Assembly: GCA_016928555.1 (NCBI GenBank)
Contig: JAFGKM010000005.1
Location: 9,758 to 73,757, forward strand
Source of the DNA: Candidatus Omnitrophota bacterium
GTDB taxonomy: Bacteria > Ratteibacteria > UBA8468 > B48-G9 > JAFGKM01
DNA: 64,000 nt
Reading direction: 5' to 3'
In this document: one piece after another, positions 1 through 64,000 of the stretch
Layout of the letters: every line of letters begins with the position of its first letter
Position numbering within the stretch: the stretch's first letter is position 1
Translations under genes and position numbers: made by a program
The notes under the pieces: model-generated
The model's database searches: none
What the model was told of the DNA's origin: nothing
The model's input: only the letters and a program-made list of their open reading frames with translations

Positions 1-980
1 GCTTCCAATTCCTTGTCTTTATAAACGTCCGGTCTTATGCTGAATCTGTTGAGGGAATACTTTTCCGGGCCTCCCTGCCTTCCTTTTTTCTGCATCCATA
101 TCAGCTGTCCTTCGTAGGAGAGAAGGTAGTCTATAAACTTTTTTGCCGCTGTCAGATTCGGCGCTCCTTTCAGTATTCCTATTGCGTCGGGATTTATCAC
201 CGTAAGTTTCTCGGGCAGGACGAAGCCCATGTTTTCGGCGCCGTTGACCTCTATCTGCGCCAGTGCATAAGAATCGATGCAGAGGGAAACGGCTACTTCG
301 CCGGAGGACGTATTCTTGGCTACGGCGGAAGCGCTCGCGGAAAAATTCCTTGTATTGCCGGCTATTGCGAAAATAACTTCCCATCCTTTTTTCCAGCCGT
401 ATGCCTGCAGTATAATCTCGTACATCATATGAAGGCTCCCGCTATGGCGCGGGTCGCCGTTGCCCACCCATCCGAAATACATCTTATCTCCGAGAGATTC
501 CCAAGTTGCCGGCTCGGGCAGGGAAAGGAATTCAAGAACTTTTTTGTTGTAGAGAATTCCGAATCCGCTGAGTATTATTCCGTACCAGTAAAAATCCTTG
601 TCATAGTTTGGAATGCCGGCGCAGAAAGCGGGAATCTGTTTCAGCAGTTCCCTGGATATTCTGTATTGCTCCAGCAGAGCTTTTTCTTTAAGAGAAATAT
701 ACGGGCTTATACCCCCTCCGAAAAACATGTCTATGCCTATGCCTTCCGGCGTTTTGCTGTAAAGGGACTCAACAAACTTCACATTGTCCGACGTACCCCC
801 CTGGTCTATCCATTCAACCTCAACCTCGCTTCCGTATCTTTCCCTGTGCCATTCGTTGAAGGATTCGGATATTTCAATCCTTACGCCTTCCCAATGGGGA
901 GATATTATGACAAGGCGTTCTTTGGCGGACAGCGGAGTCATTGCAATCAGAAACGCCGAGAGATACAAGAGTTTTTTCAT
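1..980 (-). CDS. ABC transporter periplasmic substrate-binding protein (extracellular solute-binding family 1, Fe3+/polyamine-type), 3'-partial; runs off the window start
   Basis: Minus-strand ORF starting at ATG 980 (MKKLLYLSAFLIAMTPLSAKERLVIISPHWEG...), with a signal peptide and a GIGIDMFFGGG motif. The frame stays open to the window edge, so it is absent from the complete-ORF track. The antisense + ORF 429..1019 is spurious. Confidence 0.55.
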   Translation of the reverse strand, partial: MKKLLYLSAFLIAMTPLSAKERLVIISPHWEGVRIEISESFNEWHRERYGSEVEVEWIDQGGTSDNVKFVESLYSKTPEGIGIDMFFGGGISPYISLKEKALLEQYRISRELLKQIPAFCAGIPNYDKDFYWYGIILSGFGILYNKKVLEFLSLPEPATWESLGDKMYFGWVGNGDPRHSGSLHMMYEIILQAYGWKKGWEVIFAIAGNTRNFSASASAVAKNTSSGEVAVSLCIDSYALAQIEVNGAENMGFVLPEKLTVINPDAIGILKGAPNLTAAKKFIDYLLSYEGQLIWMQKKGRQGGPEKYSLNRFSIRPDVYKDKELE

Positions 981-1109
981 CTTCCGTCTGCCTTTTGTTA
1001 CCTTAAATTATATGTATAAATCCATGCGGTTTGCAAATTTAATTGAAGGGATTGAGATAACTTCAATCCAATTATGAATGTTGTGTTTCCCGGTGGTTTG
1101 ACAATTTAC

Positions 1110-1138
1110 TTGACAAATTGTAAAACATTTTGTAATAT
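1110..1138 (+). promoter_or_regulatory. sigma70-like promoter TTGACA-N17-TAATAT ending 7 nt before ATG 1146 (leaderless-type)
   Basis: TTGACA at 1110-1115, a 17-nt spacer, TAATAT at 1133-1138. A second TTGACA sits at 1098-1103. No Shine-Dalgarno sequence lies before ATG 1146. Confidence 0.45.
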
Positions 1139-1145
1139 TTGTTGT

Positions 1146-1778
1146 ATGAATATAAAAGACCTTTTTCTTGCGTTTGAAAAAAGAAGAAAATTTAACCAGG
1201 TGACGAAGGAGAAGATAGCGTTAAAGTGCATGGACTTCATAAGCGCGGGCGATGAGATATTCCTGGGGGCGGGGACGACGGTTTCTTTCCTTGGGGAATA
1301 TCTTGCACGGTCGGATAAGCATTTCATGCTCAAGATATGGACGAACAATATATTTGTTTTGAATCTGTGGCTTAAGAAATACGAAGGGTTTTTACTCGAA
1401 AACTTTGTCGGGATTGTTTCAGGCGAGATTTCAAGGAAGAATCTCAGCATTGTGGACATCCATTTAGATTTTTCGAGGATAGACAAGGTTATCATCGGCA
1501 GTCCGGGTATTTCCACAAAAGGGCTTAGTTCTGACGACATCCACACTGTCCAGCAGATTGAGCATGTCATTAAAAAAGCCGGCGAGGTTATTATTCTTGC
1601 GGACAGTTCAAAGATAGGGAGAGAGTGCACCTACCAGACAAGAAGCATGAGGATGATTAAGATTGACATTGGTAAGAAGAAGAAATACATCCTGATTACC
1701 AATGAAAGCGGGGAAGAACCTTACCAGAGGACTATAAAGAAGCTTAAAGAGAGCGGAATGCATATTTTGCAGGTTTAA
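1146..1778 (+). CDS. DeoR-family C-terminal sugar-phosphate sensor domain protein lacking the N-terminal HTH
   Basis: The ISAGDEIFLGAGTTVSFLGEYL motif is typical of DeoR C-terminal domains. Only about 12 residues precede it from Met 1146, so there is no room for a DNA-binding domain. The upstream ATG 1074 lies 5' of the predicted promoter. Confidence 0.55.
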   Translation: MNIKDLFLAFEKRRKFNQVTKEKIALKCMDFISAGDEIFLGAGTTVSFLGEYLARSDKHFMLKIWTNNIFVLNLWLKKYEGFLLENFVGIVSGEISRKNLSIVDIHLDFSRIDKVIIGSPGISTKGLSSDDIHTVQQIEHVIKKAGEVIILADSSKIGRECTYQTRSMRMIKIDIGKKKKYILITNESGEEPYQRTIKKLKESGMHILQV

Positions 1779-1884
1779 AAATCAAGGAAGCGGGAATCTG
1801 TGATATATGGCAGGATTTAAGAGATGTTCCGTTCTTGGAAATCAGGAAATAACCTCGTGAGCGAATAATTTAAAGGATTATTTA

Positions 1885-3696
1885 ATGTGCGGAATACTCG
1901 GGTTTTCGGGAAAAGGGCCTGTCAGAAAAATCATAAGCCGGGGACTTAAGGCGCTGGAATACAGGGGATATGACTCCTGCGGGTATGCATTTTTATCGGA
2001 AGGTGTTGTATGCGTCAATAAGAAAACGGGGAAAGGCGGAACGGATGAACTTGTTTCGGAAATCCCTGAATATTCCGACAGGAGGATTTGTGTGATTTCC
2101 CATACCAGGTGGGCAACTCACGGGAAGGTCTGTCTGGAAAACGCGCATCCGCACAGAGACTGTAAAAATGAAATTGCCCTGGTGCATAACGGGATTATAG
2201 AAAACTATGCCCGGTTGAAGAAAGAACTTGAACAAAAAGGCCATATATTCAGCTCCGATACAGATACCGAGGTTATCGCTCATCTATTTGAGGAAGAAGC
2301 GAAAAAAATGCCTTTTCGCAAAGCTGTCCTGAAATCTCTGAATAAACTGGACGGGACTTTTGCATTGCTTGTTTTGAGAAAAGGCTGTTCTGAAATAATC
2401 GGTGCAAGAAAAGGCTCTCCTCTGTTTGCAGGCGTTAAAGGAAAGGATTTTTTCATATCTTCGGATATAAATTCCATCGTGAATTATACGGATGAAATAA
2501 TGTTTCTTGAAGACGGAGACATGTTTGCGATAGGCGATGAAATGGAAATTCTGGATTTTGTAAAAAAAGAAAGCGTTAAAAGAAGTTTTTCAAGGATAAA
2601 GAGCGGTGTTCAAAGCACTGCCATGGGAAATTTTGAAAGTTACATGCAGAAGGAGATTTTTGAACAGCCTGCCGCGCTTGTGTCTACATTCAATTCTCTG
2701 TGTAAAGAATTGGCCCGTTACATGGAAATCGTTGATACGGTGCCCGGCAGGATTACAATAGTCGGCTGCGGGAGCAGCTGGCATGCGGGGCTTATAGGCG
2801 AGTACATGATGGAGAAGCTCCTTAGAATTCCGGTAGAGGTTGAGTATGCTTCAGAATTCAGGTACCGCAATCCTGTTTTTTTGCCTGATGACCTTGTCGT
2901 TTCAATCTCCCAGTCGGGTGAAACTGCGGATACCCTCGGCGCCGTTAAAGAGGCTAAGAAGAAAGCGAAACTGCTTTCCATATGCAACGTGCATAACAGT
3001 TCAATTCCGGGAGAAAGCAATTACGCTCTGTACACCCAGGCCGGCCCGGAGATAGGAGTCGCTTCCACAAAGGCTTTTACCGCACAGATAGCCGCCCTTT
3101 ATTTCCTGAATCTCCTGCTTGCCCTCAAAATGGGGCTGATTAAAGAGTATTCCCTTGAGAAAAAGATAGAAGAATTCAGCGCAACTGCAAAAAAAATCAG
3201 ATGTATATTCTCAATGCTGCCGGATATGGAAAAAATAGCGGATAAGTTAAAAGATAAGTCCAACGCGCTGTTTTTAGGACGGGGCATCCATTTTCCCGTT
3301 GCTCTTGAAGGAGCGCTGAAGATGAAAGAAGTCAGCTATATACATGCCGAAGGATATCCTGCCGCAGAAATGAAGCATGGCCCCATTGCGCTTATAGACG
3401 AAAACATGCCTGTTGTTTTTATTTCTGTCAGAGACAGGTTTTCAATGAAAGTCATCAGCAATATGAGGGAGGTCAAGGCCAGAGGGGGCTGCATAATAAC
3501 GGTTTCTGATTATATTGACGATGATATTCTCAATATTTCAGACGAAATAATAAACATCCCTGAAGCTGAAAATGAATATTTGAAACCGCTTCTCACTGTC
3601 ATACCGCTTCAACTGCTTGCATATCTGACCGCTCTGAAAAGAGATTGCGATGTTGATAAACCGAGAAATCTGGCTAAATGCGTAACTGTGGAGTAA
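1885..3696 (+). CDS. glmS: glutamine--fructose-6-phosphate aminotransferase (isomerising)
   Basis: MCGILGF N-terminal nucleophile Cys, two SIS domains, C-terminal ...KCVTVE; 603 aa. Confidence 0.95.
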   Translation: MCGILGFSGKGPVRKIISRGLKALEYRGYDSCGYAFLSEGVVCVNKKTGKGGTDELVSEIPEYSDRRICVISHTRWATHGKVCLENAHPHRDCKNEIALVHNGIIENYARLKKELEQKGHIFSSDTDTEVIAHLFEEEAKKMPFRKAVLKSLNKLDGTFALLVLRKGCSEIIGARKGSPLFAGVKGKDFFISSDINSIVNYTDEIMFLEDGDMFAIGDEMEILDFVKKESVKRSFSRIKSGVQSTAMGNFESYMQKEIFEQPAALVSTFNSLCKELARYMEIVDTVPGRITIVGCGSSWHAGLIGEYMMEKLLRIPVEVEYASEFRYRNPVFLPDDLVVSISQSGETADTLGAVKEAKKKAKLLSICNVHNSSIPGESNYALYTQAGPEIGVASTKAFTAQIAALYFLNLLLALKMGLIKEYSLEKKIEEFSATAKKIRCIFSMLPDMEKIADKLKDKSNALFLGRGIHFPVALEGALKMKEVSYIHAEGYPAAEMKHGPIALIDENMPVVFISVRDRFSMKVISNMREVKARGGCIITVSDYIDDDILNISDEIINIPEAENEYLKPLLTVIPLQLLAYLTALKRDCDVDKPRNLAKCVTVE

Positions 3697-3712
3697 AAAA
3701 GGAGAGGATGCA

Positions 3713-4165
3713 ATGGAAGACATGAAAAAAATAGTAAGTGAGGCAAAGATGGAAGATATTGAAGGAATTGTCAGCTTGCTTTACCAGTTGAGCCCGCGAA
3801 AGCCGGGGGAATCTCTTGACAGGGAAACAGGGCAGGCAATTCTGAAAAGCATAATTGACAATCCGGATTATTGCCTTTGTGTTGCTAAAATTAACGGCGA
3901 ATTGGCCGGCACCGCTTTACTTCTTATTCAACTAAATCTGTCCCATGGAGGCAAACCCTACGGCCATGTGGAAAACGTCGTTACCGATGTCAGCCGGAGG
4001 GGAAAAGGCATAGGTCTTACAATGGTAAATTTTCTTATGTCCAAAGCCCGGGAAAGAGGATGTTACAAGGTTATTCTGGACTGCGAAGCAAAAAATATAC
4101 CTTTTTACGAGCGGTGCGGGTTCAGTCTTACGGGCGAATCGGAGATGCGCTTTAAACCGGATTGA
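3713..4165 (+). CDS. GNAT acetyltransferase, GNA1-like (glucosamine-6-phosphate N-acetyltransferase-like)
   Basis: GNAT fold motif RRGKGIG. The C-terminal GCYKVILDCEAKNIPFYERCGFS closely resembles the eukaryotic GNA1 signature (GCYKIILDC...FYEKCGFS). Shine-Dalgarno AGGAGAGG; 16 nt after the glmS stop. Confidence 0.65.
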   Translation: MEDMKKIVSEAKMEDIEGIVSLLYQLSPRKPGESLDRETGQAILKSIIDNPDYCLCVAKINGELAGTALLLIQLNLSHGGKPYGHVENVVTDVSRRGKGIGLTMVNFLMSKARERGCYKVILDCEAKNIPFYERCGFSLTGESEMRFKPD

Positions 4166-4296
4166 TTTCATCCGGTTTTAGTAAATTAATAATATTTCCG
4201 GTAGCCGCAGGTCTTCAGCCTGCGGTCCTCATTCCATGCGCAACCTAAAGAGTTGCGGCTACCAGCTTTATTACTTCTTACGTCAGCCGTAGGTAT

Positions 4297-5445
4297 TTAA
4301 GCGGAGAGCTTTCTGAGGAGTTTATCTTTTTCAAGAGGAGAAATCCTCATTCTCCTTACGATTTCCCTGAAAAAAACAATGCTGGCATCGTATGTTTTCC
4401 TGTCAACAGGGTAGGGCGTTCCGTCTTTCCCGCCGTGGGCGAAGGAATATCTCGCAGGGTCTTTGTAAGAAGGCTCCGCGCCGTAAATCACTTCAGATAC
4501 AAGGCTGAGCGCCCGCATTGTTTTCGGCCCGACGCCTTTTATTGCAAGGAGGTTTTCATAGTTTGAGGGTTTTCTCTGGTAGACGGTCCAGAGGATTTTT
4601 TCAAGATATTTGTTGTAAGAAAAGTTTTCATCCATGACAGGATGTGTTTTGAACTCTGTATTCTTGAGTTCCAGAAAGATGGTTTCGTCTTCACCGTGTT
4701 TTAATGCAGCCATCCTTGATAATTCACCGGAATGTTTCCTGAGTATGCGCATGTCGCTCATAAGTCCCGTATATGACGTATTGACAAGCTCGGTTGACAT
4801 CTGCCTTGTTCCCTCGCTTTCCTTCGCGGTAAGGTTCAGGCATCTGTTCCTCGCCTGACTGGCTATCCCCGAATGGGGCTCGCATACCATATCTTTAACA
4901 TTATTTGAAAACCAGTGGTATCTTCTTGCCGTGCTGTTTGCGGTGTTCATTCCCTGCTGTACCACCGCCCAGAGCCCGTTCCTGGAAAAGAAAAAAGAGT
5001 GGTGGTATATGTTATAGCCATCCTGGATTAACGAGGTGTCAACCTTGGCGACCATCTTGGAGTTGTATACAAGGCTTTCTACGCTGCCTTCTCTGAAGGA
5101 AATCCTGTTTCCCCATTGCGTTATCTGTTCGGGCGTTTTGAGAGACGTTTTTCCCTTGCCTCCGCATATGAAAATTCCGAGCTGTTTCTCCATGCCTCTG
5201 ATGGATTCCTTGAGTGAAGCGGTCAGTATGGTAGTTAACCCTGAGGCGTTCCAGTCAAAAGCGAGGACCGTGCCAAGGGACTGGAACCATACAGGGTCGG
5301 AAATCCTTTCTATGAATTCATCGGGCCCGTATTCCGCGACTATCGCCTCAACCATGCTTCTGCCCAGCTTCACCATCCTCTCAAAAAGCCATTTCGGGCA
5401 CTGTCCCGTATCAAGGGTAAAGGTGGCAATCCCTCTGCGTATCAT
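4297..5445 (-). CDS. DUF763-like protein with helix-hairpin-helix motif
   Basis: 382 aa. The N-terminal CPKWLFERMVKLGR and the LLAIKGVGPKTMRAL HhH motif resemble DUF763-family proteins as recalled from memory. Confidence 0.5.
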   Translation of the reverse strand: MIRRGIATFTLDTGQCPKWLFERMVKLGRSMVEAIVAEYGPDEFIERISDPVWFQSLGTVLAFDWNASGLTTILTASLKESIRGMEKQLGIFICGGKGKTSLKTPEQITQWGNRISFREGSVESLVYNSKMVAKVDTSLIQDGYNIYHHSFFFSRNGLWAVVQQGMNTANSTARRYHWFSNNVKDMVCEPHSGIASQARNRCLNLTAKESEGTRQMSTELVNTSYTGLMSDMRILRKHSGELSRMAALKHGEDETIFLELKNTEFKTHPVMDENFSYNKYLEKILWTVYQRKPSNYENLLAIKGVGPKTMRALSLVSEVIYGAEPSYKDPARYSFAHGGKDGTPYPVDRKTYDASIVFFREIVRRMRISPLEKDKLLRKLSA

Positions 5446-6056
5446 TTCCCGTCCTTTTTGCCGCCCATTACGATAAGGGCGTGAAAGTCCTGGTACAAGG
5501 CATAGTCTTTTTTGCCCAGCCCCTTCTCAAATAATTCCTGAAGGCGTCCGTATGAAAAATTATCCGACAATTCAAGTTTTTTTACAAGCCTTCTGGTGTA
5601 TTCGTCTATGACAAAAAAGGGTTTTTCAAATGCATACAGAAGGATATCATCGGCGGTTTCCTCTCCTATGCCGTTCAGGGAAAGCAGTTTTTCTCTTAAT
5701 AAAGGAGCCGGGATTTTTATTGCTTTGTCAATTCCGCCGCATTCTTTAGCAATAAATCCGGAGAGTATTTTCAGGCGTTGGGATTTGATTTTATAAAATC
5801 CGGAAGGCCTTATATGGCGTTGAAGTTTTTCTTCTTCCGCAGAAAAAATTTGTTTTAAGCCGAGCACGCCGGCGTCTTTAAGGTTGGAAACTGCCAGACA
5901 AACGTTATTCCAGTTCGCTCTCTGCGTGAGGATTGACTCTATGATTACGGTTTCCTTTTCTGACTTTGTTTTGGGCCTTTTACACCAGAGCGACCACTGC
6001 CCTTGGGGTTTTCCGTGTTTTTTCAGGAGGGTTTCATAGAGGGCATACATGTTCAT
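5442..6056 (-). CDS. endonuclease III-related HhH-GPD DNA glycosylase family protein
   Basis: LNGIGEETADDILLYAF is an HhH-GPD motif. 204 aa. The stop overlaps the DUF763 start (ATGA). Confidence 0.7.
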   Translation of the reverse strand: MNMYALYETLLKKHGKPQGQWSLWCKRPKTKSEKETVIIESILTQRANWNNVCLAVSNLKDAGVLGLKQIFSAEEEKLQRHIRPSGFYKIKSQRLKILSGFIAKECGGIDKAIKIPAPLLREKLLSLNGIGEETADDILLYAFEKPFFVIDEYTRRLVKKLELSDNFSYGRLQELFEKGLGKKDYALYQDFHALIVMGGKKDGK

Positions 6057-6064
6057 TACGCTGC

Positions 6065-6772
6065 TTATTTCTTTATTTCGGCGGCTATGATTATCGCTTC
6101 CGCCACCTCTTTCATGTTTTTTCTGTTGTCCATGCTGAATTTTCTGAGCCTGTTGTACGCTTCTTCCTCTGTTATCTTCTCTTCCCGCATCAGAATGCCC
6201 TTTGCCTTTTCAACTTTTTTGCGTATGTCTATTTCTTCTTCCAGAACCTTTGTCTTTACCATCAGCTCCGTGTTTTCAATTATTATTGCCGACTGGTTTG
6301 CTATGGAGCTCAGGATCTCTATTTCCCGTTCGCCGAATTTATGGGGTTTCGCGGTGTATATGTTTAGAACTCCGGTTATCTTGCCTTTGACCTTCATTGG
6401 AACCGCAAGCATTGACACCATATTTTCCCTTACGGCTATTTCACGGTGCTTGAAGTCAGGCTCTTTTCTTACGTCCCGAACAAGTACGGGCTGTCCCGTT
6501 TTTACTACCTTGCCGGCTATCCCTTCGTCTATCTTAAGCGGGGGTTTTTTAAGGTATTCGTCGCTTATCGCCTGGCTGGCGCGTATCTTAATGAGTTTTT
6601 CCTTTTCGTCTATAAGCATTATGGAGCATATCTTTGAACCTGTCATCTGGGCGGTTACGTTGACGATGAGTTTAAGGATGTCCTCCAGGTACATATCGGA
6701 TGTTATCGCCCTGCTTATTTCATACAGGGCTTTTATCTGCTCATTATATTCTTTTTTTTCGTGAGAGGCCAT
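6065..6772 (-). CDS. GAF domain / ANTAR domain RNA-binding regulator
   Basis: N-terminal GAF domain; C-terminal ANTAR motif AKGILMREEKITEEEAYNRLRKFSMDNRKNMKEVAEAII. Confidence 0.8.
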   Translation of the reverse strand: MASHEKKEYNEQIKALYEISRAITSDMYLEDILKLIVNVTAQMTGSKICSIMLIDEKEKLIKIRASQAISDEYLKKPPLKIDEGIAGKVVKTGQPVLVRDVRKEPDFKHREIAVRENMVSMLAVPMKVKGKITGVLNIYTAKPHKFGEREIEILSSIANQSAIIIENTELMVKTKVLEEEIDIRKKVEKAKGILMREEKITEEEAYNRLRKFSMDNRKNMKEVAEAIIIAAEIKK

Positions 6773-6842
6773 TTTTGCTTTTCCCGTAAGGTGTGCCGTT
6801 TAGCGTATGGTACACCCGATGAGCCCAAAAGTCAATTTCTTC

Positions 6843-7751
6843 TTATTTCAGCAGGCATCCTTGCGTAAGACGCTCTTTTAACATTTTTTCTTCAATCTTT
6901 GTTAAAATGAATTGCTTTTTGTTTATCCATTCAGGGGCAAGAAGTATTTCTTCGGGGCAGTCTGCAGTCAGTCTCTGTATTACCATTTCGGGATTCAGCC
7001 GGCAAAGGAATTCGGAAACTATTTCCATGTAACTTTCAAGTTTAAGCGGAATATATTTCCCTTCGTTTAACATCTTCCCGAGAGCCGTTCCCTTTACGGC
7101 GTGGAGGGGATGTATTTTTATGCCGTCAAGTCCGAGCCGGCTGCATTCTTTTGCAGTTTCAAACATGTTTTCTTTCGTTTCTCCCGGCAGTCCGAGGATA
7201 ACATGGGCGCAGATTTTTATTCCCCTGTTTTTTGTGATTTCGACGGCTTTCAGGAAGTCTTCATAGGTGTGATTCCTGTTGATAAATTTCAGCGTTTTAT
7301 TATGAATTGACTGTAAACCGTATTCAAGCCACACCTCATACTCTTTTGCGTAGGCCTGAATGACGGCAAGTTTTTCCGCGTCAATGCAGTCGGGCCTTGT
7401 GCCTATTGAGATGCCTGCTATATCCTTGAATTTTCTAACCGCATCATAACGCTCCTTAAGAATTTCCGCCGGGGCGTACGTGTTTGAATACGGCTGAAAG
7501 TAAACAATGAATTTTTTTGCCTTATAGCGGCGTCTTCCGCGCTCCATCCCGTTTTCAATCTGACGTTCAATCGGGATGTTTTTTCCCCTGACAGAGGGGC
7601 TGAAGGCGCAATTATCGCAGAATATACAGCCGTCTTTACTGAAGGTACCGTCTGTGTTTGGGCAGTTGAATCCTGCATCAACCGTGATTTTATGCACGCG
7701 GCATCCGAAGCGCTCTTTAAGATATTCCGAGAATTTATAGTAAGGTCTCAT
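6843..7751 (-). CDS. radical SAM protein, TIGR01212/YhcC family
   Basis: CxxxCxxC-type cluster (NCPNTDGTFSKDGCIFCDNCAF) and a TIM-barrel radical SAM core similar to E. coli YhcC. Confidence 0.8.
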   Translation of the reverse strand: MRPYYKFSEYLKERFGCRVHKITVDAGFNCPNTDGTFSKDGCIFCDNCAFSPSVRGKNIPIERQIENGMERGRRRYKAKKFIVYFQPYSNTYAPAEILKERYDAVRKFKDIAGISIGTRPDCIDAEKLAVIQAYAKEYEVWLEYGLQSIHNKTLKFINRNHTYEDFLKAVEITKNRGIKICAHVILGLPGETKENMFETAKECSRLGLDGIKIHPLHAVKGTALGKMLNEGKYIPLKLESYMEIVSEFLCRLNPEMVIQRLTADCPEEILLAPEWINKKQFILTKIEEKMLKERLTQGCLLK

Positions 7752-10153
7752 CTGGCAGAGAGCACTGCTTCAGCTTTTTTAAGTCCCGCTGATTCCGCCG
7801 TTACCAAGATACGGCCTTTTTTGCCTTTCAGCGAGCGCAGGTATAATACGCAACTGCCGTTGAATGCCTTACGGTAATCCGCATGGAACGGCTCGGTTGA
7901 CGCAGGATTGCCGTTGTCCAAGCCGGCTATCTCGGCAGGCCCGTTGATTTTAAAACGGACAAGATTGTCTGCTCCGGGGCACAGAGTCCCTTTACTGTCT
8001 ATAATATCGACATTGAAAAATGCCATGCCGTCGCCGTCCGCCCGTATTTCTTTTCTGTCTGCGGTAAGCTGTATCCCTGCCGGCTTTCCTGAAGTGCGGA
8101 CGGCGGTTTCCTTCACGGGATGACCGTCATTGTCGTAAGCGATTGCCTTAAGTTCTCCCGGTCTGTATATGACTCCGCTCCACACAAGCCGGTATCTGTT
8201 CACCATGTTTTTGTGATGTTTTGACCGGACGCCCTGCGATACTCCATTGACAAAGAGTTCAACGGTATCCCATCTACTGTAGCAGTGCACAGGGGTGAGC
8301 TCTCCTTCTCTCCCCGGCCATGTCCAGTGCGGCAGGATGTGCAGGGTTTCTTTCTCCGTCCACCTGCTCCGGTAGAGGTAAAACCTGTCTTTCGGTATTC
8401 CGGCAAGGTCAATTATGCCGAAATAGGAACTGCGGCTGGGCCATTCTTCATAGTAGGGCGTGGGTTCTCCGAGATAGTCAAATCCTGTCCATGTAAATTC
8501 ACCCATAATAAACGGGTTTTCATCAATGCTTCGGAAGTCGGTGTCGGGCAGGTTTGCCCACGAAGCACATGCCAAATCGTAACTGCTGACCTGCAGTGTT
8601 TTCCTTTTGGGATTGCGCTCTTCTTCTGCGGGGAAATAATATACTCCGCGGGTGCTGATGCATGAGCCTGTTTCACTGCCGTACATCGGTTTGCCGGGGA
8701 GTTTTGCTTTATACGCGGCGTAGGAATTGGGCGTATAATTCCAGCCGGGTATGTCCACTATTTCCGCCAGTCCGTTTTTAATTGCATTGTCCGGTGAATT
8801 GAATGCGGCCGTGGTCGGCCGGGACGGGTCCTCTTTTTTGCAGATGTTATGCAGGAATGCGGCGGTTTTGGCCCCGCTGGAGACATCCTGTTCGGGCACT
8901 TCATTGCCGATGCTCCACATTATTACGCTCGGGTGGTTCCTGTCCCTTCTTATCATTGCCAGCAAGTCTTTCTTCGCCCACCCGTCAAAAAGGATGTTGT
9001 AGCCGTTTTTGCATTTTGGCATGCGCCATTCGTCAAAGGCCTCGTCAATTACAAGAAACCCCATATTGTCGGCGAGGTCAAGGAGTTCCGGAGCGGGCGG
9101 GTTATGGCTGGTGCGTATTGCATTACAGCCCATATCCTTGAGCATGGACAACTGGCGTTTCAGCGCTTCCGCGTTTACGGCCGTTCCCAGAGGTCCGAGG
9201 TCATGGTGCATGCACACGCCTTTAAAGCGCATCTTTTCTCCGTTCAGTAATAATCCCTGCCCGGCGTCAAACTTCAGATAGCGTATGCCGAAGAGCGTTT
9301 CATGATAATCTGTTTTCTTGCCACCTGTTTTTAATGTTGTCAGGACTGTATGGAGCTTCGGCGAATCAACGGACCATAAAACAGGAGAATTAATGCGGAT
9401 TTTCTGAAGGATAACTCCGCTTTTCAGTATAGTCCTTGTTTCGCTTGAAGATGCGTGTTTTTTCCCGACAGGTCCGATAACCGTTGTTTCAACCGTCACT
9501 TTTTGCCTTTTGCCCGTATGATTTTCAACCGTTGTTTTTATGTCAACCTGCGCTGTTTTCTCATTCAAAGGCTTTGTTGTAACGCATGTTCCCCAGAGGG
9601 AGACGTGGACGGGATTCATTATGACGAGGCGGACTTTTCTATATATGCCTGCTCCGGGATACCACCTTGAGGCAAGGGGCTTGTTATCAACCGATACCGC
9701 GAGTATGTTATCACCCTGTTTTATGAAATCCGTCAGGTCGAAAGCAAAAGATGCATAGCCGTAAGGCCATGTATCGACATATTTCCCGTTGCAGTATACC
9801 CTGCTGTGGCTCATGATTCCGTCAAATTCTATACGCACCCGTTTAGAGCAAATATCTTTCGGAAGACTGAATTTCAGCCGATACCATGCTTTGCCTGCAT
9901 GCGGAAGTCCTCCGGTGCGCCCTGTGTGATAAAGGGATTTCCTCTGTCCGTCCTGGATGATAGCGGTAACATGTATGTCGTTTTCACGGCTGAAAGGGCC
10001 TTCTATTGCCCAATCGTGGGGTACGCGCACCGTCTCCCACCCTGAATCGTCAAAATCCGGCAGCGCCATTTCAGGAGCATCCGCAAGCCTGAATTTCCAT
10101 CCGTATTTCAACGTCAGGGTTTCCCTGGTATTTTTACCGGTTTTGCTTTTCAT
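7748..10153 (-). CDS. glycoside hydrolase family 2 (beta-galactosidase/beta-glucuronidase-like)
   Basis: GH2 N-terminal sugar-binding domain, TIM barrel with the WSIGNE motif and the GH2 C-terminal domain. The true start is chosen at ATG 10153 (MKSKTGKN...), which has a GGAG Shine-Dalgarno; the track ORF extends 120 codons further upstream. The gene overlaps the radical SAM start by 4 nt. Confidence 0.85.
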   Translation of the reverse strand: MKSKTGKNTRETLTLKYGWKFRLADAPEMALPDFDDSGWETVRVPHDWAIEGPFSRENDIHVTAIIQDGQRKSLYHTGRTGGLPHAGKAWYRLKFSLPKDICSKRVRIEFDGIMSHSRVYCNGKYVDTWPYGYASFAFDLTDFIKQGDNILAVSVDNKPLASRWYPGAGIYRKVRLVIMNPVHVSLWGTCVTTKPLNEKTAQVDIKTTVENHTGKRQKVTVETTVIGPVGKKHASSSETRTILKSGVILQKIRINSPVLWSVDSPKLHTVLTTLKTGGKKTDYHETLFGIRYLKFDAGQGLLLNGEKMRFKGVCMHHDLGPLGTAVNAEALKRQLSMLKDMGCNAIRTSHNPPAPELLDLADNMGFLVIDEAFDEWRMPKCKNGYNILFDGWAKKDLLAMIRRDRNHPSVIMWSIGNEVPEQDVSSGAKTAAFLHNICKKEDPSRPTTAAFNSPDNAIKNGLAEIVDIPGWNYTPNSYAAYKAKLPGKPMYGSETGSCISTRGVYYFPAEEERNPKRKTLQVSSYDLACASWANLPDTDFRSIDENPFIMGEFTWTGFDYLGEPTPYYEEWPSRSSYFGIIDLAGIPKDRFYLYRSRWTEKETLHILPHWTWPGREGELTPVHCYSRWDTVELFVNGVSQGVRSKHHKNMVNRYRLVWSGVIYRPGELKAIAYDNDGHPVKETAVRTSGKPAGIQLTADRKEIRADGDGMAFFNVDIIDSKGTLCPGADNLVRFKINGPAEIAGLDNGNPASTEPFHADYRKAFNGSCVLYLRSLKGKKGRILVTAESAGLKKAEAVLSAR

Positions 10154-10355
10154 AAAAAACCTTCTCCTTCTCTTACAGAATACGAAGCAATTATATAATA
10201 AATAAAAGAGAGCGTAAAATTGTATCTTCTTTACGTTAGTGATATTATTTTTAGAAAGAACAACGAATCGAAATCCCTCTCCGAGAGGGAGACAGATTGA
10301 GATTGCCGCGCCCCAAAGAAACGGGGCTCGCAATGACAAAGTGTGGATGGAATAC

Positions 10356-11495
10356 ATGAAAATTATAATAGCGCCTGCGTCCTTCAAGGGAAGTCTTTCC
10401 AATATTGAAGCGGCGCTGATTATTGAAAAAGCGTGCCTTGATGTTTTTCCGTCCGCGGAAACCGTTCTTTTCCCGCTCGCGGACGGAGGCGAAGGCACGA
10501 TAGACGTCGTCAAAAAAATTGCGGGAGGCCGTTTAATGCAGGCAGAGGTTCACGGCCCCCTTTTCGGGAAGATAAAAGCAAAGTGGCTGAAACAAGAAGG
10601 TACTGCGTATATCGAGATGGCCCAGGCGGCGGGGCTGACTCTTCTTAGTGAAAAAGAAAAAAATCCGCTGGAGACCACCACCTTCGGCGCGGGAGAATTG
10701 ATCAGGCGTGCAGTCTCTTTCGGATGCAGGGATATTTTCATCGGGGTTGGGGGAAGCGCCACAAACGACGGAGGCATCGGAGCTCTTACTGCACTCGGAG
10801 CAATCTTTTCCCGAAAAAACGGGAGCAGGATTTATCCCGGATGCGGGAAAGACCTTGCAGATATTGAAAGAATTGATGTTTCGGGCTTGATGCCTGAACT
10901 TGCGGAGAGCAGGTTCACAATTCTTTCCGATGTTAAAAATCCTCTTTACGGGAAAAGGGGAGCGGCTTATTTATACGGGCCCCAGAAAGGAGCGGACAAA
11001 AAAGTCGTAGAACTGCTGGATAAGGGTTTGAGAAATTACAGCCGCCTAATCAGGAAAACTGCCGGAATTGATGCGGCGCATATTCCGGGAACCGGTGCGG
11101 CGGGAGGATTTGCAGGCGGTTTTGCCGCTTTTCTGCAGGCGGAAATTGTTTCGGGGATAGAGACACTGCTTGAGATGGGACGGGTCGCGGATAAAATACA
11201 GAACGCGGATTTACTGTTTACCGGAGAAGGCAGGGTGGATATTCAGACGCTGTATGGAAAGGCGCCGGGTGTTGTAACGCGAATTTCGGAAAAACACGGA
11301 GTGCCTGTCATTCTGTTCGCAGGGAGAGCGGAGAAAGAGATATGCAAAAAAAGGATTTTTAAAAATGCGTTAATCGCTGAGATTTCTCCGGAGAATATCT
11401 CTGTTGAAAGAGCGATGAAAAATGCTGGAAAATATCTTTACGGCGCAGCGGTCAAAATGCTCAAAAGCAGGCTTGTGAAAAGCACTTGTTTTTAA
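10356..11495 (+). CDS. glycerate kinase (GlxK/GarK family)
   Basis: MKIIIAPASFKGSL N-terminus plus the family motifs ADGGEGT and GAAGG. Start taken at 10356, not at the upstream in-frame ATG. Confidence 0.85.
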   Translation: MKIIIAPASFKGSLSNIEAALIIEKACLDVFPSAETVLFPLADGGEGTIDVVKKIAGGRLMQAEVHGPLFGKIKAKWLKQEGTAYIEMAQAAGLTLLSEKEKNPLETTTFGAGELIRRAVSFGCRDIFIGVGGSATNDGGIGALTALGAIFSRKNGSRIYPGCGKDLADIERIDVSGLMPELAESRFTILSDVKNPLYGKRGAAYLYGPQKGADKKVVELLDKGLRNYSRLIRKTAGIDAAHIPGTGAAGGFAGGFAAFLQAEIVSGIETLLEMGRVADKIQNADLLFTGEGRVDIQTLYGKAPGVVTRISEKHGVPVILFAGRAEKEICKKRIFKNALIAEISPENISVERAMKNAGKYLYGAAVKMLKSRLVKSTCF

Positions 11496-11569
11496 AAAGG
11501 AAAATTTATTTGATTTTTTTTTATGATATATGATATAGTAAATTCAGCAGTCAAAAAAAGGAGGTAGAA

Positions 11570-11701
11570 ATGGGAAGGATTTTGATTAAGGGCGCAGTAA
11601 AGAGAGAGAAGGGATGCATGTATTATGTGGACGGCGCGGGAAATGTCTGTGAGGCAAAGATGGCTCGCGGCGGAAAGAAAAAGAAAAAAGCAAAGAAGTA
11701 A
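11570..11701 (+). CDS. small basic protein, 43 aa (MGRILIKGAVKREKGCMYYVDGAGNVCEAKMARGGKKKKKAKK)
   Basis: Perfect AGGAGG Shine-Dalgarno 6 nt upstream of the ATG. It is followed by an intrinsic terminator. It is below the 60-aa cutoff of the ORF track. Confidence 0.5.
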   Translation: MGRILIKGAVKREKGCMYYVDGAGNVCEAKMARGGKKKKKAKK

Positions 11702-11758
11702 CAAAAATAGTTTTTTTGTAAATGTTTCATTAGGTGTTTGCGGCAGGACTGCAGTTAT

Positions 11759-11798
11759 AACCGCACCCTTTAAATTTATTTAGGGGGTGCGGTTTTTT
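11759..11798 (+). terminator. rho-independent terminator (CCGCACCC-loop-GGGTGCGG + TTTTTT)
   Basis: 8-9-bp GC-rich stem with a 15-nt loop followed by a T6 run, directly after the small ORF. Confidence 0.6.
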
Positions 11799-12717
11799 AT
11801 CTGCCTATTGAAACCGGAATGCCGGAAATCCTCTTCAACTCCTCCTCCAGTTTTTCCGGATTTATTTTATCGAGGAGATTCAGCTCTTTCAGTTTTTCAC
11901 GGGCGAGTGCTTCCACGCCGGAAATGAGGGAATAAATATCGGGGTGGACTTCAATCAAAATTTCTTTTTCAGCGGCGTAAATTTTAACCGGTTCGTAAAT
12001 AAATGCTCCGGTATCTCCGACAGCAACTTCCTCAAAAACCTTATGTATGTCTTCAGGATACAGACGCACGCATCCGTGGCTTAGGGCTTTTCCTATTGAC
12101 ATCGGCTGGTTGGTACCGTGAATTCCTGTGTGCCTGACAGATGTTCCAATCCACCTGTCGCCAAGAGGGTTATCGGGACCGGCGGGGATGATTTCCCTTT
12201 TTACCTTTTCTCTCTCGGCAATCTCCAGAGGCATGTACCATGCAGGGTCCCTGACTTTATCAACAATCATAAATTCGCCGAGCGGCGTCTGCCATGTCAC
12301 CAGGCCTATGCAGATAGGATATACTCCGGCAAGCATTCGGTTATTGAAAACATACATGCGGAATTCAGGAACGTTTATTAATATGCCGCGTTCCGTGGTT
12401 TTTGGGACGATTACATTGAGAGGAATGACAAGTTTCTGTTCCGGAAATATAAGATTGGGATTGTCTATGCCGTTGGCGCGGGCAATTGCAGGGTAAGAGA
12501 CTCCGTATATCCTGGCTATATTGAAAAGGGATTCGTCAGGTTTTACGGTGTGTATAATATTTTCACCCGTTATAAACAATTGCTGGGGAATTGAGTTGTT
12601 GTTTGAAGAAGAGAGCGTATCTGTCCCTGTTTCAGCATAAACGGTATAAAGTACTCCGGCAAGCATTAACAGTCCTGCAACCAACAAACGTATCAAGTTC
12701 TTTCTTCTCTGGTTCAT
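11797..12717 (-). CDS. LysM domain-containing L,D-transpeptidase (YkuD family)
   Basis: N-terminal membrane anchor, LysM (HTVKPDESLFNIARIYGVSYPAIARANGI) and the L,D-transpeptidase catalytic motif HGTNQPMSIGKALSHGCVRL. Confidence 0.85.
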   Translation of the reverse strand: MNQRRKNLIRLLVAGLLMLAGVLYTVYAETGTDTLSSSNNNSIPQQLFITGENIIHTVKPDESLFNIARIYGVSYPAIARANGIDNPNLIFPEQKLVIPLNVIVPKTTERGILINVPEFRMYVFNNRMLAGVYPICIGLVTWQTPLGEFMIVDKVRDPAWYMPLEIAEREKVKREIIPAGPDNPLGDRWIGTSVRHTGIHGTNQPMSIGKALSHGCVRLYPEDIHKVFEEVAVGDTGAFIYEPVKIYAAEKEILIEVHPDIYSLISGVEALAREKLKELNLLDKINPEKLEEELKRISGIPVSIGR

Positions 12718-12809
12718 GGCTGGTATTATATTGCTTCATCCTTTCTAAAGTCAAACTTTTTCTTTATGTCAGCGACATCAAGAGATGAAATTTGTTGTAC
12801 GTTTTTTTC

Positions 12810-12818
12810 TGGTATAAT
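12810..12818 (+). promoter_or_regulatory. extended -10 promoter element TGgTATAAT
   Basis: TGGTATAAT lies about 35 nt upstream of ATG 12854, which has a GGGGGT Shine-Dalgarno. This favours 12854 over the first ATG at 12833. Confidence 0.45.
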
Positions 12819-12853
12819 ATATTTCTATTCTCATGATTCCATTGGGGGTAAAA

Positions 12854-13867
12854 ATGAGCAGAGAGCTGTTTCTTAAAAGCGTCGTTAGGGAAAATGATTC
12901 CGGCATGACTGTTTTCGGCACCGGAACCAGCATTGTATGCAGAGATGTTATGGAAAGCGTAAAAACTTATTTGCCGCAAGGACATATAGAACCTGAGGCG
13001 ATGTTCAACCTTGCTCTTGCCGGCCATACTCTTCTGGGATTCGACGTAGTCATGCCTCTTTTCAGCACATGCCATGAGGCAGCGTCCATGGGATGCAGCG
13101 TCAAGTGGGGCGGACCTGAAATGATGCCTGAGAGCGGCGGACCGATATTCAAAACATCCGATGATATAAATATTCCGGCAGACCTGCTTGCCCGGCCGGG
13201 TTGTGCCGTGCCTCTAAAAGCCATCGCTATGCTGCGAAAAGAGTTAGGAGATGAAGCGGCTGTTTGCGGCAAGGTTTTTGGAAGCTGGACTCAGGCGTAC
13301 CACTACTTCGGGATAGAAAATTTTCTTATCAAAACAATTACCGAGCCGGATGAGGTCAAACGGATTTTGGAAAAATTGATGCCCGTGACCATTCAATTTG
13401 CACAAGCTCAGATAGAGGCCGGTGCAGACTGTATTCTTCTCGGAGACCACGCCACACGTGATCTCTGCAGTCCTTCTTCCTATAAAGAATTTTTGATGGA
13501 CATGCATGCTCAACTGGCTGATGCTGTAAAAGCGCCTTTGATATTGCATATATGCGGCAATACTTCAGACCGCATCAGTTATATTTCCCGTACAGGCCTG
13601 CCGTGTTTTCACTGGGATACCAAGACAGGTTCACCGCAGGAAGTAAGGAATTTAGCCGGTGAAAAACTTTCGTTGATGGGAGGAATAAGCAATCTTAGAT
13701 TGCTTAACGGCACACCGGACGAGATAGCAGAGATGGCTTTTTCCGCGGCATGTGCCGATATAGATATAATAGGTCCCGAGTGCGCTATTCCCTTGACAAC
13801 GCCTCTTGCCAATCTTAAGGCAATAACTTCTATCGGCAGGAAAAAAAGAATAAGAAGGAAAATTTAG
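12854..13867 (+). CDS. uroporphyrinogen decarboxylase (URO-D)/MtaA-like family protein, paralog 1
   Basis: HICGNT...GGISN...P.EIA.. C-terminal architecture typical of the URO-D/MtaA/CmuA superfamily. Confidence 0.7.
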   Translation: MSRELFLKSVVRENDSGMTVFGTGTSIVCRDVMESVKTYLPQGHIEPEAMFNLALAGHTLLGFDVVMPLFSTCHEAASMGCSVKWGGPEMMPESGGPIFKTSDDINIPADLLARPGCAVPLKAIAMLRKELGDEAAVCGKVFGSWTQAYHYFGIENFLIKTITEPDEVKRILEKLMPVTIQFAQAQIEAGADCILLGDHATRDLCSPSSYKEFLMDMHAQLADAVKAPLILHICGNTSDRISYISRTGLPCFHWDTKTGSPQEVRNLAGEKLSLMGGISNLRLLNGTPDEIAEMAFSAACADIDIIGPECAIPLTTPLANLKAITSIGRKKRIRRKI

Positions 13868-15051
13868 AGGCTTCGTGCAAATTCTCTGATAGTCTCCAGC
13901 CTGTCGATTTCGGCGTCGGGCAGAACATTGTCTGAAACTTCCAGAATTAAAGGCTCGCCCCTTCTGTAGCTTTTTTTGAATTCTGCAAGGAAGTTTTTGA
14001 ATTGAGTATCGGAAAAAGATGATTTGAAAAGAATCGTTGAAGGTATTCCCCCGCAAATTACCTGTTCCGGACGCAAACTGTCTCTTATTTCCCTGTAGGT
14101 ATTTTTTACCATGGGGGCTGTACTTACAGCCTGCAGAATGTCTATGCCGCTCTGTCTGTATAACTCCAGCAATTGATTGTTTTCGCCGTCGCAGTGAGAG
14201 ATGACCAATCCGCCTTTTTCATGTATAATTTCGCATACATTATTCAAAAAAGGAAGGATATGTTCTCTGAAAAAAGGAGGAAAAGTGAGCATGCTGTCAT
14301 AGTTTCCTCCCCAGACTACTATGGGTTTCTTTGCACATTCTGTTACAGTTTTCAAAATACTCAATAAAAAACTTTCAAGCACTTTGCATAATGCGAGAAG
14401 TTTTTTTAGATTAAGCTTGTATTCTATATAAAAGAAAGAAGGATCCATTAAATCACGAAGAACGGCATGCATGGGACTTGCCGCCAGATAGCCGTAAACA
14501 GGGGGGAATCCTTCGTCTCCGACGGCCTCCAGTGACATGCGGTAATTTTCCGGTTTAGGGATAACCTTGACGGAAGCAAAGATATCCATAACCTTGCTAT
14601 AATCATCCTCGGACTTTATAAGATGCTCTTTTATAGGCGGTAAAGTTGAACCCTGCTTTTTTAACGTCTCGTCCATCAGGAAGCTGCCGGATAAATTACT
14701 TTCGGGGAGTTCGTATTTAACCCGTATCAAACCGTTATCGTTATTTACAATCGTCTTAAAAGAGGGGTCCAAAGCAACGTCATATGGAATATCTCTGGAT
14801 GAAAAAATGCCCAATAGCCTGTTTTGAAGAGAAATAATGTTGTAGTTATCGCTAAAATCAGGAAGAATTTTATTATAAGTGAGGTCAAGATTTTTAACAA
14901 TCTGTTTTAAGCTCAGGCCTTTAAATTTTTCCGGCAGGATCCCTTTATAAGAATTGCTGTAGTACCATATATCCATTCTTGGAGCAAAGGGAACGCCTTC
15001 CTGCATATTACCCCTCAATGCTTCCAAAAAAATCTCTTTTTTATTTTTCAT
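13864..15051 (-). CDS. URO-D-like family protein, paralog 2
   Basis: SHCDGEN...LEVSDNVLPDAEIDRL is a URO-D-like C-terminus. It is convergent with paralog 1 and overlaps it by 4 nt. Confidence 0.65.
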   Translation of the reverse strand: MKNKKEIFLEALRGNMQEGVPFAPRMDIWYYSNSYKGILPEKFKGLSLKQIVKNLDLTYNKILPDFSDNYNIISLQNRLLGIFSSRDIPYDVALDPSFKTIVNNDNGLIRVKYELPESNLSGSFLMDETLKKQGSTLPPIKEHLIKSEDDYSKVMDIFASVKVIPKPENYRMSLEAVGDEGFPPVYGYLAASPMHAVLRDLMDPSFFYIEYKLNLKKLLALCKVLESFLLSILKTVTECAKKPIVVWGGNYDSMLTFPPFFREHILPFLNNVCEIIHEKGGLVISHCDGENNQLLELYRQSGIDILQAVSTAPMVKNTYREIRDSLRPEQVICGGIPSTILFKSSFSDTQFKNFLAEFKKSYRRGEPLILEVSDNVLPDAEIDRLETIREFARSL

Positions 15052-15192
15052 TTACTTCCCTTTTTGCAAAGACTCCCCTTATTGTACTATACTCTCGGTT
15101 TCTATCAAATCAGGGTGGTTTCGACCATTGCTTTTATTCCTATGATATTTCTCGGATTTGGGACATCTTTCCTTCTGTTGTAAAATATACCG

Positions 15193-16725
15193 ATGCTTGC
15201 CAAAATCAACTCGCTGACAATCTGGGGGATTGAAGGGTATTCCGTGGAAGTTGAGGTGGATATAAGTTACGGCGTGCCCGCAGTTTCCGTGGTGGGCCTG
15301 CCGGACCAGGCGGTAAAAGAGAGCAGGGACAGGATAAAGCCGGCTATAAAAAACTCGGGTTTTGATTTTCCCGCAAACGGCAAAATAGTAATCAATCTCG
15401 CGCCGGCAGACATAAAAAAGGAAGGTTCTTACTTTGACCTGCCCATTGCGGCGGGCATACTCGCCGCGCAGAGTCTCCTTCCTTTTGACCGCCTCGCGGA
15501 GTTTTCTTTTGTCGGGGAGCTTGCTTTGGACGGTACTTTAAGGCCCGTAAAAGGCATCCTTCCCATCGCCATAAAGCTTTCGGAACTTAAAGAAGGGCGC
15601 AAAAAACTTATCATACCTGCGGAAAATGCTCTTGAAGCGTCAATTATCAAGGGCATAGAGGTTTATCCTGTAAAAAATTTAAGGGATTGTATGGCATTTC
15701 TTACCGGCAAAAAAAAGATTGAGCCGGCTGTATGCAACGTTAAATCTCTTTTTGAATCTAAAAGGAAATACAGCCTGGATTTCAAGGATGTAAAAGGGCA
15801 GGCGTATGCGAAAAGGGCGATAGAGGTTGCGGTCGCGGGCGCGCATAACATCATTATGGCCGGCTCTCCCGGGGCAGGGAAGACAATGCTCGCTTCAAGG
15901 ATGCCGTCCATACTGCCGGCGCTTACGCTTCCCGAGGCGCTTGAGATAACAAGGGTGCACTCCGTCGCCGGAATATTGCAGGAAGGGCTTATCACCGAGA
16001 GGCCGTTCAGGGCTCCTCACCATACCATATCGGACGTTGCCCTCATAGGGGGAGGCAATATACCCAAACCGGGAGAGGTAAGCCTTGCTCATAACGGAGT
16101 TTTGTTTCTTGACGAACTGCCCGAGTTCCACAGGGATGTCCTGGAAGTTTTGCGACAGCCCCTTGAGGACGGGAAGGTAAATATATCAAGGGCGAGAGGC
16201 AGGATTGCTTTTCCCGCAAGGTTTCTTATGGCGGCATCCATGAACCCGTGTTATTGCGGGTGGTACGGAGATGCCGCAAGGCAGTGCAACTGCACCCTTG
16301 CCCAGATACTTAAATACAGAAAAAAGATTTCCGGACCGTTGCTGGACAGGATAGACATACACATAGAAGTTTCAAGCCTGCCTTCCGGAGCCCTGCTTAA
16401 AGAGCGGGAGGAAGAACCGTCCGAAACAATAAGGCGGCGCGTGGAGAAAGCGAGGGCTGTTCAGCAAAAACGGTTTGAAGGCACGGGTATATTCTTCAAC
16501 GGGCATATGTCCGCCTCCCAGATAAAAAAATACTGCGTTCTTGATGAAGAATGCGTGAGGTTAATAAAGACCGCGCTTGATAAGATGCGGTTGTCGGCGC
16601 GCGCCTATGATAAGATACGCAAGGTGGCCCGGACCATTGCCGACCTTGACGCCTGTGAAGCCATACGTCCCCAGCACCTCGCCGAAGCAATCCAGTACCG
16701 CAGTCTCGACCGGGATATCTGCTGA
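15193..16725 (+). CDS. yifB: YifB/ComM family Mg-chelatase-like AAA+ ATPase
   Basis: Lon-like N-terminal domain, Walker A GSPGAGKT and ChlI-type C-terminus; 510 aa. Confidence 0.9.
   Translation: MLAKINSLTIWGIEGYSVEVEVDISYGVPAVSVVGLPDQAVKESRDRIKPAIKNSGFDFPANGKIVINLAPADIKKEGSYFDLPIAAGILAAQSLLPFDRLAEFSFVGELALDGTLRPVKGILPIAIKLSELKEGRKKLIIPAENALEASIIKGIEVYPVKNLRDCMAFLTGKKKIEPAVCNVKSLFESKRKYSLDFKDVKGQAYAKRAIEVAVAGAHNIIMAGSPGAGKTMLASRMPSILPALTLPEALEITRVHSVAGILQEGLITERPFRAPHHTISDVALIGGGNIPKPGEVSLAHNGVLFLDELPEFHRDVLEVLRQPLEDGKVNISRARGRIAFPARFLMAASMNPCYCGWYGDAARQCNCTLAQILKYRKKISGPLLDRIDIHIEVSSLPSGALLKEREEEPSETIRRRVEKARAVQQKRFEGTGIFFNGHMSASQIKKYCVLDEECVRLIKTALDKMRLSARAYDKIRKVARTIADLDACEAIRPQHLAEAIQYRSLDRDIC
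16661..16725. repeat. 65-bp direct repeat copy 1 (last 65 nt of yifB including the stop codon)
   Basis: Identical to 17447..17511 (ccatacgtccccagcacctcgccgaagcaatccagtaccgcagtctcgaccgggatatctgctga). Confidence 0.9.
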
Positions 16726-16742
16726 AGCCGCAATTTAAAGTA

Positions 16743-16771
16743 TTGACTTCTGAAAAATCATTGAGTATCAT
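16743..16771 (+). promoter_or_regulatory. sigma70-like promoter TTGACT-N17-TATCAT upstream of mntA
   Basis: Canonical 17-nt spacing. The GGAGAAAGG Shine-Dalgarno and ATG 16791 follow. Confidence 0.5.
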
Positions 16772-16790
16772 ATGAATGAAAGAATAACTA

Positions 16791-17102
16791 TTGGAGAAAG
16801 GTATGAAAAAGCTTGAAGCAATTCAGAAACTGCTGACTGAACATAAAGAGGAACTGCTGGAAAAATATTCTTTGAGAGAAATAGGAATATTCGGATCATA
16901 TGTAAGGGGTGAACAGAAAGAAGTGAGCGATTTGGACCTTCTTGTGGAATTTGATGAAGATGCGAGAATAAGCCTGATGGATTTTGTCGGGATAGAAAAT
17001 GATTTAAGCGATTTGTTGGGAGTTAAGGTAGACTTGGTGGAAAAATCAGCGTTGAAACCGAGAATAGGCAAGCGTATATTGGAAGAGGTAGTCCTCTTAT
17101 GA
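16791..17102 (+). CDS. mntA: MntA-type nucleotidyltransferase antitoxin (minimal NTase)
   Basis: [18 protein letters not shown] = GSx10DxD NTase motif; 103 aa. It overlaps hepT by 4 nt. Confidence 0.85.
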
Positions 17103-17440
17103 AAAGAGAGATAGGAGATTATATACAGGATATAGTTGATGCTATGAATGCGGCTGAAGAATTTGTAAAAGAAATTGACTATGCCGAACTTGTATCAGAT
17201 ACGAAAACAATTTATGCCGTTGTCAGGTCTATAGAGATTATAGGAGAGGCGGCTAAAAACATACCTGAGGAAATAAGAAAAAAATATCCGGATATACCGT
17301 GGAGAAAGATGGCAGGAATGCGTGATAAAGTTATCCACGAGTATTTTGGGGTAAAATTGGAAAGGGTATGGGAAACAATTCAGAAGGATTTCCCCGCAAT
17401 AAAACCTCTGTTTGAAAAGATGCTGCATGATTATGATTGA
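17099..17440 (+). CDS. hepT: HepT-type HEPN toxin (DUF86)
   Basis: HEPN Rx4HxY motif RDKVIHEY; 113 aa; classic MNT/HEPN pair. Confidence 0.85.
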
Positions 17441-17446
17441 ATCACC

Positions 17447-17511
17447 CCATACGTCCCCAGCACCTCGCCGAAGCAATCCAGTACCGCAGTCTCGACCGGG
17501 ATATCTGCTGA
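17447..17511. repeat. 65-bp direct repeat copy 2
   Basis: Exact copy of the yifB 3' end, located directly after hepT. Confidence 0.9.
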
Positions 17512-17528
17512 CATTAAGATGAAGCTTC

Positions 17529-17557
17529 TTGACATACACCTGTTTAAGAGGTATATT
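17529..17557 (+). promoter_or_regulatory. sigma70-like promoter TTGACA-N17-TATATT upstream of the RHH antitoxin
   Basis: Consensus -35, 17-nt spacer, and a GGAGG Shine-Dalgarno before ATG 17594. Confidence 0.5.
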
Positions 17558-17593
17558 CTAAATGAATACAAAAGAATACACCGGAGGCATAAT

Positions 17594-17836
17594 ATGTCGA
17601 AAACCATAACTATACGTCTGGACGAAAAAGCCTATCAGAAAATTGCCGATTATTCAAGAGCGGAAAACCGTCCAATTTCAAATTTTATTGAAACGGCCAC
17701 ACTGCGTTTTATGAAAGAACTGGAATTCACTGATGATACTGAGGTTGCAGAGATACTGTCAAATGAATCTTTTGTCAGACGGTTGAAAGAAGGTTCCCGG
17801 GATGCAAAAAAGAAAAGAGGTAAATTTGTCTATTGA
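17594..17836 (+). CDS. ribbon-helix-helix (CopG-like) antitoxin
   Basis: TITIRLDEKAYQKIADYSRAENRPISNFIETA is an RHH beta-strand plus two helices. 80 aa from the Met with the Shine-Dalgarno. Confidence 0.65.
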   Translation: MSKTITIRLDEKAYQKIADYSRAENRPISNFIETATLRFMKELEFTDDTEVAEILSNESFVRRLKEGSRDAKKKRGKFVY

Positions 17837-18116
17837 ATACCGGATTTTTGAAACGGACAGATTTATAAAGGATTTTAAAGAGATTACGCTTTCATTCCGG
17901 GAAACCATTGAAGAGAAGTTGCAGGACCACGTGTATCCGCAGTTGAAACAACAGCCCTATTTCGGCCCTAATATAAAAAAACTCAAAGGGTGGAAGCCTG
18001 ATACGTGGCGATATAAAATCGGCTCCTGGCGTTTCTTTTATGAAATAGACACGGAAGAAAAGATAGTTTTTATGTTAGCGGCGGAGCACCGCAGCAGCGC
18101 CTATAGAAAAAAATAA
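17802..18116 (+). CDS. RelE/ParE-family toxin
   Basis: YKIGSWRFFYEIDTEEKIVFMLAAEHRSSAY C-terminal motif. The likely real start is TTG 17826 after an AAGAGG Shine-Dalgarno, overlapping the antitoxin end. Confidence 0.75.
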   Translation: MQKRKEVNLSIEYRIFETDRFIKDFKEITLSFRETIEEKLQDHVYPQLKQQPYFGPNIKKLKGWKPDTWRYKIGSWRFFYEIDTEEKIVFMLAAEHRSSAYRKK

Positions 18117-18169
18117 GCCTCAAAGAATTTGTTTGTCTTTTGAGGTGAAATCAAGTCCTGCCTTCTGTG

Positions 18170-20011
18170 TCATTTCGGCAAGACCCTGCCGGGGACTGGT
18201 TGTTTCTTATGGGTTTTTCTGAAATGTACGATAAGAATTGCCACGGCGGCAGGGGTAATGCCGGATATCCTGGATGCCTGCCCCATTGTAAGAGGGTTGA
18301 ATTTAGATAATTTTTCCCTTATTTCCAGCGACAGTCCAGCTATTTTGTTGTAATCAATATCTGCGGGTATTTTTATCTTTTCAAGGTTCTTGAATTCCTT
18401 TATCTCCGCGAGCATCTTTTCTATGTAGGGCGCATACTTCGCCTCTATCTCGGCTTCTTTTAAGACTTCCTCCGGATAACCTGCCGGAGAAACAAGCTCT
18501 TTTATTTTGACATCCGGCTTGGAAAGATGTTCAAAGAAGGAGATTTTCCCGTTTTCAACGGCTATCTTTTCACTTTTCAGCATGTGAATCAATTCATGGA
18601 TTTTTTCTTTTTTTATTCTTGTCTTTTCCCATGCGTCTCTTCTCAAAAGCCCGATTTTATAGCTTGTTTCCCTCAATCTTATATCGGCGTTGTCCTCCCT
18701 TAACAGCAGACGGTATTCAACCCTTGAGGTGAACATCCTGTACGGCTCCATTGTTCCTTTAGTGGTCAGGTCGTCTATAAGCACTCCCGTGTATCCGGTT
18801 GCCCTGTCAATAATAAGAGGTTTTTTCCCCTTTACCCGAAGGGATGCGTTTATCCCCGCCATAAGTCCCTGCGCGGCGGCCTCCTCGTATCCCGTGGTGC
18901 CGTTTATCTGTCCGGCAAGAAACAAGTTTTTAATCTTCTTTGTCTCAAGGGAAGGATAGAGCTGCGTGGGTTCCACGACATCGTGTTCTATGCCGTAGCC
19001 GTAGCGCTCTATCTTAACGTCTTCCAACCCTTCTATCGTATGTATGAATTCGTCCTGTACGTCAACCGGCAGGCTGGTGGAGATTCCGTTCGGATAATAA
19101 ACGGAGGTTTCAAGGCCTTCGGGTTCAAGGAATACGTGGTGTCTTGTATGATGGGGAAATTTTACTATCTTGTCTTCGAGGGAGGGGCAGTATCTTACGC
19201 CGGTTCCCGTGATTATCCCGGTAAAAAGAGGAGAACGGCCAAGGTTATTTCTTATAATGGCGTGCGTTTTTTCATTTGTGTAGGTGACGTAACAGGGCAC
19301 CTGTTCAGTCTCAATTTTTTCCGTGGAGAAGGAGAAGGGGACGGGCGGTCTGTCTCCGTGCTGGATTCTCATCCTGCCGAAGTCAATTGTTCTTCCGTCA
19401 AGCCGTGCGCATGTTCCCGTTTTAAACCTCAGCATCTCAAAACCGTTTTTTTTCAGGGAGTCCGAAAGCATTCTGCTTGATTTCTTCTCCTCAATCCTGC
19501 CGCCTGAAATCTTTTCACTGCCGATATATATCGTACCGTTTAGAAATGTCCCCGGTGTCAGTATAACGGTTTTCCCGAGGATATTCCCTTCGCCGCCGAG
19601 TTCAATCCCTCTGACCTCGCCGCCCTCTACGATAATACCTGTAACTTCTCCCTCAAGGATTTCCATGCCAGGCTGGCGTTTAAGGACATTCTGCATGTAA
19701 TCGGCATATTTATCCCTGTCCACCTGCGCTCTTGACGAGCGGACAGCCGGCCCTTTGGAGGCGTTAAGTATCCTGAACTGGATGCCTGCCGCATCGGCGG
19801 CTTTTCCCATCTCGCCGCCTAAAGCGTCCACTTCCTTTACCATGTGTCCTTTACCGACGCCTCCTACGGCGGGATTGCATGACAAACAGCCGATTCTGTT
19901 TTTTGTAAAGGTGACCAGGAGTACGGAAAGTCCCATCCTTGCTCCTGCGAGAGCTGCCTCCGCGCCTGCATGCCCTGCACCTACCGCGATAATGTCGTAT
20001 GTTTTTCCCAT
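18170..20011 (-). CDS. mnmG: tRNA uridine-5-carboxymethylaminomethyl modification enzyme MnmG (GidA)
   Basis: FAD motif DIIAVGAGHAGAEAA and full-length GidA similarity. Start chosen at ATG 20011 (MGKTYDII). Confidence 0.95.
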   Translation of the reverse strand: MGKTYDIIAVGAGHAGAEAALAGARMGLSVLLVTFTKNRIGCLSCNPAVGGVGKGHMVKEVDALGGEMGKAADAAGIQFRILNASKGPAVRSSRAQVDRDKYADYMQNVLKRQPGMEILEGEVTGIIVEGGEVRGIELGGEGNILGKTVILTPGTFLNGTIYIGSEKISGGRIEEKKSSRMLSDSLKKNGFEMLRFKTGTCARLDGRTIDFGRMRIQHGDRPPVPFSFSTEKIETEQVPCYVTYTNEKTHAIIRNNLGRSPLFTGIITGTGVRYCPSLEDKIVKFPHHTRHHVFLEPEGLETSVYYPNGISTSLPVDVQDEFIHTIEGLEDVKIERYGYGIEHDVVEPTQLYPSLETKKIKNLFLAGQINGTTGYEEAAAQGLMAGINASLRVKGKKPLIIDRATGYTGVLIDDLTTKGTMEPYRMFTSRVEYRLLLREDNADIRLRETSYKIGLLRRDAWEKTRIKKEKIHELIHMLKSEKIAVENGKISFFEHLSKPDVKIKELVSPAGYPEEVLKEAEIEAKYAPYIEKMLAEIKEFKNLEKIKIPADIDYNKIAGLSLEIREKLSKFNPLTMGQASRISGITPAAVAILIVHFRKTHKKQPVPGRVLPK

Positions 20012-20126
20012 TTTAAAATCGCCGCCCCTCATCCTTTGCCTTCTCCCACAAGGTGAGAAGGGATAAGGACAGAGGTAATTATATAACAATTAACGCAGTA
20101 TGGACAAAAAATGCGGCATGCCGGTT

Positions 20127-20135
20127 TTGTGGTAT
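20127..20135 (+). promoter_or_regulatory. extended -10 element TGgTATAAT 12 nt before the mutS ATG
   Basis: TGGTATAAT at 20127-20135 and ATG at 20148, implying a 5' UTR of only about 6 nt. Confidence 0.4.
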
Positions 20136-20147
20136 AATTATCATGTT

Positions 20148-22742
20148 ATGGAAAACCTCACGCCCATGCTGAAACAGTACAATGAAATAAAAAAAGAACA
20201 CCCCGGATATATCCTTTTTTTCCGTTTAGGCGATTTCTACGAGATGTTTTATGACGACGCGAAAACCGCCTCTGCTATCCTTGACCTTGTCCTCACCGCA
20301 AGGAGCGCCGGCAGTGCGGGCAAGGCTCCGATGTGCGGCATACCCTACCATTCGGCCGATTCATATATTTCAAGGCTGATAAAGGCCGGATGCAAGGTTG
20401 CCGTCTGCGAGCAGGTTGAAGACCCGGCAAAGGCAAAAGGGATAGTGAAAAGAGAGGTGGTCCGGCTTATTACCTCGGGGACTTTCATAGACGAGAACAA
20501 TCCGGATTCGAGGTATATTCTCTCGCTGTATCCGGACAAAAAAGGGGCGGGCATTGCTTTCATTGACAATTCAGGAGGAGGAACGATATATGCCAACGAG
20601 TTTCCGGACATAAACAGGGTTGTTGAGATAGTTTCAAAAATTCCTGTCTGCGAGTGTATATTTCCGTCCGATAAAAAAGAGGCGGTTGCGGAATTGTTCG
20701 GCAGGCCTTTCCTTGGGAACCGGAAAATAACGCTGAGCGGGTGCGATGAATGGATGTTCAACAATGAAATTGCAAAGAAGAGTCTGTGTGACCACTTTAA
20801 AACAAGCACTCTTGCGGGGTTTGGCGTTGAGGAAAGTGAATATGCAATAAGGAGTGCAGGAGGGCTTATTGAGTATCTCAGGCAGTCAAGCAAGAAACCG
20901 CTCAGCCATGTTACCAAACTTTCCATTTATACCGACACGGACTATCTTTACATATCGCCTTCCGCCGTTTACGGGCTTGAGATAGACCGTCTTGCCGGAA
21001 TGCTTGATTCTACCGTAACGCCTATGGGTAAAAGGATGCTGAAACACTGGATTTACCATCCCCTGCTTAATACGGCGGAAATAAAGAAAAGGCAGGAGGC
21101 GGTAAAGATACTGATAGAGAAGGGCGAACTCCGCGCAGGTATAATCGATGTCTTTAAAGGCATTACAGATGTGGAAAAGGCGCTTTCCAAAATAAGCTGC
21201 GGCTACGGCAGCGGGGTGAAGGAAATTCTTGCAATAAACAACCTGCTTGTGAAAATACCGGAGTTAATGGGTGTTTTAAAAGGGCAGGGCGGAGGTAATC
21301 TTTTTTTCACGGCGGACGACATTCCTGAACTCAGGGAATTTTTATCCAACACGGTTGAATCCGATATCCCTGCCGTCGGTTATGAAGGGAAATTTGTGAA
21401 AAAAGGCTACAGGAAAGAACTTGATGAGTTGAGGGATATAAGGGACAACGTAAAGGAATGGCTGAGAAACCTGCAGAAGGAGGAGATTAAAAGGACGGGG
21501 ATAAACTCCCTGAAGATAGGGTATAACAGCGTTTTCGGGTATTACATTGAGATAACAAAGGCAAACCTTTCGCTCGTGCCGGAGGATTATATAAGGAAAC
21601 AGACGCTTGTCAATGCCGAGAGGTTCGTTACGCCACAGTTGAAGGAATTCGAAGAAAAAATACTTACCGCCGAAAGCAAAATCCTAACGATAGAAAAAGA
21701 GGTAATTGAGATTGTGAAGGCGGAGATTCTTGAGAATGCGCCGGTTCTGTACTCAATCGCCTCGTCAATAGCTGTCCTTGACGTTCTGTGTTCTTTTGCA
21801 AACGCCGCCCGGGAAAACGATTATGTCAGGCCGGAGGTTGACGAAAGTTTTGACATTACAATAAAGGAAGGCCGGCATCCCGTGGTTGAGAAGATGACAG
21901 AAGATTTTTTTGTCCCCAATGATTCACTTCTGGATAACGAAGAAAATCACTTTTTAATCATAACCGGTCCCAACATGGCAGGCAAATCTACATACATAAG
22001 GCAGGTCGCGCTGATTGCGATAATGGCCCAGGCCGGAAGCTTTGTCCCTGCGAAGGCGGCCAGGATCGGGCTTGTGGATAAAATTTTCACCCGCATAGGC
22101 GCGCATGATGAAATAAGCAGGGGGCAGAGTACGTTCATGGTGGAGATGACCGAAACGGCGGGCATAATCAACAACCTTTCAAAAAGGAGCCTGGTGGTTC
22201 TTGACGAAATCGGAAGGGGAACAGGCACTTACGACGGTTTTTCCCTTGCCTGGGCCGTCGCGGAATACCTTGTCAAAGAAAAGGCGAGGACGCTTTTTGC
22301 GACCCATTTCCACGAACTGACGGGTCTTGAGGGGAATAACGGGGGCGTAAAAAACTACAACGTGGCTGTAAGGGAAAGCGGGAGCGAGGTCGTATTCCTG
22401 CACAAGATTATGCCGGGCGGGACCGACGAAAGCTACGGCATTTATGTGGCTCAGATTGCGGGGATTCCTCCGCAAATCATAAAAAGAGCTGATGAAATTC
22501 TTTCAAAACTTGAATTGCAGGGGACTCTTCAGGAGCATATTATAGGGGAGATGCGCGCGGATGCCCCGTCTCTTTTTATGGACGCGAAAAAATCTCCTTA
22601 TAAGAAACTGAAGGAAGACATAGAGCATCTGAGAAAACTGAAGGATGATGTTATGGCGTTAAACGTTGAGAATACTGCGCCGGTTGAAGTGAGCATAAGA
22701 CTTAAAAAGATACAGGAAGAACTGAAAAATGGGAAAGATTAA
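20148..22742 (+). CDS. mutS: DNA mismatch repair protein MutS
   Basis: N-terminal LTPMLKQYNEIKKEHPGYILFFRLGDFYEMF, Walker A GPNMAGKST, and C-terminal dimerisation region. Confidence 0.95.
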   Translation: MENLTPMLKQYNEIKKEHPGYILFFRLGDFYEMFYDDAKTASAILDLVLTARSAGSAGKAPMCGIPYHSADSYISRLIKAGCKVAVCEQVEDPAKAKGIVKREVVRLITSGTFIDENNPDSRYILSLYPDKKGAGIAFIDNSGGGTIYANEFPDINRVVEIVSKIPVCECIFPSDKKEAVAELFGRPFLGNRKITLSGCDEWMFNNEIAKKSLCDHFKTSTLAGFGVEESEYAIRSAGGLIEYLRQSSKKPLSHVTKLSIYTDTDYLYISPSAVYGLEIDRLAGMLDSTVTPMGKRMLKHWIYHPLLNTAEIKKRQEAVKILIEKGELRAGIIDVFKGITDVEKALSKISCGYGSGVKEILAINNLLVKIPELMGVLKGQGGGNLFFTADDIPELREFLSNTVESDIPAVGYEGKFVKKGYRKELDELRDIRDNVKEWLRNLQKEEIKRTGINSLKIGYNSVFGYYIEITKANLSLVPEDYIRKQTLVNAERFVTPQLKEFEEKILTAESKILTIEKEVIEIVKAEILENAPVLYSIASSIAVLDVLCSFANAARENDYVRPEVDESFDITIKEGRHPVVEKMTEDFFVPNDSLLDNEENHFLIITGPNMAGKSTYIRQVALIAIMAQAGSFVPAKAARIGLVDKIFTRIGAHDEISRGQSTFMVEMTETAGIINNLSKRSLVVLDEIGRGTGTYDGFSLAWAVAEYLVKEKARTLFATHFHELTGLEGNNGGVKNYNVAVRESGSEVVFLHKIMPGGTDESYGIYVAQIAGIPPQIIKRADEILSKLELQGTLQEHIIGEMRADAPSLFMDAKKSPYKKLKEDIEHLRKLKDDVMALNVENTAPVEVSIRLKKIQEELKNGKD

Positions 22743-24447
22743 TTTTTTGCCGGATGCCTTAATAAGCAGGATAGCGGCGGGCGAGGTTGTAGAAAGGCCT
22801 GCTTCCGTGGTGAAGGAACTGGTGGAAAATTCGGCGGATGCCGGGGCGCATAACATCATTGTCGGAATAGAGTCTGCTGGGAAGAAACTGATTTCCGTCA
22901 AAGACGACGGGGAAGGGATTGACCCCGACGACATAGAGAAACTTTTCAACAGGCATGCGACAAGCAAAGTATCAGGGGCGGAAGACCTTGACGCCATAAA
23001 ATCGCTCGGTTTCAGGGGTGAGGCGCTTTACAGCATAGGGGCGGTTGCAGACGTGGTGCTGAAAAGCAAATCCCGCGAAAGCGGAAAACATGGAAAGGAG
23101 ATACACGTAAGAGGCGGCAAAAATCTCGGCATCAAAAAGAGCAGCCAGACCGAAGGGACAGTTGTAGAGGCAAGGGAGCTGTTTTTCAACGTTCCGGCAA
23201 GGAAGAAGTTTTTAAAGTCGGATTCGGCGGAGATGCGCAGAATCCTCAGTGTTTTTATGCCTTACGCAATTGCATTTTACGATAAAAGGTTTTCACTCTC
23301 GCATAACGGCAGGAACTCATTAAACTTCAACCCCTCGGACAACAGTCTCTCAAGGTTTTCCGAGGTTGCCAATGCGGACAGAAAAAGCGTGATGTTCGCC
23401 GAAAAGGAAATGGCGCCCGGGCGCGTATCCTTCAGAGTTCTGCTCGGAGATATAAATCTGAAGAGGCCTGGCAAGGACATGCAGTATATCTTTATCAACA
23501 ACAGGCCTGTTTTCAGCCAGTCGGTATCGTATTCCGTCAACCAAGTTTACAGAGAGATTTTCCCGAGGGAGGTTTACCCCGTATTCGCAGTTTTCTTAAA
23601 AATTCCCTTTGAGGAGATTGACGTAAACATTCACCCTGCCAAAAGAGAGGTTAAACTGAAGGATGAATATCTTATATCCTCGGCTCTTGCGGATTTCTGC
23701 CGCGAGGTTCTTTTCGGCAGGGGAAAAGCGGCGGAAGCGGTTAAAAAATCGAGCGTTTATTTTGAAATGATGGGAAAACTGCCTTTGTCAGGGAAGAACG
23801 ATCTGTTATCCGAAGGCATGAAGCCGGCAGATATTTTTCAGATGCGGCAGACCGGTGAACTGCCCGCAGATGCCGTAGGAAAATCCATAAGGGAAAGGTT
23901 GAGAGACGCTTCTTACATAGGTTGTTACAGGAACAAATATCTTTTTTTTGAGTCTGGTGAATCGCTTCTTGCCATAGACCAGCATGCCGCCCACGAGAGA
24001 ATAAACTACGAACTGCTTAAAAAACAGTTTGAAACCGGCAAGCTTGACATCCAAAGGGTGCTTACGCCGCTGATTATAAAATTAAATGCGGAGGAATTTT
24101 TAGCGTGGGAGGAAGGGGCTGAAAATCTTGAAAATGCCGGATTCTTAACAACAAGATGGGACAGCGGCTCAATCGCTCTTCACGGCTTTCTGCAGGTAAT
24201 AAAAGACCCGGAGGCTTCGGTAAGAAGCCTTCTTGCCGAGAGAAATATTGACAAGTGCGATAAAGAGACCCTTGCAAGAAGGGCGTGCAAGGGTTCAGTA
24301 GTTGCGGGCGCGAAAATCCAGCCTGAAGAAGCGGTCCATATAAAAAACGAACTGCTGAAATGCGTGGTCCCTTTTACCTGTCCCCACGGACGTCCTACAG
24401 TCGTGGAATTTACCGAGTCTTTTTTTGACCGCCAGTTTCTCCGCTGA
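22729..24447 (+). CDS. mutL: DNA mismatch repair protein MutL
   Basis: GHKL ATPase motifs (AAGEVVERPASVVKELVENSADAG) and C-terminal CPHGRP. It overlaps mutS by 14 nt. Confidence 0.95.
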   Translation: MGKINFLPDALISRIAAGEVVERPASVVKELVENSADAGAHNIIVGIESAGKKLISVKDDGEGIDPDDIEKLFNRHATSKVSGAEDLDAIKSLGFRGEALYSIGAVADVVLKSKSRESGKHGKEIHVRGGKNLGIKKSSQTEGTVVEARELFFNVPARKKFLKSDSAEMRRILSVFMPYAIAFYDKRFSLSHNGRNSLNFNPSDNSLSRFSEVANADRKSVMFAEKEMAPGRVSFRVLLGDINLKRPGKDMQYIFINNRPVFSQSVSYSVNQVYREIFPREVYPVFAVFLKIPFEEIDVNIHPAKREVKLKDEYLISSALADFCREVLFGRGKAAEAVKKSSVYFEMMGKLPLSGKNDLLSEGMKPADIFQMRQTGELPADAVGKSIRERLRDASYIGCYRNKYLFFESGESLLAIDQHAAHERINYELLKKQFETGKLDIQRVLTPLIIKLNAEEFLAWEEGAENLENAGFLTTRWDSGSIALHGFLQVIKDPEASVRSLLAERNIDKCDKETLARRACKGSVVAGAKIQPEEAVHIKNELLKCVVPFTCPHGRPTVVEFTESFFDRQFLR

Positions 24448-24456
24448 ATCCTGCAA

Positions 24457-25617
24457 TCAGCTTATGCCGAAAAAATTTCTGTAGGTTTTTACCACGGCAT
24501 AGTAGTTTTCAATCTTTACGTCTTCGTGTACGGAATGGCTTAAATGAAGGATGTGCCCTCCCTTTGTCCTTAGCCCGTGGTTGAGGCATTCTATGACTTC
24601 TTTTTCCGCCTCGGCAGGGCCTGCATTGCACATTGTGTATCTCGCGTCTATGTTTCCTATTATGCATATCCTGTCAGCAACGCCTTCTTCAATGAGCTTT
24701 TCCCATGTCATGCCGGCGGATTTGTCAACCTCTTTGTATCCGTCAATCCCAGAATTGAAGAAGAAATCGTCTTTTATGGGCCAGTGGTTTCCGTCGGAAG
24801 TGTAGACGGCAAATGCACCCATATTGTGTATCAGATTAACGTGTTCCCGCATTACCGGCAGAATGAATTTGCGGTAAAGGGCAGGGGAGATGAAAGGCCC
24901 TTTGTCACAGCTTACGTCTCCCCCTATAGCGACAACCCTGCATCCGTCTTCAATCATTTTTTTCGTGTATTCAAAACAACCCGCTTTCTGCATTTCAATC
25001 CAGCGGAGGTATATTTCCGGTTTTTCAAGCATCCACATCAGCATAAAAGGCTGGTAAAAAGCCACTCCTGTTCCCGCTCCGGATTCAGCCATATACACCC
25101 AGTCAATGCCGTCGGCTTTCGCGAACTCTCTCACTCTTTTCATGACAGGGCTGTATATACGCAGTTTTTCGCTGTTGCCGGTATTCCCGCCCCATGCTTC
25201 TATTTTCTTTATCATTTCTTCTTCTGAAATCTGCTGGGAATAAGAATGAGCTGGGTTTTCCGGTAACACAAGCTTGGTTCTTTCGTTGAAAATATAAGGC
25301 GTTCCCTCAAGAGTCCAGCTCTTTTTTCCGGTTTTTACGGGGCGCTTGCCCCTGATAAAACCGTGGCTTGTCAGCCGTACCATGTCCAAACCGAAAAAAC
25401 GGCATATCTTGTACTGCGCCTTAGCAGACGCCTCTATGAATTCTTCTTCGGGAACGCCTTCAGCCATCGCATCCCATGCCATTTCCGAATCCGTTGCGAC
25501 GGTTCTTCCGCAGATATCCCAGTGTATGGGTTGAAACGGCTGGAATATTTCAAACAACGGCGTTCTGTCCGGTTTCCCGTGTTTTAGAGCCGTGAATACT
25601 CTTTCTTTCCTGTCCAT
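24457..25617 (-). CDS. URO-D-like family protein, paralog 3
   Basis: URO-D superfamily barrel with ...ICIIGNIDARYTM...GGHILHLSHSV C-terminus; 386 aa. Confidence 0.6.
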   Translation of the reverse strand: MDRKERVFTALKHGKPDRTPLFEIFQPFQPIHWDICGRTVATDSEMAWDAMAEGVPEEEFIEASAKAQYKICRFFGLDMVRLTSHGFIRGKRPVKTGKKSWTLEGTPYIFNERTKLVLPENPAHSYSQQISEEEMIKKIEAWGGNTGNSEKLRIYSPVMKRVREFAKADGIDWVYMAESGAGTGVAFYQPFMLMWMLEKPEIYLRWIEMQKAGCFEYTKKMIEDGCRVVAIGGDVSCDKGPFISPALYRKFILPVMREHVNLIHNMGAFAVYTSDGNHWPIKDDFFFNSGIDGYKEVDKSAGMTWEKLIEEGVADRICIIGNIDARYTMCNAGPAEAEKEVIECLNHGLRTKGGHILHLSHSVHEDVKIENYYAVVKTYRNFFGIS

Positions 25618-25743
25618 TCTGTCTCCGTGTTAATAATAGAAAAAGCGGTATTCCTGCATAAAGGTGCGGCATTTTTGTTTTGCAGGTTAAAAAAACTGTG
25701 AGATAATTATAAGATAATATCGGATATTTACAAAGAGAGGGTT

Positions 25744-26922
25744 ATGAAGAACAAAAATAAGCGCTATAAAAAACCCGTACTTAACCTGATTTACAGTAAA
25801 CAGCCCATTTCAAGGATAAGGATAGGGGAGATTACGGGTATAAGGCTTGCTACCATAACGGAAGTTACCCGGGAATTTTTGAAAAACGGCCTGGTTAAAG
25901 AGACCGGAAAAATAAGTAACCGCAGAGGTGTGGGAAGAAAGGAGAAACTGCTGGAGATGATACCGGAAGGCAAGTATTTCCTCGGCTGCGAGCTCATGCC
26001 TTCATGTATAAGGGCTCTGGCGCTTAATTTAAAAGGGGAGATATTAAAGCTGAAGACAGTTCCGTTATCAAAAGGGGAGAAAACTTCCGCCATCCTTTCA
26101 AAAGCATCATCTGTCGTATCATCGTTAATTGAAGAGTTGAAAATCCCCGGGAAAAAAATATACGGTCTGGGTTTTGTTGACCCCGGCATAATTGACGTGG
26201 AGAAAGGCATCTCTGTCTTTTCCGCAATAATGCCCGGATGGAAAAACGTGCCGGTAAAGAAGTTCCTTGAGGAAAAACTTGGATTCAATGTTTTTTTGAT
26301 AAACACCTCTCAGGCAAAGGTGCTGGCGGAGCATTCCTTCGGCAGGGGGAAGGGGGTGGACAACGTAATTTTCGTGGAATACGGAGAAGGTATTTCATGC
26401 GGCATTATAAGCGAGAAGACGCTTATAGGCGGATATAAGGAAATAGCGGGCGAGATGGGGCACTTTAATTTTCCCGGCAGAAATGAAAAATGCAAATGCG
26501 GAAGCAAGGGCTGTCTTGAGGCTATCGCGAGCCTGCCTGCAATAGAAAACAAGACCAGAAAGTATCTCGGGGCAGGAGAGGAATCCCTGATGAAAGAGAA
26601 AGATTTTTCTCCGGGTATAGCCGGTATCGTGGATGCATTTGAAAGGAATGACAGGCTTGCCGTAAATGTCATGGAAGAAACCTCGCTGCTTTTATCTTTC
26701 TGCGTAGCCAATGTAATTAAGCTTTTAAATCCTGAACTCGTGATACTGGACAGAAATTTTTCAAAACTCGGTAAAAAATTTTGGGAGATTTTTATTGGCA
26801 GGGTAAACGATAATTTGATGTACGGCGAAAAAGCAAAGTTTAGAATATCCGACATGGGAGAAGAACAGGCAAGTCTGGGAGGAGCAGCCCTTCTCCTTCA
26901 GAATTTCCTGAAAAAAAGTTGA
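25744..26922 (+). CDS. ROK family transcriptional regulator
   Basis: N-terminal wHTH, ROK sugar-kinase fold and zinc motif CKCGSKGCLEA. Confidence 0.85.
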   Translation: MKNKNKRYKKPVLNLIYSKQPISRIRIGEITGIRLATITEVTREFLKNGLVKETGKISNRRGVGRKEKLLEMIPEGKYFLGCELMPSCIRALALNLKGEILKLKTVPLSKGEKTSAILSKASSVVSSLIEELKIPGKKIYGLGFVDPGIIDVEKGISVFSAIMPGWKNVPVKKFLEEKLGFNVFLINTSQAKVLAEHSFGRGKGVDNVIFVEYGEGISCGIISEKTLIGGYKEIAGEMGHFNFPGRNEKCKCGSKGCLEAIASLPAIENKTRKYLGAGEESLMKEKDFSPGIAGIVDAFERNDRLAVNVMEETSLLLSFCVANVIKLLNPELVILDRNFSKLGKKFWEIFIGRVNDNLMYGEKAKFRISDMGEEQASLGGAALLLQNFLKKS

Positions 26923-26947
26923 CATGCAATTTTTTTTGATATATAAT
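26919..26947 (+). promoter_or_regulatory. consensus sigma70 promoter TTGACA-N17-TATAAT
   Basis: Perfect -35 and -10 with a 17-nt spacer. It overlaps the ROK stop and sits 36 nt upstream of the DegT-family ATG, which has an AAGGGGGA Shine-Dalgarno. Confidence 0.6.
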
Positions 26948-26983
26948 TTACAGAAATGTAATTAATGTAAAAAGGGGGATAAA

Positions 26984-28297
26984 ATGGCGGAAAAAAAGAA
27001 AGAAATTTTGTATACAGGTTCGGACACGGAAGGTGGGATTACCTCAGGTTACAATATGAATGACGGAGTAAAGTTAAAGGTTCCGTATTCCTTTTTCGGT
27101 TCCATATACGATGAAGAGGAAGAAAAAGCTGTTTTGAAAGCCATGAAGCAGGAATCCCAGACAATGGGGCCGCAGGTTGCGCTTTTCCAGCAGGAATTTG
27201 CAAAAAAGTTTGAGGTAAAACATGCCTTTGCCACCACAAACTGTACTACTGCAATGCACGTGGCAACACAGGCATTTGGAATAAAAGAAGGGGATGAGGT
27301 GATTGTTACGCCCAATACATTTATTGCCACTTCGCTTGTTATTCTTAAGGAAGGTGCTAAGCCGGTATATGCAGATATCAATCCCAAAACGTTCAATATA
27401 GACCCGTCGCAGATTGAAGATAAGATAACGGACAGAACCAAAGCCATATACGTGGTTCATTACGGCGGACAGATGTGCGATATGGATCCCATTATGGAGA
27501 TTGCCAAGAGACACAATCTTTATGTAATGGAAGACTGTGCACATGCCCATGGAGCTAAATACAAGGGGCGTCAGGCTGGAAGTATAGCAGACATTGGATG
27601 TTTCAGTTTCCATTCCCTTAAGAATATCACTACTTTGGGTGAAGGCGGAATGATTACAACGAACAATGATGAATTTGCAGACAGAATTGGCAGGATTCGC
27701 TGCATGAGTTTAACTCACTGGCCGCCGGAGCAGAAGGTTTTTGAATTTGCAGGCTTCAGGATGGAAAAAACGGATGTAAAGGATTACTGGATACCGTCTC
27801 ATTTTGACGTAATTGACGACAACGGAAAATGGGGCAACAATTACCGTATGAATGAAACCCAGGCGGCTGTCGGCAGGGCGCAGTTAAAAAAGCTGGACAT
27901 GCTTATTAGCAAAAGAAGGGAAAATGCCCACTATCTCACCAATAATCTGCAGAGCATAAAAGGTATAACTCCCGTATACGAAGACCCAAATTGTTTCCAC
28001 AGCTATCATCTTTATACCCTCTGTATTGAGGCTGAAGAACTTGGTGCATCCAGAGATGATTTCATGAGGGTGCTTTACAGGGAAGAGGGGATACAGGGTA
28101 TACAGCATTATCAGCCCTCGTATCACTTTACCGGATTTAAGAAACTGTATAATTATCCCGACAGATTATGTCCAAATGCAGAGAAATTCTTTTACGGGAG
28201 GGAAACAAATCTGCCTATGCATCCAAGACTGACAAAAGAAGAACTTGATATGATAGTTACAGGGATCAAGAATGCTGCCGGTAAGGTGCGCTCCTAA
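26984..28297 (+). CDS. DegT/DnrJ/EryC1/StrS family PLP-dependent sugar aminotransferase
   Basis: PLP-lysine region SFHSLKNITTLGEGG and an aminotransferase class-V-like fold. Confidence 0.85.
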   Translation: MAEKKKEILYTGSDTEGGITSGYNMNDGVKLKVPYSFFGSIYDEEEEKAVLKAMKQESQTMGPQVALFQQEFAKKFEVKHAFATTNCTTAMHVATQAFGIKEGDEVIVTPNTFIATSLVILKEGAKPVYADINPKTFNIDPSQIEDKITDRTKAIYVVHYGGQMCDMDPIMEIAKRHNLYVMEDCAHAHGAKYKGRQAGSIADIGCFSFHSLKNITTLGEGGMITTNNDEFADRIGRIRCMSLTHWPPEQKVFEFAGFRMEKTDVKDYWIPSHFDVIDDNGKWGNNYRMNETQAAVGRAQLKKLDMLISKRRENAHYLTNNLQSIKGITPVYEDPNCFHSYHLYTLCIEAEELGASRDDFMRVLYREEGIQGIQHYQPSYHFTGFKKLYNYPDRLCPNAEKFFYGRETNLPMHPRLTKEELDMIVTGIKNAAGKVRS

Positions 28298-28355
28298 TTA
28301 CAAGAAACTGGAAGCCGCAATTTTTCCCTTCGCTTGAACTTAAGGGAATATGCGG

Positions 28356-29690
28356 CTATAGAATAGGCAGATACGCGGTCAGTTCGTACTCATGCACCCG
28401 TTTTCTGTACTCGTCCCACTCAATTTTTTTCGCCGCAATCAGGTTGCCGAATATGTGTTCGCCCAGAACCTCTTGAAGCAGGCTGCTTTTCTCGGCCACC
28501 TCAATCGCCTCTATCAGACTGCCCGGCAGGCATTCCACGCCCAGCTCCTTCATCTCCCCGGCCGTCAGGTGGTACACGTCCCTCTCCAGCGGCTCTGCCA
28601 GCGGGTACTTGTTGTCTATCCCCTTCATACCCGCGGCGAGCATGCATGCAAACGCAAGGTACGGGTTGCACGCAGGGTCGGGAGAGCGGAATTCCACCCG
28701 CGTCGCCTTCTCCTTGCCCGGCTGGTACATCGGCACCCTCAGCATTGCGCTGCGGTTGCGCCGCGCCCAGCAGATGTACACAGGCGCCTCATAGCCGACT
28801 ACAAGCCGCTTGTAGGAGTTTACCCACTGGTTGCAAACAAGCGTTATCTCCCGCGCGTGCTTCATTATTCCGGCTATGTAGTGCTTGCCTTCCGCGGACA
28901 GGTGGTATTTGTCGCCCGCATCAAAAAACAGGTTCTTCTCGCCCTTGAATATCGACTGGTGCGTGTGCATACCCGAACCGTTGACTCCGTATATCGGCTT
29001 GGGCATGAATGTCGCGTATAACCCCTTTATCTGCGCTATCTCTTTCAACACCATGCGGTAGACCATTACTATGTCTGCCATCATCATACCGTCCTTGTAC
29101 CGCAGGTCTATCTCGTGCTGGGACGGAGCTACCTCGTGATGCGAGTATTCTACGTCTATCCCCATCTCCTCAAGCGTAAGTATTGTTTCCCTGCGCACCT
29201 CGTTGCCCGCATCTAAAGTGGTTATGTCAAAATAGCCACCTTCGTCCAGTATCTCTGTGGTTTTCTCGTTCTTGAATATGAAAAATTCAAGTTCAGGGCC
29301 TGCATAAAAGGTGTAACCCTTCTTTCCTATCTTATCCAGCTCTTTCTTCAGGATGTACCTTGAGTCGCCTTCGTACGGCGTGCGGTCCGGGTTGAGTATG
29401 TCGCAAAGCATGCCCGCTACGGCTTTTTCTTTGGGCCTGTATGGAAGCACGGTGAAGGTGGACGGGTCGGGCATCGCCACCATGTCGGACTCGTCTATCC
29501 GCGCAAAACCCTTTATGGACGAGCCGTCAAATCCCATGCCGTCTTCAAGGGCATGTTTTAACTCATCCGTCGTTATGGTGAATCCTTTCATCTGCCCGGT
29601 GATATCCGCAAACCACAACCGGATGAACTTTACGTCTTTTTCCTTGGCAAGCTTGAGAATATCGTCCTTCTTTATATCTTTATTGTTCAT
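28356..29690 (-). CDS. glnA: glutamine synthetase type I
   Basis: GS beta-grasp N-domain and catalytic domain motifs (KPIYGVNGSGMHTHQS; MLRVPMYQPGKE...RVEFRSPDPA). Confidence 0.95.
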   Translation of the reverse strand: MNNKDIKKDDILKLAKEKDVKFIRLWFADITGQMKGFTITTDELKHALEDGMGFDGSSIKGFARIDESDMVAMPDPSTFTVLPYRPKEKAVAGMLCDILNPDRTPYEGDSRYILKKELDKIGKKGYTFYAGPELEFFIFKNEKTTEILDEGGYFDITTLDAGNEVRRETILTLEEMGIDVEYSHHEVAPSQHEIDLRYKDGMMMADIVMVYRMVLKEIAQIKGLYATFMPKPIYGVNGSGMHTHQSIFKGEKNLFFDAGDKYHLSAEGKHYIAGIMKHAREITLVCNQWVNSYKRLVVGYEAPVYICWARRNRSAMLRVPMYQPGKEKATRVEFRSPDPACNPYLAFACMLAAGMKGIDNKYPLAEPLERDVYHLTAGEMKELGVECLPGSLIEAIEVAEKSSLLQEVLGEHIFGNLIAAKKIEWDEYRKRVHEYELTAYLPIL

Positions 29691-29742
29691 TTTTTCTCCG
29701 ATTATACCTCATAGGTTAGAATTTTGATCTATTTTACCATAT

Positions 29743-29760
29743 TTGTTTTATATAAAACAA
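29743..29760. promoter_or_regulatory. perfect 18-bp palindrome TTGTTTTATATAAAACAA over the -35 region of the glnA promoter
   Basis: The palindrome abuts an extended -10 (TGgTAAAAT on the minus strand) about 45 nt upstream of the glnA ATG. It is a candidate operator. Confidence 0.4.
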
Positions 29761-29770
29761 AATTCTGCCG

Positions 29771-31711
29771 TTAAGATTGAGGTTTAAGGATTATACATGC
29801 AAGAGGAGGGATGGTAAGGGAAAGTGAGAAAGTATGGTTATGGCAGGATGCGGCTTCAGGTTGTACAGCTCCCAGATTGCCGAGATTCCCGCCCCCGTAA
29901 AACTTTGAGTCGCTGTTAAAAATTTCTTTGTATTGAACGTCCGCCGGGACGCCTATCCTGTATTTCGTCCTCGGCACCGGGGTGAAATTGAATATGGCTA
30001 TGACAAAATCCTCTTTTTCCTTTCCCCTGCGCATAAAGGATATAATACTGCTGTCCCTGTCGGAGAAGTCAATCCATTCAAAGCCCTCGTCATCAAAGTC
30101 CTTTTCAAAAAGCGCCTTTTCACTTTGGTACAGGGCGTTGAGGTCGGAAACAAACTTCTTTGTCCTCCGGTGCATGTCTTTTTCAAGAAGGTGCCATTCA
30201 AGTTCCCTGTCATAGTTCCATTCGGATATCTGTCCGAACTCTCCGCCCATAAATAGCAGTTTCTTTCCCGGATAGCAGTACATATATGCCAGGAGAAGGC
30301 GGAGATTTGCGAATTTCTGCCACGAATCGCCCGGCATCTTGGAGAGAAGCGATTTTTTTCCGTAGACGGTTTCATCATGAGAAAGAGGAAGCATGAAACT
30401 TTCGGAGAACGCATATAAAAGGCCGAAGGTCAAAGAGTTTTGATGGTGTTTTCGGTGGATGGGGTCGAGTGAAAAATATTTCAGCGTATCGTGCATCCAG
30501 CCCATGTTCCATTTAAAACCGAATCCAAGACCACCCTCGTAGACCGGGCGGCTTACCTTGGGCCATGCCGTTGATTCTTCAGCGGCGGTGAAGGAACCGG
30601 GGAGCCTGTTGTAAACGGCGGTGTTAATCTTTTTGAGGAGCTCAATCGCCTCAAGGTTCTCCCTGCCTCCGTAAATGTTGGAAATCCACTCGCCTTCTCT
30701 TCTTGAATAATCAAGGTACAGCATTGAAGCGACGCCGTCTACACGCAGTGCGTCAATACGATAATCCTCAAGCCAGCTCAACGCGCTGTTAACAAGAAAA
30801 TTGCCTACCTCATGCCTTCCGTAATTGAATATTGCGCTTTTCCAGTCGGGGTGGTCTCTTTTACGCGGGTCGGAGTGTTCATAGAGGTGCGTCCCGTCAT
30901 AGTAATAGAGCCCAAACTCGTCCTTGGGAAAATGGGCGGGCGTCCAGTCAAGTATAACCCCTATGTTGTTTTTGTGAAGGGAGTCTATAAAAAAACGAAA
31001 ATCATCGGGAGAACCGTGCCTGCTTGTGGGCGCGAAAAATCCGGTTGTCTGGTAGCCCCACGATGAATCGAGGGGATGTTCCGTGACGGGCATGAATTCC
31101 ACCCAGTTGAATCCGGTTTCTTTAAGATACGGAATAAGCAGTTCAGAAATCTCCCTGTAGTTCAGGAAAAAACCGTCTTTTCTCCTTCTCCATGAACCGA
31201 GATGCATCTCATATATTGCGACCGGCTGTCCATATATGTTTTTAGGATTTATCCTTCCGTGTTTCCATTCGTAATTGGAATTGTAAGTAAGCGAGGCGTT
31301 GGACGGGCGCACTTCATAAAATGAGCCGTAAGGGTCTGACTTCAGCATAACCCTGCGCCCGTTCATTATTTCAAACTTGTAAGGTTCGTATTCCCCTACA
31401 CCGGGTATGAAAATCTCCCATATTCCGGAGTTCCCGAGGCATCGCATCCTGTGCGCCCTGCCGTCCCAGCCGTTAAAATTTCCTTTGACGCTCACGCTTT
31501 CGGCGTTGGGAGCCCATACCGAGAAGTTGTATCCTGCCGTTCCGTAAACGACACGTTTATGCGCCCCGAGTTTCTTGTATATTTCAAAGTGGCTTCCCTC
31601 GTTGAAAAGATAGAGGTCGAGGTGGCTGAAAAAAGATTCCCTGAAATGCAAAGCCTCGTTCCTGCTTTTTTCTTCGTGCTTTCTAACCTGTTTTCTTTCT
31701 ATACCGTCCAA
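29771..31711 (-). CDS. glgB: 1,4-alpha-glucan branching enzyme (GH13)
   Basis: VILDWTPAHFPKDE and RVDGVASMLYLDYSRREGEWI motifs; 646 aa. Confidence 0.9.
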   Translation of the reverse strand: MDGIERKQVRKHEEKSRNEALHFRESFFSHLDLYLFNEGSHFEIYKKLGAHKRVVYGTAGYNFSVWAPNAESVSVKGNFNGWDGRAHRMRCLGNSGIWEIFIPGVGEYEPYKFEIMNGRRVMLKSDPYGSFYEVRPSNASLTYNSNYEWKHGRINPKNIYGQPVAIYEMHLGSWRRRKDGFFLNYREISELLIPYLKETGFNWVEFMPVTEHPLDSSWGYQTTGFFAPTSRHGSPDDFRFFIDSLHKNNIGVILDWTPAHFPKDEFGLYYYDGTHLYEHSDPRKRDHPDWKSAIFNYGRHEVGNFLVNSALSWLEDYRIDALRVDGVASMLYLDYSRREGEWISNIYGGRENLEAIELLKKINTAVYNRLPGSFTAAEESTAWPKVSRPVYEGGLGFGFKWNMGWMHDTLKYFSLDPIHRKHHQNSLTFGLLYAFSESFMLPLSHDETVYGKKSLLSKMPGDSWQKFANLRLLLAYMYCYPGKKLLFMGGEFGQISEWNYDRELEWHLLEKDMHRRTKKFVSDLNALYQSEKALFEKDFDDEGFEWIDFSDRDSSIISFMRRGKEKEDFVIAIFNFTPVPRTKYRIGVPADVQYKEIFNSDSKFYGGGNLGNLGAVQPEAASCHNHTFSLSLTIPPLACIILKPQS

Positions 31712-33696
31712 TTTTCGTCCTTCGGCGTAAATCTGACCTTGAAAAAATCACCGGCAGGCATTACAAATTCCTGTCCGTTTGTTTCTCTTACCGTTATGTT
31801 AAAAAACGTATTTTCTTCATCTCCTGCGAGTATTTCCGTTTTAGGGATAAGCATTTCCGTTATCCCGCCGCAGGAGTAAATTACAGGTCCGGCATCCCGG
31901 CGGCCCGTATGTATGATAAACTTTTTTTCAACAGGTTCATGGAAATAAATTTGAATCTCAACTGCTTCTTTACTCTTAAAATCCATGCGGATGTAAAGAT
32001 TCTCCTCGTCATAACCGTAGAACATTTTTCTAACTGGCATGCCGGCAGGCATGAATGTCGCCCACAGTCCGGAAGGGTCAAGCTCTATAGCATCATGCCA
32101 CTCATAAAAGTGTGTTATTTTACCGTCAATTACGGGTTTTATGTAAGGGATGATTTCCTCGTACGCGTATCCCTCAACGGGCAGGTTAAGATACTGCGGG
32201 ATTTCGGCTCCGGCCGTTTCGTATATTCTGCGTATGCTGTTTCTGAAATACGCGTCAAACCGCATCTTGGTTTTTTTGTCCGCCGGCAGGCTGTACCACC
32301 AGAACCAGTCGCTGGATTCGGCGAGCATAACAGCTTCCGCAAGTATGTTTTTCTTCTCTTCAGGCAGACAGTTCTCTCTTTCTTCCGCCGCCGCCCTTGC
32401 CTGTTTCAGTATGGACCATGCCTTGTTTGCTGGCTCTCTGCCTATCCAGTTGTCAAAGTTTGTTCCCATCCAGCTTCCGGGGGATATGTGGTCAAAACGC
32501 AGGCGTCTTATATCCGTTTTGAGCGCTTCCGAAAAGGTAACGGTCCTTACGGCATCGTTATTTTCAAGGAATTTATAAAACGCCGTAAGAAATTTTTCTC
32601 CGTAGTCGGGATAAAAGTCCCACGGGTTCTCGCCGTCAAGTATGACTGTCAGCAGACGGCCGTCCATGTTTGAACGGAGAGCGCTCAACCGTTCAGCGAT
32701 ATCCCCGGCGGCATTTTTTTCATCGGTTTTCTGGTATGAAAAACCTATCATGTCCGATATGTGGCGGTCCCTGAAGAAAACGGAGGGGCCGTTTCGAAAG
32801 TCCCATATACTGCAATGTTCTTTCTGAAACAGCGGGTGTGCAAGTGTTTCTTCAAGCAGGCTTTCGTCGGTCGCCGTCCACAAAACGCCTTGTTCGGAGA
32901 ATAACTCGAGGATTTCATCGCTGAGGCTTCCTTCTGATGGCCATATCCCAGCTGCCTGCTTTTTGAATATGCGTTCATACGTTTTCAACCCTTCAAGCAA
33001 TTGCATGCGGGCATCCTGAGGATATGAAAAGACGCCTTCGGGAATGCTCAAAGATGTCTTGGTTTTTCTTGCGGTATCCGTACTGTAAAGAAGGGGAAGG
33101 ATAGGGTGCATCATTGGGCTGGTGCTTATCTCTATCTTCCCTTCATTCATAAGTTCGCCGTACAGGGCAATTACTTCCGAAAATATCATCTTTTCTTTTT
33201 CGTGCAGAAGCTTTCTGTCGCTTTCGCCGAAATTCCTTCCTTTTTTAAAGAGTTCCTTAATTTCTCCGTCAGAAACCGCCGGATGAAAGCTTGCAAGATG
33301 CAGGTAAATTTTCAGGTCTAACAGATCCTGTTCGGAACATGAATTTTCTTCGGCTTTCTCTTTCAGCATATTGATGATTTTATGCCTCCCGAGTATCTGC
33401 GGGGGCATCCCGCCTATAAATGCCAAGACCTCCTCCCTCCCTGCGGAATTCCCCTCTTCAAGCAGAGCCATGAACCTGTCCTTTATTTTACCCGAAGCGA
33501 TGTCTTCTATCTGGATGAGCAGTACCGGCGTAAGATTGAAATTCAGTTTTATCCCGGGGTTTTTCTTTGTCAGGACCGCCATGGGGTAATAGTTGAAAAG
33601 GGTTCGGAATGTCAGGGCGGGGGTGTCTATTTCCCCGTTGTTGACGTCGGCATAGTAAGGCTGGTGCATGTGCCAGAGAATTGATAAATACATCAT
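31699..33696 (-). CDS. glycoside hydrolase family 57 protein (alpha-amylase/4-alpha-glucanotransferase-like)
   Basis: GH57 hallmark LWHMHQPYY at the N-terminus; 665 aa. It overlaps glgB by 13 nt. Confidence 0.8.
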   Translation of the reverse strand: MMYLSILWHMHQPYYADVNNGEIDTPALTFRTLFNYYPMAVLTKKNPGIKLNFNLTPVLLIQIEDIASGKIKDRFMALLEEGNSAGREEVLAFIGGMPPQILGRHKIINMLKEKAEENSCSEQDLLDLKIYLHLASFHPAVSDGEIKELFKKGRNFGESDRKLLHEKEKMIFSEVIALYGELMNEGKIEISTSPMMHPILPLLYSTDTARKTKTSLSIPEGVFSYPQDARMQLLEGLKTYERIFKKQAAGIWPSEGSLSDEILELFSEQGVLWTATDESLLEETLAHPLFQKEHCSIWDFRNGPSVFFRDRHISDMIGFSYQKTDEKNAAGDIAERLSALRSNMDGRLLTVILDGENPWDFYPDYGEKFLTAFYKFLENNDAVRTVTFSEALKTDIRRLRFDHISPGSWMGTNFDNWIGREPANKAWSILKQARAAAEERENCLPEEKKNILAEAVMLAESSDWFWWYSLPADKKTKMRFDAYFRNSIRRIYETAGAEIPQYLNLPVEGYAYEEIIPYIKPVIDGKITHFYEWHDAIELDPSGLWATFMPAGMPVRKMFYGYDEENLYIRMDFKSKEAVEIQIYFHEPVEKKFIIHTGRRDAGPVIYSCGGITEMLIPKTEILAGDEENTFFNITVRETNGQEFVMPAGDFFKVRFTPKDENWTV

Positions 33697-35123
33697 AATT
33701 CGGCCATCTGTCCGTAAATCTCAAGGTATTCGTTAACCGAAGATTTCCATGAAAAATCAAGTTTTATAACGGAGTTTACGCATTTTTCCATCCGTTTTTC
33801 GTCCCCGAATAATTTTAATGCAGATTCAATGCATTTCAACAGCTCCCTGCTCCCTCCCTCAAAGACAAAACCTGTTCCTTTTTCTGAGGCAAAATCATAA
33901 TTGGCTACGGTATCGGCGAGGCCGCCGACATTTCTTACAACGGGTATGGTTCCGTATTTGAAGCTTATCATCTGCCCCAGTCCGCAGGGTTCAAATTTTG
34001 AAGGCATAAGGAAGAAATCGCTTCCCGCGTATATCAGATGCGCCAGCTCGTCGTTGAATCCGAAAGCAACCGATATTTTTTTGGGGAATTTACCCGCCCA
34101 GCGGGTTAATATGTCCTTATATTCAGGTTCCCCGTCTCCGAGGACAACTACCTGCAGGTTCTTTGAAAGGATATCCCCCATTATCTCTGCCAGTTCGTCA
34201 ATCCCTTTTTGTTCGGCAAGGCGCGCCACCATTCCGAAAAGAGGGATATCTTTTCCGTCCTGCAGTCCGAGTTTTTTCTGCAGGGCGGTTTTATTCTCGG
34301 ATTTGCTCTTGAAAGTCCGGTATTTTTTGTGTATGAACCTGTCGAAGGACGGGTTCCATATCTGGTAGTCTATCCCGTTTATTATGCCTCTCAACTTGTT
34401 CTGATTTTTTCTCAGAAGGCCGTCAAGACTGTTCCCGAATTCCGGGGTAAGTATTTCTTTCGCATACCTGGGGCTGACGGTATTTACCATGTCGGAATGT
34501 ATTATCGCGGCCTTCATGAAATTTACATTGCCGTAAAATTCAAGCTCCTCCATCTGGAAATAATGCCAGGGCAGTCCGAGAATCTGAAATGTATCTGCGC
34601 TGAAAACGCCCTGGTATCCCAGGTTATGAATGGTGAAAAGAGTTTTCGCCCGGGGGAAGATATCCCTGTAGTTTGTTTTCAGATACAAAGGGAGAAGCGC
34701 AGTGTGCCAGTCATGGCAGTGGAATACGTCCGCATCTATCTTCAAAAACCTTGCGGCTTCCAGAACCGCTCTCGGTAAGAAAGAAAACCTCTCGGCGTTA
34801 TCGGGATAACCTTTGCCTCCATGGCCGTATATCCCGTCCCTTTTAAAATAGCCGGGATTGTTTATGAAATATATTCCCGGGAACTCAATACTTTTTTCGA
34901 GGATGCATTTTTCCTTCCTGTGTTCGGAAAAGACGACGTCGAAGATTCCGATTTCAGTTGTTTTGTGGCTGTTCTTTGTCTGTTTGTACAGCGGAATGAA
35001 GAGAGAAACATTCTGTTTCCCCTTGAGATATTTGTATAAAGAGCCTACAACGTCAGCCATGCCCCCTGCCTTTATAAACGGTACGGCTTCGGCGGCCGCA
35101 AGGCATATATTTTTCCTGTTCAT
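33693..35123 (-). CDS. glgA: glycogen synthase (GT5, ADP-glucose type)
   Basis: N-terminal KAGGMADVVGSL and GT-B fold; 476 aa. It overlaps the GH57 start by 4 nt. Confidence 0.9.
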   Translation of the reverse strand: MNRKNICLAAAEAVPFIKAGGMADVVGSLYKYLKGKQNVSLFIPLYKQTKNSHKTTEIGIFDVVFSEHRKEKCILEKSIEFPGIYFINNPGYFKRDGIYGHGGKGYPDNAERFSFLPRAVLEAARFLKIDADVFHCHDWHTALLPLYLKTNYRDIFPRAKTLFTIHNLGYQGVFSADTFQILGLPWHYFQMEELEFYGNVNFMKAAIIHSDMVNTVSPRYAKEILTPEFGNSLDGLLRKNQNKLRGIINGIDYQIWNPSFDRFIHKKYRTFKSKSENKTALQKKLGLQDGKDIPLFGMVARLAEQKGIDELAEIMGDILSKNLQVVVLGDGEPEYKDILTRWAGKFPKKISVAFGFNDELAHLIYAGSDFFLMPSKFEPCGLGQMISFKYGTIPVVRNVGGLADTVANYDFASEKGTGFVFEGGSRELLKCIESALKLFGDEKRMEKCVNSVIKLDFSWKSSVNEYLEIYGQMAEL

Positions 35124-35172
35124 GGGTTTTCCTTTTTAAAAACTGTGCGATAAATCGCACCGCTACAGTAAT

Positions 35173-35212
35173 GGATCCCTGCCTAAAACATGCAGGGATG
35201 ACAAAAAACGTC
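35173..35212. repeat. intergenic palindromic element copy A (GGATCCCTGCC...GCAGGGATGACAAAAAACGTC)
   Basis: Inverted repeat ATCCCTGC/GCAGGGAT forming a hairpin directly after the galT stop. Its ends are shared with copy B at 37867..37933. Confidence 0.6.
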
Positions 35213-35228
35213 AAATCGCACCGTTACA

Positions 35229-36272
35229 TTAGACGTTGAGAGATTTCAGGAAGTCCGCCACCTCTTCGGGCGGAGTAGGGTTTATGTAAAAACCGGTGCC
35301 CCATTCAAACCCTCCCTGCTTTACAAGCCTGGGCATTATTTCAATGTGCCAGTGATAGTCTTTTTCTATTGTCTGCCAGTATCCCGGACGAGGATACCTG
35401 CTCGGTGCCGTATGAAGCATGAAATTGTAAGACGGGCTGTTAAGCCCCTGAGATATTTTTTTGAAAATTTCCAGCATAATTTCCGCCAGGGACCCTCTTT
35501 CCTTTGCGGTTATTTCCTCAAAATCAGGCGAGTGTCTGAAGGGCATTATTGAAAGCTCAAAGGGGAACCGGGAAGCAAACGGGGCGGTTACGAGAAAAGA
35601 TTCATTTTGGGCGACTATCCTTTTGCCGCTGTCTATCTCCTGGTTTATTATGTCGCACCAGACGCATCTCTCTCTGTATTCGTAATACCATTTTGAACCC
35701 ATGAGTTCTTCCTTGACTCTCTTAGGAACGACGGGCGTTGCTATCAACTGCGAGTGCGGATGGGAAAGAGATGCCCCCGCTTCCTTGCCGAAGTTCTTGA
35801 ATACGAGGATATACCGGAATCGAGAGTCTTTTTTAAGGTCTATGCAGCGCATCTGGTAGGTTTCTATAATATTCGTCATCGTTTCCATGGAATAGTTTTT
35901 TATATCAATGTTCTCTCCCGCGCCGGTTTTGTGCCCGGGGGTTTCTATTATTACTTCGTGGGCGCCTATCCCGTTCATCATATCGTACATTCCCACACCT
36001 CTTTTGTTCAACTCCCCCTCAATTCTCAAGGCGGGGAATTTATTCGGGACGACCCGCACTTCCCATCCGGTACTGTTCGGGGCGGTGAGAGACGGCCTTT
36101 TCGCGAATATCTCGGCAGGAGTCTTGTCTTCATTGCCCGGGCAGAACGGACAAAATGCCTCCTGCTGAGTTTCCGTCGGGCTTGAGAAATCCGACGGCCT
36201 GAATTTTCTTTCGGTGGCGATAACAACCCATCTGCCTATTACGGGGTCTTTCCTTAATTCTGACATATACAC
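35229..36272 (-). CDS. GalT-family (HIT superfamily) hexose-1-phosphate nucleotidyltransferase; possibly ADP-glucose phosphorylase-like
   Basis: CPFCPGNE zinc site and the HPHSQL active-site motif of galactose-1-phosphate uridylyltransferase class I; 347 aa. It is embedded in the glycogen operon. Confidence 0.75.
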   Translation of the reverse strand: MYMSELRKDPVIGRWVVIATERKFRPSDFSSPTETQQEAFCPFCPGNEDKTPAEIFAKRPSLTAPNSTGWEVRVVPNKFPALRIEGELNKRGVGMYDMMNGIGAHEVIIETPGHKTGAGENIDIKNYSMETMTNIIETYQMRCIDLKKDSRFRYILVFKNFGKEAGASLSHPHSQLIATPVVPKRVKEELMGSKWYYEYRERCVWCDIINQEIDSGKRIVAQNESFLVTAPFASRFPFELSIMPFRHSPDFEEITAKERGSLAEIMLEIFKKISQGLNSPSYNFMLHTAPSRYPRPGYWQTIEKDYHWHIEIMPRLVKQGGFEWGTGFYINPTPPEEVADFLKSLNV

Positions 36273-36273
36273 C

Positions 36274-37485
36274 TCACCATTTGTATTTTTTGGGAATTGC
36301 CGTTATTCCGTTGTCCGACACGTAAAACCTTTTTCGGTCAGCCTCAAGATTATAACCTATTTCCGTATAAGGAGGAACATCTACGTTTTTATCTATTATG
36401 GCGCGTCTGATTTTTGAGTGCCGTCCTATATTGACGTTTTCAAATATAATGCTGTCGGTTATTTCCGAATAGCTGTGCGCCCTGACATTAACTGAAAGCA
36501 CGCTGTGAAAAATCCTTGCGCCGCTGATTATACAGCCGCCGGAAATCATTGAATCGGTTACAGAAGCTTTTCTGTCTTCGCCGGAGAAAACGGTTTTTGC
36601 CGGCGGGAACTGCTCCTGGAACGTCCTTATCGGCCAGTCCCTGTCATATAAGTTCAAAAGGGGGTCAATATTTACCAGGTCCATGTTTGCCTCCCAGTAA
36701 GCGTCTATTGTTCCTATGTCCCGCCAGTATTTATTCTCTTTTTTATTTTCGTCGATAAACCTGAAGACGCAGACGTTGCTGCGGCCTATCATTGAAGGGA
36801 TGATATCTTTTCCGAAATCATGGGAACTCCTGGATTTTTTTGCGTCTTCAACGACATTTCTGATAAGAGCATCGAGGCTGGCGACGTATATTCCCATGGA
36901 AATCAGGCATGCGTCCGGGTTTTTGGGGTCGGGGGAAGGGTCATTCGGCTTTTCCCTGAACTCAACAACCTTTTCATCCACAACCTTTAATACTCCGAAC
37001 CTGTGGGCTTCCTTTAGGGGGACTTCAAACGCGCTTATCGTAAAATCCGCTTTGTTTTCAATATGCGCCTGTATAATTCTCCTGTAATCCATCTTATATA
37101 CCTGGTCGCCCGAAAGCAGGAGGATAAGTTTAGGCTTTTCGTCCTCAAGGATGTTTATGTTCTGAAAAACCGAGTCTGCGGTTCCCTGATACCAGTCCTC
37201 GCCTATTCTTTTTTGGGCGGGAACAAGGTCTATGAATTCGCCGAGCTCCCTTGAAAAGATGTTCCAGCCCTCTCTCATGTGCCTTTGCAGAGAAAAGGAT
37301 TTGTACTGGGTGAAAATATAAATTTTCCTCAGGCCGGAATTTATTGCATTGCTTAGAGGAAAATCTATCATTCTGTATATGCCTCCGAAAGGAACAGCCG
37401 GCTTGGTTCTGTCCTTTGTCAAAGGATGCAGGCGCTCCCCTTTTCCTCCCGCAAGCACGAAGGTAGTTATGTCTCTCGGATTCAT
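36274..37485 (-). CDS. glgC: glucose-1-phosphate adenylyltransferase
   Basis: N-terminal FVLAGGKGERLHPLTKDRTKPAVPFGG and a left-handed beta-helix C-terminus; 403 aa. Confidence 0.9.
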   Translation of the reverse strand: MNPRDITTFVLAGGKGERLHPLTKDRTKPAVPFGGIYRMIDFPLSNAINSGLRKIYIFTQYKSFSLQRHMREGWNIFSRELGEFIDLVPAQKRIGEDWYQGTADSVFQNINILEDEKPKLILLLSGDQVYKMDYRRIIQAHIENKADFTISAFEVPLKEAHRFGVLKVVDEKVVEFREKPNDPSPDPKNPDACLISMGIYVASLDALIRNVVEDAKKSRSSHDFGKDIIPSMIGRSNVCVFRFIDENKKENKYWRDIGTIDAYWEANMDLVNIDPLLNLYDRDWPIRTFQEQFPPAKTVFSGEDRKASVTDSMISGGCIISGARIFHSVLSVNVRAHSYSEITDSIIFENVNIGRHSKIRRAIIDKNVDVPPYTEIGYNLEADRKRFYVSDNGITAIPKKYKW

Positions 37486-37844
37486 TGTTCACCCAGGATT
37501 TTTTTTACCTTGTTCTTCAGCAGGCTGATGTCCGTGGTTTTTGTGAGATAAGCATCCGCCGCCCATGTAAGAAACTGGTCTTTATATTGAGGATAGGCGG
37601 TATAGATTATTATGGGAAGGTCTCTTTTTTTCGTCAAAATCTTTCCAAGAGTTTCTATACCGTCCATCTGCGGCATCTGCAGGTCAAGTATCACAAGGTC
37701 GCATTTCTCTTTTCCCACCATTTCCACCGCATCCGTGCCGTTCGAAGAACAAATCACCTCAAACCCGTCTTTTTCAAGCTCCTCCTTGTAAAGCAGGCGC
37801 TCATTCTCCTCGTCTTCCACCAGAAGAATCTTCTTTTTCGCCAT
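37482..37844 (-). CDS. single-domain response regulator (CheY-like receiver)
   Basis: LLVEDEE...D (phospho-acceptor within LVILDLQMP) and a T/K motif; 120 aa. It overlaps glgC by 4 nt. Confidence 0.85.
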   Translation of the reverse strand: MAKKKILLVEDEENERLLYKEELEKDGFEVICSSNGTDAVEMVGKEKCDLVILDLQMPQMDGIETLGKILTKKRDLPIIIYTAYPQYKDQFLTWAADAYLTKTTDISLLKNKVKKILGEQ

Positions 37845-37866
37845 GGTCCTCCCCCTCTTTTTTTCT

Positions 37867-37933
37867 GGATCCCTGCCTACTATCCCTCCTTACAACCTGC
37901 AGGGATAAGTCCGCAGGGATGACAAAATACGTC
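37867..37933. repeat. intergenic palindromic element copy B (expanded)
   Basis: Same termini as copy A, with an internal duplication of the ATCCCTxC / GCAGGGAT arms. It lies directly after the histidine kinase stop. Confidence 0.6.
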
Positions 37934-37961
37934 GCTTTCCACATGTCACTCGCCACTTTTG

Positions 37962-39344
37962 TTATGCGGGCAGATACACGGTTACCGCAGTTCCCCGGTT
38001 TTCTGCGGAGGATACCTCCATCTTTCCCCCGTAGTTTTCAATTATATTTTCAACTATAAACAGCCCCAGTCCGAAACCGCCGGTCTTTGTAGAGAAAAAA
38101 GGCTCCGTCACCCGGGGGATATTTTCACTGGGAATGCCTTTGCCCGTATCGCTGACCGTTATTTTAACAAAAAACGCTTCTTTTGCGCCGGTTATTTTTA
38201 TTGTGCCTGTTTTCATGCTTTCTACAGAGTTGGAAACCAGATTGAACAGCACCTCAAATATCTGGACCCGTTCCGCTTTCATATAAACGTTTTCCTTGAT
38301 GTCGATCTGTATGTTTATGTGCTTTCTTGAAAACTCCAGTTCAAAGAAATCAATGACTTCCTTTACGGTTTCAACAAGGCTTACTCTTTCGACTTTTGAA
38401 GGGGAAAGGAGCGTAAATCCCGACAGTTTGCCGAGTATCTGTTCAAATTTTTTAATCTCCTTCAGAATAATCCCTGCATCTCTTTTTATAATATTAATGT
38501 CTTCGGATTCCGTTATCCTTTTGGCGAAGCCTCCCACCGTTACCAGCGGGTTTTTGATTTCATGGACAAAATAGGAGGCCATCTTGCCTATTGTCGACAA
38601 TTTTTCCTTTTTTATGAATTCTTCCTGCAGGATTTCCATTGCGCTATGAAGTTCTCTTAATTCCTCAAGCTGTCGTTTTATCACGTTGTGGTTGCGGGCG
38701 TTTTCAAGGGCAATGCCGGTCTGTATGCTGAGCAGTGATACGAGCCGGAGGGTAGATTCGTCAACGGGGTTATAGTGGAATGCATTATCAGCCATTATTA
38801 TTCCTATGACATTTCTTGACGAAGACAATGGAAGTATAATTATTTCGGACGGTACGAAGATATCCCGAATTTCTTTGGGGAGGCCGAAATTTTCTTCACT
38901 TATATCCGTCAGGTGGAAAATTTTCCGCTCCGCAATGACTCTTTTGAAGTAATTTTCAGGAGGCAGTTCATCGATGTTTATGACAATATCACAGACTTTT
39001 TCGGGGAATTTCTGAATTGTAACCGAACCTTCCACGGCATGCTGAAGATATGATTCAAGCGGAATGCTCTTTCTGCTTAAATCGCTCCATATCTCAAGCG
39101 CCTCATCTTCATTATACGGCCCGATTCCGGCCTTTCCGTAAATTAAGGCTTTTTCCCTGTCGTAATAGAATACGGATGCGCGGCTCAGTCCGAGTGCGCC
39201 GTTGGCGGTGAGTCCGGTCAGGGTCAACTTCAATATAAAATCTTCGTTAAATGTCCCCTTCAGCGCTTTTGAAATGGTGTGCAAAAGGTATAACTCATAA
39301 TTAAGCAGGCGGCAGGTTTCTTCAAACGTTTTTACCATCAACAC
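37962..39344 (-). CDS. GAF-sensor histidine kinase (GAF-HisKA-HATPase_c)
   Basis: GAF domain; HisKA H-box SYFVHEIKNPL; N, G1 and G2 boxes (SDTGKGIP, GGFGLGL); 460 aa. Confidence 0.85.
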   Translation of the reverse strand: MLMVKTFEETCRLLNYELYLLHTISKALKGTFNEDFILKLTLTGLTANGALGLSRASVFYYDREKALIYGKAGIGPYNEDEALEIWSDLSRKSIPLESYLQHAVEGSVTIQKFPEKVCDIVINIDELPPENYFKRVIAERKIFHLTDISEENFGLPKEIRDIFVPSEIIILPLSSSRNVIGIIMADNAFHYNPVDESTLRLVSLLSIQTGIALENARNHNVIKRQLEELRELHSAMEILQEEFIKKEKLSTIGKMASYFVHEIKNPLVTVGGFAKRITESEDINIIKRDAGIILKEIKKFEQILGKLSGFTLLSPSKVERVSLVETVKEVIDFFELEFSRKHINIQIDIKENVYMKAERVQIFEVLFNLVSNSVESMKTGTIKITGAKEAFFVKITVSDTGKGIPSENIPRVTEPFFSTKTGGFGLGLFIVENIIENYGGKMEVSSAENRGTAVTVYLPA

Positions 39345-39505
39345 CCCTTTTTAATTTATGTCCGTTTATATTATAACGGCATAGATGCTTTTTTTCAACA
39401 GCGCGACTCGTTAAGAGGTGTTTCTTGACAAAGGGAAATATAAGGATAAGATATAAAGTTAAATTGTGTATTTTCGACAGACTCCGGCATAAGTGAGATA
39501 TTTAT

Positions 39506-40846
39506 ATGAAATTTGAAAACAAAGGTAAGATTGGGGATGAAGAAAAGCTGCGCGGCTTGCCATGGAGTATTGCGGGAAATGCTTTCAACAACGTTTTCTG
39601 CCTTTTTACGGTCTTCGGTTCTGTTTTCCTGCTTTTTTTGACGGAACTGGGTTTATCAAAACAACTGATAGGATTTCTACTGTCGCTTTTTCCTTTTTGC
39701 GGCATAATCGCTCCCTTCCTGAGCGGGTACATGGAATATTTCGGAGTTAAAAGGATTTTCCTTTTCTGTTTCGGTCTCCGCAAAGCTGTCATAGCATTAT
39801 TCCTTCTTCTTCCATGGGTTATCGGTTTCTATGGAGAGAGGGCAGGAGTCTATTTTCTTATAACCGCAATATCGGTTTTTGCCGTTCTGCGGGCTATAGC
39901 GGAAACTGCTTATTATGCATGGATGAAGGAATACATACCTGATAATGCGAGGGGAAAATACTCAGCTTTAAACTGGACCGCCGCGGGTATTGCGGGATTA
40001 ATCGCCATTTATTTTGCAAGCCGTATTTTAAAAAGGGAAGGCGGGATAGAAGATTACATGCTTCTTATAGGCGCGGGGTGCATTTTTGGCATTATCGGGG
40101 TTTACTTTATGAGGTTTATTCCCGGAGGCAAACCTTCAGGAAGCCGTAAAAGGCCGACTTTATCGTTTGACGGAATAATTGAGCCTCTGAAAGACCGGAA
40201 TTTTCTTTATTTCCTTGTTGCAGTGGGGATTGCCATATTCGGTTCTCTGCTGTTAGTCTTTCTGCCTCTCTTTGCAAAAGAAAAACTGGGCATTCTCTCC
40301 GGAAACGTCGTTTTGCTCGATAACTTCACCATACTTGGTTCCTTGCTCCTGTGTTTTCTGTGGGGATGGATGTCCGACAGGTTTGGCGGAAGGCCTATCC
40401 TCATGCTGAATATGTGCATATATGCCGGAGTATCCTTAGGCTGGCTTGTTTTCCCGAGGGGGCATTCCCACTCCGTCCTTCTTCTCGCAGCGCTATATTT
40501 CATTTCCGGCAGTACACTTACGGGAAGGGTGGTTGGGGATAACAGGTTTTTATATTCAAGCATTGTTCCGGAAGAAGGGGCGGTCTATTACACCTCGTTA
40601 TTTTACGCATGGATGGGTCTTGCCGGAGGGATTGCACCGCTGGCGGCCGGATATATCCTTAAAAAGTTTGCGGAACTGAATATCCGGTTTGCAGGACATA
40701 CGATAGACTCCTACAGTGTAATCTTCTTTATTAATTTTCTATGCCAGCTGACGGCAATATTTTTTTACAGGAAGGTTAAACCTGACAAACGGATAAAAAC
40801 CCGCCATTTGCTGTTAAGAATGGCCAGACGGTCAATGAACTGGTAA
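39506..40846 (+). CDS. MFS transporter
   Basis: About 12 predicted transmembrane helices; 446 aa; two 6-helix halves separated by a basic loop. Confidence 0.7.
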   Translation: MKFENKGKIGDEEKLRGLPWSIAGNAFNNVFCLFTVFGSVFLLFLTELGLSKQLIGFLLSLFPFCGIIAPFLSGYMEYFGVKRIFLFCFGLRKAVIALFLLLPWVIGFYGERAGVYFLITAISVFAVLRAIAETAYYAWMKEYIPDNARGKYSALNWTAAGIAGLIAIYFASRILKREGGIEDYMLLIGAGCIFGIIGVYFMRFIPGGKPSGSRKRPTLSFDGIIEPLKDRNFLYFLVAVGIAIFGSLLLVFLPLFAKEKLGILSGNVVLLDNFTILGSLLLCFLWGWMSDRFGGRPILMLNMCIYAGVSLGWLVFPRGHSHSVLLLAALYFISGSTLTGRVVGDNRFLYSSIVPEEGAVYYTSLFYAWMGLAGGIAPLAAGYILKKFAELNIRFAGHTIDSYSVIFFINFLCQLTAIFFYRKVKPDKRIKTRHLLLRMARRSMNW

Positions 40847-41095
40847 ATTACAGACGATTGATAACCACCGTTTGCATTTATGAAATATAAAAGGCGGAAC
40901 AAATATAAATAATTGAAATATAGGGTATAATTACAATAGAATATTAGGTACTGTCAAGAAACAGATGAAAAAGGCAGGCGGAGAGGCGTAAGTTTCACCT
41001 GTCACGCAGCAACTGAGCGGAACGGCTGCTTCGTCCGCCTTTTAAAAGAGCGGGCCGTATTTTGACAGAACCGAATATTAACAGGGGAGGGCAGG

Positions 41096-41431
41096 ATGAA
41101 AGGCAAACTATTAAAATGCGCGCTGTTAATAGCGGTCTCCTTAATGATGGGGGCATGCAAACGCAAGGAGAAGCCTGCGGACGGGCTTACGCCGATGAAT
41201 GCCCTGGAAAAGTACGGCGGGGTAATGGGTTCGGCCCTTAAAAAATCAAAGGCAATGGATGACGTTCTTTACATGAAAAACAAGATAAACACTTTTCAGA
41301 TCCAGGAAGGGAGATATCCTTATTCCCTTAACGAGCTTATCGAAAAGAATTATCTTGAAAAACTGCCGGAACCGCCCAAAGGAGCGTCGTTTCATTATGA
41401 TGCTTCCACAGGAAAAGTGGAAGTAAAATAG
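41096..41431 (+). CDS. lipoprotein with GspG/pseudopilin-like C-terminal fold
   Basis: Signal peptide with lipobox LMMGAC. The C-terminal QIQEGRYPYSLNELIEKNYLEKLPEPPKG...YD resembles the type II secretion GspG globular domain. A GGGAGGG Shine-Dalgarno is present. Confidence 0.5.
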   Translation: MKGKLLKCALLIAVSLMMGACKRKEKPADGLTPMNALEKYGGVMGSALKKSKAMDDVLYMKNKINTFQIQEGRYPYSLNELIEKNYLEKLPEPPKGASFHYDASTGKVEVK

Positions 41432-41446
41432 AATGAAAGGTGAAGA

Positions 41447-42232
41447 ATGATAAGCTGGGGAGGAGGGTTTTTCCTCGGGTTGAAGTTTGCTTTTATCCTC
41501 ATTGTTCTTGCAATTGAGTTCTATTTCCTCGCCTTTTACAAATATACCGAAGGAGAAATAAGCAAGCCGGAATTCAACGTCCTTTCCCTTGCAATGATAG
41601 CCTGCATTGTTTTTTCCGCCGTACAGCTGAAAAATTTTTCCGTGGGTCTCTGGCTTGTCATTCCTGTGCCTCTGCTGTCCGTGATATTCCGTTTTCTTGA
41701 GGTTTCCCTGGAGGAAAGGGAAGATAAAAAGCTGACTGAGAAAAAGATACGCATACTGGAAGACAAAATAGCAAGAAACCCTAAAAGCCCCAATTCTTAT
41801 ACCCTGCTGGGAGACATTTACTTCAAAAGAGAAGATTACGGAAGGGCGCTTGCGCATTACAGAAAAGCTTACGGCATACGGGAGACCTCGGAACTTGAGC
41901 ATAAAATCAAGATAGCCGGAAAGGAGGACCGCATACAAAGAGGGGAGATATGGGTATGCAGGGAGTGCGGCGCCGACAATCCGGGAAAATCTGAGAAATG
42001 CATAAGCTGCGGAAATATCAAAAAGCCTTCCGCCTCAATAAGGGAAGACCTTCTGAAGAACAGGGCAGAGATTAAGAAATGGCTTGTCTGCGGCTTTGGA
42101 ATCCCTTTTGTCGCTATAGCCGTAATACTGGTATTGAAAGCTTCCCTCCCGTCGCCCCTTTACAATTTTTTCGCGGTAGCCGCGGGGTTATTCGTTATAT
42201 ACTTCCTGCTCAAAAAGTTTTTTACATGGTGA
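41447..42232 (+). CDS. membrane protein with TPR-like repeat and zinc-ribbon (CRECG...CISCG)
   Basis: Two N-terminal transmembrane helices, a TPR-like segment (LGDIYFKREDYGRALAHYRKAY), a CxxC-x13-CxxC motif and two C-terminal transmembrane helices. Confidence 0.5.
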   Translation: MISWGGGFFLGLKFAFILIVLAIEFYFLAFYKYTEGEISKPEFNVLSLAMIACIVFSAVQLKNFSVGLWLVIPVPLLSVIFRFLEVSLEEREDKKLTEKKIRILEDKIARNPKSPNSYTLLGDIYFKREDYGRALAHYRKAYGIRETSELEHKIKIAGKEDRIQRGEIWVCRECGADNPGKSEKCISCGNIKKPSASIREDLLKNRAEIKKWLVCGFGIPFVAIAVILVLKASLPSPLYNFFAVAAGLFVIYFLLKKFFTW

Positions 42233-42283
42233 TACTAAATTTTGCCAGACACATCTTTTTCTTGTAGAATAATGAGGAATTAG

Positions 42284-42359
42284 CGGGGCGTGGCGCAGTC
42301 CGGCTTAGCGCGCCTGGTTTGGGACCAGGAGGTCCTCGGTTCGAATCCGAGCGCCCCGA
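42284..42359 (+). tRNA. tRNA-Pro (anticodon TGG)
   Basis: Manually folded cloverleaf: acceptor CGGGGCG/CGCCCCG with the bacterial tRNA-Pro C1-G72 pair, anticodon loop TTTGGGA, T-loop TTCGAAT, discriminator A. CCA is not encoded. Confidence 0.9.
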
Positions 42360-42462
42360 TTTTTTTAAAATCGGCGAGGATTTGAACAATGGTTCGAGCC
42401 GAGGCACGTTTTTCCCCGGACAATACGCTTGGATTTGCTGGTGCCGAGACCGTGCGAAGCAC

Positions 42463-42483
42463 AATCCGAGCGCCCCGATTTTT
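42463..42483. repeat. 21-nt direct repeat of the tRNA-Pro 3' end (AATCCGAGCGCCCCGATTTTT)
   Basis: Identical to 42343..42363. The intervening 100 nt also carries degenerate tRNA-3'-half-like pieces (GGTTCGAGCCGAGG). Confidence 0.7.
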
Positions 42484-43591
42484 AAGAGACTATCCCGCCT
42501 TCTTCGCTGAGATAGATGCCTTTTAATTTCATCTCGAGGCTTTGAGGATTTTCTACAAACTTCAGGGCTGTTTCCTCATCGATGAACTCCCTATGGACGA
42601 GGTCAATCAGCGCATCTTCAAAATCCTGCATGCCCTCGGCCTTGCCCGCTTTCATTGCCTTGAGTATTTTATCATCCTTGCCTTCGGATATCAGGCGGGA
42701 AATAAGAGGCGATACAAACATAATTTCGCATGCGGGGACGCGTTGGACTTCTTCTTTTACGGAAGGAAGCAGAAGCTGAGATACCACGGCCCTGAGGTGC
42801 ATGCTGATGTTTTTCCTCACCTGAGGCTGTCTTTCCTGGGGGAAGAAGTTTAAAAGCCGCGATATTGTGGACGATGCATTGGAACTGTGCAGTGTCCCGA
42901 ATACGAGGTGGCCCGTTTCAGCCGCCTGCAGCGCGAACTCAACAGTCTCTCCGTCTCTGATTTCTCCGGCAAGTATCACGTCGGGGTCCTGCCTGACTGC
43001 ATACCTTAGGGCCATTTTGAAGGAAGAAACGTCTATCCCGAGCTCTCTCTGCGTAATAACGGCCTTTTCATTCTTATACAGATATTCTATGGGGTCTTCA
43101 ATGCATAATATGTGGCATGTCCTGTTTTTGTTTATGTTGTTTATAACCGCCGCAAGCGTTGACGATTTTCCGCTTCCGGTCGGGCCGGTAACGAGGACAA
43201 GCCCGTTGAGAAACCCTGAAATTTTTGACGTTGAAGGCGGAAGGTTGAGGGATTCAAAATCCGGTATGACGTTTGAAATGCGCCTTGCCACGAGAGAAAG
43301 GGAGCCGCGCTGTTTAAACATGTTTATGCGGAATCTTCCCACATCTTTTACCCCCAGCGCCGTATCTATACTGCCCTGTTCTTCAAAGGCTTTTCTGTCC
43401 TGCTCTTTTTTGAGGAGTCCGCCGATTATTTCCTGAAGGACAGTGAACTGAAGAACGGGGATTTCTTCAAGCCGCACAAGCTCGCCCTTTATGCGCAGGA
43501 CCGGATGCGAACCGACCTGCAGATGTATATCGGAAGCGTTCTTTTCATACGATAAATGCATCAGTTTCAACAGCAATTCGTTGTTTTCCAT
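42482..43591 (-). CDS. pilT: type IV pilus retraction ATPase PilT
   Basis: Walker A GPTGSGKS, Asp box, His box; AIRNLIRE-like motif SRLISEGKDDKI; 369 aa. Confidence 0.9.
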   Translation of the reverse strand: MENNELLLKLMHLSYEKNASDIHLQVGSHPVLRIKGELVRLEEIPVLQFTVLQEIIGGLLKKEQDRKAFEEQGSIDTALGVKDVGRFRINMFKQRGSLSLVARRISNVIPDFESLNLPPSTSKISGFLNGLVLVTGPTGSGKSSTLAAVINNINKNRTCHILCIEDPIEYLYKNEKAVITQRELGIDVSSFKMALRYAVRQDPDVILAGEIRDGETVEFALQAAETGHLVFGTLHSSNASSTISRLLNFFPQERQPQVRKNISMHLRAVVSQLLLPSVKEEVQRVPACEIMFVSPLISRLISEGKDDKILKAMKAGKAEGMQDFEDALIDLVHREFIDEETALKFVENPQSLEMKLKGIYLSEEGGIVS

Positions 43592-43646
43592 ATCCGCCTT
43601 TGTTGAAATTTTTGTATTACGGAATGCAAAAGTGTATCATATCAGC

Positions 43647-44153
43647 ATGAAGATTTCAATAGTCTTTTTCTCTCTTTCAGGAAGGACCAAGCGGCTTTCC
43701 GAGCTTATTGCCGGATATCTTAAATCGGAGGGTATTGATGCGGACGTTTTTTGCCTGGAGACGAAAGAAACAGGCAGATTTATAAAAAACTGCATGGATG
43801 CATTCAGGAAGAAACAGGTTAAACTTGAAAACATGCCTCAGATTGCCGGCTCGGAATTTGTTTTGCTTGGAAGCCCCGTATGGGCTTTTGACATAGCGCC
43901 CGCAATGCGCTCGTTTTTGGCTAACGCCGGGCTGGACGGGAAAAAGGTCTTTCTTTTCACCACTTACGGAAGCGGAAAAGGCAAGGAGAACGCAATGAAA
44001 ACATTTTCCGGATTAGTTAAGAATAAGGGAGGGGTTGTTATCGGCAGTGCAGACGCGAAAGGCCGAAAAGTGAACGAGGAATTCCCTCTATTAAAGGGAG
44101 TGCTGGAGGAATGTTTAAAAAGATATCAACTGATAAAGCGCCCCAAGCAATAG
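43647..44153 (+). CDS. flavodoxin-like fold protein
   Basis: MKISIVFFSLSGRTKRLSE is a flavodoxin-type N-terminus. Start taken at ATG 43647, diverging from pilT. Confidence 0.55.
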   Translation: MKISIVFFSLSGRTKRLSELIAGYLKSEGIDADVFCLETKETGRFIKNCMDAFRKKQVKLENMPQIAGSEFVLLGSPVWAFDIAPAMRSFLANAGLDGKKVFLFTTYGSGKGKENAMKTFSGLVKNKGGVVIGSADAKGRKVNEEFPLLKGVLEECLKRYQLIKRPKQ

Positions 44154-44488
44154 GCCCTTACTCTCAGGCGGTTGTTTCAGGCAGTTTTGTCTTCCTTTCG
44201 GGGCAGATATCCCTGGAACCTTCATCCGGCGAGGTTGTAAAAGGGGATATAACCGTTCAGACCAGGCAGGTTATCAACAACATAACCGCTGTGCTTGAAG
44301 GCGCCGGGTGCACAACAGAGAATGTTGTTAAAACCACGGTATATCTCAAGGACATAAGGGATTTCGGCAATATGAATCTTGTTTATGAAGAGTTTTTTAA
44401 AAGCAGGCCGGCAAGAAGCACGGTTGAAGTTTCAAATCTGCCGAAAGGGGTTTTGGTCGAAATAGACTGCATAGCGGTTATTCCCTGA
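44111..44488 (+). CDS. ridA: RidA family reactive-intermediate (enamine/imine) deaminase
   Basis: APQAIGPYSQAV and C-terminal STVEV...L.....VEIDCIA YjgF signature; 125 aa. Confidence 0.85.
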   Translation: MFKKISTDKAPQAIGPYSQAVVSGSFVFLSGQISLEPSSGEVVKGDITVQTRQVINNITAVLEGAGCTTENVVKTTVYLKDIRDFGNMNLVYEEFFKSRPARSTVEVSNLPKGVLVEIDCIAVIP

Positions 44489-44905
44489 TTATTCGCCTAT
44501 TATTTTTATCAGTACGCGCTTGTCCCTTCTTCCGTCAAACTCTCCGTAGAAAATCTGTTCCCACGGTCCGAAATCGAGTTTTCCGTCCGATACGGCAACG
44601 ACAACCTCTCTGCCCATGACCTGCCTTTTCAGGTGGGCGTCGCCGTTGTCCTCGCCGGCGTTGTGGGCGTATTGAGAAACGGGAAGGTGAGGGGCAAGCT
44701 TTTCAAGCCATTTCTCAAAATCGCTGTGAAGGCCGCTTTCATCATCATTAATAAATACGCTTGCGGTTATGTGCATCGCGTTGACAAGGCACAAACCTTC
44801 TTTTATGCCGCTTTCGGATAGCGCCTGCTTTACATCGGTAGTAATATTGATAAAAGCTAACCGCGCAGGCGTATTGAACGTCAATTCTTTTTTATAATTT
44901 TTCAT
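44489..44905 (-). CDS. YjbQ family (UPF0047) secondary thiamine-phosphate synthase-like protein
   Basis: Full-length similarity to the YjbQ fold (TFNT....INIT..V); 138 aa. Confidence 0.75.
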
Positions 44906-45012
44906 ACAATCCTCCAGTGAACCTATTATAACATTTTTCTGTGTTGCCGGTAAGTGCTATAATAAAAAGAATTTTTGAATGGGGCGGAGATAGTTAAAAA
45001 CGGGAGGATGCA

Positions 45013-45693
45013 ATGAGGACAATTGTTATATGCATGCTGTTTTTCTGCCTGGCAGTCTCTTCTTTCGCCGCAACGAAAGCCGACCTGGTAAAGAGGATTA
45101 AGAATTCGGAAGAAACGATAAAGTACATGATGCGCTCGCCGGATACATCCATCCCTCAGTATTTTTTAAAAGAGGCGTATGCCGCGATTTTTTTAAAGCA
45201 ATATAAGGCAGGTTTTGTCCTGGGGGCCAAGGGAGGCAACGGCATAATCCTCGCAAAAGACAGGAAGACGGGGGAGTGGAGCCCGCCCTCTTTTATTGCT
45301 ACGGCGGAAGGGAGTGTCGGTTTTCAGATAGGCGGAAAAGTGGTAGATGCGATACTGCTGATAATGAACGAAGAGGGATTGACGCTCCTTCTTAAATCCA
45401 AACTGAAGATAGGCGGCGAGGTTTCAGCAGCCGCCGGCCCCGTGGGCAGGGAGGCCGGCGTTAAGGCTGGACTGCCTGCAACGGGAATATTGATATATTC
45501 AAGAGCAAGAGGCGCTTTTATAGGAGCCTCCTTTGAAGGGGGTTTTATAATGCCCGATGATGAAGCCAACCGTATGTTTTACGGCATTGAAGATATCAAG
45601 GCGAGGGAAATACTCCTGGAATGCAGGGTGGAGATGCCGCAGGAAGCAATGTCCCTAATCAACACTCTGCAGAAATACGAGTCATTGGAATAA
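45013..45693 (+). CDS. SYLF (Ysc84/DUF500) lipid-binding domain protein, secreted
   Basis: Signal peptide plus motifs GAKGGNGIILAKDRKTGEWSPPSF and GSVGFQIGG typical of SYLF domains. Confidence 0.7.
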   Translation: MRTIVICMLFFCLAVSSFAATKADLVKRIKNSEETIKYMMRSPDTSIPQYFLKEAYAAIFLKQYKAGFVLGAKGGNGIILAKDRKTGEWSPPSFIATAEGSVGFQIGGKVVDAILLIMNEEGLTLLLKSKLKIGGEVSAAAGPVGREAGVKAGLPATGILIYSRARGAFIGASFEGGFIMPDDEANRMFYGIEDIKAREILLECRVEMPQEAMSLINTLQKYESLE

Positions 45694-45711
45694 TTCATTT
45701 CGGGCAATCAA

Positions 45712-46959
45712 ATGGAAGAGAAAAAGGTTAACAGGGGGTTGTTGTTTATTCTGGCTAACGGCGTCTACTTCTTTTCCTATTTCCACAGAGTAGCTGTGCC
45801 CGGAACGATTTTCAATGAGATACAGTCCGAATTTCTTTTGTCTGCCACTGCCGTAGCCGGCCTGAGCGCCCTTACCTTTTTCATGTATGGCGGGATACAG
45901 ATTTTTGGCGGAATCATGTCGGACCGTTTCGGAGGATTCCGTACTTTCTTCATGGGTAGTATACTGCTGAGTATAAGCTCTATCCTTTTCTCTTTTTCCT
46001 ATTCGCCCGCCATGCTTTTCATAACGCGTGCTTTTATCGGGCTCAGCGCAGGTATTGTCTTTACCAGTCTTATCAAAATCCTTAGTATAATGTATAAACC
46101 TGAAGATTTTCCTTTCTATCTGAGCATAATGAGTGTTCTCGGTTATACAGGAGGGGTTTTTGCGACTTTCCCTTTGGAGCGGGCGGTCAGCTTTATGGGA
46201 TGGAGGAACTCTTTCCTTCTGGCCGGACTTTTGTGTTTGATTATTGCGCTTTCCTTTAGGCCCTTTATGAAATCTGCCAGAAGGTCTTTTATACAGAAAA
46301 CAACATTTTCCCTGCGAGCGCTTCTTGCGGTTTTAAAAAATAAAAATTCACTTCCTGTAATCGTTTCTGGGCCCATTAATTTCAGCATATATTTTCTTTT
46401 CCAAACAACATTGGGAGCCAAGCATTTGCAGGATTCTTTTAACGTCACTCCTGCACGGGCGGCGTTTTTTACCTTTATTATGATGATAATAAATACGGGG
46501 TCCGTTTTTTTATCCGGTTATACATCCAAACTTATAGGCCTTCGCAGGCCGATTATACGTATTGCCGCAGGTGTTACCCTGTCCGCTTCAATACTGCTTT
46601 TTTTTAACATTTCATTTATATACAGCACAAAACTGGTCTTGTTTTCATATGTCCTCTTGGCTGTTTCCGCCGCCGCCGCCCCTGTTTTTATTACTACCAT
46701 GAAAGAGATGAATACGATTGAGGTTGCCGCTACCTCTGTCGGATTTCTGAATTCAATAGTATATATTGTCCTGTCTTTGCTGGTTTACGCCGCTGGCCGC
46801 ATACTTGATGTTTTCAGTCATGCTGCGGTTGAAATCGCTGGAATAATTATCTATCCCGGTTTTGCATACAGAATGGTTTTTCTTGTATGTATCATGCTGG
46901 CAGTTTGTTCTTTCCTTGTCTGCTTCCCGATAAAAGAGACGGGCAGCGGAAAACAATGA
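45712..46959 (+). CDS. MFS transporter
   Basis: 12 transmembrane helices; 415 aa; MFS-type motif G(x)LSDRFGG after the second helix. Confidence 0.75.
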   Translation: MEEKKVNRGLLFILANGVYFFSYFHRVAVPGTIFNEIQSEFLLSATAVAGLSALTFFMYGGIQIFGGIMSDRFGGFRTFFMGSILLSISSILFSFSYSPAMLFITRAFIGLSAGIVFTSLIKILSIMYKPEDFPFYLSIMSVLGYTGGVFATFPLERAVSFMGWRNSFLLAGLLCLIIALSFRPFMKSARRSFIQKTTFSLRALLAVLKNKNSLPVIVSGPINFSIYFLFQTTLGAKHLQDSFNVTPARAAFFTFIMMIINTGSVFLSGYTSKLIGLRRPIIRIAAGVTLSASILLFFNISFIYSTKLVLFSYVLLAVSAAAAPVFITTMKEMNTIEVAATSVGFLNSIVYIVLSLLVYAAGRILDVFSHAAVEIAGIIIYPGFAYRMVFLVCIMLAVCSFLVCFPIKETGSGKQ

Positions 46960-46989
46960 AGTTTTTTTCCTCATTTCAAAACAATTGAT

Positions 46990-46995
46990 TATAAT
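46990..46995 (+). promoter_or_regulatory. -10 hexamer TATAAT about 24 nt upstream of tRNA-Arg
   Basis: TTGATTATAAT context. Candidate promoter for the tRNA-Arg/tRNA-His pair. Confidence 0.35.
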
Positions 46996-47018
46996 ATCAA
47001 TATGCAGAGAATTTTTAC

Positions 47019-47092
47019 GCGCCTGTAGCTCAACAGGATAGAGTATTGGGCTTCGAACCCAAGGGTTGCCCGTTCGACTCGGGCCAGGCGCA
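47019..47092 (+). tRNA. tRNA-Arg (anticodon TCG)
   Basis: Manual fold: acceptor GCGCCTG/CAGGCGC, D-arm, anticodon loop CTTCGAA, T-arm GCCCG-TTCGACT-CGGGC, discriminator A. Confidence 0.85.
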
Positions 47093-47185
47093 CCGGCAAA
47101 CCGTTATGGTTTATTTTAGCGCCAAAATGTGGTAGAATTACATTCTGTTTTAGCCGGGAATAAGCATTGTCGATTTGTTGTTTAT

Positions 47186-47258
47186 GGTGGGTGTAGCTCA
47201 GGGGCAGAGCACTAGACTGTGGCTCTAGGAGCCGGGGGTTCGAATCCCCTCACCCACC
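47186..47258 (+). tRNA. tRNA-His (anticodon GTG) with encoded G-1
   Basis: Manual fold: extra 5' G(-1) pairing with discriminator C73, acceptor GTGGGTG/CACCCAC, anticodon loop CTGTGGC, T-loop TTCGAAT. Confidence 0.9.
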
Positions 47259-47292
47259 CTGGATTTTTCTCATTTGCCACTGAAAGAAAAAA

Positions 47293-47333
47293 GGGTCAGG
47301 CATGAAAAAGCTCTGACCCCTTTTATGTTTTTT
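47293..47333. terminator. bidirectional intrinsic terminator (GGGTCAG-loop-CTGACCC flanked by A-run and T-run)
   Basis: The hairpin is followed by TTTTATGTTTTTT on the + strand and preceded by AAAAAA. It serves the tRNA-His transcript and the convergent BNR-repeat gene. Confidence 0.6.
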
Positions 47334-47338
47334 AGGTT

Positions 47339-48742
47339 TTACCTTAATGAAACCAGCCATGCGAGAGGACGCAGGACTGTTCTTACCAGCATGCGCACAG
47401 CAGGCCTTCTGCTGATGTATGATGCGGCAGAGGGGCTGTGTTTGTAATACCACCTGACAAATGCCCTGCCTGCCCTGTTTGTCAGCAGGTGCCTGTCGCG
47501 GAAATCCTGAAGCTTCATTACTTCCGACGCCATCGGTGTGCCGTATGCCGCGGTGGCTATGAAACACCAGCCGTCGCTGCGGGCAAGGTCAACAAATTGC
47601 CCAAAATTGGCGTAGATACTCTGGAAACTGCTGAAATACTGGGACCATACCGCCACAACTTTGTCCCCGCTCACCGCCACCTGAGGGCCATATGCATCCC
47701 CTGTCGTATTGTTTTCCAGCAGTTGGGCCGTTCCCCATGTTGCGCCGCCATCGGTGGAATAGTTGGAGTAAATACTAACGGAACTGCCGTCAGACTGGAG
47801 CCATACCGCCGCAACCTTGTTTCCGTCCATCGCCACCTGGGGGGACTCTGCATCATAGTTAGCAGTTTCCAGCAGTTGAGCCGTTTCCCATGTCGCACCG
47901 CCGTCGGTGGAATAGCGGGCGTGGATATTATTGTAAGTGCCGTCAGACTGTCGCCACACCGCAACAACTTTGTCCCCGCTCATCGCCACCTGGGGGTAAT
48001 ATGCATCATAGTCAGCAGTTTCCAGCAGTTGGGCCGTTTCCCATGTCGCGCCGCCATCGGTGGAATAGTTGGAGTAGATACTAGCATAACTGCCGCTCCG
48101 CTGGTACCACACCGCAACAACTTTGTCCCCGCTCATCGCCACCTGGGGGTCATCTGCATCATAGTCAGCAGTTTCCAGCAGTTGGGCCGTTTCCCATGTC
48201 GCGCCGCCATCGGTGGAGTAGCGGGCATAGATATTATCGTCAGTGCCGTCAGACTGGGGCCACACCGCCACAACTTTGTCCCCGCTTATCGCCACCTGGG
48301 GGTAATCTGCATTATAGTCAGCAGTTTCAAGCAGTTGGGCCGTTTCCCATGTCGCGCCGCCGTCGGTGGAGCAGTTGGAATAGATACTATTGTAAGTGCC
48401 GTCCCTCTGGAGCCATACCGCCACAACTTTGTCCCCGCTTATCGCCACCTGAGGGGAATATGCATCATAGTTAGCAGTTTCCAGCATTTGGGCCGTTTCC
48501 CATGTCGCACCGCCGTCGGTGGAGCAGCTGGAATAGATATTCAAGTAACTGCCATCATACTGTTGCCACACCGCCACAACCTTGTCCCCGCTCATCGCCA
48601 CCTGAGGGTCATAGGCCTCATATTCAGAAGTTTCCAGCAGTTGCGGAGCAGTATTCCAGATAAGTTCCGGAGCCCCTTCAAGAGTAGTAGATACAAACAT
48701 ACCGATAAACAATGTAAAACACACCATAAAGATTCTTTTCAT
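47339..48742 (-). CDS. secreted BNR/Asp-box repeat (sialidase-like beta-propeller) protein with conserved CFIATAAYG C-terminal domain
   Basis: Signal peptide and seven tandem 47-aa repeats, each with an Asp-box STDGGATW. The C-terminal 75 aa are almost identical to the C-terminus of the 49757..52162 gene. Confidence 0.75.
   Translation of the reverse strand: MKRIFMVCFTLFIGMFVSTTLEGAPELIWNTAPQLLETSEYEAYDPQVAMSGDKVVAVWQQYDGSYLNIYSSCSTDGGATWETAQMLETANYDAYSPQVAISGDKVVAVWLQRDGTYNSIYSNCSTDGGATWETAQLLETADYNADYPQVAISGDKVVAVWPQSDGTDDNIYARYSTDGGATWETAQLLETADYDADDPQVAMSGDKVVAVWYQRSGSYASIYSNYSTDGGATWETAQLLETADYDAYYPQVAMSGDKVVAVWRQSDGTYNNIHARYSTDGGATWETAQLLETANYDAESPQVAMDGNKVAAVWLQSDGSSVSIYSNYSTDGGATWGTAQLLENNTTGDAYGPQVAVSGDKVVAVWSQYFSSFQSIYANFGQFVDLARSDGWCFIATAAYGTPMASEVMKLQDFRDRHLLTNRAGRAFVRWYYKHSPSAASYISRRPAVRMLVRTVLRPLAWLVSLR
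47590..48655. repeat. seven tandem ~141-bp coding repeats (high nucleotide identity)
   Basis: Near-identical 141-nt units are visible directly in the sequence (e.g. ...caccgccacaactttgtccccgct.atcgccacctgggggt.atctgcat.atagtcagcagtttc.agcagttgggccgtttcccatgtcgc.ccgcc.tcggtgga...). Confidence 0.8.
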
Positions 48743-49068
48743 CTGATATCCTCCATTTGACTTTGAAAAAAAAGCTGTTATCCTGCCGACCTTTTTTCAC
48801 CAACAGTGATATTAAACACCCCCGCCCCGGGAATGTCAAGTTTAAATTAGCACCCACAAATACCTCATAAATACAGCAAATCCTCTCCCCACAGCAACTA
48901 CAGATGATTGTTTACTATACAAGCTATCTCAAGGATTTCGGGGCTTTATTTTTTATATCAGGGGAGGGAAGGGGCGAGGATACGGTGCATTTAGGAAATA
49001 AATTTCGATTCATGATGTCAGGAAAGTGATCTACTGTGGTTCCTTTAGAACTCAGGTATGGAGAAAAC

Positions 49069-49099
49069 AGAGGTTCGAATAGTGTTACCCAGGGGACCC
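49069..49099. repeat. tRNA-3'-end-like junction element copy (AGAGGTTCGAATAGTGTTACCCAGGGGACCC)
   Basis: It contains a T-loop-like GGTTCGAAT. It recurs at 49650, 53114 and, degenerate, 52316, each time just 3' of a minus-strand cassette. Confidence 0.6.
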
Positions 49100-49129
49100 G
49101 GACTTCACCTTTACATTCCAATTTGTGTA

Positions 49130-49411
49130 TTATCGGTATGCTTCTTTTCTGTGCCTGACCCGAAAAATTCTTATCTCTCTTGCTTTATCCTTAATTTCAT
49201 AAATGATGCGATAATCCCCGACTTTGAGCCTGTAATCGTTTTTGGAGCCAACTATTTTTTTGGAATGCAATGGCCTGGGATTTGTTTTCAGGTTATTAAT
49301 AGAAGGAAGAAGTTTTTGAAATAAAACGGTTGGTAATTTTTTCAAATCTCTTTCAGCATGTTTTTCAATAAGAATTTCATACACTTTTGTAGTCCTGTAA
49401 AAAATTGTCAA
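49130..49411 (-). CDS. ParE/RelE-family toxin
   Basis: YRLKVGDYRIIYEIKDKAREIRIFRVRHRKEAY C-terminal signature. A possible GTG start at 49384 would remove the overlap with the antitoxin. Confidence 0.8.
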   Translation of the reverse strand: MTIFYRTTKVYEILIEKHAERDLKKLPTVLFQKLLPSINNLKTNPRPLHSKKIVGSKNDYRLKVGDYRIIYEIKDKAREIRIFRVRHRKEAYR

Positions 49412-49583
49412 ATTTTCTAAATTTCATGGATGTTTTACGCATTGCCTTCAATGTCTTAAGGTCTGCAATATCTTCTAGTCTTTCCAGTATTTCTTCATAT
49501 GTGTCCATTGACAAAATTACTCCAACAGGTTTTCCGTTCTTAACTATAATCTCTTTCGGTTTTTCCAGAAGTGTATTATCCAC
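49377..49583 (-). CDS. Phd/YefM-like antitoxin (GTG start)
   Basis: 68 aa. A GGGGAGG Shine-Dalgarno sits 6 nt before GTG 49583. It lies upstream of and overlaps the ParE-like toxin. Confidence 0.6.
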   Translation of the reverse strand: MDNTLLEKPKEIIVKNGKPVGVILSMDTYEEILERLEDIADLKTLKAMRKTSMKFRKFDNFLQDYKSV

Positions 49584-49649
49584 GTTTTCCTCCCCATTTT
49601 ATATGTTACTATTTTACCATAGAATTCAGATAAGAGAAACAGCAACAAA

Positions 49650-49688
49650 AGAGGTTCGAATAGTGTTACCCACCCTGGGATTTTTCTC
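49650..49688. repeat. hybrid junction element: element-type left half plus tRNA-His-3'-type right half (AGAGGTTCGAATAGTGTTACCCACCCTGGGATTTTTCTC)
   Basis: The left half matches copies at 49069 and 53114. The right half matches the tRNA-His 3' end and downstream flank (47246..47275). Identity continues about 150 nt through the terminator and the paralog C-terminus. Confidence 0.65.
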
Positions 49689-49707
49689 GTTTGCCTCTGA
49701 AATGAGA

Positions 49708-49755
49708 AAGGGGCCGGACCTTTTACAGTCCTGGCCCCTTTTATGTTTTTTAGGT
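49708..49755. terminator. bidirectional intrinsic terminator, paralogous to 47293..47333
   Basis: AAGGGGCC...GGCCCCTT stem followed by TTATGTTTTTT; same sequence context as the terminator after tRNA-His. Confidence 0.55.
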
Positions 49756-49756
49756 T

Positions 49757-52162
49757 TTACCGGATCGAAACCAGCCATGCAATGGGACGAAGGACTGTTC
49801 TCACCAGCATGCGCACAGCAGGCCTTCTGCTGATGTACGATGCGGCAGATGGGCTGTGTTTGTAATACCACCTTACGAAAGCCCTGCCTGCTCTGTTTGT
49901 CAGCAGATGCCTGTCGCGGAAGTTGCGCAGTTTGACAACCTCCGAAGCCATCGGCGTTCCGTATGCCGCGGTGGCTATGAAGCAGTTACCGTTGCCGGTT
50001 CCGAAAAACGGGCATGATTTTTTGCCTTCAAACTTGCTTACAAAAGCGTCAGCAAAACCCCCGTTATATGCCGTATCATATGCGCCAGGTGTTACGGGGA
50101 AATCTGTAGAGTATGTCTCTCCAGCGACAAACAGGTTATTCCGGCTGTCCATGGCAATGGCATTAGCATAATCATAATCACCGCCGCCTAGGAAGGTAGA
50201 ATAGAGAAGTTCCGTCAAGTTATTATCAAACTTGCTTATGAAGCCATCAAAAATACCATTGAAGACCGGAGCATAGGCGTCGAGTGTTGTCGGGAAAGAT
50301 TCTGACTCGGTATTTCCCGCCACAAATACATTATCCTGATTGTCTATGGCGACGGCATAACCATTATCTTCATTAATGCCGCCCATGAATGTAGAAGCAA
50401 GAAGTTGTGTCAGGTCATTGTCAAATTTGCCTAAAAAAACATCACTGTGTCCGTTATACACCTCATCATAGGCGCCTGTCGTTGCAGGGAAGTTCTCTGA
50501 AGAAGTCCGTCCTGTTATAAAGACGTTGTCCTGGCTGTCTATGGTTACGGCATAACCAGTATCTTCATTAATGCCGCCCATGAATGTGGAAGCAAGCAGT
50601 TGTGTCAGGTCATTTTGAAACTTGCTTACAAAGGTGTCGCCCCCGCCGTTATATCCTTCATCATAAGCGCCGGTCGTTGCGGGGAAGTTCTCTGAAGAAG
50701 TCATTCCTGTTATAAAGACGTTGTCCTGGCTGTCTATGGCTATAGAATAAGCATAATTCCATTCACTGCCGCCTATGAAGGTTGAGGCAAGCAGTTGTGC
50801 CAGGTTTTTATCGAACTTGCCTACAAAAGCGTTGCTATTGCCGTTAAGTGTTTCAGCATATGCGCCATCCGTTACAGGGAAATCTTCTGACGAGGTAGTC
50901 CCTGCGACAAATACATTATCCATAGTGTCTATCGCAAGGCCGTCTGCACGGTCAAAGTCCTCGCCGCCCAGAAAGGTAGAGACGAGCAGTTCTGACAGAC
51001 TATTATTGAATTTACCTATAAAGGCATCCCAACTGCCGCCGTTATAATTTTCATTATAAGCCTCGTCCGTTGCAGGAAAGTCTTCTGAAGATGTTTGTCC
51101 TGCAAACAGGATATTGTTTTCTTTGTCTATAACCATGAAGTTAATAGTATCGTTGCTATCGCCTCCTATAAAGGTGGAAGCAAGCAGTTGTGTCAGGTCA
51201 TTATTAAACTTGCTTATAAAGACATCATTGGCTCCCCCCTTATACTCTGTCTCGTAGGCACCCTGTGTTGTCGGGAAGTCTTCTGATGCAGTATTCCCTG
51301 CTACAAAGATATTGTCGTTGCTGTCTATGGCGATAGTTGTGGCATAATCAGAATAGCTGCCGCCTATGAAGGTTGAGGCAAGCAAGGGGTCTATCACAAG
51401 CGGCTTTCTCCTGTCATACCTGTTTACGGCAAAGGAATAGGTGTCTTCGGAAATAATCCTATAAGAAGTTTTAATCCCTTTCATGCCTCCCCGTATTTTC
51501 TGGTATGCAAAAGGTTTTGTGAAAGATATATCTCCGAGTTCGGTCTTTACCACCAACTGTCCGTCTTTGTCTACTTCCAGTCCATGTCCTCCCTCAACCT
51601 TTATCCGGATGTCTTTTACTGCTCCGCCCGGCATGACATGAAAAATCTTTTCGGCATTATTGCCCCGTGCACGAAGGGTCAACTCTATGTTCTCGTATAC
51701 CTCTCCGAGGCTGACTGCATTGTAGGATTCAATATTCCTCTGCCACTTTGCCGGGTCATTTCCCTTAAAATAGTTTATCCTTGCCGATGTTTTTTCCCGT
51801 CCTGTTACATCTGCCTGTCCCGCTCCTACAAGATACTCTTTCAATGCTACGCCTATAACTGTCTCTTTCCGTATTCCTGCACGTACTCCTTTTTTCCCGG
51901 TATTCCCCGCCCCTTCGGATACCTTGGGCAGAGAGTAGACTGTTTCTCCCTTATCCGTTACAAAAAGAGTGCCGCCGAATGTCCGCGCGTAATACGCCAC
52001 TTCCCCTGGATACTGTCCGCTGTTCTTGAGAAAGGGGATGCTTGCCAAAGAGAGCTTTAACTTAACCTGCTGTTCTTCAACAGCCCTGTCTGAAACAGCG
52101 GCGAAACTTATGCCCACAAACAGAATCATCAAAATACCGAATATCTTTTTCAATGCCAACAC
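49757..52162 (-). CDS. secreted SBBP-type beta-propeller repeat protein with conserved CFIATAAYG C-terminal domain
   Basis: Signal peptide, an N-terminal domain of about 260 aa, seven repeats of about 52 aa (LLASTFIGGS..D.GYAIAIDSQDNVFVAGNTSSEDFPTT.GAYDE.YNGG.DAFVSKF), then the shared C-terminal 75 aa. Confidence 0.75.
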   Translation of the reverse strand: MLALKKIFGILMILFVGISFAAVSDRAVEEQQVKLKLSLASIPFLKNSGQYPGEVAYYARTFGGTLFVTDKGETVYSLPKVSEGAGNTGKKGVRAGIRKETVIGVALKEYLVGAGQADVTGREKTSARINYFKGNDPAKWQRNIESYNAVSLGEVYENIELTLRARGNNAEKIFHVMPGGAVKDIRIKVEGGHGLEVDKDGQLVVKTELGDISFTKPFAYQKIRGGMKGIKTSYRIISEDTYSFAVNRYDRRKPLVIDPLLASTFIGGSYSDYATTIAIDSNDNIFVAGNTASEDFPTTQGAYETEYKGGANDVFISKFNNDLTQLLASTFIGGDSNDTINFMVIDKENNILFAGQTSSEDFPATDEAYNENYNGGSWDAFIGKFNNSLSELLVSTFLGGEDFDRADGLAIDTMDNVFVAGTTSSEDFPVTDGAYAETLNGNSNAFVGKFDKNLAQLLASTFIGGSEWNYAYSIAIDSQDNVFITGMTSSENFPATTGAYDEGYNGGGDTFVSKFQNDLTQLLASTFMGGINEDTGYAVTIDSQDNVFITGRTSSENFPATTGAYDEVYNGHSDVFLGKFDNDLTQLLASTFMGGINEDNGYAVAIDNQDNVFVAGNTESESFPTTLDAYAPVFNGIFDGFISKFDNNLTELLYSTFLGGGDYDYANAIAMDSRNNLFVAGETYSTDFPVTPGAYDTAYNGGFADAFVSKFEGKKSCPFFGTGNGNCFIATAAYGTPMASEVVKLRNFRDRHLLTNRAGRAFVRWYYKHSPSAASYISRRPAVRMLVRTVLRPIAWLVSIR

Positions 52163-52315
52163 TCCTTTCGGGTTTTTACCCGTTGTTTAAGCAGGAACAT
52201 AAAGCTGACATTTTTTATATGATGAAACCTTTTTCAGTTGTTGTCAATTATTTTTTATCTTGCAGAAGGAGAGGCAGGCGTTTATTTTCTCAAGAAACTC
52301 TGGATGGGCAATAAC

Positions 52316-52345
52316 AGAGGTTTGAACCTGCTCCCCCAGGGACCC
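52316..52345. repeat. degenerate junction element copy (AGAGGTTTGAACCTGCTCCCCCAGGGACCC)
   Basis: Related to the 49069 and 53114 elements at both ends. Confidence 0.4.
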
Positions 52346-52542
52346 AGTTTCGTAATCTTCTTTGAAGTGAAGGGGATGAGAAGAGAGCGAAGACGTTTGG
52401 CTCCAATGAGTAAGAGGAGCCGTACGAATGGCCGACCCGAGCCGTATTGGGAGGCGAGCGGCGCCGGTCCAACTGAAGATTCTTCCTTATTGAACCGAGA
52501 GCGTGTGCAGTATTTCTGGAAAAGATAATCTAAGATATATTG

Positions 52543-52800
52543 TTATCTGGATTTCCTGTATATATCTTTCCTATGTCCGATTGCTTCTGCAAAGATTTCG
52601 TCTTTTTCTATTGTGTAAATAATCCGATAATCTCCGACCCTGTAGGAAAATTCCCCTGTTAGCTCTCCGGTTAGTTTTTTACCTGCAAAAGGACTATCTT
52701 TCAATATACGCAGTTTTTCTTTAACTCTTATCTGAATTTTTTGTGGCGACTTCTCGTATTTCTTTAGAAATGCATTTGTCAGAAAGAGTTGATATTTCAC
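52543..52800 (-). CDS. ParE/RelE-family toxin
   Basis: FSYRVGDYRIIYTIEKDEIFAEAIGHRKDIY motif; 85 aa. It overlaps the antitoxin by 4 nt. Confidence 0.8.
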   Translation of the reverse strand: MKYQLFLTNAFLKKYEKSPQKIQIRVKEKLRILKDSPFAGKKLTGELTGEFSYRVGDYRIIYTIEKDEIFAEAIGHRKDIYRKSR

Positions 52801-53057
52801 TGATTGCTCCCAAAATATTCTTCGTATGAGCTGTACCTTCTATTTTTTATATCTTCTTTGGCCGCGACTATATCTCTGAGTAATTTCCTGTCAGCCAGTA
52901 TTTCCAGAGTTTCAATTTCTTCCAGACTAACTATTATTGCTTTTGCTTTTGACCTTTGAGTTATAATATATCTTTCTCCCAGTGAAATTTCTTTTATTAT
53001 TTGCGGCAGTTTTTCTCTTGTTGCCACAATTCCTATAACTTTATCCATAAGTAACAC
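52797..53057 (-). CDS. Phd/YefM-family antitoxin
   Basis: 86 aa; KAIIVSLEEIETLEILAD is typical of Phd/YefM. It lies upstream of the toxin. Confidence 0.75.
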   Translation of the reverse strand: MLLMDKVIGIVATREKLPQIIKEISLGERYIITQRSKAKAIIVSLEEIETLEILADRKLLRDIVAAKEDIKNRRYSSYEEYFGSNQ

Positions 53058-53113
53058 CTCCGTTATTAATTGTACGGTTAATCGTACACATTGTCAATGG
53101 ATGGAAAAGCAAA

Positions 53114-53144
53114 AGAGGTTCTAATAGTGTTACCCAGGGGACCC
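53114..53144. repeat. junction element copy (AGAGGTTCTAATAGTGTTACCCAGGGGACCC)
   Basis: One mismatch relative to the 49069 copy. It is preceded by similar ATGGA.AAA..A context. Confidence 0.6.
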
Positions 53145-53161
53145 AGCTGCTTTTCCCGATT

Positions 53162-53614
53162 TTAATGTTGTGGAATGTTCTTGAGAGAATCTGCATCCGC
53201 TTTGTCTTTCAATCTTCCTGTAGATTCTTTATTTTTTATCAGGTTTTCCTTGGAAAGAAAAGGTATCTCCAGATCTTCAAGCAGGATTATCTGTTTTGTT
53301 TCATAAGCAGTGTTAAAGTCAACGCCGTCAATATGGGTAATAATGTCTATTCTGCGCGGCACAACGCCTATCTGGAATACTATCTCTTTTTCCGCAAAGG
53401 TCTTTTCATCGATATCTTTCAGGTATGTACCGAAGTCAATAAGAGATTTATAGACTTTTTTTGAATTTTCAGCGCTTGCTTCAACCCATATGTCGAAGTC
53501 TCCTGTCGCCCTCGGATATCCATGGGCGGCCATTGCATAGGCTCCGACCACAAGAAATTTAACCCTGTTTTTTAAGAAGATTTGTAATATGTCTTTGTAG
53601 TCTTCGTTTAACAT
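53162..53614 (-). CDS. nucleotidyltransferase-fold protein (minimal NTase-like, hGG.A...HG..R.T.D.D motif)
   Basis: FLVVGAYAMAAHGYPRATGDFDIWV. 150 aa. It overlaps the upstream small ORF. Confidence 0.5.
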   Translation of the reverse strand: MLNEDYKDILQIFLKNRVKFLVVGAYAMAAHGYPRATGDFDIWVEASAENSKKVYKSLIDFGTYLKDIDEKTFAEKEIVFQIGVVPRRIDIITHIDGVDFNTAYETKQIILLEDLEIPFLSKENLIKNKESTGRLKDKADADSLKNIPQH

Positions 53615-53756
53615 AGTATGAATCCCTGATTGACCAGAGTTCTTCCGTCAACGGCCACATGAAGGATATGCATTCCAAGGGAGATGCATCTGTATAGGAG
53701 TCATTCTCTTTAGACATTTTCTTAAGTCTTGTCTTAGTTTTCATTACTGTTTTCAT
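53559..53756 (-). CDS. small hypothetical protein (65 aa), apparently leaderless, co-transcribed with the NTase-fold gene
   Basis: ATG 53756 lies 6 nt downstream of an extended -10 TGcTATAAT (53763..53771, minus strand). The ORF overlaps the NTase-fold gene start by 55 nt in another frame. Confidence 0.35.
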   Translation of the reverse strand: MKTVMKTKTRLKKMSKENDSYTDASPLECISFMWPLTEELWSIRDSYYVKRRLQRHITNLLKKQG

Positions 53757-53762
53757 AAATAT

Positions 53763-53771
53763 ATTATAGCA
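53763..53771 (-). promoter_or_regulatory. extended -10 TGcTATAAT driving a leaderless small ORF
   Basis: Minus-strand reading ...tgcTATAATatatttATGaaaaca... Confidence 0.4.
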
Positions 53772-53841
53772 TAAATGACAGGGAAATAGAAGCAAAAATG
53801 GAGGGTTCAGGATTTGAGACTAAATATCCCAAAGGCATTGC

Positions 53842-54048
53842 TTATCTTCTATATTCCTGTAAAAAGTCTTCTAATTTTCTGAACTTTAGAGAATTTTGTC
53901 TCATTGCTTTTAACATTTTCAGGTCTTCAATGTCTTTCAACCTCTCAAGGATTTCTTCATATGTTTCTATAGACAAAATTACTCCAACAGATTTTCCGTT
54001 TTTAACTATAAGCTCTTTTGGCATATACATAAGTGCATTTTCCGTCAT
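53842..54048 (-). CDS. orphan Phd/YefM-like antitoxin, paralog of 49377..49583
   Basis: About 80% nucleotide identity to the 49377..49583 antitoxin over the conserved core. It is followed not by a ParE toxin but by the small-ORF/NTase pair. Start taken at ATG 54048. Confidence 0.5.
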   Translation of the reverse strand: MTENALMYMPKELIVKNGKSVGVILSIETYEEILERLKDIEDLKMLKAMRQNSLKFRKLEDFLQEYRR

Positions 54049-54576
54049 TTCCTTTACTGATTTTTTTGATGTTTTACTATAGATGCAGAATTCAGACAAT
54101 GAAAAGGGTCAAAATCTTTATCCTTAGCTGCTCGTTTTTTCCCTCCTGCGCGGCTGTTTTAAAAACCGGTAATAAAAATTCTGTAGTGAGGAAAGTTACG
54201 CGACAATTTCAGCGCGGAGTCCGCCAACGCTTTAGTGGAGGAAATGGCCGACCCGATGCGTTTCGAAAGCCGAGACGGCGCCGAATCCCCCTATGGAATC
54301 AGGTCTACCTGAAAGCGTTGCTGCACAAGGGTTTGCAGTGATATAAGTATTTGGAATGATACTACCAGACCTCATTCTTACTGCCGATTTTATCTGCGGG
54401 AATTAGAGAATTTGACAGGGCAGGGATGCTGTGAAAAAATATATTTTAACTTTACTTGTGTGGATAACTGGAATAAATAGACGAAAGGATATTGCAACAA
54501 AATTGCTCCTGTTTCCCGTTCATCCAGAAGAAAAACAGTATTCCATCAATTATTTACCGGCCGAGAGGCATAGATC

Positions 54577-55482
54577 ATGAAAGAAATTTGGATTGCATTT
54601 GGATTAACGTTTTTCGCGGGAATGGCTACCGGGATCGGCAGTGTCATCGCGTTCACTGCAAAGAGAACGAACTATCGTTTTCTCTCTATGGCAACGGGGT
54701 TCTCGGCAGGCGTGATGCTCTATGTTTCATTTGTGGAGATATTCGTCAAGGCCGGAGAATCTGTTGCGCAACGATATGGCGACTACTGGGGACACTGGAT
54801 CAACGCCGCCTCATTCTTCGGCGGGATGTTGCTGATCGGGGTGATCGACAACTTGATCCCAGCCGCCGAGAACCCGCACGAAACGCACGCGGAAGCCGAG
54901 ACCATGCCGCTCCACAATCCGCTCGCGTTCCCACCCGACTTCCGCAAAGCCGCGGCAGGTGAATCAGCGCGGGGAGAAGGGTTTCACGATCACAGCGTCA
55001 GGCATCATAAGCTGATGCGGATGGGGGTGTTCACGGCCATAGCCATAGGCATTCACAATTTTCCGGAAGGCTTGGCCACATTCCTTGCCGTCCTGCATGA
55101 TCCACACCTGGGCCTCGCCATTGCAGTTGCGATTGCACTGCACAACATTCCCGAAGGGATCAGTGTATCGGTTCCGATCTTCTACGCCACAGGAAGCCGT
55201 AAGAGAGCATTCGTCTACTCTGTGCTCAGCGGATTGGCCGAGCCGATCGGGGCCGGCATTGGATACCTTGCGATCCGGTTGTTCCTGGCAGGCAACGCCG
55301 GGGTGATTCCGTCGGAGGTAATGGGTATTCTTTTCGGGGGCGTGGCGGGCATTATGGTGTACATCAGCCTGGATGAATTACTTCCGACAAGCAGGGCATA
55401 CGGAAAAGGTCACGACAGTCTATTCGGACTGGTAGCAGGCATGCTGGTGATGGCTTTGAGTCTGTTGTTGATGAAGCAATGA
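54577..55482 (+). CDS. zupT: ZIP family zinc transporter
   Basis: ZupT-like His-rich loop (HETHAEAE...HDHSVRHH) and conserved HNFPEG / HNIPEG motifs. It lies in a visibly GC-rich patch. Confidence 0.85.
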
Positions 55483-55735
55483 ACACACGGCGGCCAACAA
55501 CTGTTTGGCCTCCTACGCCGGTTCTGCTACGCTCCACCTGCGAGGTTACGGCGGCCCGTTGGCTCCGGGAGAAGACAGAAAGGATAACCAGATTGTAGAA
55601 CCCAAACCGCAAATACCGGATTGTCTAGAATAGCAGTTTGGATCGTCCCGTTTTATAAATGGCGGCGCTCCCCGCCAGCCTTTTTTTGATAAGATAGGAG
55701 CGTCCGAATCAATCAGGACGCCCCAAAAGGACATG

Positions 55736-56092
55736 TTACTTAAGAAATTTTGAAACAAACGGAGATGTTTCTCCCCAACGCAGGAAATGCCCTGAGGGCC
55801 CTTCTCCGACGAACTCGGAAAACCATGATTCATGTTCAATTTCCTCGTTGAGTATCGCAAGGGCAAGGCCATAAATGCGCGGCATGAGAGCTCCAAAATG
55901 ATTGCGGTCCTCTATCCTTGCCGTTTCCGCTATCTCTTTTACTCCTTCTCCCGAAAGCCCGATAAGATTCGCCCGCAATATCGTGTAATAATAAGTTGTC
56001 AGCTCTGCGGACGCGTTCTTTATCAAGAGCTCCAGCAACTTATCCACATCCACGCCTGCCTTCTTTACCATTTCTATTGCTACCTTTGCCAT
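55736..56092 (-). CDS. ferritin-like four-helix-bundle family protein (putative)
   Basis: Four-helix pattern with E/H-rich motif (IEDRNHFG...EIEHE). Start chosen at ATG 56092, which has an AAGGA Shine-Dalgarno. Confidence 0.4.
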   Translation of the reverse strand: MAKVAIEMVKKAGVDVDKLLELLIKNASAELTTYYYTILRANLIGLSGEGVKEIAETARIEDRNHFGALMPRIYGLALAILNEEIEHESWFSEFVGEGPSGHFLRWGETSPFVSKFLK

Positions 56093-56259
56093 TGCATCCT
56101 TCTTTTTTGCGCCTCCCCAGAAGACCACCTTGTCTCCGATGCTCTGGATGTCATATTATGCCTCCCCTTGGAATTGCAGGCATTAATCTTCTTGTATGAT
56201 AATATTTTGCATCTTTAAAATTATCCGATTTAAATCCGCATTTGCAAAACAACTTTTTT

Positions 56260-56287
56260 TTGACATAAAATTACATCCGTGTAAAAT
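56260..56287 (+). promoter_or_regulatory. sigma70-like promoter TTGACA-N16-TAAAAT
   Basis: It sits upstream of URO-D-like paralog 4, in a region divergent from the ferritin-like gene. Confidence 0.45.
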
Positions 56288-56432
56288 TTTTAAAACAAGT
56301 CCTGCATCCCGGGCAGGTTAAGAAAAATGACGGGGGAGCAATAGAGCAGGGTTTCCTTTTTAGCGGTTCGTGCAGGACGGAGATTTTTACCGTACAGACA
56401 TAAAAAAACAGCCCCCGAAAGAGAGGAATGGA

Positions 56433-57509
56433 ATGGAATATAAAAAGGATTTTGAAGGATTAATGCCGTATTACGAAGCGTTTTGGAACTGCGGGGTGCT
56501 TGACCGCGTGGCTGTTTCAATCACCGCCCCTCGGGAAGGGAAACGGAGTGAATGGGGGAATTGGTTCAAGCCTTCTTTTGTGGCGACAGAGAGAGCGGAA
56601 AAAGTTCTTGACTGTTTTGAAAAAGAAACGGAGCATACTTATTACGGCGGGCTTGCGGCACCTTTATTCTGGCCCAACCTGGGACCGGACGTTTTTTCGG
56701 CTTTTTTGGGAGTAAAAATGAACTATTCAAAAGATTCCGATGATACGTCCTGGGCGGACTGGGCCCATCCGTTTCTTGACAGCTACGCAAAGGTAGAAGA
56801 CCTGCGCATATCGGATGAAAACTCTTTTTATAAAAAGAACATGGAACTGATACGGCTTGCCGCGGAAAAGGGGAGAGGCAGGTATCTTACCGGCGCTACC
56901 GACATGCATGCCGGTTTTGACTCGCTTGCCGTACTCCGGGGAGGGCCTGATAAGGCGGTACTGGACCTTCTGGATAACCCGGATGGTGTTAAAAAGGCGA
57001 TGAGAGTGCTTTACAAGGCATGGCGAAAAGTCTACGAGGACTATTATGCCATAGTCAAGGATATACAGCCCGGGACTACGACATGGATGCCCATATTTGC
57101 CCCGGGAAGGATGTACGCGGTCCAGAACGATTTTTCATGCCTGGTTTCGCCGGCGATGTACAGGGAATTTTTCCTTGAAGAACTTGTTTCCGAGATAGAA
57201 AGCCTTGATTACTCTATCTATCACCTGGACGGGATGGAAGCGCTCCAGCATCTTGACATTCTGTTGGAAATTCCTAAGCTGAATGCGATACAGTGGGTAT
57301 CGGGAGCGCGCTTTGCAGATTCGGGAATTGCAAAATGGCTGTCCCTTTACAAGAGGATACAGGAAAAGAAAAAAGCGATTGTGGTTTATCCTAAAATTGA
57401 TGAAATTAATCTCGTGCTTGAAAACCTGAAGCCTGAAGGACTTCTGATATCAACCGAGGCCGGTTCGGAACAGGAGGCGGAGGCGGTTCTTAAGAATCTT
57501 GGGTGGTGA
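56433..57509 (+). CDS. URO-D-like family protein, paralog 4
   Basis: A GAGAGG Shine-Dalgarno 6 nt before ATG 56433 (MEYKKDFEGL...). The ...IYHLDGMEALQHLDILLEIPKLNAIQW region is URO-D-like. Confidence 0.55.
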   Translation: MEYKKDFEGLMPYYEAFWNCGVLDRVAVSITAPREGKRSEWGNWFKPSFVATERAEKVLDCFEKETEHTYYGGLAAPLFWPNLGPDVFSAFLGVKMNYSKDSDDTSWADWAHPFLDSYAKVEDLRISDENSFYKKNMELIRLAAEKGRGRYLTGATDMHAGFDSLAVLRGGPDKAVLDLLDNPDGVKKAMRVLYKAWRKVYEDYYAIVKDIQPGTTTWMPIFAPGRMYAVQNDFSCLVSPAMYREFFLEELVSEIESLDYSIYHLDGMEALQHLDILLEIPKLNAIQWVSGARFADSGIAKWLSLYKRIQEKKKAIVVYPKIDEINLVLENLKPEGLLISTEAGSEQEAEAVLKNLGW

Positions 57510-57585
57510 AAGAGTCCTGCTCTTTACGGCGTATTAAAGAGAAATTCTTAACTGTCCGGGAAAATGTTTCTGAGGAGATGAAAAA

Positions 57586-58755
57586 ATGTATGAATCAAAA
57601 ACTTTTGTTTATCATGGTCCGGGGGTTGTAAGATGCGAAACAAGAAATATTGAGGGTGGGCCTGAAGACGTTATTGTCAAAATACGGGCTTCCGCCCGCT
57701 GCGGAACCGACAAGACCATATTTTATAAAGGGCATTACAAGGTTAACCCGCCTGCAGTGCTTGGACATGAGGTATCTGCTGAAATCGTTCAGATAGGCCC
57801 AAAGGTAAAGGATTTGAAAAACGGAATAGGATACAGGGAAGGGGAAAAGATAAGTTTTGATCTGAAGGTCGGAGACAGGGTAACCGTCCAATCCCGCATA
57901 GCAAGGTATGAAAACGGCCTGATGCTGTTAAGCGACCCGATAACCATTTTAAGTTTTATTATTCCAGGAGGTTACTCCCAGTATATGAAAATCCCAAAGG
58001 AACTTATTTTGTCCGGCTCGGTGGTTAAAATTCCAGAATCCGTGAGCGATGAAAATGCGGCTCTCGCGGAACCTGCCGCCTGCGCCCTTGAATCTATTTT
58101 CGCCACCCCGCATCCCGTCGGAGTGGACAGGGAAGGGAGGCATATTTACCGCTCGGGTATTAAAAAAGGAGGAAATGCCTGTGTAATAGGATCCGGAACA
58201 GTAAGCATGATATATGCCCTTCTGTGCCGGCTTGAAGAGGCAAAAAACATATTTATTATTGTGCGTTCTGAAAGCAAGGCGGAAACGGTAAGAAAAATCA
58301 TGGGCGGCGGGTTTAAAATTATCGTTGTTGGAGATTACGGTAAAAAGCCTATGGAGGAAAAGCTAAGGGAGGAAGAAAAAATTGTCGGAAGACTTAAGGA
58401 CGAAACGGGCGGATATCTTTTTGACGACGTCATCCCCGCATGCCCGAGTTCCGACGCCCAGAGGCTGATGTTGAAGCTTTATACGCTTCAGGGGTATGCC
58501 GTGGGGGCCTGTTTCGGCGGCACGCATGAGCTGGTGGACGGTGCGGATATTGACCAGAATCATTACAGAAGCGCCAAGACCGTAGGAACGTCGGGATGTT
58601 CCACCAGGGCAATGGAAACAATCGTCCGCTGGCTGGGAGAGGGGAAAATATCTTTCAAAGGTTTTAGCAATCCGAAACATTTCACCTTTGCGGATAAACC
58701 GGAAGAATTTTTTACTGCCGAAGGGCTGAAGCCTTTGCTTTATCCGTGGGAATAA
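57586..58755 (+). CDS. zinc-dependent alcohol/polyol dehydrogenase (MDR superfamily)
   Basis: Catalytic zinc motif CGTDKTIFYKGH and GHE. The Rossmann motif is degenerate (VIGSGTVS). Confidence 0.75.
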   Translation: MYESKTFVYHGPGVVRCETRNIEGGPEDVIVKIRASARCGTDKTIFYKGHYKVNPPAVLGHEVSAEIVQIGPKVKDLKNGIGYREGEKISFDLKVGDRVTVQSRIARYENGLMLLSDPITILSFIIPGGYSQYMKIPKELILSGSVVKIPESVSDENAALAEPAACALESIFATPHPVGVDREGRHIYRSGIKKGGNACVIGSGTVSMIYALLCRLEEAKNIFIIVRSESKAETVRKIMGGGFKIIVVGDYGKKPMEEKLREEEKIVGRLKDETGGYLFDDVIPACPSSDAQRLMLKLYTLQGYAVGACFGGTHELVDGADIDQNHYRSAKTVGTSGCSTRAMETIVRWLGEGKISFKGFSNPKHFTFADKPEEFFTAEGLKPLLYPWE

Positions 58756-58758
58756 ACC

Positions 58759-59883
58759 ATGAAAGAGAAAATTTTGATCTTTGGAGCAGGGGCGTTATCC
58801 CTTGGTTTTCTGGGACCGCTGCTTTCAGAGGATTACGATTTGATATTTTGCGACGTGGCAATTAAAAAAGATTTAATAAGATTTCTTCGGAAGGAACACC
58901 AATATTCAATAAACGTATGTTCGGATAAGATTGTTCCGACTGCGGTTTGCGGCGTAACAGCCTTCAACCTTTCCGACAAGGCGGAAAAAGAAGAAGTGAA
59001 AAAAATATTGCAGGGTGTTAAGATTGTCTTTACCGCCGTGGGCACGAAAGGGATAGACGAGACCATGAGTTTCATCAGGGAAAACGGCGGGAAGGGCAGA
59101 AGTAGGAAGCTGTACGTGTTTTCCGCCGAAAATGACAAGGGCGCCGTCAAGAGATGGACAGGCGAAACCGGGGAAAATGTGCAGTTGTGCGATACAATCA
59201 TGGGGAGGATGTGCAGGATTGATTATGCCGGGGAAAAGTACCGGAGCATCTTCCCTGATTTTGATGAAGCGGTTATTGCGGAAGATTTCTACGGCCTGCC
59301 GGTTCTTTCTGCAATTCATAGTGAGGCAGATTTACAAGGAGCGGAGTGGCAGGCAATGCCCGAAAGGGAGTTTGAAGCAAAATCGCGCCTTAAATTGTTC
59401 GGACACAACGGCGCGCACGCCTATTTATCGTATTTCGGTTTCTTGCAAGGATTGAAATACTTTTATGAGTCCGATTCCGGACTTCTTACGGAAGCGGAAA
59501 GTTTTCTTGACAGAGAAATAATTCCTTCCCTGCTTAAGAGTTACGGAGACGTATTCGGCGGAGATGAGCTGGAGGTCTACTGTAAAAAATTGATTTCACG
59601 GATTACAAGCAGGACTTTTGCAGACACTATTGAGAGGGGCACGAGGGATTCGCTGAAAAAAATTACTTCGGGAGAGAGGCTTGCGGAGGGGGCGGCATTT
59701 GTGTTGAAAAACGGAATTGCCCCGGAATATTTTTGCAGAATCATTTCTGCCGGAATAATGATTAACGTGCGGGGCGGGTTGCTGTTCGGCTCCCCGGATA
59801 AAATCATTTCGGAAGATTGCAAAATCAAGGATAAAGAACTGGCAGTCCTGATTAAAAAAGCAATGCAGTCAATGACCTCCTAA
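58759..59883 (+). CDS. mannitol dehydrogenase family protein (MtlD/UxuB-like)
   Basis: N-terminal Rossmann IFGAGALSLGFLGPLL and the C-terminal domain of the mannitol dehydrogenase family. Confidence 0.65.
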   Translation: MKEKILIFGAGALSLGFLGPLLSEDYDLIFCDVAIKKDLIRFLRKEHQYSINVCSDKIVPTAVCGVTAFNLSDKAEKEEVKKILQGVKIVFTAVGTKGIDETMSFIRENGGKGRSRKLYVFSAENDKGAVKRWTGETGENVQLCDTIMGRMCRIDYAGEKYRSIFPDFDEAVIAEDFYGLPVLSAIHSEADLQGAEWQAMPEREFEAKSRLKLFGHNGAHAYLSYFGFLQGLKYFYESDSGLLTEAESFLDREIIPSLLKSYGDVFGGDELEVYCKKLISRITSRTFADTIERGTRDSLKKITSGERLAEGAAFVLKNGIAPEYFCRIISAGIMINVRGGLLFGSPDKIISEDCKIKDKELAVLIKKAMQSMTS

Positions 59884-59993
59884 AAAAAACTTGACAAAAT
59901 TTTTTTTTGTGATATAGTATATAACGAAGCATATGAAACATAACATATGACATTAAAATGAATCACGACAAAAAAAGAACGCCAAGAAGGAAG

Positions 59994-61043
59994 ATGCAGG
60001 ATACGACACTCAGGGAAATAAGCGAGATAACCGGTTTTGCGTGTTCCACCGTATCGGCGGTTTTAAATGACGACAGCAAGTGTTATGCCAGCGTTAAAAC
60101 CAAGGAAAAAATTTTAAAAGCCGCCGGTGAACTGAATTATCATCCCAATCTTCTCTACCGCGGCCTGCGGGCCAAAAAAACCAACACCATAGGATTGATT
60201 GTCCCCAATCTGCACGTCAATGTTTCCATTGCCAGCATAGAGTTGATTGAAGATCTGGCTTGGAAAGCGGGTTACCACCTTTTTCTCGGATACAGCAAGA
60301 ACGACGTGGATAAGGAAGAAGTTTTGCTTAAGGACTTTATAAGCAGGCGCGTGGACGGTATCATTCTTGTCGTCGGCGTGGAAAGAAGGTGCAGGCCGGA
60401 ACTGCAGTATCTGCTGGAACAGGATTTTCCTCTTGTAACCATAGGGAAGCTGGCCCATTTTGATTGTTCCTTTGTTACAACCGACTATTACTGGGGCGGA
60501 CAGTTAGCAGCCCGGCATCTTAACGATGCAGGCCATAAGAAGGTACTTTTGTTTGATGAATTTCCCCCGCCCTCAGCCAGTTTAAGGATGAACGGTTTCA
60601 GGGATACGGCTAAGAAATATAACATGAAAATTGATGAAGTCTTCCTGGTGAACGGGAAAATGGAGAAGAAGATGGCTGTGTTTTCGGAAGAATACCTGAT
60701 AACCGAAAGCGTTTCTATTTTTAAAAAACTGTTAAAAAGCAAAGGTCCGACAGGGGTATTTGCAGCAAATGATGCAATGGCGCTGGGTGTCCTGAAGGCG
60801 GCGCGTGAAATGGGCATCGGGGTTCCGGATGAGCTCTCGGTTATCGGTTTTGACGATACACCCATAGCCGCCTTTGCCTCTGTTCCAATCACCACAATCA
60901 GGCAGAAGAAAGAGGAGATGAGCAGAAAGGTTGTAAAGCTTCTGATGGATAAAATTGAGGGGGAAGAGGAAATACTTCAGGAATACATTCTTCCTGAACT
61001 TGTTGTCCGGTCTTCAACAGGATCGGCAAAAGAGGGCCGTTAA
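59994..61043 (+). CDS. LacI family transcriptional regulator
   Basis: HTH TLREISEITGFACSTVSAVLN and a periplasmic-binding-protein-like effector domain. Start taken at Met 59994. Confidence 0.85.
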   Translation: MQDTTLREISEITGFACSTVSAVLNDDSKCYASVKTKEKILKAAGELNYHPNLLYRGLRAKKTNTIGLIVPNLHVNVSIASIELIEDLAWKAGYHLFLGYSKNDVDKEEVLLKDFISRRVDGIILVVGVERRCRPELQYLLEQDFPLVTIGKLAHFDCSFVTTDYYWGGQLAARHLNDAGHKKVLLFDEFPPPSASLRMNGFRDTAKKYNMKIDEVFLVNGKMEKKMAVFSEEYLITESVSIFKKLLKSKGPTGVFAANDAMALGVLKAAREMGIGVPDELSVIGFDDTPIAAFASVPITTIRQKKEEMSRKVVKLLMDKIEGEEEILQEYILPELVVRSSTGSAKEGR

Positions 61044-61192
61044 GATGTTCACGGATGAAGCTTTATTTCAAGGCAGTTCCCCTTTTTTATCAGAGCTTAG
61101 GGGGAGAAATTGTTCCTCCGGGGCTCTGTTTATATAAATAACGTTAAACATTGAAAGTCCCCAAAACTATACGGGGATAAGGGAGGAGTAAA

Positions 61193-61870
61193 ATGGTCAG
61201 GATGAAAAGGCAGTTGAGCGGTAGCAGGGAAGGCTTCACGCTGATAGAGCTGCTTGTGGTGGTGGCTATCATAGCAATACTGGCGGCAATGCTTCTGCCG
61301 GCTCTGAGCAGAGCGCGTGAGAGAGCCAGGGCGGCGGTTTGCTTAAGCAACCTCAAGCAGATAGGTCTGGCGATGTTTATGTATGCGGACGACTGGTTTG
61401 AATACTTCGGACCGAGTGCAAAACTCGAAGGTAACAAAACTATAGAAGCCCCTTATATAGCCTACGGAGCTCCGAGGAAACTGTGGAAATGCCCCAGCGA
61501 CAGGCTTCCGCGAACATATCAGGCTCCCGAAAGTGCCGCATACGGGCCCAGAAGCTATGCTATAACCAATGGGATTATAGGCTGGAATGTGGATCCCGTA
61601 AAGAGGCCCAGAATAAACCAGCAGTCGACAACCTCACTGATTTGCGACTATTGGCACGAACAGAACAATATGTACGGGACCCGGCAGTGTATCGTTGACT
61701 ATAATTACGTTCAGGATCCGCCCGGTGGCGGGAGGTTCCGGTATCATAATGACGGAGCAAACTATTTCTTTGTTGACGGCCATGCCAGCTGGTACGGGCT
61801 CGACCCCACGTTCGGTTTCAACTGGACGACATACGGAGATTATAACAAAAACTTTTTCTGTCTTTGGTAA
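61193..61870 (+). CDS. prepilin-type N-terminal cleavage/methylation domain protein with DUF1559 (PVC-type pseudopilin)
   Basis: [25 protein letters not shown] and C-terminal ...[16 protein letters not shown]. An AGGGAGGAG Shine-Dalgarno is present. Confidence 0.8.
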
Positions 61871-61937
61871 TAACGGAAATTTCTGTACGGCAGAGAATTA
61901 TCTCAATAAAGGCTGACCGTCTTGTTTCAATCAAAAC

Positions 61938-61975
61938 AAAGGGCGCTCCTTTTTTGAAGAGCGCCCTTTGTCTTA
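61938..61975 (+). terminator. rho-independent terminator (AAAGGGCGCTC-loop-GAGCGCCCTTT + TGTCTT)
   Basis: 11-bp stem and a T-rich tail 70 nt after the DUF1559 gene stop. Confidence 0.55.
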
Positions 61976-62024
61976 TCTGAAAAGATTGATTTAAGTACGG
62001 GAAGCAAGACGGAGGACAGGCCAT

Positions 62025-62873
62025 ATGAAAATTAACCACATAATTTTTCTGATTCATCCCGGCATTTATGAAATGCTGAATGAAAAAGACCCGGAGAGCA
62101 TCCGCAGTGGTAATTACGGGTTGTGTCTTGAGCGGGAGCGCGAAATCAGGCAGAGATGGCTTGATGAATCCGCGTCCCTGAACGCCGGAACGCTTCTCCT
62201 TCAGCTTTACGGTTCAGTGCCCCTGAATGAAATTTTCAAGGGGAAACTCGGAGAGGCGAACGTCTGCTATGTCCGTGCGGAAGTTCCTTCCGGCGGTTTT
62301 ACGGGAGATGCGCTTCAGCGCGAATACCACCGACGGCTGACGGAATGCATACGTTCACACATGGAGCGGTTCGGCCTTGCGATGGATGCGGAAACAATAA
62401 CCTCGGAAATCTGGGGACAGTCTTTTGAAGGATGCGCTCCCGGTTATGCAAGCGCTTTTGCCGAGAACCTGCAGCTCAAGGCGGCTCCCCGGATGCGCTT
62501 TGAGATGACAGGCTATGATTCCTGTTTCCTGTACGGAGCCAAAAGGTGGGAATCAGCCCGCCTGAACGGCACTGATATTGAGGTCTGGCTGTTTGAGTGT
62601 TACGACGGCACCGCCGCGGCTATCTTTCAGGCGCGCCTTCATGCCCAGTGGCTTGACAAACGTCCTATCCGCCTGCAGTTGAATCCGTCGCGTCTGCTTG
62701 TCTGCAATAAGCGGGGGCACACCGTATGGCCGCTCAAACCTTTTAAAAAAGGGGACGATGAAAACCCGTGCGCCTATCAGCTTACCACCTCCGATTCTTA
62801 CTGGGTCCGCTCGGTGAATATGAATTTTGAAGATTTCCGCAAGGTTGTCACTTCTGCCGCAGTCGCAGGTTGA
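62025..62873 (+). CDS. hypothetical protein (no recognisable family)
   Basis: Long ORF with consistent codon periodicity in a slightly GC-richer segment; 282 aa. Confidence 0.45.
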   Translation: MKINHIIFLIHPGIYEMLNEKDPESIRSGNYGLCLEREREIRQRWLDESASLNAGTLLLQLYGSVPLNEIFKGKLGEANVCYVRAEVPSGGFTGDALQREYHRRLTECIRSHMERFGLAMDAETITSEIWGQSFEGCAPGYASAFAENLQLKAAPRMRFEMTGYDSCFLYGAKRWESARLNGTDIEVWLFECYDGTAAAIFQARLHAQWLDKRPIRLQLNPSRLLVCNKRGHTVWPLKPFKKGDDENPCAYQLTTSDSYWVRSVNMNFEDFRKVVTSAAVAG

Positions 62874-63120
62874 ATTCAATTAATCCGCGGGTGTGTCAAG
62901 AAACAGATGAAAAATTTGAAGGAGCACCCCCTCCTTTTGGAAAGGAGGGGCGGGGAGGATTTATAAATTCCCCTTAGTCCCCCTTTTCCAAAGGGGGATA
63001 CAGGATGATAAAAAAGGAGGGAGGTCTATAAATACTTCTTAAATCATTGAAATACTAAGATAAAGACTATTAAAAACATAGCCAAATTTGACAGAACGTA
63101 ATCCGGACAGGGAGGGAGGA

Positions 63121-64000
63121 ATGGAGAGAAATAAATTCAGGCATGTTTTTGCGGGGAAGCCCGCGAACCGGATACCGCTGATTATACTTGCTTTGCTTCT
63201 GCTTGCCTCCGGGAAGGGGTTTGCCGAATGGCCCGCATGGATTGAAAAAGAAAAAATACGCGGCGGGTACCAGGGCGGCTATATTGACAGCGACGAGCAT
63301 TTTGCCAGGCTTGCCGCTCACGGCATCAACACTCTTTTACTCTCTTTTGCGTCGCTGGATATAGATGCGACGGATGAGATTGCACTTATGAAAAAGCAGG
63401 CTGACAGGTGTTCCGGCCTGGGCCTGCATATGTTTGTCTGTGTGCGGCTGTGCGGGGATAAGGCCGAACTGCGCTACCTGGTACCGGGCGGCCGCTGTTA
63501 TGTGGGCGGCAAAGGCGGAGCCCTTACCAAAACTCCCTGTCCCGTAGACCCTGTTTTCTGGGATAATGTGGTCACAAAGCGGGCACAGCTGGCGGCTGAA
63601 CATTCGTTGATGCACAAGATAGACGGGTTTGCACTGGACCCGGAGATGTACAGCGCTGATATGGCAAATTTCCCGGGCTACTGCTACTGTGAGTATTGCT
63701 TCCGCGAATTTTTTCAGCACCGCGGCTTGCAGGTTGATGTTCCGTCTCCGGAAAAACGGTCTGCATGGCTTAAAGATAACGGTTTGCTGGAAACATACCA
63801 GAGATGGCAGGAAGAACAGGCACAGGGACTTGCCGTGAAAACCATGCAGGCGGTACACAAGATAAACCCCGGTATGGTAATAGGAGTTTTATCCCTGGAT
63901 GACCGCAGCTGGTATTCCAATGCGTGGGCTCGCGGTTTCGGCTCTCCGGAGATGCCTGTCATCGCTTTTTCGGAGAATACGTACTCTACGGGCGCGGATA
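63121..64000 (+). CDS. secreted hypothetical protein (signal peptide), 5'-partial view; runs off the window end
   Basis: A GGAGGGAGGA Shine-Dalgarno directly before ATG 63121. MERNKFRHVFAGKPANRIPLIILALLLLASGKGFA is a signal peptide. The ORF is still open at 64000 and so is absent from the track. Confidence 0.5.
   Translation, partial: MERNKFRHVFAGKPANRIPLIILALLLLASGKGFAEWPAWIEKEKIRGGYQGGYIDSDEHFARLAAHGINTLLLSFASLDIDATDEIALMKKQADRCSGLGLHMFVCVRLCGDKAELRYLVPGGRCYVGGKGGALTKTPCPVDPVFWDNVVTKRAQLAAEHSLMHKIDGFALDPEMYSADMANFPGYCYCEYCFREFFQHRGLQVDVPSPEKRSAWLKDNGLLETYQRWQEEQAQGLAVKTMQAVHKINPGMVIGVLSLDDRSWYSNAWARGFGSPEMPVIAFSENTYSTGAD

What the first reader, a model, noticed from the sequence alone, without database searches (positions are those of the whole stretch)
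1885..4165. glmS immediately followed by a eukaryote-type GNA1-like GlcN-6-P N-acetyltransferase
The GNAT protein at 3713-4165 carries the GNA1 signature GCYKVILDC...FYERCGFS, close to yeast and human GNA1.

Bacteria normally make UDP-GlcNAc via GlmM/GlmU, which acetylates GlcN-1-P. A GNA1-like enzyme 16 nt after glmS implies direct acetylation of GlcN-6-P. That is the eukaryotic Leloir-type route. Alternatively it could be a dedicated GlcNAc-6-P branch for a cell-envelope glycan.
Basis: partly seen in the sequence, partly recalled or inferred. Interest (0 to 1): 0.6.

Follow-up and report, generated by a model that had tools for sequence, protein, structure and literature searches.

The report
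Prokaryotic GNA1-like acetyltransferase beside glmS
A small acetyltransferase right after glmS in this uncultured bacterium belongs to an overlooked bacterial/archaeal sister group of the eukaryotic enzyme GNA1. In archaeal relatives it is built into, or even fused with, the UDP-GlcNAc pathway in place of the usual GlmU acetyltransferase domain.

Summary
glmS (1885-3696) is followed 16 nt later by a 150-aa GNAT (3713-4165) carrying the GCYKVILDC/FYERCGFS motif.

**Family assignment.** Sequence, profile, predicted structure and functional residues all place the GNAT in the GNA1 (GlcN-6-P N-acetyltransferase) clade. That clade also contains two uncharacterised bacterial GNATs.

**Genomic context.** Context is the strongest evidence.
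- In 27 of 37 species-level loci the family sits beside glmS, a GlmM-like mutase and/or a GlmU-type uridylyltransferase that lacks its acetyltransferase half.
- In Thermoplasmata and one Nanoarchaeota MAG the GNAT is fused to that uridylyltransferase.
- In one Woesearchaeota locus it is fused to both mutase and uridylyltransferase.
- In bacteria it forms a permuted trio with glmS and a highly conserved, HTH-less DeoR sensor-domain protein.

**Most likely function.** It acetylates GlcN-6-P made by GlmS, feeding UDP-GlcNAc synthesis.

**Not shown.** There is no enzymology. GlcN-1-P remains a possible substrate. Whether this organism lacks GlmU is unknown, and a 2026 survey finds glmU in all 176 complete Omnitrophota genomes, so coexistence is likely here.

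**Novelty.** No held paper describes this prokaryotic family. A 2026 preprint calls for an "unidentified acetyltransferase" in bacteria with truncated GlmU.

The parts
1110..1138 (+). Sigma-70-like promoter match (TTGACA-17-TAATAT) just upstream of the DeoRC gene start. Weak evidence only.
   Evidence: 10 of 12 matches; the number of such matches in the region is about what shuffles give. It lies inside the longer 1074-start ORF, which favours the ATG at 1146 as the real start.
1146..1778 (+). First gene of the cluster: a 210-aa stand-alone DeoR C-terminal (sugar-phosphate sensor) domain protein with no helix-turn-helix.
   Evidence: PF00455 only, 78.5 bits. NCBIfam DeoR models align only from profile position ~66 onward. 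65 homologs, all ~210 aa and HTH-less, at 48-90% identity. AF2 pLDDT 90.5. Foldseek best match is the E. coli DeoR effector domain 7l6l, TM 0.7-0.83. It lies immediately upstream of the GNAT and/or glmS in L001-3, L005, L012-15, L017, L019, L020, L028 and L049-51.
1885..3696 (+). glmS, glutamine--fructose-6-phosphate aminotransferase (makes GlcN-6-P).
   Evidence: TIGR01135 709.8 bits (cutoff 418), full length 2-603. GATase plus two SIS domains. N-terminal Met-Cys.
3698..3706 (+). Shine-Dalgarno-like AAGGAGAGG, 6 nt before the GNAT start codon, inside the 16-nt glmS-GNAT spacer.
   Evidence: Read directly from the sequence. No promoter or terminator match lies in the spacer, consistent with co-transcription.
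3713..4165 (+). GNA1-like GNAT, putative GlcN-6-P N-acetyltransferase (150 aa).
   Evidence: PDB phmmer top hits are GNA1s, 8e-20 to 2e-11. In profile searches, GNA1s plus 2dxq and 1z4e score 88-124 bits against 61 or less for other GNATs (core-only profile). AF2 pLDDT 93.8. Foldseek top hit is AtGNA1, with Sc/Tb/Af/Hs/Ce GNA1 at TM 0.8-0.89. Residues E87, K119, C124, Y132, M145 and R146 are conserved.
4154..4178 (+). 9-bp hairpin (AAACCGGAT/ATCCGGTTT) spanning the GNAT stop codon, followed by U's. Probable end of the operon.
   Evidence: the 4148-4275 fold has MFE -46.6 kcal/mol and z = -6.2 against shuffles. The simple terminator scan did not flag it, so its terminator function is inferred.
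4200..4263 (.). Long imperfect hairpin between the convergent GNAT (+) and DUF763 (-, ends at 4297) genes. Possible bidirectional terminator.
   Evidence: same fold. Function inferred.

Best explanation
The 150-aa protein is a prokaryotic member of the GNA1 clade of GNAT acetyltransferases. It is co-transcribed with glmS, and probably with the upstream HTH-less DeoRC protein.

**Proposed pathway.** GlmS converts fructose-6-P and glutamine to GlcN-6-P. The GNAT then transfers acetyl from acetyl-CoA to the C2 amine, giving GlcNAc-6-P. A phosphohexomutase and a uridylyltransferase encoded elsewhere would convert this to UDP-GlcNAc for peptidoglycan and envelope glycans.

**Role by lineage.** In archaeal relatives the family supplies the only visible acetyltransferase of the pathway, standing in for the missing LbH half of GlmU. 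In this bacterium it more likely runs alongside a normal GlmU as a second, GlmS-coupled entry. The DeoRC-only protein is proposed to be a sugar-phosphate-sensing partner that acts without binding DNA.

**Shown:** gene order, family assignment, residue conservation, synteny and gene fusions.

**Inferred:** substrate, product, pathway order, co-transcription and the DeoRC role.
For: 1. **Sequence.** The best PDB matches are characterised GNA1s.
   - The family profile scores all six GNA1 orthologs at 98-123 bits, while the next non-clade GNAT scores 61.
   - The core-only profile gives the same ranking.
2. **Structure.** The AF2 model has pLDDT 93.8. Foldseek ranks At, Sc, Tb, Af, Hs and Ce GNA1 at the top, with TM 0.8-0.89.
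3. **Residues.** Positions defined in CeGNA1/ScGNA1 (PMC3413214; PMC4964394) are conserved in every operon-linked prokaryotic member.
   - Present: Glu87 (= Ce E104), Lys119 (= Ce K136, 6-phosphate ligand), Cys124 (= Ce C141), Tyr132 (= Ce Y149 / Sc Y143) and Met145 (= Ce M161).
   - A basic C-terminal Arg146/Lys148 corresponds to Ce R164. The tail EMR[IL][DN] matches the QMRLD of T. brucei GNA1.
4. **Synteny.** 27 of 37 species-level loci place the GNAT beside glmS, a GlmM-like mutase and/or a 230-aa NTP-transferase.
   - Four-gene sets occur in Thermoplasmata and Methanosarcinales MAGs.
   - glmS and the GNAT overlap by 8 nt in an Iainarchaeum MAG.
5. **Partner identity.** The NTP-transferase matches only positions 2-225 of the 393-position archaeal GlmU model, so it has no acetyltransferase half. 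The mutase is closest to archaeal GlmM. The HAD-CofD neighbour is YvcK/GlmR, a UDP-GlcNAc-binding GlmS regulator.
6. **Fusions.**
   - NTP_transferase-GNAT single ORFs occur in L035, L042, L044 and L040.
   - A PGM-NTP_transferase-GNAT ORF occurs in L030.
   - At least 25 clusters of the fusion exist.
   - Cuniculiplasma has overlapping glmS -> mutase -> fusion genes.
7. **Bacterial relatives.** They keep DeoRC, GNAT and glmS together with permuted order. That argues for selection on the linkage rather than inherited order.
Against: - No enzymology exists for any member of the prokaryotic family.
- The Asp of the GNA1 Glu-Asp dyad (Sc D99 / Ce D105, which hydrogen-bonds the sugar 4-OH) is Asn88 throughout the family. 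The uncharacterised 2dxq group shares this.
- By score the family is as close to 2dxq, of unknown function, as to GNA1. The NJ tree does not resolve a specific sister relationship.
- Fusion to the uridylyltransferase and a GlmM-like rather than AGM1-like mutase fit equally well with acetylation of GlcN-1-P.
- The window has no mutase or uridylyltransferase for amino sugars.
- glmU is reported in 176/176 complete Omnitrophota genomes, so the GNAT is probably not essential for UDP-GlcNAc here.
- Six bacterial or unassigned loci show the GNAT without adjacent glmS.
Confidence: 0.65

Rival explanations
1. The enzyme belongs to the same pathway but has different regiochemistry. The GNAT acetylates GlcN-1-P, the GlmU-type reaction, after a GlmM-type mutase has acted. 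It would be a non-homologous replacement of the GlmU LbH domain that keeps the bacterial reaction order.
For: - The GNAT is fused directly to the uridylyltransferase in Thermoplasmata and Nanoarchaeota. GlmU's two domains likewise catalyse consecutive steps.
- The operon mutase is closest to phosphoglucosamine mutase models, scoring 354-405 bits on Arch_GlmM.
- Asn88 replaces the Asp that contacts the sugar in GNA1.
Against: - The 6-phosphate ligands of GNA1 (Lys119, C-terminal Arg) and the whole acceptor-site motif are conserved. The C-terminal tail is nearly identical to that of biochemically characterised TbGNA1.
- In bacteria and several DPANN loci the GNAT is adjacent to or overlapping glmS with no mutase between them. 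That is the layout expected for consecutive GlmS and GNAT steps.
- Fused domains need not catalyse consecutive steps.
Confidence: 0.17
2. The chemistry is the same (GlcN-6-P to GlcNAc-6-P), but in this bacterium the purpose is not bulk UDP-GlcNAc supply. With a full GlmU present, the DeoRC-glmS-GNAT module would control the GlcN-6-P pool by relieving GlmS product inhibition or sugar-phosphate stress. Or it would feed a dedicated GlcNAc-6-P-derived branch or signal.
For: - glmU was found in 176/176 complete Omnitrophota genomes.
- The cluster always begins with a very highly conserved sugar-phosphate sensor domain.
- In some lineages DeoRC pairs with glmS without any GNAT. In others it pairs with the GNAT without adjacent glmS.
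- No mutase or uridylyltransferase lies near any bacterial locus.
Against: - Every informative archaeal context ties the family to UDP-GlcNAc synthesis itself.
- No enzyme that would use GlcNAc-6-P for another product, such as NanE, was seen next to the bacterial clusters.
- It is unknown whether the window organism belongs to the lineages surveyed.
Confidence: 0.3
3. The protein is a GNAT with an unrelated acceptor, such as an amino acid, polyamine or antibiotic, like other small bacterial GNATs. Its resemblance to GNA1 and position after glmS would be coincidental.
For: - Pfam and NCBIfam give only generic GNAT assignments, and no NCBIfam model passes its cutoff.
- The top or near-top PDB hit, 2dxq, has no known function.
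- A few loci (L007/8, L011, L016, L024, L045) show no sugar genes nearby.
Against: - The linkage recurs across two domains of life, with permuted order and independent gene fusions.
- GNA1-specific residues are conserved.
- The 2dxq-like group differs from this family. It lacks Cys124 and the EMR tail, has a 3-residue insertion, and the one member whose genomic context was examined (P0045) has no amino-sugar neighbours.
Confidence: 0.04

Closest known systems
Eukaryotic GNA1 / GNPNAT1 (glucosamine-6-phosphate N-acetyltransferase, EC 2.3.1.4; structures 1i1d, 2huz, 2vez, 3t90, 3i3g, 4ag7)
   Same: - Same GNAT sub-clade by sequence, profile and predicted fold.
- Same length class, about 150 aa.
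- Conserved Glu87, Lys119, Cys124, Tyr132, Met145 and a C-terminal basic residue.
- CYK(V/I)ILDC and FYE+CGF motifs.
- Follows the GlcN-6-P synthase step.
   Different: - Only about 32% identical.
- The Glu-Asp dyad is Glu-Asn.
- Encoded in operons or fused with pathway genes.
- Partners are a GlmM-like mutase and the GlmU N-terminal-type uridylyltransferase rather than AGM1 and UAP1.
- No biochemical data.
GlmU, bifunctional GlcN-1-P acetyltransferase / GlcNAc-1-P uridylyltransferase of bacteria and archaea
   Same: It supplies the acetylation step of UDP-GlcNAc synthesis. In Thermoplasmata the NTP_transferase-GNAT fusion has the same two-activity layout as GlmU.
   Different: - The acetyltransferase is a GNAT fold using a Tyr/backbone mechanism, not a trimeric left-handed beta-helix.
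- The probable substrate is GlcN-6-P rather than GlcN-1-P.
- In the window the GNAT is a separate gene next to glmS, and no GlmU is in view. The GlmU-like hit at 36274-37485 is GlgC.
Uncharacterised bacterial GNATs 2dxq (Agrobacterium) and 1z4e (Bacillus halodurans)
   Same: Equal or slightly better profile scores than GNA1. They share Glu-Asn, CYK and FY motifs.
   Different: The 2dxq-like group lacks Cys124 and His85, has a 3-residue insertion before FY, and lacks the EMR tail. The one member whose context was examined, P0045, has no amino-sugar genes nearby. 1z4e's residues and context were not examined. Function is unknown, so these proteins cannot guide annotation.
Giant-virus (Mimivirus) GNA1-like enzyme in a virus-encoded UDP-GlcNAc pathway (from my own knowledge; not examined here)
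   Same: A GNA1-type acetyltransferase operating outside eukaryotic cells, together with a GlmS/GFAT homolog.
   Different: The viral pathway uses a UAP-type pyrophosphorylase and is thought to be of eukaryotic type. It has no operon, no DeoRC partner and no fusion.
S. aureus NagU and the truncated-GlmU bacteria described in bioRxiv 10.64898/2026.06.23.733835
   Same: Another case where the textbook GlmU route is not the whole story. That paper explicitly infers 'an unidentified acetyltransferase' in species with only the uridylyltransferase half of GlmU.
   Different: NagU is a uridylyltransferase, not an acetyltransferase. The GNAT family described here is not mentioned there. Its presence in those particular species, such as Polystyrenella, was not tested.
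DeoR-family repressors and GlmR/YvcK (for the upstream 210-aa protein)
   Same: DeoRC fold, closest to the E. coli DeoR effector domain. Like GlmR, it is a small-molecule-binding protein genetically tied to glmS. GlmR itself occupies the equivalent place in the DPANN clusters.
   Different: It has no DNA-binding domain, so it is not a DeoR-type repressor. It is unrelated in fold to GlmR. Its ligand and partner are unknown.

Membership tests
GNA1 (GlcN-6-P N-acetyltransferase, EC 2.3.1.4) | GNAT fold with the acetyl-CoA pyrophosphate-binding loop (Q/R-x-x-G-x-G/A) | tested here: met
   PF00583 at 67.7 bits. R96-G97-K98-G99-I100-G101, with R96, G99 and G101 invariant in the family. AF2 pLDDT 93.8.
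GNA1 (GlcN-6-P N-acetyltransferase, EC 2.3.1.4) | Closer to characterised GNA1s than to any other characterised GNAT family | tested here: met
   With the A1 profile, GNA1s score 98-123 bits against 61 or less for other characterised GNATs. With the core profile the figures are 66-89 against 46 or less. Foldseek top ranks are GNA1s. Caveat: the uncharacterised 2dxq and 1z4e score in the same range.
GNA1 (GlcN-6-P N-acetyltransferase, EC 2.3.1.4) | Catalytic/leaving-group tyrosine (Sc Y143, Ce Y149) | tested here: met
   Tyr132 is invariant in 36/36 aligned homologs and in all operon-linked members.
GNA1 (GlcN-6-P N-acetyltransferase, EC 2.3.1.4) | Beta-bulge Glu-Asp dyad binding sugar 3-OH/4-OH (Sc E98-D99, Ce E104-D105) | tested here: inconclusive
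   Glu87 is invariant, but the second residue is Asn88 in every prokaryotic member and Asp in every eukaryotic one. Asn could keep the hydrogen bond, but this is untested.
GNA1 (GlcN-6-P N-acetyltransferase, EC 2.3.1.4) | 6-phosphate ligands: Lys of the CYK motif (Ce K136) and a C-terminal Arg (Ce R164 / Sc R158) | tested here: met
   Lys119 is invariant. Arg146 in the EMR tail is near-invariant and Lys148 sits in the Sc R158 register. The register of the Arg differs by two residues from Sc/Ce but equals that of TbGNA1 (QMR). Lys119 is also kept in 2dxq-like proteins, so it is not discriminating on its own.
GNA1 (GlcN-6-P N-acetyltransferase, EC 2.3.1.4) | Family-conserved active-site cysteine (Ce C141 / Sc C135), preceded by the residue whose backbone carbonyl binds the substrate amine (Hs E156) | tested here: met
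   Asp123-Cys124 in the window protein. The Cys is kept in most members but is Gly or Ser in a few, such as P0033-35 and L042.
GNA1 (GlcN-6-P N-acetyltransferase, EC 2.3.1.4) | Homodimer with exchanged C-terminal strand forming the acceptor site | not testable with these tools
   Only a monomer model could be made. The last 16 residues have no secondary structure in the monomer model. That is compatible with strand exchange but does not show it.
GNA1 (GlcN-6-P N-acetyltransferase, EC 2.3.1.4) | Acetyl-CoA-dependent N-acetylation of GlcN-6-P | not testable with these tools
   Needs an enzyme assay. Supported only indirectly, by adjacency or overlap with glmS.
Eukaryotic-order hexosamine pathway (GFA1-GNA1-AGM1-UAP1) | AGM1-type GlcNAc-phosphate mutase and UAP1-type pyrophosphorylase present | tested here: not met
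   None in the window. In relatives the partners are GlmM-like and GlmU-N-terminal-like. The reaction order may still be the eukaryotic one, but the enzymes are not the eukaryotic families.
Eukaryotic-order hexosamine pathway (GFA1-GNA1-AGM1-UAP1) | Absence of a GlmU-type (LbH) acetyltransferase in the same genome | not testable with these tools
   Only 64 kb of the genome is available. A literature survey reports glmU in 176/176 complete Omnitrophota genomes, which argues against absence in this phylum.
GlmS (glutamine--fructose-6-phosphate aminotransferase) | N-terminal Cys glutaminase domain plus two SIS domains, full-length match above the curated cutoff | tested here: met
   TIGR01135 at 709.8 bits against 418. 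Starts MCGI. GATase_6/7 plus two SIS stretches.
DeoR-family transcriptional regulators (for 1146-1778) | N-terminal HTH_DeoR DNA-binding domain joined to the DeoRC sensor domain | tested here: not met
   Only PF00455 is found. DeoR models align from position ~66 onward. All 65 close homologs are about 210 aa with no PF08220. The protein has the sensor fold but is not a DeoR-type DNA-binding regulator.
GlmU (for window 36274-37485) | Full-length match to GlmU models | tested here: not met
   GlgC models score 571 bits (cutoff 470), while GlmU models score about 25 bits. The gene lies in a glycogen cluster.

The most novel reading that the evidence does not exclude
The window GNAT represents an unrecognised prokaryotic GNA1 family that is the 'missing acetyltransferase' of a GlmU-LbH-independent UDP-GlcNAc pathway. 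That pathway would be GlmS -> GNA1-like GNAT -> GlmM-like mutase -> N-terminal-only GlmU.

The pathway would operate in Thermoplasmata, DPANN archaea and some candidate-phylum bacteria. In several archaea it is condensed into a GNAT-containing GlmU analogue.

The eukaryotic GNA1 step would then have a prokaryotic, possibly archaeal, root.

In bacteria the module would be governed by a new kind of DNA-binding-free DeoR-sensor protein acting on GlmS and/or the GNAT.
Probability: 0.35. Interest if true: 0.75.

Novelty: new variant of a known kind. Interest (0 to 1): 0.62.

Why it matters
UDP-GlcNAc is the entry metabolite for peptidoglycan, S-layer and protein glycans, and many envelope sugars. 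Textbooks assign its acetylation step to GlmU in all prokaryotes and to GNA1 only in eukaryotes.

A June 2026 preprint from the Walker laboratory notes bacteria that keep only the uridylyltransferase half of GlmU. It infers an unidentified acetyltransferase.

The family found here is a concrete, testable candidate:
- It is GNA1-like.
- It is operon-linked or fused to exactly those truncated uridylyltransferases in archaea.
- It includes members from a genus with cultured representatives (Cuniculiplasma).

Confirmation would have four consequences:
1. It would correct pathway reconstructions for DPANN, Thermoplasmata and some candidate bacterial phyla. These proteins are currently annotated only as 'GNAT family N-acetyltransferase'.
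2. It would give a second example of non-homologous replacement within GlmU.
3. It would bear on where the eukaryotic hexosamine pathway came from.
4. The HTH-less DeoRC partner, more conserved than either enzyme, points to an unexplored way of controlling GlmS.

Tried and rejected
- **glmS ribozyme or other riboswitch near glmS.** None found in the window, L001, L005, L049 or L050 at Rfam gathering thresholds.
- **A GlmU in the window.** The only NTP_transferase + 'Hexapep_GlmU' protein (36274-37485) is GlgC.
- **Fetching the rest of the window's own contig via P0001.** The protein is not on record in the contig index, so the extra ~11 kb of the 75.5-kb contig was not seen.
- **First genome scan with the broad alignment A1.** It failed because no stretch was conserved enough. 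I repeated it with the core alignment A2.
- **Thermophilic 'GNA1 mining' paper PMC9829697.** The passages read give no evidence for characterised prokaryotic GNA1s. Its templates and fungal databases are eukaryotic, and I did not establish the source of every candidate.
- **T. brucei GNA1 paper (PMC3147419).** Wanted for acceptor-site residues, but not held.
- **NJ tree to decide whether the prokaryotic family is sister to eukaryotic GNA1.**
  - 2dxq-like proteins separate at 96% bootstrap.
  - Monophyly of the prokaryotic group is unresolved, and three-group topology cannot be rooted, so no claim is made.
- **DeoRC-only protein as an RpiA/NagB-like enzyme.** Foldseek puts it much closer to the DeoR effector domain (TM 0.7-0.83) than to RpiA (about 0.45). 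I favour a sensor role, though catalysis is not excluded.
- **Zn-ribbon miniprotein as a hidden DNA-binding partner in the window.** There is no homolog in the window or in the GNAT-containing loci.
- **Literature searches.** Searches for prokaryotic GNA1, NTP-transferase-GNAT fusions and HTH-less DeoR proteins at glmS found nothing relevant. The library is open-access only, so absence is not proof.


Full report
**1. Observation**

The window carries, on the + strand, a 603-aa ORF at 1885-3696 and a 150-aa ORF at 3713-4165. They are separated by 16 nt that contain AAGGAGAGG six bases before the second ATG.

The first ORF is an ordinary full-length GlmS. TIGR01135 scores 709.8 bits against a cutoff of 418, and the protein has a glutaminase domain plus two SIS domains.

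The second is a GNAT (PF00583, 67.7 bits) with GCYKVILDC at residues 116-124 and FYERCGFS at 131-138. No NCBIfam model reaches its cutoff, so public annotation is only 'GNAT family N-acetyltransferase'. The identical protein, P0001, comes from a Candidatus Omnitrophica MAG on a 75.5-kb contig.

**2. What the GNAT is**

*Sequence.* A single-sequence search of PDB puts characterised GNA1 enzymes on top:

| Structure | Organism | E-value |
|---|---|---|
| 3t90 | Arabidopsis | 8e-20 |
| 3fb3 | T. brucei | 9e-20 |
| 1i12 | yeast | 4e-16 |
| 2vez | A. fumigatus | 2e-14 |
| 4ag7 | C. elegans | 3e-12 |
| 2huz | human | 2e-11 |

*Profile.*
- A profile of 36 homologs scores all GNA1s at 98-123 bits.
- Two uncharacterised bacterial GNATs score in the same range: 2dxq at 124 bits and 1z4e at 88.
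- The next GNAT scores 61.
- A profile of the 17 closest homologs gives the same picture.

*Structure.* An AlphaFold model (pLDDT 93.8) finds the same proteins first by Foldseek, at TM 0.8-0.89.

*Residues.* Using the functional residues described for C. elegans and yeast GNA1 (PMC3413214; PMC4964394), the window protein and every operon-linked prokaryotic member keep:
- Glu87, the sugar 3-OH ligand
- Lys119, the 6-phosphate ligand
- Asp123-Cys124
- Tyr132, which stabilises the thiolate
- Met145
- a basic C-terminus (Arg146, Lys148)

The tail GE(V/S)EMR(I/L)(D/N) is almost the same as the ERQMRLD of T. brucei GNA1.

One difference is systematic. The Asp of the Glu-Asp dyad is Asn88 in all prokaryotic members and Asp in all eukaryotic ones.

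*Family boundaries.*
- The 2dxq-like proteins share Glu-Asn. However, they lack His85, Cys124 and the EMR tail, and carry a three-residue insertion before FY.
- The one 2dxq-like member examined has no amino-sugar neighbours.
- A hit that JGI labels as GNA1 with the Glu-Asp form (P0052) lies beside a kinesin gene, so it is eukaryotic.
- Mean identities are bacterial-archaeal 47%, prokaryotic-eukaryotic 32%, and prokaryotic to 2dxq-like 33%.
- The family is rare. Only 43 clusters at 50% identity reach E <= 1e-30 among 1.84 billion representatives.

**3. Genomic context**

This is the decisive evidence. I located GlmS, mutase, NTP-transferase, DeoRC and HAD-CofD genes in them by tblastn.

*Archaea:*
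- glmS -> mutase -> NTP-transferase -> GNAT in three Thermoplasmata MAG loci from at least two MAGs (L035, L042, L044).
- All four genes, in another order, in a Methanosarcinales MAG (L021).
- mutase -> NTP-transferase -> GNAT in ten DPANN genomes.
- glmS -> GNAT -> HAD-CofD in three genomes.
- NTP-transferase next to the GNAT in six more.

*Partner identities:*
- The mutase is closest to archaeal GlmM (354-405 bits).
- The 230-aa NTP-transferase matches only positions 2-225 of the 393-position archaeal bifunctional GlmU model, so the acetyltransferase half is missing.
- The CofD part is YvcK/GlmR, the UDP-GlcNAc-binding GlmS regulator (352 bits against a cutoff of 196).

*Fusions:*
- In L035, L042, L044 and L040 the NTP-transferase and the GNAT form one ORF of about 378-429 aa.
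- In L030 an 888-aa ORF contains mutase, NTP-transferase and GNAT.
- At least 25 clusters of the two-domain fusion exist, in Thermoplasmata, Cuniculiplasma and Micrarchaeaceae. They are named only 'GNAT family N-acetyltransferase' or 'dTDP-glucose pyrophosphorylase'.
- In Cuniculiplasma, glmS, the mutase and the fusion overlap one another inside a glycosylation island.

These fusions amount to a GlmU analogue in which a GNA1-like GNAT replaces the left-handed beta-helix domain.

**4. The bacterial version and the third gene**

In Omnitrophota, Ratteibacteria, a 'Vermiphilus' MAG and unnamed bacteria, the cluster is DeoRC -> GNAT -> glmS (L001-3, L005, L013, L015). Related forms are GNAT -> glmS at a contig start (L004, L018) and DeoRC -> GNAT (L012, L014, L017, L019, L020, L028). 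The window has DeoRC -> glmS -> GNAT. Permuted order with retained linkage argues for function.

The upstream gene is best read from the ATG at 1146 (210 aa). All 65 close homologs are about 210 aa, and a promoter-like site sits at 1110-1138.

It is a stand-alone DeoR C-terminal sensor domain with no helix-turn-helix. Its model (pLDDT 90.5) is closest to the E. coli DeoR effector domain (TM 0.7-0.83) and much further from RpiA (about 0.45).

It is the most conserved gene of the trio, at 74-85% identity across loci where the GNAT is 50-73% and GlmS 63-66%. In more distant lineages it sits directly upstream of glmS with a 49-aa CxxC...CxxC miniprotein in the place of the GNAT.

No glmS ribozyme or other Rfam element is present. 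I infer a sugar-phosphate-sensing protein that acts on GlmS and/or the GNAT without binding DNA. It would be analogous in logic to GlmR, which occupies the equivalent position in the DPANN clusters. This is inference only.

**5. The pathway in this organism**

The window holds no amino-sugar mutase or uridylyltransferase. The one GlmU-like domain hit (36274-37485) is GlgC, in a glycogen cluster.

Peptidoglycan is evidently made, since there is a YkuD-LysM L,D-transpeptidase at 11797-12717.

A June 2026 preprint reports glmU (K04042) in 176/176 and glmS in 174/176 complete Omnitrophota genomes. I could not check the window's own genome. It is also unclear whether it belongs to the surveyed orders, because its closest relatives are variously labelled Omnitrophica and Ratteibacteria.

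On balance the GNAT here probably coexists with GlmU. The 'replacement' reading is well supported for the archaeal relatives but not for this bacterium.

**6. Mechanism and rivals**

*Best explanation (0.65).* The GNAT acetylates the GlcN-6-P produced by the co-transcribed GlmS, giving GlcNAc-6-P that enters UDP-GlcNAc synthesis.

*Main chemical rival (0.17).* The GNAT acetylates GlcN-1-P.
- The fusions to the uridylyltransferase and the GlmM-like mutase would fit this equally well.
- Against it stand the conserved GNA1 phosphate ligands and the direct glmS-GNAT adjacency or overlap.

*Physiological variant (0.30, not exclusive).* In GlmU-containing bacteria the module manages the GlcN-6-P pool or feeds a side branch.

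*Unrelated substrate (0.04).* Very unlikely.

The 3' end of the operon is marked by a hairpin over the stop codon (4154-4178) and a long hairpin (4200-4263) before the convergent DUF763 gene. The fold has z = -6.2.

**7. Comparison with what is known, and novelty**

GNA1 is textbook for eukaryotes and, to my knowledge, giant viruses. GlmU is textbook for bacteria and archaea.

Full-text searches found no description of a prokaryotic GNA1 family, of NTP-transferase-GNAT fusions, or of HTH-less DeoR proteins at glmS. The library covers open-access papers only.

Some automatic pipelines already label a few hits 'glucosamine-phosphate N-acetyltransferase', including two members of this family (P0015, P0022). 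The idea is therefore latent in databases but not analysed.

The Walker-laboratory preprint states that species with only the uridylyltransferase half of GlmU imply 'an unidentified acetyltransferase'. This family is a specific candidate for that enzyme.

I rate the finding a new variant of a known kind. The enzyme family and chemistry are known. What appears new is the prokaryotic clade, its operon and fusion architectures, and the DeoRC partner.

**8. Limits**

- No biochemistry, no dimer model and no whole-genome presence/absence test were possible.
- The tree does not resolve deep relationships.
- Co-transcription, terminator function and the DeoRC role are inferred.
- The MAG-derived fusions could in principle include assembly or frameshift artefacts. 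However, their recurrence in at least 25 clusters from independent samples makes that unlikely for the two-domain fusion.
- The triple fusion rests on one locus (L030).

Noticed in passing
window 1146-1778 (+): A 210-aa stand-alone DeoR C-terminal sensor domain protein with no HTH. It is always the first gene of the bacterial cluster and more conserved (74-90% identity) than GlmS or the GNAT. It forms a tight family of about 65 clusters restricted to Omnitrophica, Ratteibacteria and unnamed bacteria, annotated 'hypothetical protein'.
   Followed up: yes
L049 10646-10795; L050 10661-10810; L051 10652-10819: A conserved ~49-56-aa CxxC...CxxC zinc-ribbon miniprotein sits between the DeoRC-only gene and glmS in lineages that lack the GNAT. 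It occupies the same slot as the GNAT elsewhere. It is uncalled in L051 and absent from the window.
   Followed up: partly
L035 6189-7325; L042 3593-4735; L044 7598-8734; L040 9122-10411; L056 8001-9131: Single ORFs fuse a GlmU-type NTP-transferase domain to the GNA1-like GNAT. This is a GlmU analogue with a GNAT instead of the LbH domain. It is found in Thermoplasmata, Cuniculiplasma, Nanoarchaeota and Micrarchaeaceae, and is named only 'GNAT family N-acetyltransferase' in databases.
   Followed up: yes
L030 230-2896: An 888-aa stop-free frame in a Woesearchaeota MAG contains phosphohexomutase domains I-IV, an NTP-transferase and the GNAT. It appears to be a three-enzyme fusion. It is seen in one locus only, so an assembly artefact is not excluded.
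   Followed up: partly
L006 8468-10126 (also L031, L034; split genes in L036): In DPANN archaea, glmS -> GNAT is followed by a fusion of a HAD hydrolase with YvcK/GlmR, the UDP-GlcNAc-binding GlmS regulator known from Firmicutes (TIGR01826, 352 bits). A GlmR-type regulator in archaea, fused to a phosphatase- or mutase-like domain, is unexpected.
   Followed up: partly
window 29771-37485 (-): A complete glycogen cluster: GlgB-like branching enzyme, GH57, GlgA, a GalT-like uridylyltransferase and GlgC. The GlgC C-terminus hits Pfam 'Hexapep_GlmU' and could be mistaken for GlmU.
   Followed up: yes
window 25744-28297 (+): A ROK-family NagC/Mlc-like regulator is followed by a DegT/PseC-type sugar aminotransferase. 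This suggests that UDP-GlcNAc-derived modified sugars are made in this organism.
   Followed up: no
window 52543-54099: A low-GC stretch (38% against about 46%) is packed with small minus-strand genes that look like toxin-antitoxin pairs (85-aa and 86-aa overlapping ORFs, a 150-aa ORF and another 85-aa ORF). It may be a small mobile or addiction island. None of these ORFs was scanned against any library; this is from reading the translations only.
   Followed up: no
window 12833-13867 (+), 13864-15051 (-), 24457-25617 (-): Three paralogous URO-D-family proteins (uroporphyrinogen decarboxylase / MtaA-like methyltransferase fold) occur within 13 kb. Relatives also carry an MTTB-family gene near the cluster (L005). 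Their role is unknown.
   Followed up: no
window 47613-48643 and 50334-50846: Long tandem repeats (153/306-nt and 195-nt periods, 80-85% matches) lie inside a BNR-repeat protein gene (47339-48742) and a DUF7948/SBBP beta-propeller protein gene (49757-52162). These are recently expanded repeat modules in surface-type proteins.
   Followed up: no
window 4297-7751 (-) and L001-L004: The DUF763, HhH-GPD glycosylase, GAF-ANTAR and radical-SAM gene string downstream of the cluster is conserved in relatives whose GNAT is about 65% identical. Between that string and glmS, those relatives carry an extra amidohydrolase and a 176-aa ORF that the window lacks.
   Followed up: no

Follow-up and report, generated by a model that had tools for sequence, protein, structure and literature searches.

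Prophage e14, which occupies icd in Escherichia coli, supplies or duplicates the terminal codons of its target, and the gene stays intact while the displaced terminus persists, at the far end, in the form of a pseudogene fragment. Elements of this type are single and large and carry their own tyrosine integrase beside one att site. Small recombinase-less modules, often toxin-antitoxin (TA) pairs, that occur in varying combinations with fixed junctions are represented by the pdif modules of Acinetobacter plasmids and the minimal mobile elements of Neisseria, which are moved by host Xer or by transformation followed by homologous recombination; around pdif modules, the flanking 28-bp XerC/D sites alternate in orientation. 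To our knowledge, the Neisseria minimal mobile elements have no flanking-gene repeat.

The ssrA-specific islands of Dehalococcoides follow one another in tandem downstream of a conserved gene that occurs in single copy, and each is delimited by a directly repeated 3′ end of ssrA (PMC3146451). The target is an RNA gene, the repeat measures 20 bp, and the islands, several kb to tens of kb long, are low in GC and vary in number by strain (PMC3146451). Of 31 islands, 16 carry a serine-recombinase module, DsiB, and about half of the islands lack an integration module and are read as cis-mobilizable units gathered by accretion (PMC3146451). Chromosomal integrons contain small cassettes that enter at the head and are separated by 60–130 nt repeats; TA cassettes are common among them and are believed to make the array more stable (PMC3856429, PMC8191803). 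The yifB/comM gene family is a target of the site-specific transposons Tn6022/AbaR and Tsy, which insert at Walker B in mid-gene, disrupt comM and carry TnsF or tyrosine-recombinase machinery (PMC10293859).

We analysed a stretch of 64 kb from a Candidatus Omnitrophica MAG, hereafter the window, in which the end of yifB is present twice and two TA cassettes follow the gene. We termed the mntA-hepT cassette TA1, the antitoxin-relE cassette TA2, and any displaced yifB terminus a copy. The features are given with window coordinates, strand and the basis of the call.

15193–16725, plus strand: yifB/comM-family Mg-chelatase-like AAA+ ATPase, 510 aa, intact, head of the array (ORF, Pfam)
16661–16725, plus strand: repeat copy 1, the coding terminus of yifB (repeat search)
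16743–16771, plus strand: sigma-70-like promoter of TA1, TTGACT-17-TATCAT (promoter scan)
16803–17102, plus strand: mntA, MNT-domain nucleotidyltransferase antitoxin, 99 aa (NTP_transf_2, PF01909, 3.7e-18)
17099–17440, plus strand: hepT, HEPN RNase toxin, 113 aa (HepT-like, PF01934, 6.5e-30)
17441–17446, plus strand: spacer ATCACC, 6 nt, from the hepT stop to repeat copy 2 (direct reading)
17447–17511, plus strand: repeat copy 2, non-coding displaced yifB terminus, 100% identical to copy 1 (repeat search)
17529–17557, plus strand: sigma-70-like promoter of TA2, TTGACA-17-TATATT (promoter scan)
17594–17836, plus strand: putative antitoxin of TA2, 80 aa (sub-threshold DUF6290/DUF6364 only, no NCBIfam match)
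17802–18116, plus strand: relE/parE-family toxin, 104 aa (PF05016 and TIGR02385 above cutoffs)
18117–18169, no strand: TA2-gidA junction without a third repeat copy (local alignment)
18170–20089, minus strand: gidA/mnmG, conserved right-hand neighbour (ORF, Pfam)

A search of the 64-kb window located the 65-mer exactly twice, both times on the plus strand and with 0 mismatches, and it was matched in none of 100 dinucleotide shuffles; the pair is the sole direct repeat of at least 25 nt outside repeat-protein genes in the whole window. The copies lie 786 nt apart from start to start, and the 721 nt between them are fully taken up by a promoter, mntA and hepT, which overlap by 4 nt. Copy 1 codes for the last 21 codons of YifB plus the TGA. 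The protein matches Mg_chelatase (2.9e-93), ChlI and Mg_chelatase_C and is identical to the NCBI Omnitrophica MAG protein P0001. Both −35 hexamers begin 17 nt past the end of a repeat copy, and the cassettes are AT-rich (37–39% GC vs 51% for yifB). A preceding sequence-only reading had reported the exact repetition of the yifB end including its stop codon, the bracketing of a promoter-led mntA/hepT pair by the two copies, and the duplication of a gene terminus that leaves the yifB frame intact; repeat search, Pfam, promoter scan and the 510-aa ORF bore out each of these points.

The MNT motif GSX10DXD and the HEPN motif RX4HXY (RDKVIHEY) are readable in the translations, and PF01909 and PF01934 both score over their cutoffs. 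Because the NCBIfam equivalog scores of the MntA/HepT pair (49 for MntA and 39) lie below the cutoff of 60, they indicate family membership, not an equivalog, and mntA-hepT is best classified from its sequence as a member of the type VII HepT/MntA family with the antitoxin gene first. When the second pair was tested as type II, the RelE/ParE toxin exceeded both cutoffs (PF05016, 33.3 bits vs 23; TIGR02385, 32.9 vs 27.9), and the matches of its putative 80-aa partner to DUF6290 and DUF6364 were sub-threshold. The promoter and RelE-like toxin named for this pair by the earlier reading were thus recovered, but its RHH assignment of the antitoxin was not.

Compared with the known systems, the yifB locus resembles the Dehalococcoides ssrA islands in consisting of tandem units bounded by repeats of the 3′ end of the target gene. 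It differs from them in targeting the coding end of a protein gene, in the length of the repeat (60–73 nt) and in its 0.6–0.8 kb cassettes, which hold TA genes only; an integrase was seen in no sampled yifB locus. As with e14 in icd, the target gene is kept intact and a displaced terminus is present, but there is no tyrosine integrase. The target family is that of Tn6022/AbaR and Tsy, whereas here the terminus is used and the gene preserved. Unlike in pdif modules, no XerC/D-type sites are detectable in the copies. In contrast to integrons, the locus has no intI, attC hairpin, core sites or attI, its cassettes bring promoters of their own, and its repeats share homology with the neighbouring housekeeping gene.

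We compared the window with related genomes, a sample of about 11 lineages, many of them on contigs of 1–8 kb, whose loci are designated by L numbers. YifB of these relatives is 76–85% identical to that of the window, and the closest homologues of HepT (88–89% identity) and of RelE are all located directly behind yifB, in several species and assemblies; the RelE homologues sit in arrays there and are 76–85% identical. The chromosomal context is syntenic with L081 (GAF-ANTAR, radical SAM, GH2, glyK ... gidA, mutS, mutL). In L081, yifB and gidA are convergent neighbours, with 7 nt between their stop codons, so this relative provides the uninterrupted site that the earlier reading had proposed to look for.

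Between the empty site and the longest arrays, several arrangements were found. In L082 and L111 yifB is followed by an operon; in L106 by TA2 and a copy; in L107 and L108 by TA2, a copy, hicAB, a copy and the operon; and in L102–L105 a psi-yifB is followed by TA1, a copy, TA2, a copy and the operon. The order yifB, TA1, copy is also found among relatives, and the window has yifB, TA1, a copy and TA2. In the relatives, mntA-hepT, antitoxin-relE and hicAB are each followed by their own diverged copy of about 60–73 nt of the yifB end. Each of the 14 aligned copies begins 62–73 nt ahead of the stop codon, at which the following module starts. Copy 3 of L102 together with its downstream sequence matches the junction of yifB and operon in L082, by which the distal copy keeps the original junction. 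The hicAB cassette is inverted in L107, and decayed cassettes were seen in L083 (mntA) and L102 (hepT). Counting against the favoured explanation given below, every architecture seen could also have come from a single ancestral array through nothing more than deletions between repeats.

The individual elements of the window recur at equivalent places. The TA1 promoter region is kept after yifB in L083, L101, L102, L089 and L095, 99-aa mntA orthologues occupy the same position in relatives, the spacer ATCACC aligns with TTTCACA in L102 and TTCCACAA in L101, and diverged orthologues of copy 2 are present in L089, L095, L101 and L102. Similarly, orthologues of the 80-aa antitoxin precede relE in L102 and L106–L110, and the junction in which the stop codon is followed by YATTAARAT and TTGACA is also found after the real yifB in L106 and L107. 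At the right-hand end of the window array, the best local alignment for a third copy at 18117–18169 was no better than that of shuffles, and the C-terminal tail of GidA exceeds that in L081 and L084 by 11 aa, a sign that the TA2-gidA junction may have been remodelled.

These comparisons decide several claims of the earlier reading, which overall is partly supported. Its notion of a hotspot is upheld by the differing cassettes found at one junction across genomes. A recent arrival in the window genome is not supported: at least four related lineages (L089, L095, L101, L102) share yifB-mntA-hepT with a divergent second copy, the kind of outcome that the earlier reading had itself named as a refutation, and the arrangement is therefore old and shared. 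Nor is the antitoxin/RelE pair a bystander, given that in L106–L110 it forms a cassette directly after yifB followed by its own repeat copy. For site-specific integration, terminal repeats and an empty site speak in favour, but there is no integrase and the copies have no recognisable recombinase core. Finally, the perfect identity of the repeat is specific to the window genome, and a recent recombination between repeats accounts for it better than a scar left by a first insertion.

Several related species show the two-copy architecture again in assemblies made independently, and this bears on whether the window is an artefact in which strain variants were mis-joined through the shared 65-mer. 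The MAG that holds the window was assembled from short reads, de Bruijn k-mers can be as long as 65 nt, and the assembly graph would fit an empty site plus a 786-bp circle equally well. Against this, the order of yifB end, TA1 and second copy was assembled independently in at least five other species by several assemblers, and the copies of those species are non-identical and therefore not collapsible, which makes a mis-join very improbable. The perfect identity in the window is undatable, and one or two true mismatches could have been lost during assembly.

Our favoured explanation, which we hold to be somewhat more likely than not, is that the 65-nt repeat serves as the junction element in an array of TA cassettes at the yifB 3′ terminus in one Omnitrophota clade. 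Each cassette is a self-contained TA operon with its own promoter, 0.6–0.8 kb long including the repeat, and sits immediately after a yifB stop codon, real or copied; with a displaced non-coding copy of about 60–73 nt following each cassette in the relatives, the yifB frame is always left intact. Cassettes would enter by recombining inside the terminal segment of yifB. In a Campbell-type form of the reaction, a cassette carrying one copy would recombine with the resident terminus and push older termini and cassettes distally, and the repeats would afterwards serve for gene conversion and for deletions that leave arrays empty or shortened. In the window array, the third copy would have been lost and the two remaining copies would have become identical via recent exchange. 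Because neither the cassettes nor the window contain a recombinase gene, entry would rely on homologous recombination of the RecA type, for which the 65-nt copy would be a portable homology arm, or else on a recombinase acting in trans. TA addiction plausibly slows the loss of cassettes by repeat-to-repeat deletion.

The copies themselves are mosaics: the left part is specific to the cassette, a core of 20 nt is conserved, and the right part matches the local yifB, with identities to the local coding copy of 35–74%, 77–100% and 52–95%, respectively. The left part is cassette-specific in that TCATCCAACCCCAGC follows TA2 in both L102 and L107. Copies 1 and 2 of L102 have the lineage-specific variants CAT and GTCAGGA in common within an internal tract only, copies 2 and 3 of L107 have GGT in common, and homogenised partial tracts between copies were found in L102, L107 and L095. 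Mosaics of this kind indicate recurrent recombination from repeat to repeat. A crossover fixed inside GAAGCCATCCAGTACCGCAG would point to a site-specific enzyme, and scattered breakpoints to homologous recombination.

Because synonymous sites of the host genes are saturated between lineages (pS 0.58–0.84 for yifB, glyK and gidA), a copy that had evolved neutrally since one ancient duplication should no longer be recognisable. Those observed nonetheless still translate to ..PQHLAEAIQYRSLDRD..* and are too similar for neutral decay. Differences by codon position are 21:14:43, a third-position bias that is partly expected from coding-side evolution, and the synonymous conservation of the repeat inside coding yifB shows a marginal excess (0.61 vs 0.48, p = 0.04). 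For TA1, pS was 0.30–0.47 vs 0.58–0.81 for yifB in the same genome pairs, and for TA2, which is similar to TA1 in composition, it was 0.44–0.68. On these values TA1 is either younger or more constrained than its hosts. In the close pair L089 and L095, synonymous divergence was 0.20–0.24 for TA1 vs 0.48 for the host; a divergence that is lower and roughly scales with that of the host could reflect constraint, not transfer.

We examined two further readings against these data. The first, that of the earlier reading, is a recent private insertion, in which an ancestor with yifB, TA2 and gidA received mntA-hepT at the yifB terminus and the local 65 nt was duplicated. It would explain why the window copies are 100% identical and why synonymous divergence of TA1 is below that of host genes; a yifB-TA2 arrangement with the same junction sequence past the stop codon does exist in L106–L110, and entry at the head would place TA1 next to yifB, as in the window and L102. 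We nevertheless consider it unlikely, because L102–L105 share the order TA1, copy, TA2 with copies that have diverged (identity of about 81% across the aligned copy and of 89% across 56 nt in BLAST), so that the order can be inherited, because the window TA1 is 85–89% identical to its nearest known relatives and no near-identical donor is known, and because the homogenised tracts show conversion without new insertion. The perfect identity of the window copies is most likely due to recent repeat-to-repeat exchange, by gene conversion or re-insertion; of the two, gene conversion in situ has a modest edge over a TA1 re-insertion.

The second reading is a static relic, in which one or more ancestral events were followed by vertical descent, repeat-to-repeat deletion, decay and occasional gene conversion, without movement between genomes. 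Starting from yifB, TA1, copy, TA2, copy, all architectures can be reached if copies recombine and delete what lies between them; the branching of TA1 agrees broadly with that of the hosts (L089 with L095; the window nearest L101), and the decayed cassettes also fit. However, three cassette types with identical repeat boundaries would still need repeated position-specific insertions at the origin, the non-coding copies of L102 and L106 bear the IRP/CGTCC variant of the window- and L101-type yifB instead of that of the local yifB, and TA1 distances are compressed and star-like (83–89%) compared with 66–77% for the host yifB 3′ region. A purely static history is, by our estimate, quite improbable.

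We searched for recombination machinery and its sites. None of 45 window proteins (41 ORFs of at least 150 aa across the 64 kb and the four TA proteins) matched a recombinase, integrase or transposase Pfam, and these families were absent from the Pfam lists of the relatives' loci. There was no integrase beside an att-like repeat, and the TA2 and hicAB cassettes are as compact as the 721-nt interval. An integrase-bearing element using the same att site was found neither in the window nor in the flanks of the about 11 lineages, a weak negative at this shallow sampling, and the contigs sampled contained no excised circle and no within-species polymorphism of insertion and empty site. As in att duplication, there are terminal direct repeats, an intact target ORF and a relative with an empty site, but no adjoining integrase; as in a cis-mobilizable element or accretion array (CIME), att-like flanks enclose DNA without recombination or transfer genes, but no cognate integrase-bearing element was seen.

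Single-stranded DNA folds of six copies were no better than those of shuffles (z +1.59 to −0.83), and inverted repeats with arms of at least 6 nt and at most one mismatched position were limited to weak, chance-like 5/6 ones. No copy contained an Xer/dif site (28 bp, two 11-bp imperfect inverted arms, 6-bp spacer), and direct reading of the window copy gave no GTT or GTTRRRY core. A terminator role of the repeat was ruled out because no hairpin is formed. An integron-type array, in which the repeats would be attC sites recombined by IntI, has in its favour the small cassettes separated by 60–70 nt repeats and the abundance of TA cassettes in chromosomal integrons (PMC3856429). It is effectively refuted: the copies have no hairpin, inverted repeats or GTTRRRY core and thus no attC fold, no intI or other integrase was found in the window or the flanks of relatives, and the cassettes are neither promoterless nor all co-oriented, each having its own promoter and hicAB being inverted in L107.

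Beyond the clade, an exact-sequence look-up of the window YifB and HepT gave no match, and a scan of species-representative genomes returned only relatives of at most 57% identity, too distant to reveal the orthologous site. Among 80 loci drawn from that scan, a downstream copy of the yifB terminus was found in 3 of about 78 (L001, L077, L078) vs 11 of 560 random windows, and because there is no clear enrichment in these distant loci, we treat the phenomenon as clade-specific. L077 is a plain tandem duplication. A degenerate pattern of the repeat core retrieved three loci from a metagenome collection: one already known, one with yifB followed by the operon, and one unrelated. The core had 0 matches in IMG/VR, the phage and plasmid collections yielded no cassette DNA, only an unrelated match to yifB, and HepT relatives on viral contigs reached only 43% identity. 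Our literature searches found no published description of such an arrangement.

A bolder extension of the cassette array, which we offer tentatively and think unlikely to hold in full, is that the yifB/comM terminus acts as an integron-like acquisition platform without an integron integrase, at which TA cassettes bear a portable terminus of about 65 nt. If so, in any related genome a cassette could enter at the array's head and restore yifB, through RecA-mediated Campbell recombination after DNA uptake or through an undescribed recombinase in trans that would act on an asymmetric, non-palindromic site; the perfect repeat of the window would then be a fresh reaction product.

By analogy, the array resembles the tandem islands bounded by target-gene 3′-end repeats and differs in its TA-only cassettes and in that no integrase was seen. 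Because concerted evolution can reset old repeats, a perfect flanking repeat need not mean a recent insertion. The movement of TA modules outside plasmids, phages and integrons is poorly understood, and the yifB locus offers a concrete, testable case, with three TA families in interchangeable positions at one conserved chromosomal junction of an uncultured phylum, each bringing along a copy of the end of its target gene and none with a visible recombinase. If an unknown recombinase is involved, the architecture of its site would be unusual in being non-palindromic, and if homology arms alone spread the cassettes, this would be a minimal route for the mobility of selfish genes.

The final 65 nt of the 510-aa yifB gene, TGA included, recur downstream on the same strand with 0 mismatches, and the 721 nt between the two copies hold a promoter, mntA and hepT (the TA1 cassette), as the sequence-only reading had described. 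No dinucleotide shuffle of the window yielded a match to this 65-nt repeat, which is the sole direct repeat of at least 25 nt in the 64 kb, barring the internal repeats of repeat-protein genes at about 47-54 kb. Pfam matches, the promoter scan and the GSX10DXD and RX4HXY motifs, both visible in the translated mntA/hepT products, bear out the first toxin-antitoxin pair, and the RelE-like toxin noted behind a second consensus promoter (the TA2 cassette) is supported by its family scores.

16661-16725: copy 1, the coding terminus of yifB
16743-16771: promoter TTGACT-17-TATCAT before mntA (promoter scan)
16803-17102: mntA (NTP_transf_2, 3.7e-18)
17099-17440: hepT (HepT-like, 6.5e-30)
17447-17511: copy 2, the displaced terminus, same strand as copy 1
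17529-17557: promoter TTGACA-17-TATATT, 3' of copy 2 (promoter scan)
17594-17836: putative, possibly RHH-type antitoxin, 80 aa, after this promoter
17802-18116: RelE/ParE toxin (Pfam and TIGRFAM scores both over cutoffs)

The -35 hexamers of the two window cassettes each begin exactly 17 nt past the end of a repeat copy (16726-16743; 17512-17529), so that the right part of the repeat sits upstream of the -35 of each TA promoter. The cassettes are AT-rich, with a GC content of 37-39% compared with 51% for yifB and a window mean of 46%. The repeat-protein genes (47283-48760 and 49701-52162, also 53846-54274) carry long internal tandem units of 153 nt (5-7 copies) and 195 nt (6-7 copies) and encode BNR/Asp-box and SBBP beta-propeller proteins of 467 aa and 801 aa; neighbouring beta-propeller genes share 208-295-nt segments.

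The window's YifB is identical to a protein of a 'Candidatus Omnitrophica' MAG. The neighbourhood of the array is ordinary chromosome, with GAF-ANTAR, radical SAM, GH2 and glycerate kinase genes 5' of yifB and gidA, mutS and mutL 3' of the array. Integrase, recombinase and transposase families had no Pfam match among the 45 window proteins scanned (the four TA proteins and 41 ORFs of at least 150 aa distributed over the full window). The uninterrupted site is present in L081, the closest relative with context (YifB 85% identical), which has the window's order glyK-yifB-gidA-mutS-mutL, with 7 nt separating the yifB stop from the convergent gidA stop and no TA genes between them. In L082 and L111 the yifB stop directly abuts an operon headed by a secreted-looking protein of 538-551 aa, and in L084 a URO-D gene follows it directly. 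L083 (4298-4500) conserves the mntA promoter and leader after yifB with the -35 mutated to TTAACT, and all that is left of its mntA frame is a 50-aa ORF of residual similarity, which indicates a dying cassette; the contig stops before any second-copy position. A third terminus copy is absent after the window relE, and the C-terminal tail of the window GidA exceeds that of L081 and L084 by 11 aa, which suggests that a deletion remodelled the relE-gidA junction. Three URO-D-family genes lie in the window (regions 11797-15051 and 24457-25617); two of them, with a YkuD/LysM gene, separate glyK from yifB, which adjoin in L081, L083 and L108. Given these intervening genes 5' of yifB and the URO-D gene 3' in L084, both yifB flanks are rearrangement-prone in the clade.

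Among 5.8 billion proteins, the closest HepT homologues, at 88-89% identity, are without exception encoded immediately behind yifB, in loci L089-L101 from anaerobic-digester and other metagenomes. These loci are collinear with the window, running from yifB through mntA and hepT to a second terminus copy, which is about 66-71% identical to the coding copy over the aligned 68-71 nt and 80-93% in the best-matching stretches. By this comparison mntA-hepT is not a private arrival in the window genome. A shared arrangement with a diverged second copy, which the sequence-only reading had named as an outcome that would count against mobility, speaks against recent mobility.

The closest RelE homologues (76-85% identity) are also found behind yifB, in the following orders.

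L106: yifB, antitoxin-relE, copy
L107/L108: yifB, antitoxin-relE, copy, hicA-hicB (inverted), copy, operon
L102-L105: 164-nt yifB fragment, mntA-hepT (hepT shortened, 89 aa), copy, antitoxin-relE, copy, operon

Three TA families thus occur in varying combinations, and gene order places the antitoxin-relE pair in the same array system as mntA-hepT. Every TA cassette begins at a stop codon of yifB, whether the real one or a copy, and in L102-L108 each is trailed by a further terminus copy. In L102 (1-7786) and L103-L105 nothing but the 3' yifB fragment stands at the head of the array, abutting a divergent, unrelated gene; a yifB copy that lacks its 5' part is located 5.3 kb further downstream, past a five-gene operon (551 aa, TPR, peptidase C39/DUF1573), and no intact yifB was seen on the L102-L105 contigs. 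L107 (1-7249) is 99.8% identical to L108, which has the normal glyK-yifB arrangement, from within yifB (about nt 231) onward. One operon is split between the two ends of L107: it begins after the last repeat copy, and its terminal part stands 5' of this breakpoint. The contig therefore resembles a unit of some 7.8 kb that wraps around, as a tandem duplication or a circle would, and that comprises the operon, a 5'-truncated yifB and the TA array.

We aligned fourteen terminus copies from seven genomes. They start 62-73 nt before the stop, and homology ends at the stop or within about 10 nt beyond it. The non-coding copies are unevenly decayed: identity to the local coding copy is 35-74% in the left third, 77-100% in a 20-nt core (GAAGCCATCCAGTACCGCAG) and 52-95% in the right third. 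Left thirds are cassette-specific, with TCATCCAACCCCAGC behind TA2 in L102 and L107 and CCATCC behind TA1 in L089, L095 and L102, and right thirds follow the local yifB (ending in RNL and stop in L089 and L095, DIC and stop elsewhere). The distal-most copy preserves the way in which yifB originally joined the host gene downstream of it, copy 3 of L102 matching the yifB-operon junction of L082. Lineage-specific variants are shared in an internal tract only (copies 1 and 2 of L102, 2 and 3 of L107, 1 and 2 of L095). Most copies still read PQHLAEAIQYRSLDRD and then a stop in the yifB frame, and where they differ from the local coding copy, third codon positions are over-represented (21:14:43, p=1.5e-4), as is partly expected because the coding partner itself evolves.

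Host genes are saturated synonymously between lineages (pS 0.58-0.84 for yifB, glyK and gidA; 0.48-0.49 for the close pair L089-L095), and an unconstrained copy dating from one ancient duplication would be expected to have diverged beyond recognition. Because of this saturation, the 66-100% identity of copies within genomes needs repeated homogenisation, repeated insertion or selection on the sequence. TA1 has diverged less than its hosts (pS 0.30-0.47; 0.20-0.24 for L089-L095), and TA2, of similar base composition, lies at 0.44-0.68. TA1 nucleotide identity is compressed to 83-89% (92% for the close pair), compared with 66-77% for the adjoining 300 nt of yifB in the same genome pairs. These values are suggestive of exchange of TA1 among lineages; stronger constraint on TA1 also fits, as its divergence scales roughly in proportion.

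The anatomy of the arrays fits recombination within the terminal segment, between the resident yifB terminus and a cassette-borne copy, which would restore yifB, move the older terminus distally and leave a hybrid copy with its left part from the cassette and its right part from the host. The repeats would then permit gene conversion, as well as deletion to L081-, L101- and L106-type arrays. Exchange between copies could be RecA-dependent, for which a perfect or near-perfect 65-nt repeat suffices in length; alternatively, a recombinase may act in trans. In a search for a vehicle, the repeat core had no matches in IMG/VR and cassette DNA none in phage and plasmid collections, and viral HepT relatives reach only 43% identity. 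Since independent assemblies show the same architecture, an assembly artefact is an unlikely source of the window's identical copies. We favour recent repeat-to-repeat exchange inside an inherited array, since partial homogenised tracts occur in other genomes without new insertion and L102 has the order TA1, copy, TA2 with diverged copies; TA1 may instead have recently re-inserted ahead of TA2. The 6 nt directly 5' of copy 2 (ATCACC) align with the corresponding spacers of L102 and L101 and not with the window's own yifB. The earlier proposal is partly supported: a duplicated terminus at a recombination hotspot stands, a recent integration does not.

Outside the clade, downstream terminus copies occurred in 3 of 80 distant yifB loci (L001, L077 and L078; 51-57% identity) and in 11 of 560 random windows from the same loci, so the yifB terminus is not shown as a general hotspot there. 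In L001 (6219-8692), a distant MAG with a 57% identical YifB, two secreted-looking ORFs (204 and 359 aa) follow yifB, and beyond them lie two pieces of a decayed yifB 3' fragment: 41 nt derive from about -320, and the 68 nt that come from the terminus are 88% identical. L001 is a separate case of a displaced yifB end, and its boundaries differ. In L077 (6499-9078) a 1.29-kb tandem duplication begins within the last 28-34 nt of yifB and copies a 371-aa luciferase-like monooxygenase gene, which shows that plain tandem duplication can likewise copy the terminus.

The array fails all tested features of an integron: intI was not found among the 45 scanned proteins, the copies tested lack an attC-like single-strand fold and an inverted-repeat or GTTRRRY core, and each cassette, unlike promoterless integron cassettes, has its own promoter. 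A Xer/dif-type site is also absent from the copies. Tn6022/AbaR and Tsy, which target comM/yifB, disrupt it by inserting at its Walker B region (PMC10293859), and are therefore a different phenomenon. We found no paper describing a yifB TA array. By analogy, its closest described counterpart is the ssrA-specific islands of Dehalococcoides, several of which stand in tandem behind a single conserved gene, a repeat of whose 3' end bounds each island; half lack integration genes and were interpreted as cis-mobilizable elements (PMC3146451). In contrast to these islands, the yifB array is built on the end of a protein-coding gene, with a repeat three times as long and minimal cassettes that carry TA genes alone, and the sampled loci have no integrase module. 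A truly new mechanism of cassette capture at the yifB terminus has a chance, though a minority one; the locus is a further form of tandem cassettes bounded by the 3' end of their target gene.

Follow-up and report, generated by a model that had tools for sequence, protein, structure and literature searches.

Classical bacterial glycogen operons are exemplified by glgBXCAP of E. coli, and bacterial glycogen control is generally described as allostery of GlgC together with global transcriptional and post-transcriptional regulators. Some single-domain response regulators act by protein binding, as CheY does on FliM and CpdR on ClpXP; we know of no receiver-only regulator that targets a sugar-nucleotide enzyme, and a literature search found none acting on one. 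The cytosolic Arabidopsis thaliana enzyme At5g18200 (1Z84, 1ZWJ, 2H39), which has no known partner protein or operon, is reported to act as an ADP-glucose phosphorylase with a Km for ADP-glucose of 7 uM (PMC6329318, PMC4136846), and when it was targeted to plastids ADP-glucose was reported to be five-fold lower in ss3/ss4 plants (PMC4136846). The terms 'ADP-glucose phosphorylase', 'GalT', 'two-component', 'response regulator' and 'histidine kinase' do not occur in the first 300,000 characters of PMC11046441, which in 2024 reviewed the alpha-glucan enzymes of prokaryotes, and a literature search found no paper describing the glycogen module presented here.

The window analysed is a 64,000-nt stretch of DNA from an uncultured sediment bacterium, and carries a compact glycogen gene cluster of seven genes. 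Family profiles and ORF coordinates confirmed the order given in a first-pass annotation, namely a histidine kinase (HK), a response regulator (RR), glgC, a GalT-family gene (hereafter GalTL), glgA, a GH57 gene and glgB, all on the minus strand. As in E. coli glgBXCAP, equivalogs of glgC, glgA and glgB are clustered on one strand, and all three products exceed the curated NCBIfam cut-offs: the glucose-1-phosphate adenylyltransferase GlgC (36274..37485) scores 570.9 bits against NF001947 (cut-off 470) and 471.2 bits against TIGR02091 (cut-off 424.9), the ADP-glucose-type glycogen synthase GlgA (33693..35123) scores 538.1 bits against TIGR02095 (cut-off 328.45) and the GH13 branching enzyme GlgB (29771..31711) scores 940.5 bits against NF003811 (cut-off 741). 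Unlike the E. coli operon, the cluster contains a GH57 gene and three extra genes, for the kinase, the RR and GalTL; neither glycogen phosphorylase (GlgP, PF00343) nor a GlgX-type GH13 or a GH15 was found in the genome of origin, which is 94% complete.

The GH57 family also includes branching enzymes and 4-alpha-glucanotransferases, and the cluster member (31699..33696, minus strand, 665 aa) scores far under the cut-offs of the NCBIfam branching-enzyme models. Its residues 2–493 align with the Aquifex aeolicus AaApu chains (E 6e-77), and E255 and D354 align with the Glu256/Asp352 catalytic dyad of AaApu. Unlike AaApu (8ZYI and others), it has an extra 170 residues, and no Pfam family was found in its last 171 residues. 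By similarity the protein is nearest to amylopullulanase, which is its predicted activity; AaApu itself is a solved GH57 amylopullulanase reported to cleave alpha-1,4 as well as alpha-1,6 bonds (PMC12106739). The earlier suggestion that GH57 replaces the classical debranching enzyme fits this likeness, the presence of both catalytic residues and the failure to find a GlgX-type GH13.

We re-read the gene junctions from the sequence. RR and glgC overlap by 4 nt (ATGA), as do GH57 and glgA (ATGA), and glgB starts at a TTG codon 13 nt inside GH57 with AAGGA in front, all as first annotated. The gap between glgC and GalTL, given as 2 nt, is in fact 1 nt from a GTG start or 7 nt from an ATG at 36266, for which a GAGG is better placed. 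An overlap reported at the start of glgA was an error, GalTL and glgA being 105 nt apart, and the kinase, contrary to the first annotation, is not translationally coupled, because 117 nt separate it from RR. Both long spacers carry one copy of a dispersed hairpin repeat with 14 loci in the genome: the copy between HK and RR (37869..37920, minus strand, nested) reads ...TGTCATCCCTGC...GCAGGGATCC... and folds at -35 kcal/mol (z -2.5), and the one between GalTL and glgA (35175..35199, minus strand) has a near-identical copy, plus flank, at C78:10925. In six of eight related clusters both spacers are approximately 16–58 nt long, as judged from tblastn ends, and contain only a ribosome-binding site.

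A terminator-like hairpin, GTGCGATTTATCGCAC, with a T-run lies directly before glgA (35145..35160, minus strand), and a promoter-like TTGAAA-17-TATAAT lies upstream of the kinase gene (39370..39398, minus strand; 11/12 matches). Both are weak evidence: there are 16 terminator-like sites in the region compared with 14.8 (sd 4.1) in shuffles, and the promoter-like site, although the best match within 28000–40000, is one of 23 compared with 16.5 (sd 4.6) in shuffles, which is not clearly above. A single operon would fit the common strand of the seven genes and the three overlaps, against which stand the hairpin-bearing spacers of 105 and 117 nt. The description of one translationally coupled operon holds for RR–glgC–GalTL and for glgA–GH57–glgB but not across the two repeat-bearing spacers, and the hairpins there, along with the terminator-like site, may split transcription.

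GalTL (35229..36266, minus strand, 345 aa) shares with Leloir GalT (1HXP, 6K5Z) the HIT superfamily's GalT branch as well as the same catalytic motif. It can be seen that C39-x2-C42, H169-P-H171-S-Q173 (HxHxQ, in which the second His is the nucleophile) and C201-x2-C204 are all kept, At5g18200 likewise having HxHxQ and both CxxC sites; across 27 sequences H169 and Q173 never vary and H171 hardly does. The best solved relative of GalTL is At5g18200 (1Z84; E 1.4e-61, 211.7 bits, residues 3–343), ahead of the GalTs of P. aerophilum (6K5Z; E 2.3e-38, 135.3 bits), E. coli (1HXP; E 5.7e-19, 71.5 bits) and human (6GQD; E 8e-15, 57.8 bits). The ranking is reversed for a GalT that the same phylum encodes within a galT-galE-galK operon (family f5); this protein matches Leloir GalTs at 2.4e-67, 6e-46 and 2e-43 and At5g18200 at 1e-36, and is a different paralog, 34–37% identical to GalTL. 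In a quick tree, drawn without At5g18200 itself, all 26 GalTL rows fell in one clade (SH-aLRT 99) apart from the galK-linked GalTs and E. coli GalT.

No genomic link of GalTL to galK or galE was found, and the one GalK-like gene of its own genome stands alone on another contig. Across the phylum the presence of GalTL goes with that of GlgA and of an RR ortholog and not with that of GalK: GalTL and GlgA occur together in 42 of 65 genomes (GlgA alone in one, GalTL alone in none), the RR ortholog, defined by a score of at least 143 bits where every other receiver scored at most 102, is present in 39 of the 42 genomes with GalTL (absent from three) and in one of the 23 without, and GalK is found in 30/42 and 19/23 respectively. 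The ranking of solved relatives, the tree and this co-occurrence bear out the earlier proposal of an ADP-glucose phosphorylase-type enzyme, and the clustering with galactose enzymes that would have spoken against it was not seen. We conclude that these sequence comparisons support assignment of GalTL to the ADP-glucose phosphorylase type rather than the Leloir type, although resemblance of this kind does not settle the substrate; it may nevertheless have a side role in galactose use, because its genome contains the solitary GalK-like gene and GalTL was the only member of the GalT family found there. The substrate of At5g18200, ADP-glucose, is the product of the neighbouring GlgC and the substrate of GlgA. 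Unlike the plant enzyme, bacterial GalTL, whose activity is predicted, lies within glycogen clusters and is paired with a two-component system.

Eight other genomes have the complete seven-gene order, and a contig end truncates one further cluster; the lowest kinase identity is 34%. Because it recurs in this way the order is not due to chance. The 80 loci obtained from many phyla with GalTL as the query include 32 in which GlgA directly adjoins GalTL, comprising the eight seven-gene clusters and 24 loci of other lineages. A GAF kinase, a receiver-only RR of 117–132 aa, or both, confirmed with Pfam, lie near GalTL at L038, L039, L070, L057, L064, L075 and L042.

HK (37962..39344, minus strand) is 460 aa long from a GTG, with an ATG at 39338 as a likely start, and contains HisKA, HATPase_c (1.1e-24) and a weak GAF_3 match. 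Its highest 19-residue hydropathy is 1.4 and it therefore has no membrane segment. Its alignment with the GAF kinase of L038, which is likewise 460 aa long and adjoins GalTL–GlgA, runs over the full length and so covers the sensor part (28% identity, E 5e-55). RR (37482..37844, minus strand, 120 aa) consists of a receiver domain only and, like CheY and CpdR, has the complete phospho-acceptor set. The residues expected of a two-component pair are thus all present, with the H-box VHEIKNPL (His261) and HATPase_c in HK and D11/E12, D54, T82 and K102 in RR; among 16 RR sequences the acidic pair, D54 and K102 are invariant and position 82 is Thr or Ser. The RR subfamily has the motif Y84-x2-Y87-x3-F91-x2-W94-A-A-D-x-Y99, and the RR of the window is 41–53% identical to RRs that adjoin GalTL in other phyla but only 34–35% identical to its best paralog in its own genome. 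From adjacency and conservation, HK and RR are predicted to be partners in phosphotransfer.

A complex of two GalTL copies and one RR was modelled as three chains with our own alignments. The RR–GalTL interface gave ipSAE values of 0.68, 0.67 and 0.68, compared with 0.00 for the best of three controls, which were unrelated proteins with no other receiver among them; 116 of 157 solved complexes attain the mark used, as do 2 of 215 mismatched pairs, counts that apply only roughly here because of the own alignments and three chains. At least 80% of the contacts were common to the runs, and partner pLDDT was at least 84. On RR the modelled contacts (64, 66–68, 70–71, 74, 85–86, 88–95 and 99) coincide with the subfamily-specific invariant motif, and on GalTL (36–41, 45, 48–50, 76–77, 105 and 166–167) they border the C39xxC42 site and directly precede H169. 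In the model, then, the family-specific face of RR sits against the rim of the GalTL active site; compared with CheY and CpdR, the predicted contact uses the alpha4-beta5 face including the switch tyrosine, but here a sugar-nucleotide enzyme would be the target and the binding is modelled. We know of no solved receiver–GalT complex. The earlier idea of protein-level control fits this model, which passed its controls, as well as the conservation of RR with the module across phyla and its loss together with the cluster.

The explanation that we favour, at a probability of about one half, is that this glycogen operon carries an ADP-glucose drain gated at the protein level by its own two-component system. 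GlgC, GlgA and GlgB build glycogen, GH57 would trim and debranch it, and GalTL, the GAF kinase and the receiver-only RR belong to the module as fixed members. GalTL would convert ADP-glucose and Pi to ADP and glucose-1-phosphate and, since it would use up ADP-glucose, would oppose GlgC and GlgA by draining their committed precursor. The GAF domain of the kinase would sense an intracellular metabolite, leading to phosphorylation of RR on D54; RR, which has no output domain, would bind GalTL directly at the active-site rim through its alpha4-beta5 face (W94, Y99) and so gate the drain, so that the cell could either store glucose or feed it back into metabolism, flipping from one to the other with no futile ATP-to-PPi cycle. 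The sequence data establish the gene content, its conservation and co-occurrence, the similarity-based type of GalTL and the integrity of the catalytic and phospho-acceptor residues; the RR–GalTL contact is a model. We infer which reaction GalTL catalyses and which way it runs in the cell, and likewise the regulatory sign and the sensed signal.

A different target for RR is unlikely but deserves consideration: RR might control glycogen at the protein level through GlgC, GlgA or an outside protein, the modelled contact with GalTL being a false positive. The overlap of the RR gene with glgC is found in the phylum and would suit GlgC as the target, the controls of the complex model included no receiver, and RR orthologs lie far from GalTL both in the own-phylum family f4 and in the class around genome G046, where 85 of 121 genomes carry the RR subfamily, frequently in two copies, and where, in the cases with both positions given, its distance from GalTL is in the tens of kb or greater. 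The subfamily may serve other partners. However, RR-bearing loci outside the phylum have no glgC nearby, and three of them (L057, L064 and L075) carry GalTL, and not GlgA, next to RR, a pattern biased towards GalTL because the loci were collected by a GalTL search; the modelled contacts also fall on residues invariant specifically in the RR subfamily. That GalTL should be a normal galactose-1-phosphate uridylyltransferase of the Leloir pathway, in the cluster by chance, is very unlikely. Pfam and NCBIfam GalT models do match it, and relatives are named 'galactose-1-phosphate uridylyltransferase', 'GalT', 'DUF4931' or 'DUF4921' in the sources, and the lone GalK-like gene with no second GalT would suit a Leloir role, but GalTL misses the Leloir equivalog cut-offs (NF008724, 124.8 against 448; TIGR00209, 87.7 against 102.1), among solved proteins it is most like the ADP-glucose phosphorylase, the galK-linked GalT of the phylum is the other paralog with the reverse ranking, and GalK is as frequent without GalTL as with it whereas GlgA goes with GalTL in 42 out of 43 genomes.

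Two further alternatives concern the direction of flux. GalTL and a reversed GlgA could form an ADP-cycling stand-in for glycogen phosphorylase (glucan + ADP to ADP-glucose, then with Pi to ADP and glucose-1-phosphate), which we regard as improbable. The net reaction is that of glycogen phosphorylase and, from textbook free energies, should run towards breakdown at cellular Pi/glucose-1-phosphate ratios; the failure to find PF00343, GH15 or GlgX-type GH13 in the genome of origin also agrees with it. PF00343 was found in 1 of 65 phylum genomes, and in 0/9 genomes with the seven-gene cluster and 8/24 of other lineages with GalTL next to GlgA, against 24/33 with tandem GalTL pairs and 11/14 others, although most of these genomes are of unknown completeness and relatives are not independent. 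On the other hand, GlgA reversal is a supposition, GH57 together with MalQ, which is present in the genome, could between them already break glycogen down through hydrolysis and disproportionation, and a GT35-type phosphorylase is common beside GalTL: besides those 8 of 24 genomes, around G046 GalTL occurs in 115 and the phosphorylase in 86 of the 121 genomes, with both in 81 of the 115. The earlier reading of GalTL as standing in place of GlgP is thus weakened, and as a general role it is doubtful. No more probable is the elaborated form in which phosphorylated RR docks on the GalTL rim and switches it, so that GalTL and reversed GlgA phosphorolyse glycogen to glucose-1-phosphate with ADP recycled in a phylum without glycogen phosphorylase; GlgA would then be common to synthesis and breakdown, and a two-component system that targets an enzyme instead of DNA would toggle the two. 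Hardly credible, finally, is a reversed GalTL as an ATP-sparing source of ADP-glucose for synthesis (ADP + glucose-1-phosphate to ADP-glucose + Pi). The chemistry is reversible in principle, and of the 24 genomes in which GlgA adjoins GalTL 12 lack a strong GlgC match, but from textbook free energies net conversion of glucose-1-phosphate to glucan would be unfavourable at cellular Pi/glucose-1-phosphate ratios and the window itself has a full GlgC. All 24 genomes have a nucleotidyltransferase hit, which in 10 of the 12 lies within an 834–858-aa open frame that fits an NTP_transferase–phosphoglucomutase fusion (Pfam: L012, L041, L064). The plant enzyme, moreover, is reported to lower ADP-glucose (PMC4136846).

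With the gated drain as the preferred reading, the new pathway element would be a predicted ADP-glucose phosphorylase-type enzyme that is constantly found next to glycogen synthase across many phyla. With it comes what appears to be a switch of its own, made up of a soluble sensor kinase and of a receiver-only RR that modelling places on GalTL. The recurring set points to an undescribed on/off switching of sugar storage. Bench tests are feasible because the GalTL family, with at least 8000 candidates (all E < 0.001), occurs in closed genomes. If this reading is true, it would give a role to a family now named 'DUF4931', 'DUF4921' or 'GalT', provide a two-component system that controls a metabolic enzyme by contact, and add a new carbon-storage control point in widespread anaerobic and uncultured lineages.

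The cluster comprises seven minus-strand open frames arranged head to tail from 39344 to 29771, on contig C65 of a host assembly of 1.95 Mb in 94 contigs that is estimated to be ~94% complete. By Pfam and NCBIfam they encode a kinase with HisKA, HATPase_c and weak GAF_3 domains (HK), a 120-aa protein consisting of a receiver domain alone (RR), GlgC, a GalT-family protein (GalTL, 35229-36266), GlgA, a 665-aa GH57 protein and GlgB, with GlgC, GlgA and GlgB each exceeding a curated equivalog or subfamily cut-off in NCBIfam. These are the order and the families named in the first-pass annotation, which was largely right about this locus but misread two junctions. ATGA overlaps can be read in the DNA at RR/glgC and glgA/GH57, and a 13-nt overlap at GH57/glgB (where the TTG start is preceded by AAGGA), all as previously described; however, the glgC/GalTL gap, put at 2 nt, is 1 nt from a GTG start or 7 nt from an ATG for which GAGG is better placed, and the overlap claimed at GalTL/glgA is in fact a 105-nt spacer. 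Between HK and RR there is another spacer, of 117 nt, that the first pass did not mention; both spacers bear hairpins and may split transcription, and the earlier description of the genes as one operon was too strong. A promoter-like site (11/12 matches) ahead of the kinase gene and a terminator-like hairpin ahead of glgA belong to site types that were not enriched over shuffles. The cluster is flanked upstream by a divergent MFS transporter gene, and 80 nt after glgB, on the same strand, by glnA, encoding a type I glutamine synthetase (28356-29690), ahead of which a promoter-like site lies within the end of glgB. Searching with the window proteins by tblastn, we did not find glnA adjoining the clusters of relatives. 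Metatranscriptome contigs from two runs of the same study were considered as RNA of the operon; they matched only ~35-nt stretches where glgB and GH57 are conserved, the matches being imperfect and their flanks dissimilar, and therefore come from other organisms and carry no information on this operon.

One element, ...TTTTGTCATCCCTGC-loop-GCAGGGATCC..., is common to the HK/RR and GalTL/glgA spacers and folds stably as a hairpin (z -2.5 and -2.9); the copies in the window are at 35175-35199 and 37869-37920. It is a dispersed repeat of ~50 nt, (A)AAGYGACGnTTTcTGTCATCCCTGC-9 nt-GCAGGGATCCrG, with 14 genomic loci, among them the two copies that occupy the only long spacers of the operon. The other copies are at C8:21205, C36:877, C50:18777, C50:24846, C51:26773, C56:10940, C58:1106, C63:4050, C65:3301, C68:40799, C78:10925 and C81:7746, and the C78 copy has additional flank in common with that of the GalTL/glgA spacer. 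The motif is absent from eight related clusters, in six of which both spacers are ~16-58 nt (lengths from tblastn ends) and hold little besides a ribosome-binding site. The repeat resembles a REP- or MITE-like element, and we read the long spacers as its probable insertion into an operon that was compact in the ancestor.

When GalTL was compared with all solved structures, the best relative was At5g18200, the Arabidopsis ADP-glucose phosphorylase (E 1.4e-61), ahead of the GalT proteins of P. aerophilum (2.3e-38), E. coli (5.7e-19) and human (8e-15). GalTL falls below the cut-offs of the Leloir equivalog models and retains the catalytic HxHxQ motif and two CxxC motifs. Two plant papers report that At5g18200 functions as an ADP-glucose phosphorylase with a Km for ADP-glucose of 7 uM, and that its plastid-targeted form lowered ADP-glucose five-fold in ss3/ss4 plants (PMC6329318; PMC4136846). 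For the Leloir-type GalT encoded by compact galT-galE(-galK) operons in family f5 of the same phylum (L090:1679-4748 and L091:1630-3616) the ranking was reversed (P. aerophilum 2.4e-67, human 6e-46, E. coli 2e-43, At5g18200 1e-36); these proteins are 34-37% identical to GalTL, and GlgA gave no match in the f5 genomes that bear the operons. A quick maximum-likelihood tree was built from 29 rows, At5g18200 not among them; the 26 GalTL rows, hand-picked across context types, grouped in a single clade (SH-aLRT 99) that excluded both f5 GalTs and E. coli GalT, the latter on a long branch. GalTL is the sole GalT-family gene of its genome, where a GalK-like GHMP kinase gene (G000:C82:12290-13441, also L089:5291-6442) stands alone on another contig with neither galT nor galE beside it. 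The first-pass annotation had named grouping with galK/galE-linked galactose enzymes as the result that would refute its suggestion that GalTL could be of the ADP-glucose phosphorylase type; GalTL shows no such grouping, the f5 GalT being distant and in a separate clade, and the suggestion, while unproven, appears to be right in direction. In one relative (G084:C21:3034-4129) the GalTL match lies in two pieces, one with a TAA stop, as would result from pseudogene decay, frameshift or faulty assembly.

Scanning a single genome for each species returned at least 583 GalTL relatives, and the contexts of the best 80 loci were called by tblastn with the window proteins, requiring an E-value of 1e-10 or better and coverage of no less than half of the query. 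The seven-gene order was seen at nine of these 80 loci (one cut by a contig end), GlgA directly adjoined GalTL in other lineages at 24, a tandem GalTL pair was present at 33, and 14 showed neither. Among the seven-gene clusters the order is maintained while kinase identity drops to 34%. The 24 GlgA-adjacent loci carry the labels Caldisericota, Nitrospirota, Ignavibacteria, Zixibacteria, Eisenbacteria, Elusimicrobia, Planctomycetota, Chlamydiota, Clostridia, Desulfurellales and others. Pfam arrangements, checked at chosen loci, comprised GalTL and GlgA with a GAF kinase and a 118-119-aa receiver (L038, L039) or with a triple-GAF kinase and a receiver (L070), GalTL with kinase and receiver (L057), a receiver adjoining GalTL (L064, L075), GalTL, GlgA, GH57 and a PAS/GAF kinase (L042), and two GH57 genes with GalTL, GlgA, phosphoglucomutase and glucose-6-phosphate isomerase (L027). 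The receivers at GalTL loci are 41-53% identical to the window RR, as against 34-35% for its best paralog in its own genome, and have in common, beyond the usual receiver residues, the motif (S/T)AYxxYKxxFxxWAA(D/E)xYxxKS. The window HK aligned with the L038 kinase over the full length, sensor included (E 5e-55), and as it has no hydrophobic segment it should sense something intracellular.

The tandem pairs, mostly from Omnitrophota, fall within L013-L085 (for example L017:10001-11020 and L017:11026-12021). Of the 33 pairs, 18 have HxRxQ in the first copy, where Arg takes the place of the nucleophilic His, and HxHxQ in the second; three have His in both copies, and in 12 the regular expression missed the motif of one copy (the first in 11, the second in one). 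Such pairs may combine a pseudo-enzyme with an enzyme, perhaps as a heterodimer. Fusions of 828-847 aa were also observed, in which a sugar-1-phosphate nucleotidyltransferase carrying a left-handed beta-helix is joined to phosphoglucomutase (L012:4435-6921, L041:2746-5232 and L064:3116-5659); their genes adjoin GalTL-GlgA or stand near RR-GalTL.

Within the phylum we sampled 65 genomes, 31 of them of high quality. GalTL of the close type and GlgA were both present in 42 and both missing from 22; GalTL was never found alone, and GlgA occurred without it in a single genome that is 64% complete. An RR ortholog was detected in 39 of the 42 GalTL-positive genomes and in one of the 23 GalTL-negative genomes (75% complete), profile scores being 143-199 bits for orthologs and at most 102 bits for all other receivers. 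GalK, by comparison, was found in 30/42 and 19/23, respectively. In family f4 (G102-G110) GalTL and GlgA are present in nine of nine genomes and RR in six, and the three genes are scattered, on different contigs or 20-25 kb apart; G103 of this family has two RR orthologs. Because related genomes are not independent samples and all genes of a cluster go when it is lost, these counts show a unit kept or lost together and no more.

In the host genome (94% complete) no PF00343 phosphorylase, GlgX-type GH13 or GH15 was found, and a weak GDE_C match on contig C57, considered as a debranching enzyme, proved to be an alpha-L-rhamnosidase-family protein. Aside from GalTL, glycogen would be broken down by the GH57 protein of the cluster and MalQ, whose gene is on another contig. 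The closest solved relative of the GH57 protein is the Aquifex amylopullulanase, which is reported to cleave alpha-1,4 and alpha-1,6 bonds (PMC12106739). Both catalytic residues, E255 and D354, are retained; the C-terminal 170 residues (495-665; window 31699-32214) matched no Pfam family and are retained in related clusters, with matches spanning the full length.

GlgA running in reverse together with GalTL would amount to the glycogen phosphorylase reaction, and a bypass for a lacking phosphorylase is accordingly a rival account of the cluster, though only a rival. PF00343 was found in just one of the 65 phylum genomes, and in none of the nine genomes with seven-gene clusters, 8 of the 24 with GalTL beside GlgA, 24 of the 33 with tandem pairs and 11 of the 14 others, counts that are suggestive of such a role. 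Against this, we sampled 121 genomes, at least 85% complete, in the class surrounding one GalTL-GlgA carrier, a class that includes closed genomes; 115 of them have GalTL and 86 a divergent GT35-type frame measuring ~860 aa, the latter found in 81 of the 115 GalTL-positive and five of the six GalTL-negative genomes. GalTL thus often coexists with a phosphorylase, so that the view of it as a general replacement is weakened and the earlier statement that it stands in place of GlgP was too strong. It is unlikely that GalTL works backwards, making ADP-glucose from ADP, since each of the 24 GalTL-GlgA genomes yields a nucleotidyltransferase match. The GlgC match is strong in 12 of them and divergent only in the other 12, where 10 of the matches lie in frames of 834-858 aa, a length that fits the NTP_transferase-phosphoglucomutase fusion.

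A complex of RR with two GalTL copies, each supplied as an alignment, was modelled. RR and GalTL scored 0.68, 0.67 and 0.68 (ipSAE), compared with 0.00 for the best of three controls, which were unrelated proteins rather than receivers. In calibration, 116 of 157 solved complexes reach the mark used, and so do 2 of 215 mismatched pairs; these figures are only rough here because our own alignments and three chains were used. At least 80% of contacts were in common between runs, and partner pLDDT was at least 84. On RR the contacts are made by residues 64-74 and 85-99, those of the subfamily motif, with W94 among the tightest pairs; they include Y99, which lies three residues ahead of the conserved Lys and, by analogy with CheY, at the switch tyrosine position. 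On GalTL they lie around C39xxC42 (residues 36-41, 45 and 48-50), at K76-F77 in the NKFPAL loop, at V105 and at S166-L167 right ahead of H169, and the second copy contributes 330-331. In E. coli GalT the corresponding CxxC and N-D-F stretches line the nucleotide site. We know of no solved receiver-GalT complex. The model supports binding of RR to GalTL. The protein-level control proposed by the first-pass annotation, while unproven, appears to be right in direction.

The component families are known and a glycogen operon is of a known kind. We found no paper describing a GalT-like or ADP-glucose phosphorylase gene, or a kinase and receiver, in bacterial glycogen clusters, and in a 2024 review devoted to prokaryotic alpha-glucan enzymes, neither ADP-glucose phosphorylase or GalT nor two-component, response regulator or histidine kinase occurs within the first 300,000 characters. 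Among the matches listed, papers using 'ADP-glucose phosphorylase' or its variants were nearly all plant or algal by title, and in the non-plant PMC8158581 the term means GlgC; databases name the GalTL family DUF4931, DUF4921 or GalT. We did not find the combination of glycogen genes, GalTL, kinase and RR in print.

Glycogen synthase proceeds with about -13 kJ/mol and glycogen phosphorolysis with about +3 kJ/mol, from which ADP-glucose + Pi -> ADP + G1P should release about 10 kJ/mol (-10 kJ/mol), and an enzyme of this type should drain cellular ADP-glucose. Running beside GlgC, GalTL would burn ATP to ADP and PPi, and beside GlgA it would pull glucan back towards G1P. The need for this drain to be off during glycogen synthesis would give a reason for a dedicated switch. 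We propose that the GAF kinase may report a cytoplasmic metabolite and phosphorylate RR on D54, and that RR would gate GalTL through the predicted contact.
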